A stretch of DNA of 54,209 nucleotides, the filler included, from Cladosporium halotolerans (taxonomy: Eukaryota), in assembly GCF_011745625.1 (NCBI RefSeq). It is 2 parts of 2 records of this genome, joined end to end, with 100 filler letters (N's around TTAATTAATTAA, not from the genome) between each part and the next. Parts side by side here need not be neighbours in the genome. Positions count along the whole stretch, not along the records: positions 1 to 27,303 come from NW_027191533.1; 1 more part is not named here. One strand, written 5' to 3'. Of this stretch, positions 1 to 54,209 are shown in pieces. A program made the position numbers and the translations under genes. The first letter of the stretch is position 1. Each line of letters starts with the position of its first letter. Under the pieces are notes generated by a model. That model made no database searches, was not told the DNA's origin, and saw only the letters and a list, made by a program, of their open reading frames with translations.

Positions 1-3000
1 CATTGTAGTCGCTGGCGATTTCAATCGACACGATCAGTTGTGGGGAGGAGACGAGGTCCTGCCGAGCCGACAAGGGGAGGCGGACCCTATCATTGACTTT
101 ATGAATAGATGGAGCCTCGAGAGTCTACTGCCTCGGGGCACCAAGACATGGCAGAATGCAACGCGCGCTACCACGATCGACCTCATGTTGGCATCGCACG
201 AGCTGGCGTCGAACATTCTCACGTGCAAGATCCATGATACGGAGCACGGGTCAGATCATCGCGCGATTGAGACGTCTTTCGACGTCGACATCCCAGATCA
301 TGCTACCCAACCGCGGTTATTGTTCAAAAACGCTCCTTGGACAGCGATCCGAGAGCGCATTGCTCAAGCCTTGCAGGATCGGCCAGCGTTTGGTGATGTC
401 CAGAGACAGGCGGATCGCCTGACGCAGGCTGTGTTGGACGGTGTCAACACGCTGACGCCCAAAGCCAAACCTTCCCCACATGCGAAGCGGTGGTGGACAA
501 AGGATCTCACGAAGCTCCGCCATGTCTACGCATACTGGAGGAACAGGGCGCGTGCGCAGAGACGAGGTGGGGAGGCACTCCCGGAGCTGGAGCGACAAGC
601 ACGAGCGGCAGCAAAGGAGTATCACGATGCGATACGCAAGCAACAGAGACTGCACTGGGACGAGTTCCTGGCGGAAGACACCAACATCTGGAAGGCCACC
701 CGCTACCTCAAGCCGGACGACGGCTCCGGGTGGCCGAAAGTCCCACCACTACGGAGGGCGGACAGGTCAGTGACGACGAACAACTCCGAGCAGGCCGAGC
801 AGCTGCTCGCCACCTTTTTCCCGGCCCTACCCGAAACCATAGAGGACGAGGGAGAGCGACCACAAAGACAGCCGGTCTCCATGCCGGCACTGTCTGCGGA
901 AGAGATCGAGTCCTGCCTCATGAAAACCAAACCCTGGAAGGCCGCCGGCGAAGACGGCCTCCCAACTGGAGTGTGGAGACAAATCTGGCCGGTCGTGAGC
1001 GAAAATGTCCGCCATCTGTTTCAGACGTCCCTCGACACGGAAGTGATTCCTCAGCAATGGAGAGTCGCAAAGATCATTCCTCTCAAGAAGCCCAACAAGG
1101 GTGACTACACCCTGGCGAAGGCGTGGAGGCCCATCTCACTTGGGAAGCTACTGGAAGCAGTCGTCGCGGAGAGGATATCGTTCGCGGTCGAGACCTACGG
1201 CCTGCTGCCGGCCAACCACTTTTGCGCTAGGAAGCAGAGGTCTGCGGAGCAGGCAATGTTGCTCCTCCAGGAGCACATTTACACAGCTTGGAGGAACAAG
1301 AAAGTGGTTAGCTTGGTCAGTTTCGATGTGAAAGGGGCGTACAACGGGTCCTACAAAGACAGGCTGCGGCAGCGGCTTCAGGCTAGAGGCATCCCCTCAG
1401 ACCTGGTGAACTGGATCGACGCCTTCTGCTCCAGGCGCACGGCCACGATCGTGGTGAACGGCCAGGCATCCGACGTTAGAGCACTCGAACAACCCGGGCT
1501 GCCGCAAGGCTCCCCCTTGTCTCCGATCCTGTTTCTCTTCTTCAACGCGGACCTTGTGCAGCAACGGATCGACCAAAATGGTGAGGCGGTAGCTTTTGTC
1601 GATGACTACACTGCGTGGGTGGTGGGCAAGACTGTTGCAGAGAACATGGATCGTCTCCAGGCCGTCGTGCGACGAGCAACGGAATGGGAGAGCAGGAGCG
1701 GGGCGTCTTTTGAAGGAGACAAGACCGCTTTCATCCACTTCACGAGGAACAACACGCATCAGCCCGCGGATGAACCAATCAACGTCAAGGGAGAGGAGAT
1801 ACGGCCCACACCCAGTGTCAAGATCCTGGGCCTGGTGATGGACTCACGACTGCGCTACCAAGAACACGCGGCCCGCGCTGCGACGAAGGGGCTACAGGCA
1901 GCCATGGCGCTGAAGCGGCTGCGAGGACTCTCGCCGTCAGTGACGCGCAAGCTGTTCAACGCGACAGTGGCTCCTGTGGTCGACTACTCTTCCTCGGTGT
2001 GGACGCACGCCAGGAGGGCTAGCACAGAGAGAGTGCTCAAGCGAGTGCAGAGGATTGGTGGACAGGCAGTGGTCGGATGCTTCCAAACAGTTGGCACAGC
2101 GGTGGCAGAGGCGGAAGCAAACCTGCCCACGATTGAGGAACGACACAAGCGAAAGGCTCTGAAGTTGTGGATCGACCTCCGCAGCATGCCGGGCACGCAC
2201 CCTCTCGCGCTGATAGCTAGACGTCTGGCGTGCAAAAGGTTCGTGTCACCTATGCAGAGGATCGCAGAGTACAGCCAGGATGCACCTTTAGATGACTTGG
2301 AGGCGACACAACCTTACATCTCTGCTACATGGAACGCGCGACCCGACACAGTCGACGGCACAGACGACGGACTGCAGGCGGCCGCACGAGCTCAAGAGAC
2401 GCATGGTATACGCATCGCCACCAGCGCGTCGGTCAGGAACCAGCTTGTCGGTATCGGTGGCGCGATCGAGAGCATAGATCGGATCAGAAACCACACTGCG
2501 CGACACGAGTACGACAAGACGTTAGGCACCATCGGGCAAAGTGATGCCTACACAGCCGCTCTGGCCTCGATCGAGGCGGGACTTGCTTTTGTTGTCGGCG
2601 CGGTGTACGAGGGGACTTTATCGGCGCGAGTGCACGGCCACACCGTGCGCGTGTTCACCAACAACCGTACTGTCCTAACCACGTTAAGAGTTTCCCCCAA
2701 ACGGACCAGACAATGGATCATCGGTGGGATTCTGAAACATGTAGAATTCTTGAAAGGATTCGCCATCCGCGTAGTATTTGCGTGGGCCCCTGTTAGTTCC
2801 ATCTTCGAGCTCGCACAAAGAGCGAAACAGCTCGCGCAGCGATCCACCGATGAAGGGCGAGTGGCCAGTGACCGACCCAGACTGACCAAGCGGATCGTTC
2901 TAAAAGCTCAACAACGCCTGGCGCAAGCGACTGCGCAGATGCCTACGACATTCGGGGAAGCAGTGCGCAGAATCGACGCTGCGTGGCCTGGCAACCACAC

Positions 3001-3370
3001 GCGGCGCGTGTACGACGAGCTCAGCAAAAGACAGGCGAGTGTCCTCTCGCAGCTCCGCACAGGGATGGCACCACTGAACATGTACTTGCACAACATCAAA
3101 GCAGTGGAAACGAATTTCTGTGAATGTGGCGAGGCAGTCGAGTCGAGAGAACATTTCATCTTTCATTGTGTCAGGTGGACCGAACAACGGCAGATTTTGG
3201 GCATATGGACAGGCGAGGAAGACCTCCCGCGTCTGCTCGGAGGTAGTGTCTCGACAGATATCGACGGTTGGACACCGGACATGGATGCAGTGCGAGCTGT
3301 AATACATTTCACCCTGGCTAACAAACGATTCGAACGAGACACCAGCACGCGAGGGCGAACGACGATGTAG
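1..3370 (+). CDS. LINE ORF2 (end of APE endonuclease, RT, RNase H-like domain, C-terminal CCHC); 5'-partial
   Basis: Motifs GDFN, TIDL, HGSDH, DVKGAY, GLPQGSPLSP, FVDD and CECG...HFIFHC. A small in-frame deletion is likely at AWRPISLGK. Confidence 0.9.
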   Translation, partial: IVVAGDFNRHDQLWGGDEVLPSRQGEADPIIDFMNRWSLESLLPRGTKTWQNATRATTIDLMLASHELASNILTCKIHDTEHGSDHRAIETSFDVDIPDHATQPRLLFKNAPWTAIRERIAQALQDRPAFGDVQRQADRLTQAVLDGVNTLTPKAKPSPHAKRWWTKDLTKLRHVYAYWRNRARAQRRGGEALPELERQARAAAKEYHDAIRKQQRLHWDEFLAEDTNIWKATRYLKPDDGSGWPKVPPLRRADRSVTTNNSEQAEQLLATFFPALPETIEDEGERPQRQPVSMPALSAEEIESCLMKTKPWKAAGEDGLPTGVWRQIWPVVSENVRHLFQTSLDTEVIPQQWRVAKIIPLKKPNKGDYTLAKAWRPISLGKLLEAVVAERISFAVETYGLLPANHFCARKQRSAEQAMLLLQEHIYTAWRNKKVVSLVSFDVKGAYNGSYKDRLRQRLQARGIPSDLVNWIDAFCSRRTATIVVNGQASDVRALEQPGLPQGSPLSPILFLFFNADLVQQRIDQNGEAVAFVDDYTAWVVGKTVAENMDRLQAVVRRATEWESRSGASFEGDKTAFIHFTRNNTHQPADEPINVKGEEIRPTPSVKILGLVMDSRLRYQEHAARAATKGLQAAMALKRLRGLSPSVTRKLFNATVAPVVDYSSSVWTHARRASTERVLKRVQRIGGQAVVGCFQTVGTAVAEAEANLPTIEERHKRKALKLWIDLRSMPGTHPLALIARRLACKRFVSPMQRIAEYSQDAPLDDLEATQPYISATWNARPDTVDGTDDGLQAAARAQETHGIRIATSASVRNQLVGIGGAIESIDRIRNHTARHEYDKTLGTIGQSDAYTAALASIEAGLAFVVGAVYEGTLSARVHGHTVRVFTNNRTVLTTLRVSPKRTRQWIIGGILKHVEFLKGFAIRVVFAWAPVSSIFELAQRAKQLAQRSTDEGRVASDRPRLTKRIVLKAQQRLAQATAQMPTTFGEAVRRIDAAWPGNHTRRVYDELSKRQASVLSQLRTGMAPLNMYLHNIKAVETNFCECGEAVESREHFIFHCVRWTEQRQILGIWTGEEDLPRLLGGSVSTDIDGWTPDMDAVRAVIHFTLANKRFERDTSTRGRTTM

Positions 3371-3710
3371 AAGACTGTCAGCGACGACTCAACAACCCGT
3401 ACCCTACTAACCATATACTCCGCACACCAATCACGCACCCTCGTGCACACGGCAGGCCCCCGCTTCATCTGCTGAAGATAGGACGATGAACACTTGGAAA
3501 CACAGCTTCAAGAACACCCGCCAACCAGCAATCACGAGCATTCGAGAGTGAGAGGAATATATAACGTCAAGTCGACTTCATGGTGAAGGACAATGAGTTT
3601 GGGAACTGTGTTTGTTTCAACCTCTTCTAGTCAGATGTAAACTTTTGGCCGTAGCTAGTGTGTTGCCCTTTAGGTGCTTAGCGCCGTGCGGAATAAAGTT
3701 TATCATTATC
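1..3710 (+). mobile_element. Tad1-like LINE, family A; 5' part lies outside the window
   Basis: Long pol ORF, then a ~340-nt 3' UTR ending near AATAAAGTTTATCATTATCA. The 3' boundary is approximate. Confidence 0.9.
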
Positions 3711-3827
3711 ACCAGCGAGTACTCTAATTTTTGGGATTGACTCGATTTTCTGAACGTACACGGCTCCTAGAAGTGGTTTTCGGAGTGCTATCACGTCGGT
3801 CGCGTCGCCCAGCGCGGCTGTACCCAA

Positions 3828-5478
3828 ATGGGTACTCCATGGCCCCCAGGGGTTGACTGGCCTCTCGAACTCCGCGAGCACGCTACCGAACTCACCAAGT
3901 ACCTTCGCGATACGCTGAACTGCATCGACCGCTCGCAAGGCCAGACCGTACCGGCCAATCATGTGAGAACTATGATCACGGGGACTCTAACCATGATAAG
4001 CAAGACTCAGGACACCGGATCTCACCACCATTCAGGACGCACTCAATATCATGCAAATCGAAGCGAAAGATAAAGCGAAAGAGACTGCAAACGTCATCGA
4101 GACAGTCAAAGTGAAACTGAGGAACAATGCGGCAGAAATCAAGCGGAGCATCAAAATTGGAGAAGAGACACGGGTAGCAGCGCGAGAAGCGACGGAGAGG
4201 AGCAAGACGGTCGTGGACATGGTCAAGGAGGTGAAAGACAAGGCACCTCTTTCCAGGACACACGGACATTTGAGCTATGCAGCAGTTGCAGCAAATGGAG
4301 CGCTTGCATCGGGAACGCCTAGTGCACACGCGGTCAAGGCCGTTTCCCTCCAGGCCCAACGTGAAGTCATCGTGAGCATCAGAAACCCATTGACCATCTC
4401 AAAACTGCGAGCCATGAACCCACGTAACCTGAAGTCCCACATTGAACGCGCCCTCGAACAGAGTCAGAATGAACACATTGCACATGCGAAGATAATGTCC
4501 TCCAACCAATTGAAGAGCGGGGACTTGAGCCTCAGGACAGCTACTACCTCAGAGACACAGGCCCTCGGACAGTTCGCAGACGACTAGGTCTGCCGAGTCG
4601 GTAATGGAGCAAACATCCGCAACCCGACGTATGGCGTCCTAGTACACGGCATCCGTACCAGCACCATGGAGATGGATAAGTTTGAAGAGATCCGGGAGAA
4701 CATCCTGCAAGACAACCGACCGTTCATACCACAAGCAGAGATCAAATATGTGGGCTGGCTGACCAGAAATGCCCATAGCAAGTCGGCATCGTCGGTAATC
4801 ATTGAGTTCACTCGGCCGGAAGACGCAAACAAGATCATCGACGAAGGCCTGGTCTGGCAGGGCGAGCTGTTCCAGTGCGAGAGGTACGAGCGACCGTGTC
4901 GCTTGAAGCAGTGCCTCAAGTGTCAGAAATATGGCCACATAGGGACCCAGTGCAAGGCAATAACAGCATGTGGCTACTGTGCGCAGGAGCGCAACTCTAG
5001 GGATCGCCCGTCGAAGGCTGACCGGACAGCGACCAGGAAATGCGCAGCCTGCGGTGGCGCACATGAGGCGTGGAACCAGAGCTGCCCGACCCGGAAGGAG
5101 GAACTCGCTCGGACTAAGGCAGCATACGCGACGCGGGTTCAATACCACCCGGTACCTGAGGTTTCCAGGCCAGACACTCAGCCAGGAGCGGCGACAGGAA
5201 CGTTACGGAGGACAAGATCATTGAGGGATCCTGTCAAGCCGTCGGAGACGATGACTGCCAGGGTGACCTCTCCAACAGGGAGAGGACAAAAGCGGACCAA
5301 CACCGGACTGCCGCTTGCAGCGGCATACAAAGAGAACGAGCCACCAAGGATTCTGCGTACTCAGAGACCGCAGAGAGCTGCTAACCCATCGAGGAGGGCG
5401 CTTGAGGCTCTCGAGAACAACACGTTGATCCGTACCAACAGCCAGCAAATGGAGATCGACTCTGACGTGGACTCATGA
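3828..5478 (+). pseudogene. LINE ORF1 (gag-like, zinc knuckles), disrupted
   Basis: Split into pieces 3828-4073, 4051-4587 and 4666-5478 by a frameshift near 4010 and an in-frame TAG at 4585-4587. Knuckles CLKCQKYGHIGTQC and CAACGGAH. Confidence 0.85.
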
Positions 5479-8400
5479 ATCCGACTGGCACATTCAAAAT
5501 ACTACAGTACAACGTTCGGAGATCCCGAGATATAGTCATGGCTACTCTGCTACGAGACCCGAGTGTAATGCAGTACGATATCCTCGCCATCCAAGAGCCG
5601 TGGAGAAACCCGTTCTTGTCAATAACACACCACCCCGCTAAGGATCGCTTTCACCTTTGTTACCCGGGAGCTGTGGAAGATGGACCCGCCGGGGTATGCT
5701 TCTTTGTTAACAAACGATTCGACAACACGAAGTGGCAATTCGAATCACATACGAAAGACGTGTGCTCGCTCCATATCTGGGGCGAGGCAGAAATCCAAAC
5801 ACAGGGGCATCTACACGTTCACAACATCTACAACCCTGGCCTAGCATCAGAAAACCGCGAGAGCGTTTTGCCTCTCCTCTGTACGCTTCTCGAGAGATAC
5901 GAGCGGGACGAGCAAGTGGTACTGGGTGACTTCAATCTCCACCATCGCTCGTGGGGCGGAGATCGAGTGGTTCAGGAAGATCAGGAAGCCGAGGAGCTCA
6001 TTGTCATCATGGAGCGCTTCGGCATGACAAACACATTGCAGCAGGGGGTAGTGACGTACGCGGAACGCAATGCCCGAACGACGATCGATTTATGCTTGAT
6101 CACGCTAGGTCTTCTCGACAGGCTCATCAAGAGCGAAGTGGACGAAGAACTCGACCACGACTCGGATCACTTCCCAATTACTATCATGCTCAATCTGAGT
6201 GCTAAGAAGCTGGACAAAGAGCCGAAGAGAAATTGGAAGAGGCTGGACGAGAAGAAGCTTTGTGGAGCGCTCCGACAGACCCTACCGCAACGACAACGAC
6301 CCAGAACCCAGACTGCGCTTGACCGATACACAACGATGATCGTAGAGGCAATCGATAAGGCAGTCGAAAGGGTACTTCCAAGAACACGACTCTCACCAAA
6401 GGCAAGAGAAGGCTGGAATGATGAGTGCACTCGGGTATTGGCAGAGTCGAAGCGACTGCGCCGAGCACACTGTAAAGATCATACGGAGGGAAGCTGGGAA
6501 GCTTATCGTACGGCGAGGAACAGGAAGGCAAGGACCATGAGGAAAGCTTTGCAGACGGCACACAGGGAGAAGGTCGCAGCAGCGTTGGACTCCCTGGAGG
6601 CTCTCTGGAAGGTAGCCAAGTGGGCCAAAGGGAGAGAGACACTGCCACCAAGCGTGACGCCATCGTTGCGGTGTCCACGGACTGGGAATGAGATCACCGA
6701 AGCAAGCGAAAAGGCAGAAGCATTCAGACGCACCTTCTTCCCTAGACCGCCAGCGGCCGATCTAGGAGATTTGCAAGACGCGCAGTACGCCGGACAGATC
6801 AGTCTACCGCCGAAAACCGAAAAGGTGATATTGGAAGCCATTAAATCAACATCGCCTTTAAAAGCCCCCGGTCCAGATGGCTTACCGAACCGTGTTTTAC
6901 AGGCGACGACGGACATCATAGTGAGCCATCTGACAAGCGTCTTTAACCAGAGCTTGCACATTTGCTACTGCCCGGCGCATTTTCGCTCCTCGACTACTGT
7001 GGTACTGCGAAAGCCAGGAAAAGACAACTACACGATACCGAAGGCATATCGTCCGATAGCTTTGTTGAACACGATTGGCAAGATCATGGACGCTGTCATG
7101 GCGCGCAGATTGAGCTACCTTGTGGAGACGTACCATGTCCTCCCAAACACTCACATCGGCGGCCGAAAACTGAGGTCGACCGAGCATGCACTACACATGA
7201 TTATTGAAAGGATCTACAAGGCTTGGAACTCTGGCCGTGGCAAAGTCGCTAGTCTGCTACTTTTGGATGTCTCTGGCGCGTTCGATAAAGTGTCACATGA
7301 AAGACTACTCCACAATCTGCGCACACGCAGGGTAGACGAAAAGATGGTAATCTGGATCACGAGCTTCCTCGGCAAAAGACAAACAAGGATCACAATGGAC
7401 GAGTTTACATCAGAAGAATACGCGATCAACACCGGGATCCCTCAAGGATCTCCGCTGTCTCCTATCCTCTACATCTTCTATAACGCTGGTCTTCTCGAGA
7501 CCTGCGGTCTGGATCAAGACACCACAGCGACAGGATACATTGACGATGCAGCAATACTGGCGTGTGGCGGTACAACCTCGGAGACCTGTGAGAAGCTTAA
7601 GCTGGCACTAGAGAAGGCGCAGCAGTGGGCGTCTACACATGCATCCAAGTTCGCCCCTGATAAGTTCCAGTTGACCCATTTCACCAGATCACGAACACGC
7701 TTTGACATTGAAAAGGAAATCGAGACCGAGTGGGGAAACATCTTGCCAAGCACAACATGCAAATATCTAGGGGTGGTGATGGACCAGAAACTTAACTGGA
7801 AGTCACACATCGAAGAGATTAAAGGAAAGGTGTCAAAGTCGGTCAATGCCCTTGCTTCTCTGGGCAGCTCCACGTGGGGTGTCCGCATGTCCGACATGCG
7901 GAAGATCTACCGTGGGGTGGTGGTGCCGCAGATGATGTATGCATGCTCAGTATGGTCTAATTCGAGAGGAAATGGCACTCCGTACACAGGAAAGACACTT
8001 CAAATCCTACGAAGCCTACAAGCACGAGGAGCCAGAGCCATCACCGGAGCATTCAGAGCCACGTCAAGCGTTGCACTAGATGTTGAAGCACACCTGCTAC
8101 CTGTGGTACAGCAGATCGAGAGGCATAACACGGACACCCTAGGTCGTATCATGACTTGTCAGACGGCACCAGAGCTGGACCACATATCGAGGAATTCAAC
8201 CAGGGGCAGCGCTCGTATGCCCGTCTACACTAGCCCTCTGCGCAATATCAATCGTCGATACAAAAAGACAATCTCAACAAGCGCCTACGCCGTGGAGACT
8301 ATATCACCTTTCATTGCGCCACCGTGGTGGCGAGGACCTGCCACACACATAGATCAGGAAATAGAGGCACGCTCCATACACGATCGTGAGATCAAGAAAG

Positions 8401-9330
8401 AGGGTATCAGTATCTACACCGACGGCAGCTGTATAGGCGGCCATGTGGGCGCAGCGGCGGTGTGCCCTGAGACAAGACAAATGAGGAATGCATTTATGGG
8501 GACAGACGCAACGTCGACAGTCTATGTAGCGGAGCTAGAGGGCATTAAACTCGCGTTGACAATTGCAGATGTAAAGGTTGATGCTGGCGCGTCTCGAAGA
8601 CGCACCGACATTTTCGTTGACAACCAGGCGGCCATCCGCTCCCTGGCTAGACCAGAGGGTAGGTCGGGAGCGTACATCCTGAAGCAAATCGCCGCCAGGG
8701 TTGAGTCGCTCCAAGAGAAGGGACACATAGTAGTAGTACGATGGATAGCGTCGCATGAGGGTATCGAAGGAAATGAAGCCGCAGACATCGCCGCAAAGGA
8801 AGCCACAGGATGGAGAGAGGGCTCAGCATCAGGATCGAGAGCAGACCCACCACCGAAGCTTTATGCACTTCAAACCACGCTCAATATGTGGAGCCGCAAA
8901 GGGGCAGCCAAAATGTGGGAGACCAGCTGGCAGCAGGAAACGAAAGGCAGAACCACGTTCAGGCACACACCAGCACCTTCGAAAAAGGTGCTGCAACTAC
9001 ACGAAGGCCTGACTAAGAGGCAAAGTGCCATTCTGGTGCAGCTAAGGACCGAGAAGATTGGACTAGGGATTTCCTCTTTCGCCGAAAAGTGCCTGACATT
9101 CTGGATCCAATGTGCACCTGTCAAGAAGGCCGCCAGACAGTGCGGCACATTCTCTTCACGTGCCGCAAGCTCAAGGACATCCGGAGACAGGAACTCGACC
9201 ATCTGCCGGAAGGGAATGGCCTTCGAGCAATTCTCAGCAAGCACAAAGTAGCCATCAAAGCCATCAGGTTCATAGAACGCGCGCAGATCCTAGGGCAGAG
9301 CAGGATCGTGGGAGTAGACGAAGCCGAGCA
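5475..9330 (+). CDS. LINE ORF2 (endonuclease-RT-RNase H) with a frameshift near 9068 before the C-terminal CCHC
   Basis: Motifs LQYN, IQEPW, GDFNLH, DSDH, DVSGAFD, PQGSPLSP, YIDD, YTDGS and EGNEAAD. CTCQ...HILFTC is in another frame (ORF 9089-9436). The end coordinate is approximate. Confidence 0.88.
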
Positions 9331-9791
9331 CTGGGGGAAGACTGTAGGTATGCGGATAAAAGAACATAAGGAAAGACTGTCAACACAGCGAGGAGAATAT
9401 GTGAGCCACCGTCTGCGAACGCTGGCAGGCAACTGAAGACGGTGGCTGCAGAGAGAAAGGGAGAGCGTAGGAGGCAGCTGGTACGGTCAGCACTTCGGTG
9501 TCGGACCGGGCGAAGTGGGACGGCCCGTACGGGACGTGTCGGCTGTCTGCCACGCTCTCCTCCACCGGGCATAGCTGCTGGGGAAAGCGGCTGAAAACGA
9601 GTGGGATATAATCAAATCAAATCAACCAATTATAACAAACGAGTACAAAAAGGGTGGTATTCTTTTGCAAAGAAGGGCTGGTGTTCTTTTGCATAGCGAT
9701 ACTGCCACGTTGCAACAGAATAGTAGTACTTGCAGAATTTTCAAAGTCACGTTGGTAATAGGCGTAAGATCGAAGGCATCGCCGGCACGAG

Positions 9792-9894
9792 CCCGGTAAA
9801 CCGGTCACGTGCTGGCTCATAGAGAAGAGATGATCACGTGGTGCAATCTTTTTGTTGCAACCAATAGAAAGCGGGCTTGGCAGACCCTATAAAT
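9792..9894 (+). promoter_or_regulatory. Putative promoter of the DUF202 gene
   Basis: CCGGtaaaCCGG at 9793-9804, TCACGTG at 9805 and 9834, CCAAT at 9861 and TATAAAT at 9888, all within ~300 nt of the ATG. Confidence 0.45.
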
Positions 9895-10090
9895 CTATAG
9901 GTTATAATAGTATAGTCCTTGTGCCTCGGACAATTATTCTTTTATCTTCTGCGTCTTAGAATAACATATCAGATAGTTCTTACATACTTTTCAATTTGTC
10001 GTCTTTCGACTACAGGTTACCAGCAAGCTACGACTCTTCAACCTACGCAATTGTACCCAGACAACTCACGAACTACGCCGCTTTTCGAAA

Positions 10091-10528
10091 ATGATTCGCG
10101 AAATGCTTCTACAGCTCCGTGCTAAGCCTCTGCAAAATACCGGTTCTGTAGCACGCGATCTGCTCGCAAGCGAGAGGACTTTTCTGGCCTGGGCAAGGAG
10201 CGGTCTCGGCTTCATCGCGCTCGGCGTTGCCCTCGAGAAGATGGAAGCCTTTGCTTCGATCTCGCCTCAGTTGCTGCAGCTTGAGAACAAAAATACCAGG
10301 ACGGCCGCCGCTGTTCTTGTCGGGAGTGGCAGTCTTTGTGTCGCGCATGGATCACAGAGATATTTTGCCTCGCTGTCGCTGATGCGACAAGGCCTGTTCC
10401 AGCCCAACATTGTGGGAGTGAGCTTGATGGCGGCGATTTGCATCGGTGTCGCATTTGCAGGAACTCTACTGGTACTGGACAACGAAGGGGGTCGGCGCAA
10501 GGGGAAAGATTTCGGCCTTAGCACGTAG
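10091..10528 (+). CDS. DUF202 (YidH/Vtc1-like) small 3-TM membrane protein
   Basis: Signature NTGSVARDLLASERTFLAWARSGL followed by three hydrophobic segments. Confidence 0.85.
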   Translation: MIREMLLQLRAKPLQNTGSVARDLLASERTFLAWARSGLGFIALGVALEKMEAFASISPQLLQLENKNTRTAAAVLVGSGSLCVAHGSQRYFASLSLMRQGLFQPNIVGVSLMAAICIGVAFAGTLLVLDNEGGRRKGKDFGLST

Positions 10529-11238
10529 ATGGGTCGAGATCAGGGGGACGACAGAAGGAGAGAGGAGGCGAGTGGGAGGGGAGGAGGGGTTAGAGGGGGA
10601 GACAGGGGGTGAGGAAGGAAAGAGGAGGAGGGAAAGGGATAGTATCCATCCCTTCCCCATCCGCATACAAAGGATCAACACCCTCCAGACAAGCTACAAC
10701 TTCCGTCTCTCAGAAGCTTGACTTGCGCACAAGCACTTCCGCTGGAAACCCGGGTACGTCGTGATATGGCTACGCCGGTATCTCGCATCAGTACACAGTG
10801 GTTCCAATGAAAAATGTATCATAACACCAGATCGCATGAGACACGGAATGTGGGCACTCGACGTGAACAGCTGCAAACGCGTCTTGGTCGACACTGACAA
10901 AACGCGCCGGTTGTCCCAATGGCACCAGCCATACATCATTGACGAGTTTACAGCTGATAATAGCGACTGACACGTGGTGTTGCTCCTGGGACGGCCCGCG
11001 CATGCATGAAGCCCAGCTCCTCAGGGTCAGATTTGCTACACATGACAAGATCGATCGTTTGACCGCTTGGCGCTCACTTGAATTTACCGCGTACACATGA
11101 CCTTGTTTCGTCACAAATGTAACCCTATCTAAAACAAACTGCTAAGGGGTTGCCTCATGAGCCAGACAGAGAAACGTAATGGATCCATGTTGGAAGAAAG
11201 AGAAGAACGATGATTTTCCTCACAAGTTACATGCAGAT

Positions 11239-13093
11239 TCACTGTTCCGAAAAGTAGTGGGATACCAGAGGATCGTAAGTCGCGTTCCCGTAAGCCGAAC
11301 CTCCGAATTCAAGATAGCCCGAGGAATATGGCTGCGGGTACCGGTCGGTAATCTGGGAAGCGTTGCCCATTGTCCAAACCGACTGCATACCTGTTCGAAA
11401 GCGACTCACACGTTAGCGGCGACGAAAGCAGACTCGAAAATCGCGAAGCGGCGGAAAACTTACCCATGATCATGTGCTGCAGGCTGTGACAATGCATCAA
11501 GAAGACGCCGGCGTCTTCAACCTTGAGCCTCCAGGCTCTCCACCCGCTGGTGCTGTTGGCCGCACCTATCGACCCGTATCTGTACAGCAAAGTCGTGTCT
11601 CGCTTGATTGGAGTGTACCCTTCCAGCCTCCTTGCATTATTGTCCTCGTCGTAGGTTCCGTTCCCACTGCCAATATCCCATATATGGCCGCCGTGCACGT
11701 GCAGAGGGTGTGTGTGGAATTGCGGATCCGGAATGTTGCTGTTTTCCCAGATTATGTCAATCACCTCGCCAATCTTCGCCGGGAAGATCTGGTTCGCCGG
11801 ATCCCAGCCGCCATTGGCTAAGGCTGCTTCGTAACTTGGCATTGCGGCCTCGCCATGCTTGTAGATGTCGACGAGGTACGGGCTGCGGGGAATGTCTTCG
11901 TTCCAAGAGTTGTCATTGAACGCCCACTTCGCGGTAGTCGAGAAGTCGCTGCCGTTCCAGATCCCTTGCTGGGTGACTTTGATCCTCAGGGTTCTGGTCG
12001 GGGACCGAAGGAAGTCATCAGTCGATGCCAACGGCTGGAGCGAATATTCGAGCCAATCATATACTGTCTCTGGGAGAGAGACAGGCGATTTGGTGGGGAC
12101 GGTCTGAGGGCTCTCCGCGTCGGGGAGATCGTACTGCAGCAATGCATAGGCATACCAATCTTTGCGGCGTTCGCGGTTCTCGAGCCCTATCCAGAACGAG
12201 GACCTGTTCGTCTCGCGCAATTCTACCTCTGACATGGTGCGTAACAATGCGCTGAACCTCTGGCCTGGGGCTACATTGATATGGTCGGTCGAGAATGGTT
12301 GGGAGTACGTGCCGTCGGCCTCGATGATGGTAAGATTGGCGTGCGACTCTATACCCAGGGTCACGATGGTTTTCGCGGTTGCACCGATGAAGCGAAGGCG
12401 GTATGTTTGCCCGGGTCTCACGCGGAGCACGTGTGGGGCGCATGACGAATCTGCTGCGCCGCCCAGTCCCGAGTGTCCTGTTTGTCCGTTGACGACGATC
12501 GAGGTCACTGCGCCGGCTCCATCGAAAGGATCTGCTAGGAGGCCTGAAACAATCTGTTCATCGGTGTGGTTGTAGTAGTCACCCATCACCAAGGTGATAT
12601 CCTCGATGTACTCGTACGGGGGAGTACCACGATCTTCCACGATGAGGGCGCCATGCGCGGTGATAGACTGGTAGCCAACGTGAGAGTGGTAGAAGTAGGT
12701 GCCGGCGTCGCCTATCTCTGGCCTAACCTCGTAGTCGAAGAAGTGCCCAGGGGCGATGGGCCATTGGGAGACTTGCGGTGTACCGTCCGAGAAGGGGGCC
12801 ATGCGTTGTGTCAAGCCGTGCCAATGGATCGTCAAGTTTTGATCGAGGATATCGTTGTACACCCGAATCCAGTGCGTTTTCCCCTCTCGCAAGCGAATCG
12901 TGGGGCCTGGATCAGTGCCATTGACGACGACGGAGGAAGGGCGAGCGTGACAATTGATAGTGAGGTTCTCGGACGTCGCGCGAAGGATGTGATGTGGCGT
13001 AAAATGACGATCGTGTACATGGCGTGCCGCGGAAGACAGGACACCATGAAGGCCGCACGCCAGGAACGGCAGCAGAGATAGGAATGACAACAT
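11239..13093 (-). CDS. Secreted multicopper oxidase, fungal ascorbate-oxidase type; one intron at 11463-11391
   Basis: Signal peptide and all four copper motifs (HWHG, YHSH, HPLHVHG, HCHSLQHMIMGM). The intron GTAAGT...GCTAAC...ACAG restores the C-terminus GMQSVWTMGN...YFSEQ*. Confidence 0.92.
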
Positions 13094-13753
13094 GTGTATA
13101 CGCGCGCGTGTGGGTGGCGTTCAACGACAGTGAGGCCGCGAGGGACGATTGTTCCAAGTTACTTATGGCAGCGAACGGCAATCAACTTCCGAAACCCGCG
13201 CATGATCTTTTCCTTTCCTGTTGCGATCAAACAGCCTCGGAACACAAACATAGACTAAAGTGTCGATCACATGGAAACACTATGCTTGTCCTGCATGATC
13301 AACACGGTAGCGCTGTGCATTTACACGCGAAAGATGCTATGTGACACTGAAAAGGGTCCAGCTGGTCCAGCTTCGCCGGGAGAGTGGGTCAGGTAGTTTC
13401 ACCCGGGGACGCACCGGGCTTCTCCAAGACCCCGACAGTATCCTCGGGCCTCAAGGATCCTTGAGCCAAGTATAATAGTGTGGTAGGCTTCCCTGGGAAA
13501 ACTCCATTGCCGAAGCCAAGCCGCCACTGGCTCGATGTGTTTCTCCTTCGGGGGCCTCCCGCATCCCAGGCAAGAGAACACGGAGTCAAAGAATCGACAC
13601 CAATCACCTGTGAGTTCAAGTCTGCGCGTATGCTTATCCTCATGCCTCAAGCTCGCTCCTTTCATTTCTCCCGAGACAGTCAGGGGACGATGAGACATAG
13701 GTCATGTAGGTACTGACACGTCACAGCGTACGCAAACCCCAAGTGCCCCCATC

Positions 13754-14023
13754 ATGTCCAGCATCAAGGCGAGGGCATATTTCGCGGCACCATTGCGTAT
13801 AGATACGCTGCTCGAATTGGAGCTCCTCATCTTGACTTTCGGCATCAGCATACAAGACGCCATCGCCTTCCCGGACTTCAAACGCTTTGCTTCGAACCAA
13901 ACCGGAAACACGGTCGTTTTGGCCGTCGGTGCACCTGGTCTCGGCGGCGATCAATTCGACCTGCGTAACATTGGCGTCAGCCTGAGCACGTTCATCGCGG
14001 GCGCCACGATGACGGGCCAATTC
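13754..14023 (+). pseudogene. 5' part of a DUF1275 (YoaK-like) membrane protein, truncated by the deletion shared with SQR
   Basis: LLILTFGISIQDAIAFPDFKRFASNQTGNTVVLAVG matches the fungal DUF1275 N-terminus. After MTGQF the reading runs into antisense SQR sequence. Confidence 0.75.
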
Positions 14024-15170
14024 AGGGTGGGCGCCTGGGCCTGCATGGCACTAAGCAGGTTAGACACTACGACTGGCGCCTGGGCGGTGATGGCAGCGGG
14101 TGTTTTAGATGTTGGTAAGCCGGCGGCATCGCCACAATACCACACGTTTGGATATTTGTTGTGTCGAAGGGTGGCGTCATTCACATCTACGAATCCAGCT
14201 TCGTTCGCCAATACGCTCTCCTTGACAAAGGCGTGGGGCCCCATCTTGGGGACGGCATGCAAGAGGTCGAAGTGCCTTCTCACCTCGCCCTTACCGTCGG
14301 CCTGTGCAAGGACGGCGGTATTGCCTTCGATGGCGACCAAGTCATGCTGGAACAAGCCCTCGACGTTCCTTTCCTCGCGGAGTTGGTTCAGCTTCTGGCT
14401 GTGTGCTGGCACTCCGAACATGACGGGCACGGCCGTTGCAAAAGCCATCTGAATGGGGGACGCGGCAGGATGATCCGCGTTGTAAAGTCCGGCTCGCTTC
14501 CACCCGTCCAGTGCAAGCCACATGATCTTCTGCGGGGCTCCGGCACATTTGACAGTGCCGGCAGGGTGAGTGAACAAGGCTTTGCCCTTGGCGAAGTCGG
14601 CGAGGTTACGGGCGGTCTTGTCGCAGATTTCGTAACTGTAGATGGACAAGACGGGAGCGTGAGGGTCAGAGACTGCATCCTGCAATCCGCGGATACTGTT
14701 GAAGTCGACCTTGATGCCAGGACAGACAACGAGATGTTCGTAGCTGATCTGCGCGCCGTTGCTAAGAGAGAGCGAGTGCTGATCAGGGTCGAAATCTCGA
14801 ACCTTGTCGTTGTAAAAGCGGACCTTGGCATCGACCATGTGCGCCAGCTTCTTCTTCAAATCATCTTTGTTCTTGAGGCCACCTCCGACGAGCGTCCAGC
14901 CAGGCTGGTAGTGGTGCACTGGGCCGGGTCGACGAGGGCGATATCATCGTGGGTGAAACGGCCGGAGCGGAGCAACTGGTTGCTGATGGTGATTCCAGCA
15001 CTGCCTCCACCCACAATAACCACCTTGTGGCTGCGTGAACTCGAGACGACGGGTGGCAAGTCGGCGCTGGAGGCGAGCGAGCGCCGTGGTTGGGAATTCA
15101 GGGCGCGAACACCAGAGCGCGCGGCGACGGAACGCGGGAGGTGCGAAAGAGTAGACAGACGAACAGGCAT
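14024..15170 (-). pseudogene. sqr: Mitochondrial-type sulfide:quinone oxidoreductase (SQOR/Hmt2-like), frameshifted and C-terminally truncated
   Basis: Arg/Ser-rich presequence, VIVGGGSAG FAD motif, DPAQ[W]HHYQPGWTLVGGG broken by a 1-nt loss (CAG TG CAC, ~14918), KCAGAPQK and LPTSKT. The YTSCP segment carrying the second catalytic Cys is absent. Confidence 0.9.
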
Positions 15171-15657
15171 GATGAATAGGATAATGTGGCTTGTGGAGAT
15201 ACAGTAGCGTATGGAGATGGGTTGATGGATGGATCAAAGGAATGAGAGGATTCGCATCGTGGCCATCAGCCAAGCCGGGGAGCGAAAGTCAGCATTATGT
15301 ACGAGCGCATCCTTGAATGCACATAACCCCGAATGCCCCAGGAGGCGACATGGCTCGACATGGAATCGTGAGATCACGATAATGCATCGACAATGCAACG
15401 ATAGCAATGAATAAGCAGTCTGCGAAGAAAAAAAGTCCCACACCACCCCTGCTGATAGGTCCCACAGCGCCACCGCTGCCACCATCCACCATCCACAGTG
15501 ATCCTTTAGCCTCGCCGACTTAGCCCGCGCAGGAAAAGGAGAAGGAGGAGGAGAATCATATAGCAGTAGTGAAAATGCCAAGACAATACCAAGGCCAGAG
15601 TCGCCGAAGCAAGGTAGACCTCCCCTTGTCCATAAGCACATCTTCGGACATACTAGA

Positions 15658-15658
<1 letters not shown>

Positions 15659-15693
<35 letters not shown>

Positions 15694-15706
15694 ACCCTGC
15701 CCTGCC
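15659..15706. repeat. (CCTG)n microsatellite in the divergent SQR/PDO1 intergenic region
   Basis: About 8 perfect CCTG units followed by degenerate copies. Confidence 0.9.
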
Positions 15707-15843
15707 TCGAATGGAATATGTTGCCTACATAGCAGTACCCTGCCCTACAAACCTACATAACTACTTATCTACTACCTGCACACACACGTAGCATACATAC
15801 CTAATCTCCCATACTGCTACAGAACCTGCCTACTACTACGGCA

Positions 15844-17030
15844 ATGATCATGACTCTTGCATCCTCCCTCCGCGCCGTCGGAAGTGCGCCTCAACTGTGC
15901 AAGTTGGCGAACCATTCCGTCGCATCGCTGGCCCGCGCCAGAGCCATGTCCACATGCCGTCAAACCTCGCTGTGTCTTGCCACCACAAAGTCCTGCACAA
16001 CCACGATCGCAACAACACTGTGTCGTCTACATCTCTCTCCCCGGCCACGGCGCACTCCGCACCTTCGCCTCGTCAACGCGTGCCCACCACGTAGATCCGC
16101 ATGCGGACGCTGCTACTACTAGCGAAGGCTCGTCTGTCCTCGAGCAGGACCCCACCGTGCACAACTCCTTCGACAAGGTGACCCGGCTCATGGCAGCACG
16201 TGGTAGCCGACCCAGCTACCTCCATCGCAGCCATCATAGATCCCGTCCTGACCTTCGACCCTATGACCGGCAAAATCTCGACAGAGTCCGCCGACGCACT
16301 CATGCAAGTCGTCAACGACAGTGGCTACAAAGTCGACCTGATCCTGGAGACCTACGCCCACGCGGACCACATAACGGCCGCCTCGTATCTCCAGCATCGC
16401 CTCAGCCGGGAACACGGCCGCCGGGCCCGCATCTGCATTGGCAGCCGCATCACACAGGTCCAGAAGATGTTCGGAGAGTGCCACAACATCCCGGCCCAGA
16501 ACTACGAGGGCTCATTCGATCAGCTGTGGGAGGACGACGAAACGTTCAAGATCGGCGATATCACCGCCAAAGCCATCCATCTGCAGGGCCATACCCCCGA
16601 CAACCTCAGCTACAAGATCGGAGGCAACGTGTTTGTCGGCGATTCAGTATTCAACATTGATCTCGGGTCCGCCCGCGCTGACTTCCCAGGCGGCAGCGCA
16701 GAGGCAATTTTTGACTCTGGCCGCAGGCTCTTTGCCCTGCCCGACGATACAAAGATCTGGATCGGCCATGACTATCCGCCCGAGGCACGCGACGAGCCCG
16801 TGCCCTTCATGACGGTCAAGCAGCAGAAGAAAACCAACAAGCACCTCCGCGATGGCACGGCAAAGCAGCAGTTCATAGAGATGCGTCGCACGCGCGACAG
16901 CACCCTAACGTCTCCGAAGCTGCTGTACCAGTTGCTGCAGATGAACATACGAGCCGGTCGACTGCCCGAGCCTACGGCGGCCGGCGAGCGTATGCTTCAG
17001 ATGCCGTTGAAAACCGAGGTTGCCTGGTGA
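15844..17030 (+). pseudogene. Persulfide dioxygenase (metallo-beta-lactamase fold, Blh/ETHE1-like) PDO1, degenerate
   Basis: Three frames are needed: presequence from ATG 15844, then LRTFASS...EQDPTVHNSFDKVT, then an extra C at ~16184 before GSWQHVVADP. The metal motif reads ETYAHADH (first His->Tyr). GHTPD, GDSV, ARADFPGG, GHDYP and NIRAGRLP are present. Confidence 0.85.
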
Positions 17031-17537
17031 TGTGTGGCTGGGGAAGGAAAGGCGTTTGTTGTCAATAATCGCGACACTGAACAGCAATGTCTGTTGGTAT
17101 TCTTTTTTTGATTGCGGGGCGAGCAATGCAAGTCAATCTCCACGCGAGCGACGGTTGGCGATGTTTCTATCTTCAGTATCTCGTGCATTCATTCATCCAT
17201 GGAACCAAGTGCGAACCTGATGATCTGCCTTCCATTTGGCGATTTCGTGCGGAAGCTCCGCGAAACTCTGGTAGGAAAAGAAGTAAGATTGCCACGAGGC
17301 TAAAGAGACTTTTCGCGAGCGCAAGAAAGCACGTGGGAAGCGTTGCTACCGTTTGCGTTTCGTTTGACATACGCGTGGAAAGGCTCAACGAAACCATACT
17401 ACTATTGAACGACCCCTACTCGGAAAAGTAAGAATAGAAAAAAGTAGCAGTCTCGTAAGGAGTGTAGTATCGAAACCACAGTACTTGTTTGGAAAGAGTG
17501 ACAATAAATATATAAGAAAGGGCAAGTAAAATTTCGC

Positions 17538-19708
<2,171 letters not shown>

Positions 19709-20105
19709 CGAGCACCGAAGGCTGATGTAGTGCTAGTGAGAATTGGTGGTATGTTAGGCGCAAAGCACTCGAGACATGCTACTGTATGTACGTTAGCAGT
19801 AAACTCGAACTGTGTTTGCCACGATTAGTCATGTAAATCCGCTTATGGCAGGTCGAGCGACTCCCGCGCTGCCGAACAGGAGCACAGATTGTGTCACGAG
19901 TGTCTGCACTGTAGGCGGGTACCTAACTGCCTACGAGCACTCTTATCGCTGACCTCCACATGATGCCGTTACTGGTCCCCGTAGGTCTTCAACGCTCACT
20001 CCCTCCCTCACCTTCCCACTTCCCCGGCAATCCCGATATCGGCATTTGACGTCATCGTGGCACAACGCAGCACAGCACATCATGTACACTCATCTATCTG
20101 TCTGT

Positions 20106-21388
20106 CTACACATGGCACCAGCGCTTAGCCGCATGCTCGGCGTAACAATCGCCGAACCCTAGCTGAGGGAGCCTCAAGTAGTACTCGCCCTGTGGTGTAG
20201 GTTTCGGCAGGCGTCCTCCGCGCATGTTGATCTGCAGCGAAGCATGCAACAGCTCCGGGTCGCCCAAGCCAGCATCTCGCTCATCACGCATTTGCTGGAA
20301 CGCTTGCTCCGTAACGTGCTCGTGCACATGGCGGTTGCCCTGCCTCTGCTCTTCCACGCTCATGTACGGCACGGGGCATCGACGTTCGGCCGCGCTGGGA
20401 TCATCGTGTCCGGTCCACAGCTTGTGACGGCTCGGAAGCCCGAGTAACTTACGTGTCGACTTGTACAGTGCTTTGGAGCTGCCCCCGGGAAAATCGCAGC
20501 GCGCAGTGCCCAGGTCGGCGTTCAAGACGGAATCGCCACAAAACACATTTTCTTCGAGGCCAAAAGCACTGTCAGCGAGTCCGAGTGAGAGCATCATCAG
20601 TGACGCTTTGGGTTGGGGCCGACCTTACCTCCAATGATGTAACCCACGTGATCTGCCGTGTGGCCGGGAAGGTGCACGATTCTCGCTTCGAGCTCGCCAA
20701 TGGGAAATACCTCGTCGTCTTCCAGAAGTCGATCGAAAGCACTGCTCAACTCGGCGCTTGGGACACCATATTTTGGCCCGAAAAATTGTTGAGCATCGCG
20801 AATTCGGCGGCCGATGCAGACAGCCGGCCTGCACGCCTGGTGTGGCTCGAGAACGCTCTGGAGGTATGAAGCGGCGGTCACATGGTCTGCATGGACATGC
20901 GTCTCTAGGATGTGGACGATTCTGTAACCTTTCTTCTTGACCAGTGATACCAGGCGGTCTGCGGTCTCGGTAGTGACGGTCCGCGTGGCTGCATCAAAGT
21001 CCATGACCGGGTCGATGATGACAGCATCCAAGGTATTGGGGTCCGCGACGATGTATTGCCAGGTGCCTGTTTTGGGGTGATGGACGCTATCGACTGTGGC
21101 CATCGGCGTTGTGATCTCTGTGTGCACGCTGTTGGGGGCGTCAAATACTAGCTCGGCCCTGTCCATGAAGTGTCGATCGAGATAAATCTCGAAACGCAGA
21201 AGGGACGACCATTTACTTTGATCTGTCCAGGGCTGGTGTTGCAAAGACGCTACTCGAGGGCAATAGGCGAGACTGCTTGTGCCGATCTGGCGTTTGCCCA
21301 CAAGTGAAGGCTTTGGATTGGAAAGTAATGGCTTCGGGGATGGTTTCTGCCGAATGGAATTGACACGCAAGAAGCGAAGGCAGCTCAT
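20106..21388 (-). CDS. Persulfide dioxygenase PDO2, apparently intact; one intron at 20628-20552
   Basis: Basic presequence, KTGTWQYIVADP, ILETHVHADH and HLPGHTADH. The intron GTAAGG...GCTGAC...GAAG gives IG-ENVFCGDSV. ARCDFPGGS, GHDDP (usually GHDYP) and LQINMRGGRLP follow. Confidence 0.9.
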
Positions 21389-21561
21389 GTTTGGGATTTT
21401 CGATGGTATCTACAATAATAATGGTGCACGTCTTTGTTGTACATACATGTATGAAAAGGAAAAGGCTGGCAAGGTTGGCGAAGCCCACTCCAGTAGCTAC
21501 TTTCCAGGCACGTATAACATGTACTCGTGGTGGGGTCACGAGCCTCCATGTACCTAGCTAC

Positions 21562-21594
21562 CTTAAGTCGCCGAGATAAAGCATCGGCCTTAAG
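21562..21594. promoter_or_regulatory. Imperfect palindrome upstream of PDO2; candidate Zn2Cys6 site
   Basis: CTTAAGTCGCCGA-gataaagca-TCGGCCTTAAG. An equivalent palindrome lies at 23613-23645 upstream of the RIP'd paralogue. Confidence 0.5.
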
Positions 21595-22015
21595 CTCAGC
21601 ACTTGCGAGGCACCTTATCAGCTCATGCTCATACTTGCTCCTCTTGAGACAGATCTGCATGCTTGTAGATCGTGACTGTACGAGCCCACCCTGAAAGCTT
21701 ACTCTGCTCACGACGAGTCGGACTACACGGAGTCCCCGAGATTCGGTGTTACTGTTTTGCGGGCATCCCGAAGTCACCGAGAGTGGCACATTCCTGTCTG
21801 GTCTCAGGGACTTGAAAATTAATTACATTGCTATGAGACCGGACGCCAGCCTTGATCTAGAGTTTGAGTTTGATAAATCAAAGCATTTGTATACCGTGTC
21901 TCGAACATCCCAGACACCCCCACCTCAACAGCGTCCACACGACAAGCGATTAGGGAATCAGTGCAGCCCGAACATTCGACTACCTAAAAATTTCTATTGA
22001 ACGTTCTTCAACGCC

Positions 22016-22174
22016 ATGGCATCCGCATCAGTAATGACTGCTGTTACGGGTACTGATTTCGGTGCGGCACTCGCGGCTTTTGGCGCAAACATGCCCTTGG
22101 TAAATTATTGATCAGCTCCGTCCAACCAACTTCCACATAGTCCATGTACTTGCGACAGTTGTGGGACCGAGCGC
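22016..22174 (+). pseudogene. Relic first exon of a YeeE/YedE-family sulfur-compound transporter
   Basis: With one frameshift at ~22103 it reads MASASVMTAVTGTDFGAALAAFGANMPLV/IIDQLRPTNFHIVHVLATVVGPSA, then a GT donor. This resembles the GxxFGAAL...PxVIxxQ...FHM start of fungal YeeE/YedE proteins as I recall it. Confidence 0.55.
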
Positions 22175-22215
22175 GTAAATAAGACCGGTGCCATTGCGAT
22201 ACAAGGCGTACATAA

Positions 22216-23313
22216 TTATCTCACCCTCAGATTCCCGACCTCGCCGTAGCCGTTGTAGCAAACTCCTCTCAGATTCCAGCTTGAGGGCTGTGGTTGTGTA
22301 TTTCCTCCTTTGTCTGTGGCCCTGCCGAATACCGCTCGGTCTTCTCCAGGCTCAAGCTTCAGTTTCGTTTCCCATAACTTCCAGGTCCACTTGCTGTCTT
22401 TTTCGTGGGGGAGCAACTGCGCTTCGGACCAATCCTCACCATCGGCGGAGACCTCAACTTTGACGACGGGTCCGTCGTCTCCGCCCGGCAAGGCATACCC
22501 CTTCACCACCGCGTAACCAAGCCGATCTAGTTCAACTGTGCTTCCGCTCTCCGGCGACACCACCACGGAAATTACAGGCATTTCCATCAGAGGCGGTGTG
22601 TCCCGCCAGAACGGCTTTGCGCTCTCCGAGTCAACCACCTCTTCAGGCAACACTTTGTAATCAAAGTGCATGTAATGGTTGCTGCTCATTCCACGCTGCA
22701 CCGTAATGTGATCAAGCCACTTCACCGATCTCGCACCTGCAACTCCCGGTATCAAAGCCCGCACTGGAAATCCATGCTCTCTCGTCAGCGGCTGGCCGTT
22801 CATCATCAAGGCCAATATCACGTCCGCGTCCTCACGCAGGACTCTGCTCATGGGAATCGATGATCCGAACCAGCCTGCGTCTTGGCAAGGCACTGCGTTA
22901 CACGCGAAGGCCACGCTCATGTCGTTGTCTTCGTGACGCACGCCGGCAAATAGCAAGACGTCTCGCACTCTGGGCCCACGCCAGACACAGTTCATCACAG
23001 CGCCAGAACCCCAGTCTATCCCTTGCACTTCCTTGAGCAGAGTCCGCATGGTATGGCGACGATTGCCTGCGCATTGCAGAGCGGAGGTGACCTCGTGTTG
23101 AACAAAGTTATTGTACAGATCGTTTATTGTGAGAGAGAGAGGCTTCAAGACCAGACCATCGATTCGGACGCTATGCGTGGATACGTCAAGCTCGCGAGGA
23201 ATAGAACAGTGGTTGCGGTCATAAGGCTGAATAGGTAGAGATGTAATGAATGAGGATATCAGAGTTTTTGAATCGGGCTCGCGGTTGAGGGGAGATGCCT
23301 CTGGGTCGGGCAT
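22216..23313 (-). CDS. Sulfite oxidase family molybdoenzyme (Moco and dimerisation domains, no cytochrome b5)
   Basis: PLNREP, YDRNH, LQCAGNRR (Mo-ligating Cys), HGFPVRALIPGVAGARSVKWL and WNLRGVCYNGY in an uninterrupted 365-aa ORF. Confidence 0.93.
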   Translation of the reverse strand: MPDPEASPLNREPDSKTLISSFITSLPIQPYDRNHCSIPRELDVSTHSVRIDGLVLKPLSLTINDLYNNFVQHEVTSALQCAGNRRHTMRTLLKEVQGIDWGSGAVMNCVWRGPRVRDVLLFAGVRHEDNDMSVAFACNAVPCQDAGWFGSSIPMSRVLREDADVILALMMNGQPLTREHGFPVRALIPGVAGARSVKWLDHITVQRGMSSNHYMHFDYKVLPEEVVDSESAKPFWRDTPPLMEMPVISVVVSPESGSTVELDRLGYAVVKGYALPGGDDGPVVKVEVSADGEDWSEAQLLPHEKDSKWTWKLWETKLKLEPGEDRAVFGRATDKGGNTQPQPSSWNLRGVCYNGYGEVGNLRVR

Positions 23314-23755
23314 GTTGAGTTGCGGATCTTTTGGTTTATTGATGGTGGGAGGCTTGTCGAAATATAGCTAGCCTCGGTATTCAATGATAGGACCCACTAT
23401 TCATGAGATGGGAGTTGTCACGACAAGTGCAAGACTCGACTAGGGCTATCTTGCCACTCAGGTGTTTCGAGTATAGCTAGATCTAGTCCTGAAGGTTAAG
23501 CTCGCATGAAGTCATAGATATGTCATCACTTCGGATAAATGCCCGAACGCGGCGAAGCTATACTAGTCTTTCTAATATCGACTCTCTACGTTAAATAGTT
23601 TCGGAGTAGAAACCTAAGGTCCCCGATAGATATCGGCGACTTAAGTTTAAGACCTTTCCTTAAGTACGCGTCTCGAACTACTAGGGCCCGCCTTCCTATT
23701 TATAGGCATAACCAAATTATGTATTCTTATTATAGATACTAATAGCTACTTAACT

Positions 23756-24417
23756 ATAAAGTATCCTCGCTTCTTCTATACTAACTTCCCTTAGTAGAAA
23801 TCGCGCCTTAACTTATCTCTTTCTAGCCTAAAGCCTCTACTTATACGTAAACGCTAAATTAGTATAAGTAGCCTCTCTAGTAGTCCTCGACTAAGATCTC
23901 TATTATATTAAACCCGGATAGATTAAAGTAAATCGTTATACCTTTCGTATATTAAGATCTATTCCGATCGACGCTTCTTAGATAGGGCTAAGCTTATCTC
24001 TCTTATACCCCTATTAGTATATATACGGAAATTATAATACTAATAGTTACCGTTAAAAGTATTTATAATCCTAAAACGAGTATATAGTAATATATCGTTA
24101 TAGATCCTAAAATTTTAGATACTATTATTATCGATCCGGTTATAGACTTTAATAGAGCTATATAGACTATTAATATAGATACCGCTAATCGTTTAATATC
24201 CCTAGTTAGGATAAAGGGCTCTAGAATACTAAGTATACTAGAAACGTATATTTATATAGACTATATTACCGCGGCCTTATACGTTAAGAGAGTTTTCGAG
24301 CGAGACTAAGGGTTTAAGCTACCTATTTATATCGGTAGCCGAATTCGCGATTTCTAATAATTTTTCGGGCCTAAATATAGTATTCTACCCGCTATATTAA
24401 GTAGTGCTTTTAATTAG
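23756..24417 (+). pseudogene. RIP-inactivated paralogue of PDO2 (PDO3), 3'-truncated
   Basis: Nearly codon-collinear with PDO2 from ATG->ATA at 23756. CCTAAAACGAGTATATAGTAATATATCGTT = PKTGTWQYIV and CTAGAAACGTATATTTATATAGACTATATTACCGCGGCC = LETHVHADHVTAA; homology ends at SSAFD. Confidence 0.9.
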
Positions 24418-24818
24418 CCGAAATCGGTATAATATATCGTTACGTTATTATACTAGGTAAGTAAGGTAGAGGAATAATAATATCGGGAATTCGGAGATTT
24501 AGAGTTATATTAGCTTAGGGTCTACGTCGAACTATTATTACTATTATAACGTTATTAAGCTACCGGTCCGTAATTTCCTACCCCCTATCGTTATCTTATA
24601 TTTACTTTATATATATCTCGTTATATATCTAACTTATCCCACCTACCTTATTTTACTATAGCGCTTCTAAAACCTAGTATTTTATTAGATAACGTTTTAC
24701 CTTTAGTTCTCTAATTATAATACCTTATAGATTAACCTTAAATTATTCGAATATTAGTAAGCCACGATTACTAAACTAGAATCGTATCGGGATAAGACGT
24801 TAAAGCCCCCTTTTAAAA

Positions 24819-25225
24819 ATATTTCGCGCGATATTCTTATAGCTCTATACGAAACCCTATAGAATACTAGCTCTATAGGACGCGATTTACTTACGGGCGA
24901 ACGAACCTTCCTAGCCTAGGCTAGAAGCGGCCTTAATTTTATCGCTTTCGGGATTACTCTAGAGAAGGTTAAAGCCTTTACTACGATTTTAGCTTAAGAA
25001 CTATAATATTTAAAGCCGCTACCGTACTTATCGGTAGTCGTAGTCTCTATATAGTATACGATACGTAAAAATACTTTAGCTCCCTTTCCTTAATACGGTA
25101 AGGTTTATTCTAGCTAAATATAGCTAAAGTAACTCTAATAGCTACGGCCTATATAAGTATTTTTATAGGAATATTACTAGTACTTAATAGTAATAGAGGT
25201 CGACGTAAGGGTAAAGACCTTAGAA
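24819..25225 (+). pseudogene. RIP-inactivated paralogue of the DUF202 gene
   Basis: CGCGATTTACTTACGGGCGAACGAACCTTCCTAGCCTAGGCTAGAAGCGGCCTT aligns to RDLLASERTFLAWARSGL, and GGTCGACGTAAGGGTAAAGAC to GRRKGKD. Confidence 0.9.
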
Positions 25226-25329
25226 TACGGTACTATTAAAGAGCGGTTCGCCTATAGAGAAATCTAGGCCTCGTACTAATTAAGAGAACGGGAGGAAACT
25301 CTCTTTACCTATCTTAATATTATAGGGGA

Positions 25330-26290
25330 GTAACGTCTATATTAAGGCTCTACGTAGTATTTAATATATTCGATACCGTTAGAGGGAGGTTTACTATCTA
25401 AGTCTACTTAAAAGAGGACGGAGAGCTAAGGCCGTTCTACTATACGCGGGCCTAGCTCGCGTATACTCTTAGGGCTTATTCTTTTATACTAGTATACTAT
25501 ACCGTCGACGCGATAAGTCGTAGATTCTAGCCGCGTAGTAAGGAAGACTAGGTTCTCCCTCCGCTTTAGTACCTTATAGTAGGTAATAATTACTATACGT
25601 AGCGTAGGCTTTAACTTAGCGAGTAGATAGCGTATCCGCTACTCTATAGTATATAGGTCTATCTACTTCTTAAGCGTAGCTAGCTCCGTCGTAAATACTT
25701 ATACTATCTAATTCTCGTCTTACTTAGCTACCTTATAAGCTATAGTAGTACTAAGACTACGATTTACTAGGTCCTTAACGACGTCTAGTATACACGTATT
25801 AAAGTCCGCCTAGGAGTACGATTCTAGATAGGAGATAGTATAGTTCTAATACTACGTCTTCTACGGCTCGCTAACGAGGAATATAATACTATATAGTACC
25901 TTCTCGCTCTCTAACTAGTACGCCTCCGGGGCTAGAGCGAATACTAGGTTTAGGGATTAGATAAGATTATAAGCCTCTTTTAGGGTCTTCTCCTTAAAGG
26001 TCTCCGGCTCCTTTAGGCATAGTCGGCTTACGGGCCCTTATTAACTTACTATCGTAGAGCGCGCGCTAGTTACGATACTTACTTAATCGTCTATATCTAC
26101 CTCCCTAAGGTTTAATCCTACCGGGGTATAACCGGTATTATCGCGTCTCTATAGCGTCGCGAGCTACTATTCTAATAGCGTAATCTCTATTTAGTTCTAA
26201 AGCGCTTTATGCCTACGCCGTAGGCGAGCCGCCTACTCCTTATCTACGTTTTCCTCCTCTTCTAGCCTCCGTTCCTCCAAGTCCCCCTGA
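25330..26290 (-). mobile_element. RIP-mutated Ty3/gypsy-like gag fragment
   Basis: Mentally reverting RIP on the minus strand gives LKEPETFxGKTLKEA...LVFALAP...EDPVNR...Q.ENQTVQAFA.EL..LE...HLLAKL.P.LR, typical of fungal retrotransposon Gag. Confidence 0.6.
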
Positions 26291-26307
26291 TAGGATAGGT
26301 AGTAAAC

Positions 26308-27303
26308 GAGTACTAAATAGTTTGTTTAGTTCGTTCGGACCCCGTTAAATAAACGAATAGATAACTGATTACATAATCGATCGAATGAACAAATATACCT
26401 GTTCGTTCAGCATGTTCAGGGTGTTCAGTGTGATGATAAGACAAACCCAACCCTAACCCTCGATCACCGGGACGGGCATCCCGCGCAAAGCAGCCATGGC
26501 TTGTGAGATCACCCGGGAAAGAATATGCGGGGAACGCGACCGTGTCGCGACTGCCCGCGCGTTAGACCACTTCATGTTCCACAAATTACAGCATGAGCGT
26601 CCAATCCGACTCTCAAGGTTCAACAAACCCGCAGCCAAGCGTTCCACACGGAGCTGAGCAAGATGAAAGTACAATAGCCCGGTGTTCACCAACGATCCTA
26701 TGTCGCGCTAGGTCGCGAGCCACCAATCTTGTGCCGACACCACCAAACAAACAGCCGAAGAGTAGTTGGATCTGGAGGCATGGAGAAGCCGTGACCGATC
26801 TGAAGGACGACTTGAACAAATGGCTCTGCCGAATCTGCTACGAGCAGCCATCGCAAAGCTTGGTCGTGTGCTTGCCATGCGAACCTACGAACCAACCAAT
26901 CCGTCACCTCGTACGATGCCATGGATTCGACAAGTCCGGCGGCAAACATGCGCTGAAGCGCTCGCATGATGGCGCACATCCAGATGGAAATGTGGCGGTC
27001 ATGATGATCAAACGTCAGAGACGTTCGCAAGAGGAGACACTCGATCGCGAGGGCTGGAAAAGGACGTACGTGGAATGGCTTGTGTGTAGCAATCAGTCGC
27101 TACGCCATGCTTCGGGAGACAAACTCAAGGCATTGATTTCGTCAGAAATCCGATAGTGGAGCCTCTGGTCCCGCAGAGTCACCACGCGCCGCGAGACTGG
27201 ATCCTCGATGCTTTCACTGCCGCGAAACCCGTGGTCATCGAGTCTCTGCAGATGGCAAGAAGCACAATAACTGTCAGTTTCGATCACTGGCTAGCGGATA
27301 ACG
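26308..27303 (+). mobile_element. hAT transposon 5' part (BED finger to first catalytic Asp), cut by an assembly gap
   Basis: Subterminal GTTC/TGTTCAG repeats at 26320-26430. SSWIWRHG...WLCRIC...HLVRCH; frameshift near 27150; TITVSFDHW. Confidence 0.8.
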
Positions 27304-27403
27304 NNNNNNNNNNNNNNNNNNNNNNNNNNNNNNNNNNNNNNNNNNNNTTAATTAATTAANNNNNNNNNNNNNNNNNNNNNNNNNNNNNNNNNNNNNNNNN
27401 NNN
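27304..27403. other. Assembly gap containing an artificial TTAATTAATTAA linker
   Basis: N44 - TTAATTAATTAA - N44; the linker gives stops in all six frames. Confidence 0.9.
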
Positions 27404-27593
27404 CCATCCGTTTTCTTTATCAGACTGGCAGACTGTCTCGTTCTTCGGACATGAGGGTCGGGTGAGGTGTTGGCTAATCTCTCGGGTCATGAGTGCAAGG
27501 CGACATTCGTTGTAATGTTAGGTAGCGATTAGGGACGGCTCATACGGTCTCCGTGCATAGCCTGAATGAGAATCATCATCATCATCATCATCA
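27404..27593 (+). mobile_element. 3' end of a family C LINE with (ATC)n tail
   Basis: Near-identical to the reverse complement of 46330-46544. Confidence 0.92.
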
Positions 27594-27595
27594 GG

Positions 27596-27725
27596 TGACA
27601 GAATGGGCGAAATGGGACGGCCCGTACGGGAAGTGTCGGCTGTCTGCTGCGCTCTCCTCCACCTGGCATAGCTGCTGGTAGAAAAGCGGCTGAAACCGAG
27701 TAGGACATAATCGAATCGAATCAAA
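27596..27725 (+). mobile_element. 3' UTR fragment of a family B-like LINE
   Basis: Closely matches 9508-9625 (GGGACGGCCCGTACGGGA...GGCATAGCTGCTGG...AAAGCGGCTGAAA), with tail ATCGAATCGAATCAA. Confidence 0.9.
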
Positions 27726-28703
27726 CCCCATTTTTTCACATATGAGACTGCACATAACCCTGCCGCAAATTCTCGTCGCCGTCTTCCGGACCCTTTTGCA
27801 ACACCGTTGACAAGAACGTATGCTGAAATTCGCCCAAAACCAGGAACGCCCGGGTTCGCGGAAGCCGGCGGGCGTCAGCAAGTCTCCTGTAGGCCACATG
27901 AGACGTCGCGTTTGGCTTTGGACAACCAACGAAACTCTTATCATTCCCGCGGCTGATATCCGAGACGAAGCCTCGGCTTGATGGCGCGCAGCAGAGGACG
28001 TTGGCGTCCGCTAGAATTCTAGTTCGTCCCCAGATTTGCCCTGCGAGCCGGATTCGCTTTAGACGTGTGTTTCCACCGTTGGCGTCCCAATGACGAAATT
28101 TGCAGGGTAGGGGCTTTTTGAAAGAGGCGTGCAAACCGCTGGGGGCCGCTCTGCACCCGTCAGTGCCGCCCTGCCAATTTATTTCGACGATTTCTGCTTC
28201 TCCTCAAACGCTGTTGATATAGTCACTGCAGCATCATAGCCAAATGGCCCGGCACCAAGGGTTACCACACATATAAAGACCCAGTTCCACACTCGTCACG
28301 CTGTCTGCAGCTCTACCAACTCTCTCACACCTCCGCGTACCATACGACATCTTCGGCCTGCCTCTCAGTAGCGCCCAGTAGCGAAGAGCTTTGCGCGGCG
28401 CGAGCGCCGTCGATCGCCGTCCTCTCGAGTACCATCACGTAGCGTTTCAACACGGGCACTTTTGCACGTAACGGATGCCAACAAGCAATCGTGCTGCTTA
28501 GGCTACGCAGCAAGCCCGCTCCTAATCGCATTTCACGCGTGGCGGAGGGATCCGGGTGCAGTTCAGACCTCATCCTCCACGTGGAAGCGTCTGAGCAGCA
28601 ACCCGTTCTTGGACATACGCCTTATTCGTGCACGACGTCGGTAGCCTGGAAGAGTTGTACCGCGACTGCGGTTAGAGGGTCGATAAGCGACCCGGTCAAT
28701 AGC

Positions 28704-30793
28704 ATGATACACAGACCGAGATTAGCAGACGATGTCAGGAACGCGTCGAACCCATCTGCTGGAAATGGGAACAACGCCGGCATTACAACAATCTCGCCAC
28801 GGATGAACACGAACCGGACTCTCGAAAACTCTGCCATAACTCTTAGCATGAATGATGAGAAGCCTCTCGCTTCGGGCAATGGCATAATCGTCGGAATCAA
28901 CTTGGTGGAACCGGTGCTGTTTCTCCAGGGATTCGAGAACCAAGCAGCAATACCTGGCAACGCTACCATGCTTCGGGGGAGTTTACATGTGCGGGTGCAG
29001 AAGAATGCCAAGATCAAGGCTATCAGGCTAAATTTCAAGGGCAGGGCGAGGACTGAATGGCCCGGAGGCATTCCTTTGAGTAAAACGGATTCCGATGAGA
29101 CCGACACGATTATGGACCACACCTGGCCTTTCTTCAATGCACAGCACGACAGCGCGGAGAACACTGGGGCAGACCGAGTTTCGCTTTTCAAGGGTCCGGA
29201 CCACACGTTGACAAGCGCCACCAAATGCGATGAAAATTCGTCACCAAATCATTCAGCAGCCAACTTTACGCTGAAAAAAGCGAAAAACCAGCCGTTATCA
29301 GCCAACAAGCCAAAGAGTTGTAATGGAAACCATACGTCGAGCTCAACAGTATCAGTGGCCGCCAAGGGCTACCGGACCTTCCTGCCAGGCGACTACATCT
29401 ACCATTTTGAGCTTCCCATCGACAGTCGATCACCCGAAAGTATTGACGTCGAGCATGGAAAAGTCAAATATGAGCTGGAGGCTGTTGTACAGAGGTACGG
29501 GGCCTTCCGCGCAAACATCCGTGGGACGAAGGGAGTTACACTCATCCGAACACTGGGTGAGGGTTCATTAGAGCAAGTGGAGCCAATCGCCTTTGGCCGA
29601 AACTGGAACGATAAGCTGCATTACGATATTGTCATATCCGGAAAGAGCTTCCCTTTAGGCTCGCAAGTGCCTATCGCCTTTAAGCTTACGCCCCTAGCGA
29701 AAGTGCAATGTAACAGGATCAAAGTGCTGGTAACAGAAAATATCGAGTATTTCTGTTCCAAGAAGCAAGTGCACCGCATCGAACCGACGAGGAAGGTGCA
29801 GCTCTTTGAAAAACGGTCGGACAGCGAGCTCACGAGTAATTTTCCCGGAAGTACTATGCGCATAACAGGTGGCGGTGGCATCTCGTATGATGCTGTGGCA
29901 CAAGCTGCCAGGGGTGAATGCGTGACGTCTACAGACACCACAAATCTGCTTGGCAACCTCGAGGACGGCACTAACGTTGGCCCGACGGAGTTGGAGATCA
30001 ATGTGCAGTTGCCCAGCTGCCATACTATGGAGGGGAAGGGCCGACATCAGCCCCTGCATTTTAATACTACCTATACGAGAATTCAGGTGCACCACTGGAT
30101 AAAGGTACGTTCTGCCGTCGCTCTCACAGATCTGTCCACTTGCTAATCTTTCCTAAGATCATCATGGGCGTTTCTCAATTCGATACGAACGATCCATCCA
30201 AGCTCCACCATTTCGAAATTTCAGTCGACTCCCCTTTTCACATCCTCTCGTGCCGCGCCTCCCAGTCCAACGCCTCTCTCCCTGCCTATACCTCAAGGGG
30301 ATCCAGCAACAACGTCGCCCACCTCTACGACTGTGGCTGCCCTGACGCAGCGCGCAGACGCAAGCCGCTCACCCTGTATCCTGCCCTTAACGTCGTGAAC
30401 GCAGCCGAGTCCCCCGGCAGAAACAACCCGCCAGATCTACCACCGCTGCCCTTTCCGTCTGCCTTTCACTTCGATGGCCACTTGGCAGATAGCAGGCCGC
30501 GACAAATGCACATGCTCCGCGCGCCATCCTTCAACCCGCCAGCGTTCGAAGCCGAGCCGCCGCCCCCAGCTTTGATGACGCCGCCGCCGCAATACAACGA
30601 TATCGCCTCGCCTACCGACGGTTTGGCGGACTATTTTGCTAGGTTAAACGATGCGTATAGCCAAGACGACGGTGGGGATGAGAGCCATTGCGACGGTAGG
30701 GTAAATATTCCGCTCACGCCTGGTGCACGTATCAGCAGAGGTAGGGATTCCCAGGCGGAGCTGGGTGCCTGTAGGACGCTAACGACGGCCTAA
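28704..30793 (+). CDS. Alpha-arrestin (Aly1/Aly2-like HECT-ligase adaptor); one intron at 30105-30157
   Basis: EPVLFLQGF, FKGRARTEWP, YHFELPI, YDIVISGKSFPLG and HWIK|IIM...HFEISVDSPFHILSC. PY motifs LPAY and PPQY. Intron GTACGT...GCTAAT...TAAG. Start codon uncertain. Confidence 0.85.
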
Positions 30794-31136
30794 TGGAAAT
30801 GCAATAGTATATGGCAAGGCTGAGAATTGGCTCGAAAACTTCCGCGCTTGCTTCCGACCCAGGAGATGCACAGGGGCCGATCCGCCACCTTTCCGCAGTG
30901 GTAGCATGCCCGCCAGCAGGGCACTGGATTTATTGTTGACGTGCGTTAATTCAGCTTGAGCTGTGCTTGAATTGAAACTGACAATGAACCTGTCGGCTAC
31001 AGAGTCGAAAACAGTCGCCCTACGACTCTCGGTCGACAAGCTGGCGAGGGAAACACCAGATACGCCTGCACTCATCGATAGAGGCAAATTATTCCGTAAC
31101 AGTAACTCGCGTCATGAAAAGCGTTTCCGTCACCGT

Positions 31137-31813
31137 TCAAAAAAATTGTCCATAACCCATGCTTACCTGCATGCCCACACAGCAACTCACATCCTCTCCA
31201 ACCAGGCAGGGATCGCGTAGGCAGAAATTTGGCACACCACGCTTCACACCAGGTTTGCCCAAACCAGGAATGACAAGTGGAGCACGCTTCTCCATGGGTG
31301 TCCGGCCAATTGGGAAGAACTTGGTGATTGCATGGCCAGGTCCGTATGCCTCCTCCACTAGGTATACAGTCACGTGCCACCAAGCTAGAAGAGCCGCGAG
31401 CATCCAGAAGTAGGACGCGGCTTTGATGCCCATAGTCATGCTGCCTGATTCACTGTCGCCAGAGCCTGAGCTCTCTGACGTTCCGCCGTTGTAGGAGAAG
31501 AGACAACAGGCGATATCGTGCTACCAAGGGCAAGCGAGGTAAGGCACGCCGTGAGCACGATGTCACGGGCGGAGGCTGCGAGTGCGCTCGACCAGGTGAA
31601 GACGCAGAGGACGACGAACCAGGAAGCCAGTTCAGGAAAGTCCGTATGCACCGAATGCGGCTCGAGCGCGCCTGCAGCCTTTGAGAGTGTGAAGCCTGCC
31701 AGTCTAAGAGCGGCTGACGGTGCGATTGGTTTGAGGAAAAAATGAACTTTTGGTGTCGACTGTAGGATGTCCTGTCGCTTGTTGTCGTGTCTAGTATCGC
31801 TTTCCACGGACAT
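31137..31813 (-). pseudogene. GPR1/FUN34/YaaH (ATO)-like transporter remnant
   Basis: FFLKPIAPSAALRLAGF N-terminus and hydrophobic helices split over two frames; too short for a full 6-TM protein. Confidence 0.55.
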
Positions 31814-32061
31814 GTTGGATAATTGTCGGATTAGAGCAAAGCAGGTTCAGAAGAGAGCTAAGTATGCAATGGAAAAGTGAGTGCTGAAGCTCAATGTTCT
31901 CCACCTAAAGGATAATGCAAGTGCGGGTAACAGAGCCGGGCCCTTCCCCTATTGATGCGCAGAATCCGCGCTTTTTGGCTAGACAGTTTGACATCAACAG
32001 CAAGAACGAATCTGACCATCAGAGGGTTACATGTAGACAGTGGGCATACCGTTACCATGGC

Positions 32062-33362
32062 TGTAGGCCTTCGGATTCGCCGTTTTCTCCGTCTCAAGGG
32101 TAGTGTGGGTCTGAATGACGCAACGCTGACTTTACACCCTCTAACTTTGGGATCGGGGTTCAGTCTTAGGCTGCCGGGAGTAAGCGGAGATGGCTCCGAA
32201 TGCGTGTCACTAATCAGTCGTTAAACCCGCACGCCCGGGCTGCAGAATCCCATTCTATTTCTTCCGTAAATCTTGGGAATAAACGAAATTTTTACGTAAT
32301 GTTTGATACGATTCCTCGGGCACCGATGTAGGAAGTTCCCTATAGAGCCTATCACAGTCAATCACACAGCACTATGCGTGTCCTGGCTTTGGAATCACGT
32401 GATTAGGAATTAGCAATGAAAGGTCAGCCGAGAGCTGGCTTACTCCTGACTGCAGGCTCCACACCCTGTTTGTAACTCTGCGAGCTATGCCCTACCAATA
32501 GAGCCAGCCACTGCGTTGGCTCCTCGTTCCGCTTCTGCTTCCCAACGCCTGAGGGACACAAGCTGAAGCGATTTTCCGATTCCAAAACGAAATGCCAACT
32601 CCCTGCTCCAATTGCCAGAAATCCAAACCCCCCAAAAGATGTCTGGTGGACGTGCGATCCGGTCGTTGCAAGTCGTGCAACGATTCGCACGTTTGTTGTG
32701 ACCTTCGTGTCACTTTCAAAGAATTCGAGAGATTGGCGGCTATCCGCGCTCGTGTATTGCAAGAGGCGGATACCGCCGAGGATGAGCTCAAGGATGCGGA
32801 AAAAGAGGCTGCGCGTCTCATTGCGGAGGCGCACGAGAAAGTTGCCAGAGCTCGCATTAAGGCTCGTCGCAAACACAAAGAATTCCGTCATGCGGAATTC
32901 AAGGACGGTGGCCATTACCAACAGGAGTTGGCTGCCATCAACAGCTTTCGTCGCATGGAGCAGGAGACCAGCATCTCTGTCGCTGCGGAACCCTCCGTTC
33001 ATGTCCTGCTCGCTTCTTCGGAGCTCTTGGACTTGCCCGATTCTGAAAATTTCGATCCGGCTTGTATTGCGGTCTTTCCATTTGCTTGGGGACAGCTGGC
33101 GGGCTCTGTTTCCCGTCAATACCGGCGCATGGGGGGCCTCCGGGTTCAACCTTGAGACTGGCTCCCAAGTGTCTTCAGTATGGTTGTACCCTTTCCAGTG
33201 ACAAGATACCTTCGCTGACCATCCTCAAGCATGTGGTCTAGAATCGCTACAATTTTGTAGACAGGTTCTTTGATCGCTGATTAGCTTTCTACGTATCAGT
33301 GAAGACTATTTACATACGGGGCTGCTCAAGGTAGCAGTGCGCCACGATCCTAAGTACCTACT
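32062..33362 (-). mobile_element. Probable long solo LTR of a gypsy-type element
   Basis: Imperfect inverted ends TGTAGGCCTTCGGAT / ATCCTAAGTACCTAC(T). The minus-strand start GGATCGTGGCGC...GCAGCCCCGTA resembles fungal gypsy LTRs as I recall them. No TSD recognised. Confidence 0.55.
32592..33155 (+). CDS. Six-cysteine zinc-cluster-like plus coiled-coil protein inside the putative LTR
   Basis: CSNC-x7-C-x8-CKSC-x6-C followed by an E/A/R/K-rich heptad region. Confidence 0.6.
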   Translation: MPTPCSNCQKSKPPKRCLVDVRSGRCKSCNDSHVCCDLRVTFKEFERLAAIRARVLQEADTAEDELKDAEKEAARLIAEAHEKVARARIKARRKHKEFRHAEFKDGGHYQQELAAINSFRRMEQETSISVAAEPSVHVLLASSELLDLPDSENFDPACIAVFPFAWGQLAGSVSRQYRRMGGLRVQP

Positions 33363-33619
33363 CTATCATTCTGCCCGAAACGCGGATAATGGAATTTTTC
33401 CAATGTGGCACATCAAATGCGTTGCTAGCTCACCGATATTTGGAGACGCGGAGCGTTTTCAGAATGGTAAAACCGCGACGCTACCGGAAACGTGCACCTT
33501 CTTTTCGACTTTATCGCAGACAGGGTCGTCGTTTATATCATCCGAAAGCGCAGAGTGAGCAGGTCAAATGCACACGGTCAAGATCACCAGCGCCTTGCTG
33601 ACGGGCATGTCACCCCTCA

Positions 33620-34434
33620 GTAAAGGTGGCGGAGGGGCAGCCTCAAGTGACGTCCAAGGGTCTGAACCGGAGAGGGGGTTTGCAGTCTCTTCGAGCAGAG
33701 ATGAAGGTAGAAATTAACAAGGTGGAACTGCAACTCACACAGCTCGTGAACGCAGCGATCGCAGAAGGATGTAAGCGGAGGCGGACCAGCGAGCGACGCG
33801 ATGCTTCAAAGACTAGTCAAAGTGCTCGCAAGCACACCAAGGCAGGAGACAGGAGGGATTCTGCGACCGCCAGGAAACGGTGCTCTTCCGGGAGGCACAG
33901 CGGAATAGACAAGCACGACAACAGCTGGCGCAAGTGACGCAGCCAAGCTGGGCCAATATCACAGAATCGGGAGCAGGAGATGGCTGGACCACAGTCATGA
34001 ACATTAAGAAAAAACTTTTTTGGAAAAAAACACCCGCGCGGCTAGCGCCGGGTACTCTTCGTCAGAAATGTACGAGAGCACAACTGCGACCTAGAGACAT
34101 CATTTTCGAATCAACAAAACTCTCGCTCACGCGAGAGCTCATGTGACGGTAAGATTGATCAAATTGGGGTACACCGACAAAGGCAATGAGAGGGACGTCA
34201 GACGCGGTGGCTCAGCTGGTCGCAAAATTTGAGAACACATGGGGTCAGAAGCGCACTGCACTTGCATTACTCCTGGATGTCAAAGGCGCGTTTGACCGGG
34301 TTAACAAGCGGAGACTTATCTGACGGATGGTGGAAGTGGGCATAGCCGGCAACATCGTGCGCTGGGTGGACTCGTTCTTGTTAGACCGTCGAGCCATGTT
34401 GGTGATTGACGGAAGGACGGGCGAGACCCGCAGC
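33620..34434 (+). mobile_element. Internally deleted LINE relic (gag piece joined to RT piece)
   Basis: SWANIT...GWTTV gag-like segment, then LLLDVKGAFDRV...RWVDSFL.DRRAMLVIDG with an internal stop; cut by the hAT end. Confidence 0.75.
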
Positions 34435-37400
34435 CAGTGGTACCCACAAGCAAGCAAGCGCCGTGCTTGAGGTCCACCCGCTTGCTTGCTTGATGTGGGG
34501 TCCTGTGCTTGCTTGCTTGCTTGAATAGACCGAAGTTGCTTAATGCTTGCTTGCTTGCTTGAGTACACAGGTCACGCCGCCTGCAAATGACTGAAATGTT
34601 TGACGATGTGAAAGGAGGGATAAATTCGCCCTTACTTATTGGAAATATGTCCATAGGATGTCTCCATTATGGCACTTTTAGACTCTATGGGGTGAGGACT
34701 AAGCAATCACCAGATCTAGGAGCACTGCCGACGTCAGTATCTGCACGTCGCGGTAAATCCTTGCTCGCCGAAGCACTTTCCCTTACATCTTCCATTTGCA
34801 CCTGCTGCAGAGTGTCCCATGCCTTTTGGCCGTCCGCAACTTTGTTGATCAGCCAGTTCTTCAGACACTGCTCCGCCTCGATCACGTCCTGTTTCAGACT
34901 GAATCGCTCGTCGGTGATCATACGCTTTGCCTGGCTGAACGCTCTCTCACATTCAGCTGACATACCTGGTATGGCAAGCAGCTTGAAAGCGAGCTTAGCA
35001 AGGGTGGGAAACATCCTCTGGCCAAAGTCTCCCCACCAAGCGATAGGCTGGTTCTGGCTCTTATAGAGATCTGTGACGTTGAGATCCTCGAGTGATAGCT
35101 CCAAGAAGCGATCTAGTTCAGAGTCCTCGCGTTTGCGTTTCTTCTTGCATCGCTCAGCAGAGATTGTGGCATGGCGTCTTAAAGTGTTGAAGAAATTATC
35201 GAAGTGTGCATATATGTCGTCAGTTTCCATGATCGATGTATCTGTTGCAGGCTCGCTATGCGGACTCGTCGAGCAGTCTTCACTCTTGCGCAGAGTGCTG
35301 AGAAATTCGTTGTAACATGCTGAGACCGCATTCTGCGTGTTTCTGATCTCCAATCTAGAGCGAGGCACTTCTGCCCACGCATTAGCAAAGTAGTCGTTGC
35401 GGTAACAAGGGTGCAGAGCGATCGCTGCACGGTACAATCGTGTGCGGTCAGATTTCCCGTAGTAATCCTTTAGCTTCTCAAAACCATGATTAACACAGTG
35501 ACGGTAGTGGTCCACAAATAGATCGGGATTCTTTGATACATCATCGGCGCGGATCTTGAGCATCATGAACAAGAAATCAAAGGCGGGAAGGACCCCCCCG
35601 CAAAGCTCCATGACTGCCTTCCAGCGACAGCTTATTCCCTTTGCCTTCCAACCTTTCCGTAGCAAGTTTGAACGGCAACAGCAATTCCTCATAGTGACGG
35701 ACTTCCTCCCAGTCCCCTTCAAAAAGAAAGTCTTGAGAGAGGTCGTACGCCTTAGTACCCTGCCTGCGCCACTGACGACAGTAGGAGCGGATCGAATTCT
35801 CAAGCAGAAGCGCACGGGCGATCATGTTGAAGACGCTGTTCCATCTTATCCCAGTATCCTTTACCAGGCGGTAGCAGAATGTGGTAATGTCGTCGGCGAT
35901 GTCCCGCTGCGCCTCGTTGAACATCTGTATGCGTTGATCCGACCGCATGTTGTATCGGACGATGTTGTGAAGCTTGCCGATTGCATGCTGTCTCCGCCAT
36001 GCATCGAAACTCTCGTCGTCGCCAGCATCGCTCAGCTCCTTTTGAAAAGCAGAAAGTCCCTCGCCGAGCAACAACGCTTTGACAACGAGATTGATGGTAT
36101 GCCCCCAGCAGCGTAGTCGGCATTGTGCATGATCAAGGCCGAACTCTTGAGCGAGGATGTCGACGGCTATGTCGTTGTTCGCAGCATTGTCAAGCACAAA
36201 GGCGGCAATCTTTCGTTGTACGCCGTAGTCGCGAACCAGGGCTGAAACGGCCTTTGCGATCTTCTCTCCGGAGTGTTGGCCTTCAAGGCGTGGGATCCCA
36301 ATCAACGCGTTACGAAGTGTGCAGTCTTTGTCAATCCAATGAGCAACTACTCCGAGAAGCGAGAGGCCGTTCGGTGAAGACCAGCCATCGAAGGATAAGC
36401 TGACATCGCTGAGTGATGTATGCATGGACTCGGCGACCTCAGGCTTACGTTGTTCGCATGCATCCATGAGCCAGCGGCGTGCGCTGCTGCGCTGTGGTAG
36501 AAGATTGGTAACTTTAGGGCCGCTACGAGCGAGTAGTCTTTGCAGGTGAGGGCTCGTTGCTTGGACAAAGTGATATCGTCTTTCGCGAGCCAGTTCAGGT
36601 ATTCTTCGCGCCATCTTTCCTCCCCGAGGTGCCCGTCCATGAACCTTTCGATACACCCTTGTGATTGCACCCTCTCCTCCAGACGCTCTAGGCCGATACC
36701 ATGCTGGTCGTGAAGGTGGCGAGTACAACTGGTGGAGGCCTGGGCATTCATGGCCTTGATACGGCCCTGCTCATGGCAGTACCGACAGATCCAGTGCTTG
36801 ATCCATTTGCCGCTAGGGGCTCACTTCTCTAGCGCAATACCATGGAGGTATATCCACGAGATCTTATTTCCGCCGAACCTTCGATTGCTGCGGAAACAGC
36901 GGCGGTATCCAGAAAGCTCAGGTCTGTCCAATGGAACTGTGAAAGTGCAGCGTGTTGATGCCAGCACCGAGTTCCTGGTATCTATCTCTTTTCCTTCGTC
37001 ATCGTCGTCGTCTCCTTTTGTTGACGGTATAGGAGTCGAGGCTAAGGCGGGTGGGTCAGAGGTGAATGAAGACGGAGATATGCATCCCTTGAGGCGTGTC
37101 GCGGGCTCTGCAAAGTCTGCCTCGGGCGTTTTCTGATATGTTGGCGTGAGGTGAAAGGCCAGTGTCGCTTGGGTGGTCTTTCGCGCTTTGCGAGGCGGCG
37201 AATTCATCACGGCCAAGCTCGTAAATGACGCGATTGGTGGTACACGCTCCTGCGAGAGCAGAAAACCAGGGTCCACACCTGGGGAAATCAGAGTTCCAGC
37301 AGATCTCTCGCAAACGGCTGCGGGCCGTGGTCTACGATCCTTCGCGGAACGCGAACTAGCTTCATTTTGCAGTCAGGTGGAGAAAATGTCATAGATGGTG

Positions 37401-37618
37401 CTTCGAGAAATCGGTGCTCTTATTCGATAGCATATATATGCATTATTTGATTCAATAATCTTTCTACCTGGCAAATACATCAAGCATAGCGAAGCGGCTT
37501 GAGAGCTTTTGTGCTTGCTTGCTTGATCACGACCCTTTTGCTTGCTTGCTTGCTCGGTGCCCGTAATGGCCAAGCGCAAGCAAGCCGCTCGTACTGGGCT
37601 TGCTTGTGGACACCACAG
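34435..37618 (-). mobile_element. hAT transposon with both TIRs and a frameshifted transposase (~37207-34685)
   Basis: TIRs CAGTGGTACCCACAAGCAAGC / GCTTGCTTGTGGACACCACAG and (AAGC)n subterminal repeats. Motifs WICRYC..HLHDQH, SFDGWS, RCWGHTINL, RWNS and SAECERAFS. No 8-bp TSD. Confidence 0.9.
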
Positions 37619-37639
37619 CTGGAGCATGATCCGGCAGAG

Positions 37640-38847
37640 GGGCCACTGAGACCAAAGGCCAATAGAAAATTTCTCAACAGTCCGAAACGAGGCTGCAAGC
37701 AGCTCGGGCCATCCATCTATGCAATTGGCGACACTTTGAATAATAATGCTTTAATCTACATCGTCGGAATGGAAGCACTGAAGATGATGTCTTGGACCAA
37801 TGATGAAGGGCTGCAACACTCTTTGCTCTCATCGAGCAATTCGAAGAGACCACTAATTGTCATCTGCCATACGCGCGAATCCGTGTTAAAACTTCGAAGT
37901 ATGTCCGTTGCGACAGGCCCTCCCAGCAGAGCGCAGTACATTTGGCTCCCCGTCGGCCATGGAGAGCTGGCCGGCGCTATCTCGAGTTCCTGTATGGTTT
38001 ACGATCCAGCCGCCGTGCAAGTCGATGTTAGTTGGCCTGGTGTAGCTGACATTTCTCAAGTGGAAACCCAAACAGACGATGAACACATTGAACACATTAT
38101 GAATGCCCTAGACACAGCGCAGTTGTCGCCATCCAAGCAAGTGGCTGATTCTACTCGCGCTTTACCAGAAATCATTGGGGACCGTATCGCGCCGACAAGT
38201 CCCGAGAAGGTCTCTGAGAAGGCGGAAGTATCGCAACCGTCGCTACCGCCCGTACACAAAAGGAGTGGCAGTGAGACTGTGAGCAGACACAGCACGCGTT
38301 CTTCCCAGCTACGAACTCAGCTCGGCCGAGCTATCACTGCTCCATGTCAGAGTGCAGAGGCGCTATTGCTATTGCTCGTTGACGATAACGTATGTGATCT
38401 CTAAAGCCCTTAGCCGTTGCAGCCTTTACTGACTATTCATGTGTAGGCTATCAATCTGCGCCTTCTCGAGGTCTTCGCGAAAAAGGCCGGCCACCCTTAC
38501 CGCACTGCGCAGAATGGCCAAGAAGCCGTCTCGGTATACGAGAGAGCTGCCCGTGAAGATCGTCCCTCAGATGATTCCTTGAGATCGGACTATGGCGAAG
38601 GCCCTTGTCTGGCTGGCAAGCCCGAGGTGATCCTGATGGATATAAACATGCCAGTCGTGGACGGGTTCGAAGCGGCGCGGGCAATACGCCGGTTCGAGAA
38701 GGCTAGCGGGAATCCGCGAGCGACAATTATCGCTGTCACGGGTTTGGGCGACACATCGGCGCAAGAGCAGTCGTTCACGAGTGGCATGGACTTGTTTTTT
38801 AAGTCAAGATGAAGGAGTTGACTGACATTATCAAACGGTTGCAATAA
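37640..38847 (+). pseudogene. C-terminal fragment of a hybrid histidine kinase (receiver domain); intron at 38390-38446
   Basis: LLVDDN|AINLRLL...NGQEAV...ILMDINMPVVDGFEAARAIR...IIAVTG. The KP motif is lost by a small deletion, and the 5' part is missing at the hAT end. Confidence 0.8.
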
Positions 38848-39390
38848 AATCATGGTCTATGATGGAGGCCTAACTTTGGTTTCGGGATATATACAAGAGT
38901 CTTACATGGTGTACAGATCTTGTTACGGAGACTGAGGACCATTTTTGGAGCGGGTTCGGGACCAACTTATTCAGGCGGTTTTGTCCTGCTCGCTATCTCT
39001 CTTCGCAATTTATCTGCTGAGGTTCGTATGGTAAGTTGTACTTCCTGCTCGACCACAGTGCCGCTGCGATCATGGCCTGCTGAGGTTTCGTGTGCTGAGA
39101 CCTCGCCGTTCTCAAATTGGCACGAAGCCGAAGACTAAGCATTTCGAGACGTGATCATGGGAACAATGAGCCTCGACCCTTCGAAGCACCTTACCGCGGT
39201 TGTAGTTCTGAGACTTCCGTGGTTCTCAACCTAGGATAGTCAAGGATGAGATTAGGTGCATTTACAGACTCGGCGCAATTTAGCTCGGCCGCATTGAACA
39301 CGGAGGCCATTACGACGATGTGGGTAATTAACTCAATCCGCTTGATCAGAGGATAGGGTTGCATGGTGCGCGAGAGCAGGAGGGCTGATA

Positions 39391-41845
39391 GAAGTCTTCC
39401 CCACTCCGTGCACGGAACCAGTTCGTGCACGCTTTCTCGCCTCTCCACAATCGCAGTATATCACAAATAATCCATTCGGTCGCATGTCGTTTTCTCTGAA
39501 ACTGATACGCTTGCTTACGCTGATCTCCATCTACAAATCCATCTAAATCTTATTGCCTGAACCTCGCTGGCTGAGTAATAGTCCTGCCTGACCTCGAGCT
39601 TGCCTGTTTCAGTAGTTCTCCCGTCTCAAGCTCTCTATCCTGGATGGCAGTCACTGGCGCCTCACGCTGCTCCTTTAACCTTCTTCCTGATCTACTTGCG
39701 AATGCCCTCGATTGTTGTTTGAGCTTGGTCTGAGCCTCCTTCGCCTCCTTAGCCTTGAGTCTGTCAGCCTGCTTCTGAGCCTTCGCTTGTTCCCTGGGTT
39801 GAGCAGCCATAACTTTGTCGATCTTCTTCTGTTGAGCCTCCTGCTCCTTGAGGGCTTTCTGAGCAGCCTTTTCCTGGATCTTGAGTCGTCTCTCGCGATC
39901 TTCTTCCAAGATGGCTTGCTCTCTACGCTCCTTGAGCTCGATGGCTTTCTGAACCTTACCAGCGCTGAACAGTATGGCACTAGCACCCTCCTGAGCTCTG
40001 AACTCTTCCATGAGCTTCTTCCCTTTCTTTCTACGCTTCTTCTCCTGATGTAGAGCCTCGGTAGCCCGTCTTTTCTCGATCCTTGCCAGCGTCAGCTCCG
40101 CCCGCGCTCAAGACCTCCTCAGTGAGCTGGGTCATTCATTTCTTGGTCTTCTTGTCTACTGCTCTGCTGGTCATCTTCCTCAGCCTTCTATTGAGAGTCA
40201 CAACTAATAGGAGGACTGCTTGAGAGCTGTCTGTTGGATTTTGACTGGCAGAGGCTGGCTTGCTTGGGACCTCTGACCTGGCTGAGCACCACGTCTGGAT
40301 CAAACGGAAACAAGCCATCTTTGCGCCAACTCGATGACACATTCTTCTCCGTGGACGCATCGTGCCATGCTGGAAAAATACAAGCCGAAGAAGTCCCTCT
40401 TCTGCAGTTTTGTGAGACCTTCCGAGTTGACAGTGAACCGTTCCAGGTTCTGACTGTAGTACGTCGCGAGAGGTGCGAAGCAGCCAACATCCAGAGGCTG
40501 TAGTCTGTGTGTGGCATGGGGAGGATACACAGCGACCAGTATTCTGTGTTTGTATGACTGTTCATGACTGTTCAAGGGATGGTAGCGTGACATGAGAGCC
40601 GTGGCCATCTACGAAAAGTAACCTCCATCGCCGCCTCGATTTGTTCTTGGTCCTTTGGTGGAACAGCTGGATCAGCCACTTCAGACCGATCTCATCGGTG
40701 GTCCAGCCATTCGGTGATGATGTGAACCAGCAATCATGTTCCTCAGCGTCGAAGCCATGTGCGCCCTTCCGACTGTCTAACGAGGTCGTCGAGCGCTTGG
40801 CTGTAATAGTGAGCCAAGGGTGCAAACATGCGCACGTCCAGAGGCTGCAATTTATGCGTTGAGTGAGGTGGAAATACGTCAAGCAAATCCTGTGGTTCTC
40901 ACACCAGTTCAGAAACTTCATGTTGAGATGGGAGCCGTGACCGCCAACAATAAGGAGCGGCCACGACCTCTTCGCTTTGGCGGCAGTCTCCTTCCCGAAT
41001 AGTCCAGTCAACCAGCTGTAAGCAAGCTCGCCGCTTGTCCATCCGTTCTGTGATGATGTAAAGTACCAAGTGTGCTCGGAAGGATCGAATTCATCAAGCC
41101 AAGTGTCTTGCAAATTGCCGGAAACGGCTTTGTAGATCAAAGTTGGCGGTAACCTTGTACCATCTGCACGTATAGCCGCACCAAGCGTGATCCACTCACG
41201 GCTTCCATCTTGACCAGCCCCTACCAGCTTGCCATGCTTCGCGAAGACCCTCTGGGTCTTTTGAAGCCTACCGAGGAGAAAGCCTTTCTCGTCCATGTTG
41301 TACATTTTCTCGGGCAGTATGTTGTATTCATCCAGTTTCTCGCCCAGAATTACCAATTATTGCTCATAGCTAGCTCTTGAATCAGCCGTGTGGCGTGACA
41401 GGTCGATGGCGTTGAGAAGCCTAGCTTCAAGCTCGTCCTTGTGCCTGGCGACGAAACGCGACGACCAGTTCTTTGAAGGCTTCGTGCCACATAGTTTCGA
41501 GGCAATGTTCGCGACAATTCTAGGGGTTGGTGGTCAGCATCGTTGGCAGAGCTTCTTGATGTGCTTTACGAGCTCTTTCTCTTGTACGTTACTCAATAAC
41601 CTCTTAGATTCGTGATATTGAGCCAAATCTGTGGTCATTAGACGGAAGCGCCTGCTAAGCGTTGACCTATCCACACCATGGGTTCTTCTATCTTAGATAT
41701 ATTTGGCGATTCGCATGAATCCAGCTCCGCAAGCGCCGCGTCCATGACAGCAAAGTTCGTGGAGATATCGCGTGGTAAACAGAGCGTGTCGTGTTCGCGT
41801 GGCGCGTGCATGCAGTGTGTCTGTGCACGCAGTGGGGAAAGCTTC
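39391..41845 (-). mobile_element. Fot1/pogo-type DNA transposon with ~42-bp imperfect TIRs and TA target duplication; transposase degenerate
   Basis: TA|GAAGTCTTCCCCACTCCGTGCAC ... GTGCACGCAGTGGGGAAAGCTTC|TA. Motifs YNMDEKGF, DGHGSH and THRLQPLDV. Confidence 0.9.
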
Positions 41846-41945
41846 TATATTTCAGAAGGTTAGCCGAGCTTGCTTTCATCCGCTGTGTGGCAGCTACCTC
41901 ACTACCTACATTTTTACGAAGACCACTACCACACCGCCACCAATA

Positions 41946-42100
41946 ATGCCTCCAAATCAACGCCGTACGAGGCTATCACAGCAAGAGAAGCTCGTTGCTG
42001 TCATGTTATATTGCAAAAGGGGCTGGAAGCAAGATGAGTTGGCAGCAGAGTTTAGGGTTACTAAAGGCGCAATATCTCAGATTGTTAAAGAAGCGATGAC
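41946..42100 (+). pseudogene. Short helix-turn-helix fragment, probably a Tc1-type transposase N-terminus
   Basis: RLSQQEK...GWKQDELAAEFRVTKGAISQIVK. Confidence 0.4.
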
Positions 42101-42411
42101 CTCTACAAACGATCACTCCATCACTGGCCTTCTACTAGCTCCCTATCTGCGGCCAACAGTAAGCATTACACGCCATGAAGAATCATCGAGGAGAAACGGA
42201 GGCACTTGTAAGCGCAGGGTTTTGATGCATGACGTCACCTATGGCCTAATGCCGTATGGAGGTGGATCGATGCTTGCAACGGTCGATATCGGAGGCGACG
42301 CTCGGTAAGTCGAGTGTGGTGTGAGTCCAGAGACAAGCAGCCTGTTTCTTATCATCGTTATGACGTTTTTCCCGGTATACTGACTCTACTACAACAACAG
42401 TCATAATTACC

Positions 42412-43345
42412 ATGGCAGTCGGAGACTTTACGCTCGAAGGGAAAATCGCCGTCGTGACAGGCGGCGGCTCAGGTGATTGCCACTTCCCGAAGAGGCAAAA
42501 GTGTTCAAGACTGATCAGTCCCAGGGATCAACTCGTCTTTCGCCAAGTTGGCTTTAGCATCTAAGGCCAGAGTTCTCATCGCGGATATCAAGCTGCTCCA
42601 AGATGCCCAAAATCTTCTCCGCAGCCCTGAAACAGCTGGCAAAATTGCATACGCCAAATGCGACGTTTGCAAATGGGACCAGCTAGAGCGGCTGCCTTCA
42701 GAGGTTGAGGCCGCCTTCGGCCAAGGGGCTGTGGCAGATGTCTGGGTCGCAGGCGCTGGTGTCTCCGAGCCTAGCCTCAGCTCTTTCTTCCTAGATCAAG
42801 AAGACAACGGCTATCTGGCTATGCGGATCAATGCTGAACATCCCATTAAACTCACCAGGATAGCGATGCGGTCATTGTTGAAGGCGAACAAGCCTGGTAT
42901 CGTCCTCATTGTGGCTTCCGGAGCGGGCGCGACTGGCTTCTATGGCTCCCCGTTGTACTGCGCGACCAAGCACGCTGTTGTTGGCTTCACCAAGTCCATG
43001 GCGCAGGCCGACAAGGACGAGAATGTCAAGATTGTAAGCATATGCCCCGGCATTATGTCGAATCCGTTGTGGCAAGGGTCAGACGCCAAAGATGTGGCGA
43101 ATCAATACTCATACAGCGACGACATGGCGATCACGGCTGAAGAGGTGGCGAGGGCGATGAAGGATTTGATCGAGAAGGGGAAGTTCACGGGCGGCAGCTT
43201 GCTTGAGATCTCGAAGGTTAAAGGCAGTGGCTTGTTGGAGAGTAGTGAAGCATCGATAGCCACGGGTCCGGAAACCCAGGCATGGGTTAACCAGTGTTAT
43301 GCGCCAGTAAGAGAGATCTTTAAGAAAGAGAGGAGAGCAGGATAG
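42412..43345 (+). CDS. Short-chain dehydrogenase/reductase; one intron at 42473-42524
   Basis: Exon 1 MAVGDFTLEGKIAVVTGGGS|GIN restores the TGxxxG motif; CDV, catalytic YCATK and ICPG follow. Confidence 0.9.
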
Positions 43346-43799
43346 GATGAATAGCGGACGTCACTGTTGCCACTTTTGACGCTGAACGCGCTTTCCCTTC
43401 ACCAATCAACCTGCACGTCTGCTTCTGCTTCTGCTTTTGCCCCTCAACACCGACCATCCAACACGTGGTCGCTCCACTTCAAGTGTCCCCGACACTGCAA
43501 GTCACCGAAAATGCTTAACAGCACGCCTGAGCACACCCTAACTGCCATCATGACAGACCCCTACCTCCAACACATCTCTCTCACCACGGAAGTCAACGAA
43601 GGCGGGACGAAAGTGTCGTGGAGAGGACAGCACGACCGGGCAAAGCGTCTGCAGCTGCTGTTGGGCAGTCGAGTGCGGGCCATTACTGGTATGTTGTCGT
43701 CTGCAACAATCTCCGTCTTGTTGGCGGCGGCGAGCGTGCCTCGCGTGATCGTTCTTCTTGACCACAGCCAGACGCGGTACGCCTTGCGAGTACTGTCAG

Positions 43800-45440
43800 C
43801 ACCGGAGGATCATCAACATACCGGCTGCTGCGCATTGCCAAAGCCTATGACCAGCAGCTCCGAGTTGTCACGGAAACAATAGCTTCGGCAATAACGAAAG
43901 TATCGCTGTCTTTCGACCTGTGGACACCTGGCACCAGTGTCGCACTCTTTGGTATTGTGGCTCAGTTTATCGATTCCGGGGGCAAGCCGACAAGCATGCT
44001 GTTGAGTTTGCCAAGGCAGCAGGGTAAACATACGGGCACAAGCATAGCGAATAATGTGGCGGGTGTTATCGCCGAGTACGGTCCGGGATGCTCTTTGGGC
44101 TTCTTCATCCCGGACAACACCAACAACAACGCAACCTGCTCATCGGCACTCGCAGATGAGTTTCACTTCAGTGCAAAAGCCAGGTGGATCCGCTGCCCAG
44201 CCCACATTCTAAACCTCGTCGCCCAAATCGATTCTCTTCGGTCACGACGCAAACGCACTCGAACTTGAGCTTCTCGGTACAAGACGAAGAGTTGCGGCAC
44301 ATGGACGTCTGGCGGCGGAAAGGGCCATGCGGCAAATTGCACAACATTGTCAAGTACATCAGGAGGTCCCCACAACGGATATAGCAATTTGAGAATATCT
44401 AGCGTCGCTTGGTCGCTCCGACACGACTGGTCGGTAAGGCTGAGGTTTACAAACTGGTGGAAGACAACTACACGGGGTGGACTCGATGGACGACTGTATC
44501 GAGAGAGCGCTGTATTTGCAACCAGCTCTGGACCAGTTCGTCGAGAAAGAGGTAGACAATTGGCACGTGGCACGCCGCCGCAAGCAGAAAGCTCCACGCC
44601 TTCGATTGTTGACGTCCGTCTTACGATGGACGATTGGGAGGTTCTGAAGGCATATGATGAGATTCTGCAACCAATCAAGAAATCAACGAAAGTCCTGCAA
44701 GGACAAATTGGTGGGCGCTTCGGAGCTATCTGGCAAGTCTTGCCTCAGTTCGAGATATTACTGACCCGTCTCGAGGAACAACGTCAGCGTCATCTGTCAC
44801 TTCGGGGCCAGTAATCAGCCTCACAGCCGCCACAGCCGTTACAGCCCTCGCAGCCGTTACAGCCCTCGCAGCTGCGGACTTGTTCCCAACACCGCACCAT
44901 ACATCAGCAGAAGAACACACAGCAAAGCTACGAGAACAGCACAGGTGATATACAAGACACCGCGTGCGAGGGTGTGGATTACATCGCTGCTGAGCAGCAT
45001 TCTAGCTTAAATATTAATGCCGGCTGGCAGAAGCTCAACGATTACTACAAGCGCCTTAACGACAATGTGGTGTATGTCGCTGCGGTGTTCCTACACCCGC
45101 GGATGAAGTGGCGTTATTTCAAGTCCAAGTGGAGTTGACCGTGAGGATTGGCTAAGTACTTGGAAGGCGGAACGGGACAAGTATTGGCGTCAAAAGTACA
45201 AACACAAGGCGGCCTCGTCACCAGCAACTTCATCGGGGATTGATGGCGATACAGGAAGCAAGAGCGTCAAACATGCCGCAGACGAGAGGTCTGATGGCGA
45301 GGATACGGGACTTGACCAGCTCGAGCAATACCTTAGCGAGCAGCCGGATCGAACGTATCGCTCCGCAGACTCTCCGATCAAATACTGGCTAGCTAGACGG
45401 AAGATCTGGCCGCAGCTCGCCGCAATGGCACTTGACATAG
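43800..45440 (+). mobile_element. Degenerate hAT transposase
   Basis: SFDLWT, IRCPAHILNLV, GKLHNIVKYI, DDWEVL, WQKLNDYY..LHPRMK and WPQLAAMALD across several frameshifts and stops. An 18-bp tandem repeat lies at ~44822-44872. Confidence 0.8.
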
Positions 45441-45559
45441 AACTAGCGGGCGCTTAAATGCGGAGCTATGTTGTTGCATCTGCAAGGCGCATGTCTTGCG
45501 GACCACAACAACCGAGGCAGCTTCTCACTGGCTCGCTAAGGAGTACGTGCAGAGGTATT

Positions 45560-46327
45560 GACCCTCAAAGGAATCGACTCCAATTTTGGCTCTGAAAATG
45601 ATGAGTGGTGGTATCGCCATACCGGCTGCGCTGACGCACTCGATCGCGGTTATCCACTCTTGCCGGCCGTGCACAACCTTCCAACTTGACTTGTCTCTTA
45701 TATTGGCTAGTGCTCTAGATGACTGGCTTGTTCCTACCGCAAATCCTGACTCGTCCAAGTTGTACCGTCGTTCGGGAGGGTATTGGTGCTGCAACTGGAG
45801 CTCCGTCAACGTCTCGAACCATGGCTTTACAGCTTCGGCCGTGGCTGCTTTGTGCCTTGCACTATCGATTTGGCGTGTCCATATACCTCGAATCTCAGGG
45901 TGGCGTGCACGGAATCGATGCAGCCACTTGCCGCCTATGGGCCGCGAGTTGAGCGAGGCCTGAGTCGGATTCTTCGAGAGCTGCATCCGGCAACGGCGAA
46001 TCTCTTCGGCCCTCTCAAGAGCCAACGCCGGCGATGCGGGAAAGCCAGTACTTGTCAGCCTGGCCAATCAACGTACAAGTGTCTTCGCTTCGGGGCTCGT
46101 AAGGATCTGAGCATTTTCGTGGCCTTGAGAGCGAGAAGTGTCCGGAGGTGCGATACTGCAATATCGTCCAGGGGACATCTTTTGCTAATGCACACGCGCG
46201 AATGGACTTGTATCTACCTGATTTATATTCCAAGACAGCTTCTTGCATCATAGTTCCAGTGTACGTGTCCATATCGCGCAAAGTCGCGTTCGTCGTTGGT
46301 CTACACGTCGATGAACTGGATCAATCA

Positions 46328-46329
<2 letters not shown>
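45560..46329 (-). mobile_element. Fot1/pogo-type transposon 5' half; its left end is displaced to 51442-51489 by a LINE insertion
   Basis: HTH (SIRACALAKDVP), WLHRFRARHP, YNLDESGF and EWITAIECVSA. The terminus ...CTACGT|TA at 51489 carries duplicated GGCCAAGTTyCCC repeats. Confidence 0.8.
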
Positions 46330-46373
<44 letters not shown>

Positions 46374-49300
46374 ATTCTCATTCAGGCTATGCACGGAGAC
46401 CGTATGAGCCGTCCCTAATCGCTGCCTAACACTACAACGAACAACGCCTTGACACTCATGACCCGAGAGATTAGCCAACACCTCACCCGACCCTCATGTC
46501 CGAAGAACGAGACACCCTGCCAGTCTGGTAAAGAAAACGGATGGAAGCTTTGACGACCTTCAGATCCGGCTTCCAACTTTCGCGTGGGCCGTCCACGAAC
46601 TTGCCCGTCCTAACGTCCTTACGTCCACTCCATCCTCCCAACAAGTACGAATCGTCCCCCCACCTGTCTCCTGCTGCTTCCCGCAGCGCTTTGCGGGCTT
46701 CAGCATACAGATCGCAGCGCAGGGGCACGTGTAGCACTGTCTCATCGCCACGTCCGCACTCGCACGCCGGACTGTCTGCGAGCTTCTTCCTGGACAAACA
46801 GGCGTTCAGGACGCAGCGCCCCGTCGGAGCCTGCACCAAGATGGACGTCCCGTCGGACGACAACGTACCATAGAGAAGGAGCGTACCATAGAGATGGAGC
46901 GTGTGCTTGGCCGACCAGGCTTTGTCCCCCTACACGTGTAGTACTTCACGCAGACATCTTCCTCGTTCGCATGCAGACCCTTGGCCCGCTCTGCATTGAC
47001 CAAGCGCAGCACTCCCGACAGCTCGCACACCCTCTCGGCCGGGGCGGCTGTAGGTTCGCTGCCATTGTCGATAGCTGACCTTGCAGCCTGTTTTGCCTCA
47101 GCGACACCACGAATACCTTTGTCGGCAGGAACGAGAAAGATTGTCACTCGATGACCGACTCCCTCCATTCCGAGGACGGCATCTGCAATCTTGCGTACAA
47201 CTTCCCTCCCGCATCCCACCTTGTGCCCCTTCTCGATGGCTGATATCGCTTCTCTTCTTGTTGATGCCACGTAGACGTGTGCTGTCTTGCGTAGCGTGTC
47301 CCTTGCGTGTTCGGGAGCGTATAGTATGGCAGCCAGATCAGCGCTGACAAGTGAGCACGTCGAAGTCTCAGCGATCGCTTGTTCCTTGACCGTGCCAGTC
47401 GCCATCCGATACTTGATGATCGCTGCCGCACCGACCCGCCCATTCTGGATCTCTGCGGCTGCGTAATACAGGTAGGCACCCCGGAAGCGAAGAGAGCGAC
47501 ACAGCTGTACCGCTTCGTTGGGCTTGATGTACAGCACCGATCGCTCCAGGGTCTGCCATGGCGGCACCACCCACGAAGGTCGCTCGCTGATGCGCAAGCG
47601 CTTCTCCGGCTCCATTTGTGTTTCGTACCTCTCATAGACTGCCCTCGCGCCCTTGGTAGCAGCTGAGTCTGTAGCTTGCACGTGTTTTCTGCCGCGCTTG
47701 GCCCTAACACCCATGCGTTGTAGTCGTCGATGAAGCCAATGGAGCCCCCGCTCTTGTCGATGGGGCCCTGTACAAGGTTCGCGTTGTAATAAACATACAG
47801 TATCGGAGAGAGCGGCGATCCCTGAGAGATGCCTGCGTGCTCGATGTCCTGTACAGAAGACTCGTAGTCACCTACCACGACTGAGGCCTTCCGCCCGTTA
47901 CAGAAGCTTTCGATCCTTGCCACCAGGTCGCCCGGTATCCTTCTTTCACGTAGCCGTTTGGCAAGCACCGAAGGGTGCACGCCGTTGAAGGCGCCTTGCA
48001 CGCCGGACGACACGAGTGATAAAATCTTCTGGACCCGCCAGGCTTCGTGTATCTTCTCAACCAGCAAGTTGAGCGCCTGCTCTGCCGATCTGCTTGGCCG
48101 TCGACCAAAGTGGTTCTCCGGTAGCAGCCTGTACGTCTCGGCCAGGTATGACAGTCTTCTTGCAACGACTGCCTCGAGCCCTTTGCTGATCGTTCCCAAC
48201 AGTGATACGGGCCTATAGGCCTTGGGTTTCGAGTAGTCTGGCTTGTTCGGCTTGCGCAGGACGACAATCTTGGACGTGCGCCACCGTTGCGGTACGTACT
48301 TCAGGTCAAGCGAGGTCTGATACAGTCTCACGACCACATTGGCCAGCACCGGCCACAGTTCCTTCCAGACTCGAACTGTGATCTCGTCCATACCGGGTGC
48401 TTTGTCCGACTTCGACTGCATGATCGCAGCTTCGACCTCACCAAGCGGCAAACTAGGGAGCTTAATCCGCAGAGGCACTTTCTTGCCTGCATACTCATGT
48501 GGCCTTCTGCCCATCCTCGTGGCCAGATTCGGCTTTACCGAAGTGCTATCTCCGTCTACCGGTTTCGGAGGCACAGGGAAGAAAGAGCCAAGAAGGCTGG
48601 CCTTCTCCCTGTCATCCGTCACCTCTGTGTCACCCGCCTTCAACACAGGTATGCCGTGATTTGCACGACCGGCCTTCGTGTATGCGTAGGCCTTCCAGAT
48701 GTTGTCTCGGTCGTCCAAGAACGCCGCCCAGTGCTCCCGTTTGCATTGCTCGATCTTGTCCATGTACAGACGTCGGACTAGCTTGACACTGGTGGCAGCT
48801 TGCGCGACATCTCCACCCCTACGCTTGACCGTGGTCAATTGATTTCGTGCTGCGCTCAACGAAAGCCGCAGCGTCTTCAGCTCGTCGGTCCACCAGCGCT
48901 TGGCGTACGGCGACGGTCGCGCACGTGCGACATGCTTTTCCAGTACCCCGTTGACAGTTGCTTCCAACCTGTCCACGGCCACCTCCAACTCCTCCTCCGA
49001 CGATAATCCTTTTAGATTGGAGTCGTCCGCGATCCTTGTCGATACTTCCTCGCGTATCTTTTTCCAGTCCGCTTTGGCGTACATTCGCCTTCGTCGCTTC
49101 CCCTCGTACTCTGTCGTGTCCAGCACAAAGTGAGCTCGAATGGCTTTGTGATCCGATCCGTGATCAATTGGATGGACTCCACAGTACTCGCACGCCTCGC
49201 TCAAACCACTCGTTGCCAATAAAAGGTTGATCGTAAAACAGGTAGATCCATTGTAGTGCTCCCAGGTCACCGTACCCGACGGAAGCAAGCGAGGTGAGCG

Positions 49301-51428
49301 CATTCTCTTGCATGAAGTCGATGACGGGCTCAGCCTCGTCGGTGCGACCGGGCTCTCCGAACGCCTGAGCGCCACCCCACAGTCCATGGTGGCGGTTGAG
49401 GTCAGCACACAGCAGCATCTCGACTTGAGCTCCCTTTCCGCTGCTTAGGTTTAGGGGCTTTACCTCATCGTATGCATCTTTGATGGTCCGCAGCTTGGAT
49501 CGAAGCTGCTCTTCGTTCGCTGCTTGGCCATCAGTGGATTTCACATCATACGCGGACACAATCAATGCGACTCCGGGCTTTGTAGGAATCGTCACCGCCA
49601 CCACGTCGCTTGAGTGTGCAGCCACTTGCTGCGCCGCGTGCCTTTTGTTCACCCACATTGCAGCCCGGTAGGCATACCGCACTTCTCCTTCGTGTGTCAC
49701 GTCAGGTACAAACAATTGCCAGTTCCGCTCAACTGGAAACGCCGGCTCGCCAGTGTCCAGATCTTCATAAACGTATGGTTCAACTACCGAGAGAGCATCG
49801 AAATCTGCCAGGCTCTCGTCGCAGAACAAACTCCAGTGCGCCGTCTTTCGCTTGCCGATGTTCACGTGTAGTACCTTGAACACCCCTATCATGAGGAATT
49901 GCTGGGTATATTCGACGTGTTCAACGTGCTCGTGACCTGTAGCCCACCGCTGACACTCGAGGCATTAGTCGGGCTTATTCGTGCATTACTATCCAGATCG
50001 ATATCCATGGCAGCTCCGCGTTGGTCCTGCCTCGCCCTAGCCTTCTGTTGCCCAACATGCCGATAGTGCTGTGGGTGCAGCTTGCACGCCCAGTCGAACA
50101 CCGTGTGTGCGTCGCCGCACGCCGGGCACTTAGGGCTGTCTTTGTTCGTGCATTCGGCTCGACGGTGACCTTTCGAGCAGATAGCACATATGATATAGCT
50201 GGTGCACGACTCCTGCTTGTGTCCGTATCTGTTGCAGTGGTAGCACAGGCCGCTGTTGTCCCTGACGATGAACGGTGAGCAGAATGCGTCAGTCGCGCCG
50301 AACATGGCTGTGCCTATCCGCAGCAGATACTCTGCATCGGCTCTGTTCTTCAGCCAGACCACCATCGATCCTACCTTTTTCTTCGCATCGACTTTACTGA
50401 GCCAGGTGGCCTTCATCACCGTGCATTCCGCCGTCTCACAGCTGTTGTCCGCCTTGAAGTCCTTCGCGAAGTCCCTGTTTAGCGTCTTACCGTCGTTCAC
50501 ATCCCGGTCCAGTACACACTGCTTCACGACACTGTCAAACTTCACCGGGTACCACTGCTCACCTTTGACGCGCGCGCCAGCCAGGCTCGACGTCAGCCAG
50601 CGAGTGTGCTGCTTGGCCTTGTTGGCTTGTTCCTTGTCGGCGAACACCACGTCGATCCTGTCGCCCGGGCCAGGCCGCAGAGACTTGATCGTCAGTTTTT
50701 CTGTGACCTTATTGACCTTGAGTCCAGCACGGAGGCCGTCCCTGATGACATTGTAGTTTGTTTTTGATCCCTTGAACCTGCCCATATCTACAGACACTGC
50801 TCTGTCGTCCTGCACCTGTGGCTTTTCCTTGCGCATATGTGAGCTGTCTGCAGACGTAGACCTGGTCTGAGAACTCTGCAAACCCACGGACGTGCCACTG
50901 TTCGCAGTGACCTCGCTGTAGCTACTAGGCCTTGGGCTTTCTTGCAATAGTGCCTTCAATGCTTTGATCTCTTCGCCTTGTGCTTTGATGGTGTCCATCA
51001 TGGCCTGGTTGCTTTCCAGCAGTGCCTTGTTGCGGTCCAATATAGCCTTGTTGCTCTCCAGGAATGCCTTCTGGCTCTCCGCCGTCAGCTTGTCGTTGAC
51101 GCTGTCCTCGGCCTTTCTCTTGCGAGCCGCAGTCGAGGCGCCCTCGAAGCCGGGCGTAGCCTGCTGCGAGACCTCGCCTTCCTCCACCACACTCGACCTG
51201 ATCCTCATCGTCGTCCTTTTCGCTCCTCCCGCCTTCGCCTTCCCTCTCGTCACAACTTGCCACTCCGCACCCCCTCCGCCCTCCGACCCCGCATCAGCGG
51301 CGAAGCCGGCGGCGACAGCGGGCGTCGAGCTTCGAGCTCCAGCACCTTCCCCACATCCACCACCGCCTCCCCCAACATCGATAACATCGTTTTGAGGGTT
51401 AGGGTTTCAGTCATAGTCCCCCTTACAT
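46330..51428 (-). mobile_element. Family C LINE with both ends and a 13-bp TSD; ORF1 ~51414-49889, ORF2 49892-46483 frameshifted and internally deleted
   Basis: TSD TGGATCAATCAGA at 46317-46329 and 51429-51441; (ATC)n tail. Motifs CYHCNRYGH knuckle, HGSDH, QGSPLSP, FIDD and CECG...HVPLRC. Confidence 0.93.
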
Positions 51429-52511
51429 TGGATCAATCAGAAATTCCTGGCCAAGTTTCCCACCCGGCCAAGTTCCCCGCGATCTACGTTAACTGGCAAG
51501 TTCGTAGACTGCGCAGGCAATTAATGTCAAGTATGTGAGTAGCTGCTACGCAGTGAAACTAAGTGCGCTACAGAAGAGCGATGAGCCCACGTGGCAGTCT
51601 CGCAAAAAGTCATCACTCGATGACCCCTACCCATCGACAACGCCCGACATGGTTGACGTGACCGCCCACCACGCCGTCCAGCCGTCGGTAAAACTATGCA
51701 CGACACGACAAAGCCTGCGCGCGCCGCGCGCCAGCAAGCAACGCGCCCCAACCGCCATCGACGCGGCCGCCAACACCGACGACGCCGACTCAACATTATA
51801 GATGAGTAAGAGCTGGAACGAACACGCACAAAGTGCGGAGCAACAAATACACCGGTTCATGCCATAAGATGCGCTACATCGGACAAAACACCCAGCACGA
51901 GCGTCTGACGGCTCAAACAGCTGGAGACAGCAAGACAAGCGCAGCAGACGCCGCGCGTCAGCAGGAAATGAAAACAAGCTTCTTGTACCTCGCACGTGAG
52001 AGGGGAAGAGACGGACAGGAAAAAACAGCCCGGGTAGGTGCCTCAGCTTCGGCAGGCATTTCCCAGGAAGCAAGCAGGATGGACGCCTGCGAAGACCTAC
52101 TACACGCGTCCACGCCGCCGCAGGTGGAAACAGCTCGTGCTTACGAGCTGGCTAAGTGTAGGGGCAATGAGAGATGGCCGCCGTCGCCGCCTGACCGCCG
52201 CGACCGGTCGCGAAGTCCCAGGGGCAGGAGTACTACACGCCGCCCTGTGACTGCTCCATTACGCTACTCCCTTCGTCAAGAATGGAATCTCTCATTAAAG
52301 AAGGCCAAGAGGATACTGGATACGATAACCATCCGACGCGCTCCTGCTCTGCAGTCGCGCGCAGAACCCGCGCTGTAACGTTCTCCTCGCTGCAGCAATG
52401 TGGAAGCCCCAGGAGCGCGACAGGACACCTCTGAGCTTGAACTACTCTGGGAGCACGCCGGATCAACGAGAAAGACGTGACGAGGGGAATTGCAAGCCGT
52501 TTTTAAGGGAA

Positions 52512-53270
52512 CCTGTTAAGAGCTAACTGCGAATAGGGATACAGACCTTGTTAAGCCGCCCGCCGCGCACCCGCCCTACAGAACTGTTAAGCCCTCTTCT
52601 CGCGCCTCTGTTAAGGCCTCCCTGATACGACTATCGTATTCTGGCACGACTACCACTTGCGGACGAGGAAAGGGAGGGGTCACAGTCCAGCGCAGAAAAG
52701 AGATGTCACAGTCCACTGTAGGGAGGGCAGAGCGGAGGAGCACACAGGCCAGCTGTATACGAAGCGCAGGGAGTGTCACAGGCCAGTCCTAGGAAAAGGT
52801 GGACACAAGCTAGGTTAGTAGGGGATAGGTGCATAGGCTGCCCGTCGAGGAGTCTACAGGACCACCCCTGCAAGACACGGTCGGCCTACCGTGGGGAGAC
52901 CCTCGTAGGCAACGCGAAACGGATGTCGCAAGGCATTCGCGGGGCGTAGTGCGTAGCAGCCACTGCTGGCTCCGGGGACCTCACCCCTTCGATGGGCTCT
53001 GACCCTCGGTGTACCTGAGAGCAGGCGGGATCAAACCCCGGCCGGAGAGACTGCTACGTGGCTCGAGAGAACGGATGCGCGTGTCGGTACACAAACAGAC
53101 AGGACGGTTCGCCAGGACGGAACGCTGGTGATGTGTGCTTATGGAGCAAACAACGAGTTACTTGGGCTGCGTGAGGTTTTGCCTGGGCCTCAACTAGTGG
53201 AAGCCTAAACGGAATTGGCTGAAAACCAAGGCAGGGCCCAGTAGACAATGGGGCACGCCGCACCTGCTTA
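52512..53270 (+). other. Highly structured non-coding element of unknown class (putative RNA)
   Basis: Nested complementary segments at 52512-52623 and 52671-52782. GAGA and GCAA tetraloop hairpins; long-range pairs CGTAGCAG/CTGCTACG and AGGTGC/GCACCT. Confidence 0.65.
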
Positions 53271-53295
53271 GATATACAAGAATCTAATAACTGTT

Positions 53296-54209
53296 GCACG
53301 AAGCTGCAAGGTGCGCGAACTGTGGAGGCCAGCATATGGCCACCTCTCGTCGATGCCCCGAAAGGATGCAGCGAGCCCGGAAGCACAAGGAGAAGCCAAG
53401 CGCCGAGATACGAAGCAGTCCCCCCACGACCTTGGAAGACCAGACACCGATCGCAAGGCAGGAAGCCGACGTAGAACACATGGACGAGGATGTAGCTACA
53501 CCTCAGGCGGGAGAAATTGTTGCCACTCAACCGCCAGCAGTGACACTGGGAATGGAAGGGATGCGGTCGAGCTCATCGTGGTCTGACTCAACGTCGAACC
53601 CAGACATTGACAATGAACCGGCAAGTCCGACTCCAAGAGGTAGAGAAAAGACTCCGATGTCAAATGATCATGATAGTGCTGCAACATAACTGCAACGGCA
53701 CATTAGTGCCAATGATGGCGGCTCTCGAGGCCGCCCTCGAGCGAAAAGCCGAAGTGGTGTGCTTGCAAGAGCCCTACGTCGGGAGAAAGAACGTCGTCAG
53801 CCACCCGGGCTTTCAGATTAGATGGCCAGAATGTGAAAAGAGGGAGACGAGAGTTGCGCTTGCCATCAGCAACGATGTGCTGGACCGGTACGTGTTCGAG
53901 GAGAGGACGGACCTGGTCAGTAGCCCATATGTGCAATGCTTGGATGTGTGGGAGACCCAGCGGCGGAGAAAGGTACGCCGCACAAGACTGGTTAACATAT
54001 ACAACCGGGCGAGGATGGCAGGCGGTGGTTACGCAATGGATCGTCTGAACCTGTCGCAGCTCATAGAGGGACGAGTCATCCTCGCCGGGGACTTCAACGC
54101 GCGTAGCCCGGCTTGGGACCCGTGGGTGGCGAGGCGGTGCAACGCCGGCACGACAGAGAAACTCATCGAGGAACACGGACTGATCGTCAACAACAACGAC
54201 CAGCCAACG
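53296..54209 (+). mobile_element. Family D LINE: end of ORF1 (to 53689) and start of ORF2 endonuclease (from 53664, runs off the window)
   Basis: RCANCGGQH...CP; MIVLQHNC, VCLQEPY, NIYN and LAGDFNA. Confidence 0.88.

Follow-up and report, generated by a model that had tools for sequence, protein, structure and literature searches.

The animal mitochondrial unit for sulfide oxidation (SQOR, ETHE1, rhodanese and sulfite oxidase) uses a type I persulfide dioxygenase (PDO), ETHE1, and a b5-containing sulfite oxidase, and the genes are unlinked. In heterotrophic Proteobacteria, type II PDO and type II SQR families lie adjacent in pdo-sqr operons (PMC5702731, PMC9163753), and Xia et al. 2017 (PMC5702731) describe type II PDOs, among prokaryotes, as limited to Proteobacteria.

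Here, a locus of Cladosporium halotolerans was analysed, and the scope was the window, i.e. the whole 54,209-nucleotide (54-kb) stretch of DNA. Genes for the oxidation of sulfide to sulfate are gathered at 10.1-25.2 kb. The cluster is in decay and is not a full working pathway, because its first enzyme (SQR) and the partner PDO1 are broken. We put a probability of about 0.8 on a Dothideomycete-like sulfur-oxidation neighbourhood that is decaying within a transposable element-rich, RIP-affected region, with the core SQR/PDO1 pair reduced to pseudogenes. The features were as follows.

5466..9251, plus strand: LINE-type retrotransposon ORF (Pfam RVT_1, Exo_endo_phos_2, RNase_H)
10091..10528, plus strand: DUF202a, small membrane protein, intact 145-aa ORF (Pfam DUF202, E=6.6e-13)
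11309..13093, minus strand: multicopper oxidase, MCO (Pfam Cu-oxidase, Cu-oxidase_2, Cu-oxidase_3)
13754..~14020, plus strand: DUF1275 fragment (Pfam DUF1275 profile positions 3-93 of 193)
14017..15173, minus strand: SQR pseudogene (human SQOR, E=1e-54)
15174..15843, no strand: divergent intergenic region shared by SQR and PDO1, bounded by their coordinates
15844..17030, plus strand: PDO1, type II persulfide dioxygenase pseudogene (9g8t, E=1e-65; 4ysk, E=1e-62)
17538..19690, minus strand: Zn2Cys6 transcription factor (Pfam Zn_clus, E=3.6e-11; Fungal_trans, E=3.3e-14)
20106..21388, minus strand: PDO2, apparently intact type II persulfide dioxygenase, two exons
22216..23313, minus strand: sulfite oxidase (Pfam Oxidored_molyb, E=2.6e-52; Mo-co_dimer)
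23353..24414, plus strand: PDO3, RIP-mutated copy of the PDO2 upstream region and first exon (tblastn 49% to PDO2)
23370..26300, no strand: RIP-affected AT-rich block (GC 0.32-0.44)
24447..25224, plus strand: DUF202b, RIP-mutated copy of DUF202a and ~345 bp upstream (tblastn 53-58%)

Most homologies listed in the earlier note were borne out by Pfam, PDB sequence searches and self-tblastn: SQR, three PDO copies, the Zn2Cys6 factor, DUF202 and DUF1275, together with the sulfite oxidase (a heme-less Moco enzyme; chicken SO, E=2e-66) and the third, RIP-mutated PDO copy, whose tblastn match to PDO2 contains stops. As had been proposed, the enzymes are those of the route that leads from SQR over persulfide dioxygenase to sulfite oxidase. 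Among the small membrane proteins, DUF202 stood and DUF1275 stood as an N-terminal half, while a YeeE/YedE (Sulf_transp) relic was found neither among 104 intergenic ORF pieces of at least 35 aa (E<=0.1) nor among 19 pieces of 21410-22246 (E<=10). The divergent pairs MCO/DUF1275, SQR/PDO1 and sulfite oxidase/PDO3 are arranged as described.

In SQR, 1 nt is missing at 14916, within the Trp codon of DPAQ-W-HHYQPGW as read from the sequence. The site falls inside the conserved motif DPA(E/Q)WHHYQPGW, and in tblastn with P0001, P0003, P0004 and P0006 two HSPs in different frames abutted there. At the 3' end the last ~70 codons are gone, including the YxGYTSCPL catalytic Cys region and the membrane helix; tblastn with residues ~387-458 of four SQR orthologs gave no homologous match in the window (chance level only, E 1.7-4.6), and 30 fungal SQRs show hardly any variation in the lost columns. 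The YTSCPL of ortholog P0001 (E=1e-93 against human SQOR) aligns with the human YTSCPL, which, according to PMC12589024, holds Ser378/Cys379 of the catalytic trisulfide and is followed by the C-terminal membrane helix. The N-terminal half of DUF1275 abuts the SQR stump; its homology stops where the SQR homology on the opposite strand stops, and it continues as a chimeric ORF to 14452, antisense to SQR. A deletion between SQR and a convergent DUF1275 gene would have taken both 3' ends, and with them the second catalytic cysteine and membrane helix of SQR, in addition to the 1-nt deletion that puts SQR out of frame. Of 126 conserved columns, the stump deviates at just 4, against 2.5 for the leave-one-out median, so the inactivation is recent.

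PDO1 carries frameshifts at ~16033-16036 and ~16184, with an extra C seen in the sequence, and residues 1-64, 67-115 and 116-396 of an ortholog-like relative (P0123, 396 aa) fall in three frames; the first frameshift was placed by comparison with this single relative, in a poorly conserved presequence. The product called for PDO1 by the gene caller (P0121) begins at an internal Met. In the alignment to 9g8t, a Tyr (ETYAHADH) takes the position of His71 of PaPDO, whose metal ligands are given as His71/His146/Asp163 in PMC12856154. PDO1 deviates at 8 of the 94 columns that are conserved, where leave-one-out gave a median of 1. It is a pseudogene, with two frameshifts and a lost metal ligand. With both genes in this state, the full working pathway that the earlier note had read from the locus does not hold.

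The lesions were checked on Logan contigs from runs X1, X2, X3 and X6, not on raw reads. X2 and X3 carry other organism labels and come from other studies, and only these two are independent, because X1, whose contigs showed no difference from the window, may be the sample behind its assembly. The 14916 deletion is common to X2 and X3, and the DUF1275/SQR junction is bridged by X2 record 6 (13328-14583) and X3 record 15 (13916-14665). X2 record 8 (15774-16247) runs across the PDO1 frameshift sites and aligns to the window without a gap. One X2 contig runs into other sequence behind 14023, and X3 also contains a form from which 13595-17500 is missing. A contig of X6 (depth 3.5) has the extra base at 14916, so an unshifted SQR allele exists in a close relative; the junction is outside the coverage of this run. 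The remaining indels of X2, X3 and X6 are all in non-coding sequence, and none of these runs has an indel in the DUF202a ORF. Logan contigs break at 15653-15717, at a (GGCA)n-type microsatellite (~15653-15717) of the SQR/PDO1 intergenic region.

PDO3 contains in-frame stops; its coding homology spans 23921-24414, with no recognisable second half. C>T or G>A changes make up 165 of its 256 mismatches to PDO2, and the purine/pyrimidine alignment of the two scored 238-560 against a shuffle maximum of 145. The same kind of alignment matches 9746-10516 with 24447-25224, the DUF202 copies, with 90 of 162 mismatches being C>T or G>A. The DUF202b homology at 24812-25221 was absent from the list of the earlier note. 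At 24001-26000, (CpA+TpG)/(ApC+GpT) was 0.03 and 0.01 and TpA/ApT was 1.55 and 2.32; the tail at 25225-26400 matched no other part of the window. A duplicated PDO-DUF202 segment beside the sulfite oxidase gene would have been destroyed by RIP.

Four genes look intact at the sequence level, with no visible damage: PDO2, DUF202a, MCO and the heme-less sulfite oxidase. PDO2 has one intron (77 nt, GT..AG, 20552-20628), and the equivalents of His71, His146, Asp163, Arg174, Arg244 and Arg247, which are catalytic or GSH-binding, are all kept in alignments to 9g8t. Its end branch in the tree is long (1.43 vs a median of 0.31) and 8 of 96 conserved columns deviate, a rate equal to that of the dead PDO1; PDO2 itself may be drifting. 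The sulfite oxidase is an intact 365-aa ORF (383 aa unbroken) with Moco and dimerisation domains and no cytochrome b5 domain; it matched 2a9d/1sox (E~1e-66) and 1ogp (E=2e-60) with the LQCAGNRR motif aligned, and 3 of 114 conserved columns deviate. MCO, probably an unrelated neighbour, is one long ORF with 603 aa unbroken and a likely GTAAGT intron at its 3' end. The Zn2Cys6 factor shows no lesion in its visible part; a polyQ/polyT microsatellite contains an assembly gap (N run 19141-19240) that hides the rest of the frame. The LINE ORF encodes endonuclease, reverse transcriptase and RNase H over 1261 aa without interruption. Three other LINE copies lie at 2-3367, 47147-51406 and 53544-54209, making four beside hAT, Tc5/pogo and chromodomain remnants.

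Many Pezizomycotina keep SQR and type II PDO together head to head, and in fungi the pair is a conserved unit. Of 20 fungal-like metagenome loci whose upstream DNA was long enough, 12 have a PDO upstream of SQR and divergent from it (11 of 19 distinct ones, L006 and L007 being identical). The locus tags of the two genes directly follow each other in Fusarium lateritium, F. oxysporum f. sp. vasinfectum and Cladophialophora carrionii, and in 10 named species the two are on contigs of equal listed size, taken as the same contig. Neighbours of the pair differ by locus (DUF202, SulP, AOX, a rhodanese fusion, a Zn2Cys6 factor), and in some loci sulfur-related ones adjoin it. In L006/L007 and L014, PDO is followed by a DUF202 gene of the same orientation. 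L008 carries a related Zn2Cys6 factor downstream of SQR, and L002 carries the Zn-cluster part of such a factor there. Among the 15 fungal-like loci that had 5 kb of flank or more, none showed sulfite oxidase linked to SQR, and sulfite oxidase, MCO and DUF1275 were linked to it in none of 80 SQR loci.

An intact, co-regulated cluster taking H2S through persulfide and sulfite to sulfate under the linked Zn2Cys6 factor would explain why the three enzyme families share 15 kb with a transcription factor, several of the genes being divergent pairs, and it agrees with the conserved SQR/PDO linkage and with the factor beside SQR in L008 and L002. It is extremely improbable, given the SQR and PDO1 lesions that recur in X1, X2 and X3, the lack of sulfite oxidase-SQR linkage in the 15 fungal-like loci and the finding that no 9- or 10-mer promoter word common to the cluster genes rose above shuffles. 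Errors of sequencing or assembly could also account for the frameshifts and the junction, the genes themselves being intact in the organism. In favour of this are two of the three single-base lesions, which fall in short G or C runs, a scaffold with N gaps and the reads that X1 may share with the assembly; we nevertheless consider it very unlikely, as X2 and X3 repeat the deletion and the junction, X2 has no gap over the PDO1 sites, the long LINE, MCO and sulfite oxidase ORFs are unbroken, and ~70 missing SQR codons cannot be an indel error.

It is possible, though rather doubtful, that the SQR/PDO pair alone is the functional unit and that sulfite oxidase, PDO2, the factor, MCO and DUF1275 lie near it without functional coupling, brought there by local duplication and TE-driven shuffling. 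Consistent with this are a region rich in TEs and duplications, the 80 loci lacking sulfite oxidase, MCO and DUF1275, sulfite oxidase homologs that follow species taxonomy like a housekeeping ortholog, and the named sulfite oxidase and SQR/PDO matches, which have no contig in common by listed size. Against it, the PDO product is the sulfite oxidase substrate by established enzymology, sulfite oxidase and the PDO2 copy PDO3 have a divergent promoter region in common, the PDO to DUF202 adjacency repeats in L006/L007 and L014, and in a genome of ~30 Mb the a priori chance that a particular gene falls no more than 10 kb from a particular locus is below 1 in 1000. The presence of three PDO copies, SQR and sulfite oxidase in 15 kb is not due to chance; two of the copies can be shown to duplicate segments found elsewhere in the region.

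Under the preferred reading of a decaying neighbourhood, SQR and PDO1 are dead and PDO2 and sulfite oxidase undamaged, therefore the locus encodes at most the route from glutathione persulfide to sulfate. By established enzymology, PDO2 would convert glutathione persulfide to sulfite and sulfite oxidase would convert sulfite to sulfate; the step from H2S to persulfide could not be encoded by the locus. Both enzymes are presumably active; they may work in sequence, and the Zn2Cys6 factor may be their regulator. Should the genome have a second intact SQR or PDO elsewhere, this locus would be a redundant copy, with the pathway preserved.

Compared with known systems, the block resembles RIP of duplicated fungal genes in its extreme CpA/TpG depletion and in the C>T/G>A bias of PDO2/PDO3 and DUF202a/DUF202b; it differs in that one copy per pair was hit, PDO2 and DUF202a having normal indices. 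The Moco and dimerisation domains of the sulfite oxidase align with the plant peroxisomal (1ogp) and chicken (1sox, 2a9d) enzymes over residues 7-356, with the Mo-ligand motif CAGNRR present; like the plant enzyme and unlike the chicken one, it has no b5 heme domain. The animal unit shares with the locus an SQR of human SQOR type and the sulfide to sulfate chemistry, whereas in the locus neighbouring genes encode a type II PDO and a sulfite oxidase that lacks b5, and the neighbouring SQR is broken. The PDOs of the window matched the type II structures 9g8t, 4ysk and 4efz at E=1e-56 to 1e-65, versus E=1.7e-8 for ETHE1 (4chl), and a 100* branch separates fungal PDOs from the sampled bacterial-like ones. 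In 25 of 34 bacterial-like loci, SQR is closely preceded by a PDO of the same orientation, whereas the fungal pair is head to head (12/20) and co-directional in none. Fungal SQR and PDO genes also differ from the bacterial operons in having introns and N-terminal extensions, and in this window the pair is dead.

The sulfur-gene region (about 10.1-25.2 kb) reads best as a sulfide-oxidation neighbourhood in decay, in which the persulfide-to-sulfate segment is the most that survives. Features were mapped using Pfam, PDB sequence searches and self-tblastn. Of the sulfur genes gathered in the earlier note, the families of SQR (sulfide:quinone oxidoreductase), PDO (persulfide dioxygenase) and sulfite oxidase were confirmed by Pfam, PDB and tblastn, whereas the proposed YeeE/YedE relic was dropped, since a Pfam scan of the stop-free pieces found no YeeE/YedE (Sulf_transp, PF04143) homology. 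The full working pathway claimed for this genome is contradicted by lesions in two genes: SQR is frameshifted and truncated, and PDO1 is frameshifted twice and has His71 replaced by Tyr.

Features of the window (coordinates, strand, description)
10091-10528, plus strand, DUF202a, single ORF
11309-13093, minus strand, multicopper oxidase (MCO), single ORF
13754-14020, plus strand, DUF1275 fragment
15173-14017, minus strand, SQR
15844-17030, plus strand, PDO1
19690-17538, minus strand, Zn2Cys6 transcription factor, with an N gap within its polyQ repeat
21388-20106, minus strand, PDO2
23313-22216, minus strand, Moco sulfite oxidase, b5-less
AT-rich block holding PDO3 (to 24414) and DUF202b (24812-25221)
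5466-9251, 2-3367, 47147-51406 and 53544-54209, LINE-type copies

The window is fungal, and for SQR, PDO1 and sulfite oxidase the top named relatives are Dothideomycetes, with identities of 71-76% for Neophaeotheca, Zalaria and Hortaea, 75% for Cladosporium halotolerans and 82% for Salinomyces. The surroundings are dense in transposons, comprising the four LINE copies together with hAT, Tc5/pogo and chromodomain remnants. The 1261-aa ORF of one LINE copy, encoding endonuclease, reverse transcriptase and RNase H domains, is still uninterrupted, which points to a family that was active recently and was spared by RIP. Ordinary genes also lie amid the transposons at 28443-30143, 38447-38809 and 42515-43342, namely an arrestin-domain protein, a response-regulator receiver fragment and a short-chain dehydrogenase.

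The N-terminal part of SQR contains both the FAD-binding GxGxxG fold (VVIVGGGSAG) and the first catalytic Cys (VKCAGAPQK; Cys201 in human SQOR numbering, according to PMC12589024), and the invariant alignment columns K132, C133, A134, G135, P137, Q138 and K139 include the window SQR. Four full-length orthologs each aligned as two tblastn segments in different frames that abut at nucleotide 14916, within the conserved motif DPA(E/Q)WHHYQPGW. The sequence at the break reads ...GCCCAGTG-CACCAC..., where the Trp codon is short of one G (1 nt); DPAQW also occurs naturally as a variant in other fungal SQRs. The homology then stops at 14017 (...APTLN), and ortholog residues ~387-458 (YNGYTSCPLLTEYGK... 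to the end) had no homologous match in the 54-kb window, where the only hits were at chance level (E 1.7-4.6). The ~70 lost C-terminal residues occupy columns that are nearly invariant across 30 fungal SQRs and align with human YDGYTSCPLVTGY, the region of the second catalytic Cys (Ser378-Cys379, YTSCPL). In human SQOR (PMC12589024), Cys379, adjacent to Ser378, is joined to Cys201 in the catalytic trisulfide Cys201-S-S-S-Cys379, and membrane anchoring is through a C-terminal helix; the window SQR has neither the second catalytic Cys nor the C-terminal membrane-binding helix. DUF1275 homology on the opposite strand is limited to positions 3-93 of the 193-position profile and stops where SQR does, and the simplest reading is that one deletion took the 3' ends of these two convergent genes. 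From the DUF1275 stump an open frame of 232 codons (13754-14452) extends antisense to SQR, a chimeric ORF that could be called as a protein by a gene caller.

PDO1 pairs at 99 with its 396-aa relative P0123 in a quick unrooted tree and is 85% identical to it across the catalytic part. P0123 lies on the window in three frames, with residues 1-64 at 15844-16032, 67-115 at 16037-16183 and 116-396 at 16185-17027. At the second break the window reads ACCCGGC, and one C fewer is needed for FDKVT-GSW. The product P0121 predicted by the gene caller takes an internal Met as its start and is without the fold's first strands. Aligned to the P. aeruginosa PDO (9g8t), PDO1 reads ETYAHADH with Tyr at the His71 position, so the metal triad is not kept; the 2-His-1-carboxylate ligands of the P. 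aeruginosa enzyme are His71, His146 and Asp163 (PMC12856154). The GSH-binding arginines (Arg174, Arg244 and Arg247) are retained in PDO1.

These lesions were compared with Logan contigs (contigs, not raw reads) from four sequencing runs, X1, X2, X3 and X6, placed on 9900-18900. All sampled words were present in X1, whose two contigs showed zero differences from the window; X1 may be the source sample and is therefore not independent. X2 and X3 belong to other studies and are labelled with other organism codes, and X6 is a food metagenome; stretches lacking X6 or X3 contig cover were not taken as evidence of absence. The DUF1275/SQR junction was bridged by X2 record 6 and X3 record 15, neither X2 nor X3 had an insertion at 14916, so that the 1-nt SQR lesion is common to both, and X2 record 8 spanned both PDO1 frameshift sites without gaps. 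One X6 contig had an extra base at 14916, giving an unshifted SQR, which indicates that the unshifted allele persists in a close relative; the junction lies outside the X6 cover. An X3 contig end read FDKVT/GSW in frame, and the remaining indels in these runs fell in intergenic DNA only. X3 also held a second form in which 13595 was joined straight to 17500, skipping 3904 nt and with it the DUF1275, SQR and PDO1 remnants, while other X3 contigs still span 13595-17500; this short form is either a presence/absence polymorphism or the product of two genomes in one sample. An X2 contig that ends at 14917 with an intact DPAQW was considered as an SQR paralog and not counted, since it resembles the SQR of other fungi and may come from another organism. 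The SQR and PDO1 lesions are real, recent and polymorphic: real because X2 and X3 contigs reproduce them, and recent because SQR is off-consensus at just 4 of 126 conserved columns.

PDO2, the sulfite oxidase, DUF202a and MCO look intact. Removal of a 77-nt GT..AG intron (20552-20628) makes PDO2 colinear with its relatives, and the alignment extends to chain residue 288 of 296, so the type II C-terminal region is present. The metal triad is kept (ETHVHADH, PGHT and FCGD align with His71, His146 and Asp163), and GTARCDFPGG and QMRDERDA align with Arg174, Arg244 and Arg247 of the P. aeruginosa PDO. PDO2 is predicted, with modest confidence, to be active as an enzyme, although its end branch in the tree is long (1.43 vs a median of 0.31). 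Deviation at conserved columns was tried as a pseudogene test and set aside, since PDO1 (off-consensus at 8/94 highly conserved columns; leave-one-out median 1) could not be separated from PDO2 (8/96). The sulfite oxidase ORF spans 365 aa (Pfam Oxidored_molyb E=2.6e-52, Mo-co_dimer E=9.6e-19) and is off-consensus at 3 of 114 conserved columns; its residues 7-356 align with chicken and plant sulfite oxidases, and LQCAGNRR, with the Mo-ligand Cys, aligns with the chicken enzyme. In the Zn2Cys6 factor the Zn cluster has all six Cys, and an assembly gap at 19141-19240 (100 N) hides part of the factor's reading frame. This gap interrupts a long CAA/ACA-type microsatellite at 18950-19380 (polyQ; polyT/polyN in other frames), on the two sides of which the Zn-cluster and Fungal_trans parts lie in different frames. 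For the proposed co-regulation, a count of shared promoter words was negative: six intergenic regions shared four 8-mers (shuffle mean 1.8, maximum 6) and zero 9- or 10-mers, and had no common CGG..CCG site.

RIP is indicated by a TpA/ApT ratio above 0.89 and a (CpA+TpG)/(ApC+GpT) ratio below 0.75. Values for 24001-26000 were 1.55 and 2.32 for the former and 0.03 and 0.01 for the latter, while the rest of the region was normal. PDO3 is a copy of PDO2 plus ~450 bp upstream, and 165 of their 256 mismatches are C>T or G>A, so that both the indices and the transition bias uphold the earlier proposal of a RIP-mutated third PDO copy; its triad region reads ETYIYIDY with stops and the metal triad is not kept. 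Likewise, DUF202b is a copy of DUF202a with ~345 bp upstream (C>T or G>A in 90/162 mismatches). The mutation was one-sided, the indices being normal in PDO2 and DUF202a (20106-21837 and 9746-10516) and only the copies at 23353-25224 being mutated. A long purine/pyrimidine alignment of the second half of PDO3 runs to 25062, but 24415-24830 alone is at noise level (52-54) and this half was treated as lost. The strongly RIP-mutated stretch 25225-26400 resembled no other part of the window in protein or DNA comparisons and may be transposon remains.

For comparison with other fungi, 80 metagenome loci around SQR were retrieved with an alignment of 30 fungal SQRs. Loci whose SQR was at least 48% identical were taken as fungal-like (32 loci, of which 20 reach 1500 nt or more upstream of SQR), and their fungal nature was confirmed by AA9, GH62, HET, Mgm101 and copper-fist neighbours. 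An opposite-strand PDO lay upstream of SQR in 12 of these 20 loci (11 of 19 distinct ones, L006 and L007 being the same), and a co-directional PDO in none of the 20. Three named fungal genomes have consecutive SQR and PDO locus tags, and in ten named species the SQR and PDO contigs are of equal listed size, taken as one contig. Among these loci and genomes, linkage was seen for the SQR/PDO pair (12/20 loci, three genomes); sulfite oxidase turned up in 0/15 fungal-like loci that offered 5 kb or more of flanking DNA, and MCO and DUF1275 in 0/80 loci. A Zn2Cys6 factor lies near SQR in L008 and L002, and DUF202 is a neighbour in L006/L007 and L014. Because the PDO->DUF202 order recurs in these last loci, sulfite oxidase<->PDO->DUF202 may be the older arrangement in the window. 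In L011 (5025-6524) and L020 (7101-8579), which both have the divergent PDO as well, SQR is followed ~1.6 kb downstream, on its own strand, by a SulP-family sulfate permease, and L011 additionally carries a mitochondrial carrier gene. L008 has the appearance of a cluster for sulfide response, with a terminal oxidase insensitive to sulfide among its genes.

Features of locus L008 (1-14990)
2-1642, Pyr_redox_2/Pyr_redox_dim-rhodanese (CoA-disulfide-reductase-rhodanese) fusion
aminotransferase piece
DUF1264
6210-7092, alternative oxidase
9237-8327, PDO
10013-10909, SQR
12123-13625, Zn2Cys6 factor

The type II PDOs of fungi (P0122-P0240) have a short form of ~290-300 aa and a long form of ~380-410 aa with an N-terminal extension, both found in some species, e.g. 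Fusarium lateritium and Aureobasidium; these may be cytosolic and mitochondrial versions. In the quick tree, which is unrooted and silent on origin, fungal PDOs split from the sampled bacterial-like PDOs at 100. The full-text literature searched, which left out most subscription journals, yielded no account of an SQR-PDO cluster in fungi, and a U. maydis preprint mentions SQR as hypothetical only; the head-to-head module thus seems absent from the literature searched.

Taken together, the enzyme families and the conserved SQR/PDO pair agree with the pathway interpretation, while the SQR and PDO1 lesions speak against a full pathway here. Our joint reading, held tentatively at a probability of about 0.4, is that Pezizomycotina keep an old head-to-head SQR/type II PDO module with lineage-specific partners, and that the lineage of the window is giving up the SQR entry step and retaining PDO2, sulfite oxidase and regulator as a sub-cluster, which would serve persulfide and sulfite disposal. 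The partners recruited by each lineage would be the alternative oxidase, CoA-disulfide-reductase-rhodanese fusion and Zn2Cys6 factor in L008, the SulP permease in L011 and L020, DUF202 in L006 and L014, and the sulfite oxidase and extra PDO in the window. If the general pattern holds, the SQR/PDO pair would be the seed of small lineage-specific sulfide-response clusters and would offer a way into how fungi tolerate H2S, polysulfides and sulfur fungicides. The narrower lesson of the window is that domain-level homology overstated function; the locus documents genes being lost under pressure from transposons and RIP, and its strain polymorphism (X6 unshifted at 14916, the 3.9-kb deletion form in X3) could serve to ask whether SQR loss has a cost in sulfide tolerance.

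Of the 34 bacterial-like loci that extend 1000 nt or more upstream, 25 had a same-strand PDO just upstream of SQR, which is the known form of the pdo-sqr operon. Among the prokaryotic genomes surveyed by Xia et al. (2017, PMC5702731), type II PDOs were confined to Proteobacteria. The fungal module, combining a SQOR-type SQR with a proteobacterial-type (type II) PDO, would be a eukaryotic counterpart of this operon and, should the pattern prove general, filamentous fungi would oxidise sulfide via a bacterial-type PDO and not via the ETHE1 type that animals and plants use.

Follow-up and report, generated by a model that had tools for sequence, protein, structure and literature searches.

We analysed a window of 54,209 bases, filler included, from Cladosporium halotolerans. 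The window is fungal in its gene content, with a fungal-specific transcription factor, a multicopper oxidase, a molybdopterin oxidoreductase and an arrestin-domain protein, and it also holds several Tad-like LINEs with endonuclease, reverse transcriptase and RNase H domains. Two of these LINEs occupy positions 1-9251 on the + strand. The second of them (4588-9251) has an ORF1 and an ORF2 that both look intact, with domains for endonuclease, reverse transcriptase and RNase H, and its 3' UTR, at 9251-9640, looks structured. An AT-rich block at 24001-26000 (GC 0.352, compared to 0.49-0.59 in the rest of the window) could be RIP-degraded repeat DNA. By eye, the - strand ORFs at 45525-46430 resemble the N terminus of a pogo/Fot1-type transposase, and a run of aspartate codons (~46300-46400, + strand) lies beside them.

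At the right-hand end of the window, two more Tad-like LINEs flank a discrete repeat, here called X, which contains a long imperfect hairpin, here called the rod (Table 1). The - strand LINE presents its 5' end to the 5' end of X, so that the rod lies between head-to-head LINEs, and the 3' end of X is joined directly to a 5'-truncated LINE, with the break inside ORF1. The initial annotation had reported the hairpin and missed the 1.76-kb dispersed repeat of which it is a part. Two tandem CCYGGCCAAGTTYCCC units at 51446-51478, 17 nt apart from start to start, are probably in the 5' UTR of the - strand LINE.

Table 1. Positions of element X, the rod with its modules, and the adjoining LINEs in the window.
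Feature	Position	Strand	Description
Tad-like LINE	46483..51533 (3' limit approximate)	-	ORF1, endonuclease, reverse transcriptase
Element X	51534..53297	+	Discrete 1,764-bp non-coding dispersed repeat containing the rod
Whole rod	52490..52810	+ (X apparently + sense; - folds equally well)	Unbranched imperfect hairpin, 99 predicted pairs
Module 1, 5' half	52513..52520	+	CTGTTAAG
Module 2, 5' half	52548..52555	+	TTGTTAAG; first U in a U.G wobble
Module 3, 5' half	52584..52591	+	CTGTTAAG
Module 4 (innermost), 5' half	52608..52615	+	CTGTTAAG
Apical domain	52616..52678	+	CCUCCCU/AGGGAGG stem closing a small hairpin (52624-52640) and a weakly paired arm
Module 4, 3' half	52679..52689	+	GTCACAGTCCA
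Module 3, 3' half	52705..52715	+	GTCACAGTCCA
Module 2, 3' half	52741..52751	+	CACACAGGCCA; CA replaces GT
Module 1, 3' half	52775..52785	+	GTCACAGGCCA
Tad-like LINE, 5'-truncated	53298..54209	+	ORF1 zinc-knuckle tail, then ORF2 endonuclease domain; runs off the window

The rod had been described as four left-arm motifs facing four right-arm motifs in nested order. Pattern counts confirmed this arrangement, and the left-arm coordinates proved to have been given one base too high. YTGTTAAG matches five times in the window, and four of these matches are in the rod, at the starts of the 5' half-modules (52513, 52548, 52584 and 52608). Likewise, four of the five matches of CACAGKCCA are in the rod (52681, 52707, 52743 and 52777); the five observed matches compare to 0.97 expected, and none of 100 shuffles reached five. 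The GT that was said to precede CACAG is present in three of the four copies (those starting at 52679, 52705 and 52775), with CA in the copy at 52741. All the spacer helices that had been proposed were found where they had been placed: CCTCCCT/AGGGAGG, GCGC, CTCTT/AAGAG, CCCTACAG/CTGTAGGG, ATACAG/CTGTAT and CTGCG/CGCAG. Successive modules are spaced by 35, 36 and 24 nt along the left arm and by 34, 36 and 26 nt along the right arm.

The minimum free energy (MFE) structure predicted by RNAfold for the rod is a single unbranched helix composed of 58 GC, 33 AU and 8 GU pairs. In this structure the motifs face each other in nested order, 1 against 1', 2 against 2', 3 against 3' and 4 against 4'. 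The individual helices are short and heavily interrupted, with a longest uninterrupted run of 8 bp. The rod was kept when the whole of X was folded, with eight of nine test pairs in the MFE structure and pair probabilities of 0.64-1.00.

Each module consists of a 5-bp helix, N-YUGU/ACAG-N', with UAA(G) opposite (G)UC on the loop side and a CCA bulge opposite 0 to 2 unpaired bases on the base side. The loops are those of the module initially proposed, in which CUGU pairs with ACAG, leaving UAAG opposite GUC and a CCA bulge; the helix is one base pair longer than the four assigned to it. The additional pair joins the base before YUGU to the K of CACAGK and reads C-G, C-G, A-U and U.U in modules 1 to 4. 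The helix of module 2 contains a U.G wobble, which becomes an A.C mismatch on the - strand. The left motif reads CTGT-TAAG and the right motif, as its reverse complement, CTGT-GAC, and this difference is repeated in each of the four modules. This uniform left/right asymmetry rules out a decaying DNA palindrome and is not expected from palindrome decay or arm-to-arm conversion. Moreover, the spacers of different modules have no sequence in common and are therefore not recent duplicates; a small element nested by self-insertion was rejected on the same grounds. We also rejected a coding repeat, as the Val-Lys dipeptides of one frame reflect three of the four left motifs lying in phase, with the right motifs out of phase.

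The complementarity of the spacers was assessed by duplex folding of the mirror spacers against 2000 shuffles of the partner. The cognate duplexes reached -19.2 kcal/mol between modules 1 and 2 (z = -4.3), -35.3 kcal/mol between modules 2 and 3 (z = -3.5) and -14.0 kcal/mol between modules 3 and 4 (z = -2.1). Their sum of -68.5 kcal/mol (z = -5.6) was equalled by none of the 2000 shuffles, which bears out the claim that the spacers all differ and yet pair with their mirror partners. Non-cognate spacer duplexes were mostly weaker, the exception being left spacer 3 with right spacer 2 (-18.1). The complementarity of the outermost flanks was not significant by duplex folding (z = -0.8).

The stability of the whole sequence was less distinctive. 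Folded as RNA, the + strand of a 301-nt segment gave z = -2.30 (2 of 100 shuffles equally stable or better) and the - strand z = -2.69 (0 of 100), and the + strand of a 321-nt segment gave z = -1.88 (6 of 100). The z-score comparison that the initial annotation had put forward as a check thus yields modest values only, from -1.9 to -2.7. Folded as DNA, the 321-nt + strand was no more stable than its shuffles (z = -0.64; 27 of 100 equally stable or better). The RNA stability of the sequence is modest and unremarkable for G+C-rich DNA; the non-random part of the rod is its mirrored modular architecture and not its free energy. The - strand folds slightly better than the + strand (MFE, -118.2 versus -113.5 kcal/mol; G.U pairs, 13 versus 8), so energy alone does not choose the strand.

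X has no coding capacity, as is expected of a non-autonomous non-LTR retroposon: its longest ORF (181 amino acids) had no Pfam match, and tblastn found no remnants of LINE ORF1 or ORF2 in it. Within the 54-kb window there is no second copy of X, and X has no similarity to the other LINEs. A search of the whole window with Rfam 15 gave 0 matches at gathering thresholds, in agreement with the earlier statement that the family of the hairpin was not recognised. At E values up to 10, 51200-53700 returned only flavi_FSE (13.3 bits; threshold, 43) and CLRN1-AS1 (12 bits; threshold, 48). The + strand of X is T-poor (A 460, C 508, G 518 and T 277 in the 1763 bases from 51535 to 53297) and in this respect resembles the sense strands of the LINEs in the window.

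Several identities for X were tried and rejected. A search for a tRNA, 5S or 7SL head in X found none, and a tRNA-derived head was discarded as no tRNA was found. Telomerase RNA was rejected because X is multi-copy and no permutation of a CCCTAA-type hexamer, which we take to be the telomere-template motif, occurs on its + strand; the hits in 51400-53400 are on the - strand only (51405, 51406 and 52818), one of them inside X. X is not a degenerate ORF1 or 5' UTR of the adjacent LINE, since it holds no ORF1 remnant and its copies diverge at 53297. A foldback or MITE DNA transposon was also rejected, because the right motifs, read as reverse complement, do not match the left ones, and because the rod is internal to X. 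In the other data the rod was always found inside X, and the window contains no independent rod copies.

The right end of X, 53297, is common to the window and two contigs, and the left ends, known from a few contigs and translations, are of three kinds. X begins at 51534 in the window, about 36 nt further left in the copies behind proteins P0003 and P0004 and in three contigs, and at ~52700 in the copy behind P0002 and P0014. The 3' end carries no poly(A) tail, and its last 12 bases have no convincing match elsewhere in the window. Both flanks of X in the window are other LINEs, and no target-site duplication is readable. X starts with TG and ends with CA only when base 53298 is included, and no gag-pol interior is present in the window. 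We favour a non-autonomous retroposon as the class of X, known as it is from one window copy, contigs and translations; a solo LTR is possible in view of the TG...CA-like ends. The T-poor + strand, the apparently variable left and constant right ends, the 5'-truncated copy and the wobble in module 2 together favour the + strand as the RNA sense strand of X.

We then turned to public sequencing data. For 52000-53300, 24 runs were listed, and 22 of these rows, from 16 studies, hold some or all of the stretch. They comprise air, dust, surface and urban metagenomes, six coded organisms and leaf litter; in six leaf-litter runs labelled as RNA, 36-40% of the sampled words of 52000-53300 were found. 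Four runs were placed on 51000-54209. One of them (X1) gave 103 contigs, of which 41 were 99% or more identical to the window, 17 were 95-99%, 19 were 90-95% and 26 were under 90%. This spread over identity classes indicates many diverged copies of X. The summed depth of this run rose from 8.8 to 1548 at 51535. Three contigs have a common extension to the left of 51534. Two contigs of run X1, of which one is near-identical to the window and the other diverged, match it as far as 53297 and continue in unlike sequence for 936 and 547 nt. A raw-read DNA run (X21) had one read placed, giving no copy-number estimate.

Contigs of a metatranscriptome (X16) span 52109-53276, including the rod, which is present in three pieces (52539-52695, 52680-52764 and 52751-52830) with 3 to 6 differences each. 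The depth of this run was 0 in bins 53354-53781 of the adjacent LINE. One of its contigs stops at 53276 in adapter-like letters, presumably sequencing adapter, which is a weak hint of a fragment end. As these RNA-library contigs include the rod, X is likely transcribed. Neither the strand nor the ends of a transcript can be read from Logan contigs, and RNA libraries may contain carried-over DNA of a multi-copy repeat. Transcription of the region, on which the initial reading of the rod as RNA depended, is supported to this extent: the rod is in RNA-library contigs, which come without strand information and to which DNA may contribute.

Further copies of X were compared by means of translations of spurious ORFs predicted on them, obtained from JGI, ENA, Logan and NCBI records. 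Among the three proteins matched by the 5'-end frame of X is a hypothetical Cladosporium fusiforme protein (62% identity); the other two have 12 residues in common upstream of the boundary seen in the window and then differ from each other. A + frame across the rod matched P0001, P0002, P0015 and P0016. A - frame matched nine proteins with 82-91% identity to the window, except that P0014 was lower overall and diverges. The copy behind P0002 and P0014 has unrelated sequence upstream of its start.

Single-base changes were deduced by parsimony from the nine - frame translations, in which synonymous changes are invisible. Five multi-base changes, six position-ambiguous changes, a start-codon artefact and the unrelated part of P0014 were left out. 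The initial annotation had looked to compensatory changes in homologues, and these did not appear: 8 of the 38 unique events keep a pair (as wobbles, all through C>U or A>G), 20 break one and 10 fall on unpaired bases, and in the nine translated copies no changes are visible on both sides of one pair. Of the 210 positions covered, 60 belong to the motifs, and 8 of the 38 events fell on these 60, with no depletion of changes in the motifs. As far as translated sequence can report, neither the structure nor the motifs look constrained in these copies. They are probably dead repeat copies drifting neutrally, and selection on an active element is therefore neither confirmed nor refuted by them.

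Three of the copies are without part of the rod, one being the copy that begins at ~52700. P0016 is without 52733-52792, which holds the 3' halves of modules 2 and 1, and P0015 apparently, on a weak alignment, has lost the right arm by a deletion from one short AGGAAAGG-like direct repeat to another. In the window, such repeats bracket the right arm at 52666-52680 and 52790-52804. In the diverged P0015 and P0016, Val-Lys (GTTAAG) is kept at every left motif covered and the flanking residues change; the innermost left motif in P0001 reads Ile-Lys. With so few sites, the retention of Val-Lys is only weakly suggestive of motif conservation.

Searches with the motifs gave no relatives of the rod among the matches listed. 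A metagenome scan for three consecutive CACAGKCCA gave at least 110 loci. Among the matches listed, none resembled X by blastn and none had two or more left and three or more right motifs on one strand; the loci were unrelated iterons and tandem repeats. In prokaryote genomes, the mixed left/right pattern gave five chance matches, none homologous. In viral contigs, one pattern matched three unrelated phage iteron arrays and the other gave 0 matches. Two of the phage contigs carry iteron-like arrays with GTCACAGKCCA that are unrelated to the rod (L001, ~575-645 on the - strand, and L003, 560-660), which shows that motif-only scans are noisy. A full-text literature search for the motif words returned only primer coincidences.

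Together, these results describe the rod as a real, non-random modular hairpin of an unrecognised family in a likely transcribed fungal repeat. Identical loops and helices, stems that differ and are complementary, a flanking pair that covaries and a uniform asymmetry are as expected from selection for a repeated RNA site, and we found no neutral DNA-level process that yields the modular pattern. The view that the rod reflects selection on RNA structure, put forward at the outset, gains from this internal pattern and from the presence of the rod in RNA libraries; the modest z-scores and the translated copies, which show no constraint and in part lack pieces of the rod, weigh against it, and none of the checks put forward at the outset came out cleanly in its favour.

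By design, the retroviral constitutive transport element (CTE) may be the nearest functional analogue of the rod. The CTE is described as a long stem-loop whose two internal loops bind the export receptor directly (PMC7551171, PMC4338338), and AAGACA is given as its conserved loop sequence (PMC7551171). Compared to what these texts describe, the rod would likewise be a cis-acting retroelement RNA, a long stem-loop with repeated, conserved and asymmetric internal loops, its docking role being predicted. It differs in having four loops, all of the same polarity, rather than two (or one), in its fungal host and non-coding, retroposon-like element, and in that protein binding is predicted only. 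Moreover, the AAGACA of the CTE occurs on neither strand of 52490-52810; elsewhere in X it is found on the + strand at 51932 and 52872. Membership of the CTE family was rejected on account of the absent AAGACA and the four loops in one orientation. In the HIV-1 Rev response element (RRE), several sites on one RNA lead to cooperative multivalent assembly (PMC4488727). The rod is similar in offering several candidate sites on one structured RNA; however, the RRE is branched with non-identical sites, whereas the rod is unbranched with four near-identical ones.

SINEs and the U6/L1 chimeric retrocopies are non-autonomous retroposons and LINE/small-RNA chimeras, respectively. Like the former, X is non-coding, dispersed and likely transcribed, and in the few contigs and translations that show ends, its 5' end seems to vary and its 3' end to be fixed; like the latter, it has one copy whose exact 3' end adjoins a 5'-truncated LINE. 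Unlike a SINE, X is far longer at 1.76 kb, and neither a tRNA, 5S or 7SL head nor an A-tail was found. The rod resembles foldback elements and MITEs in that its long inverted repeat forms a hairpin and carries repeated subterminal motifs, but it is internal to X, is no mobile unit itself and folds as DNA no better than shuffles.

Our leading explanation, which we hold tentatively, is that the rod is a multivalent protein-docking platform on the + sense transcript of X, a retroposon-like multi-copy repeat. According to this model, the four modules would each present the same small three-dimensional site, a 5-bp helix between unpaired UAA(G) and CCA, repeated every 24 to 36 nt on a single continuous helix. 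A stiff rod bearing four such identical sites could then dock one sequence- and shape-specific RNA-binding protein. The likeliest partner would be a component of the retrotransposition RNP, e.g., a LINE zinc-knuckle ORF1 protein or the reverse transcriptase, and binding would allow the non-coding X RNA to be packaged and copied in trans. The fusion of the 3' end of X to a LINE may have arisen by a template switch of the reverse transcriptase from LINE RNA to associated X RNA. Template switching onto an associated RNA occurs in U6/L1 chimeras, and if it made the X-LINE junction, X RNA travels with the LINE machinery. Alternatively, the junction could be a nested insertion. A bolder version, which we consider unlikely, would make X a parasite-of-a-parasite RNA and the rod a dedicated high-avidity pad for Tad-like LINE proteins or Mex67-Mtr2. 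The motif would then be a new one, CTE/RRE-like but independently evolved, and the X-LINE junction a template-switch fossil.

The rod could also be a relic at the DNA level, an inverted duplication of a short tandem array in a dead repeat with no RNA function, whose complementarity was kept by arm-to-arm conversion or by recent origin. Such an origin would fit copies that are structurally unconstrained and in which arms have been deleted, the modest RNA z-scores and the occurrence of the rod within a single repeat family. We nevertheless regard it as distinctly unlikely: conversion would erase an asymmetry shared by four modules and random decay would not produce it in parallel, the mutually unrelated spacers are not those of recent duplicates, the DNA fold is no better than shuffles (z = -0.64) and the rod requires eight G.U pairs. 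Another version keeps the RNA and reverses the strand, as an antisense transcript or with X itself in the - sense. The modules would then read UGGMCUGUGAC / CUUAACAR, and their UAA opposite GAC loops, which recall what we take to be the UAA/GAN tertiary motif, could form tertiary contacts of that type instead of a protein site; a literature search for the UAA/GAN motif found no paper. The - strand has the lower MFE (-118.2 versus -113.5 kcal/mol) and the better z-score (-2.69, with 0 of 100 shuffles as good), and the contigs carry no strand information. Read in this direction, however, the U.G pair of the module 2 helix turns into A.C and this module has GUG instead of GAC, and the T-poor + strand, the apparently variable left and constant right ends and the fusion to a + strand LINE all favour the + sense. 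We judge a functional - strand improbable.

Two further roles were considered. In one, the rod is a CTE-like nuclear-export element that recruits Mex67-Mtr2 and takes unspliced retroelement RNA to the cytoplasm. The design, a long stem-loop with repeated receptor-binding internal loops, matches that described for the CTE (PMC7551171, PMC4338338), and a retroposon RNA would presumably have to reach cytoplasmic LINE proteins. We think this role very unlikely, given four same-orientation loops rather than two, no Rfam hit, and neither rod strand bearing the conserved AAGACA loop of the CTE (PMC7551171). In the other, the rod is a Dicer-substrate precursor of small RNAs that silence the repeat family or act like microRNAs, with the bulges setting the cuts. 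A long fold-back transcript of a repeat, with modules evenly spaced at 24 to 36 nt, is consistent with such a precursor; but the helices are short and interrupted (longest run, 8 bp), the spacing has no 21- to 24-nt phase, and dicing does not need conserved loop sequences. We give this role little credence.

If the modules of the proposed docking platform are true protein sites, the rod would be the first docking element built of reiterated internal loops to be described in a fungal retroelement. It would also supply a compact, sequence-defined RNA-protein recognition unit, in which a 5-bp helix is combined with a UAA loop and a CCA bulge, and a handle on how non-coding RNAs capture LINE or export machinery in fungi. 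Should the rod be no more than a relic, it is ordinary repeat DNA. The host is a ubiquitous airborne mould and X is abundant in air, dust and litter data, so its RNA should be readily obtained and probed. The summed depth of run X1 peaks in the 3' third of X, with 6145 in bin 52819-52925, and 52830-53270 looks rich in local hairpins by eye, such as 52952-52964 with 53046-53058.
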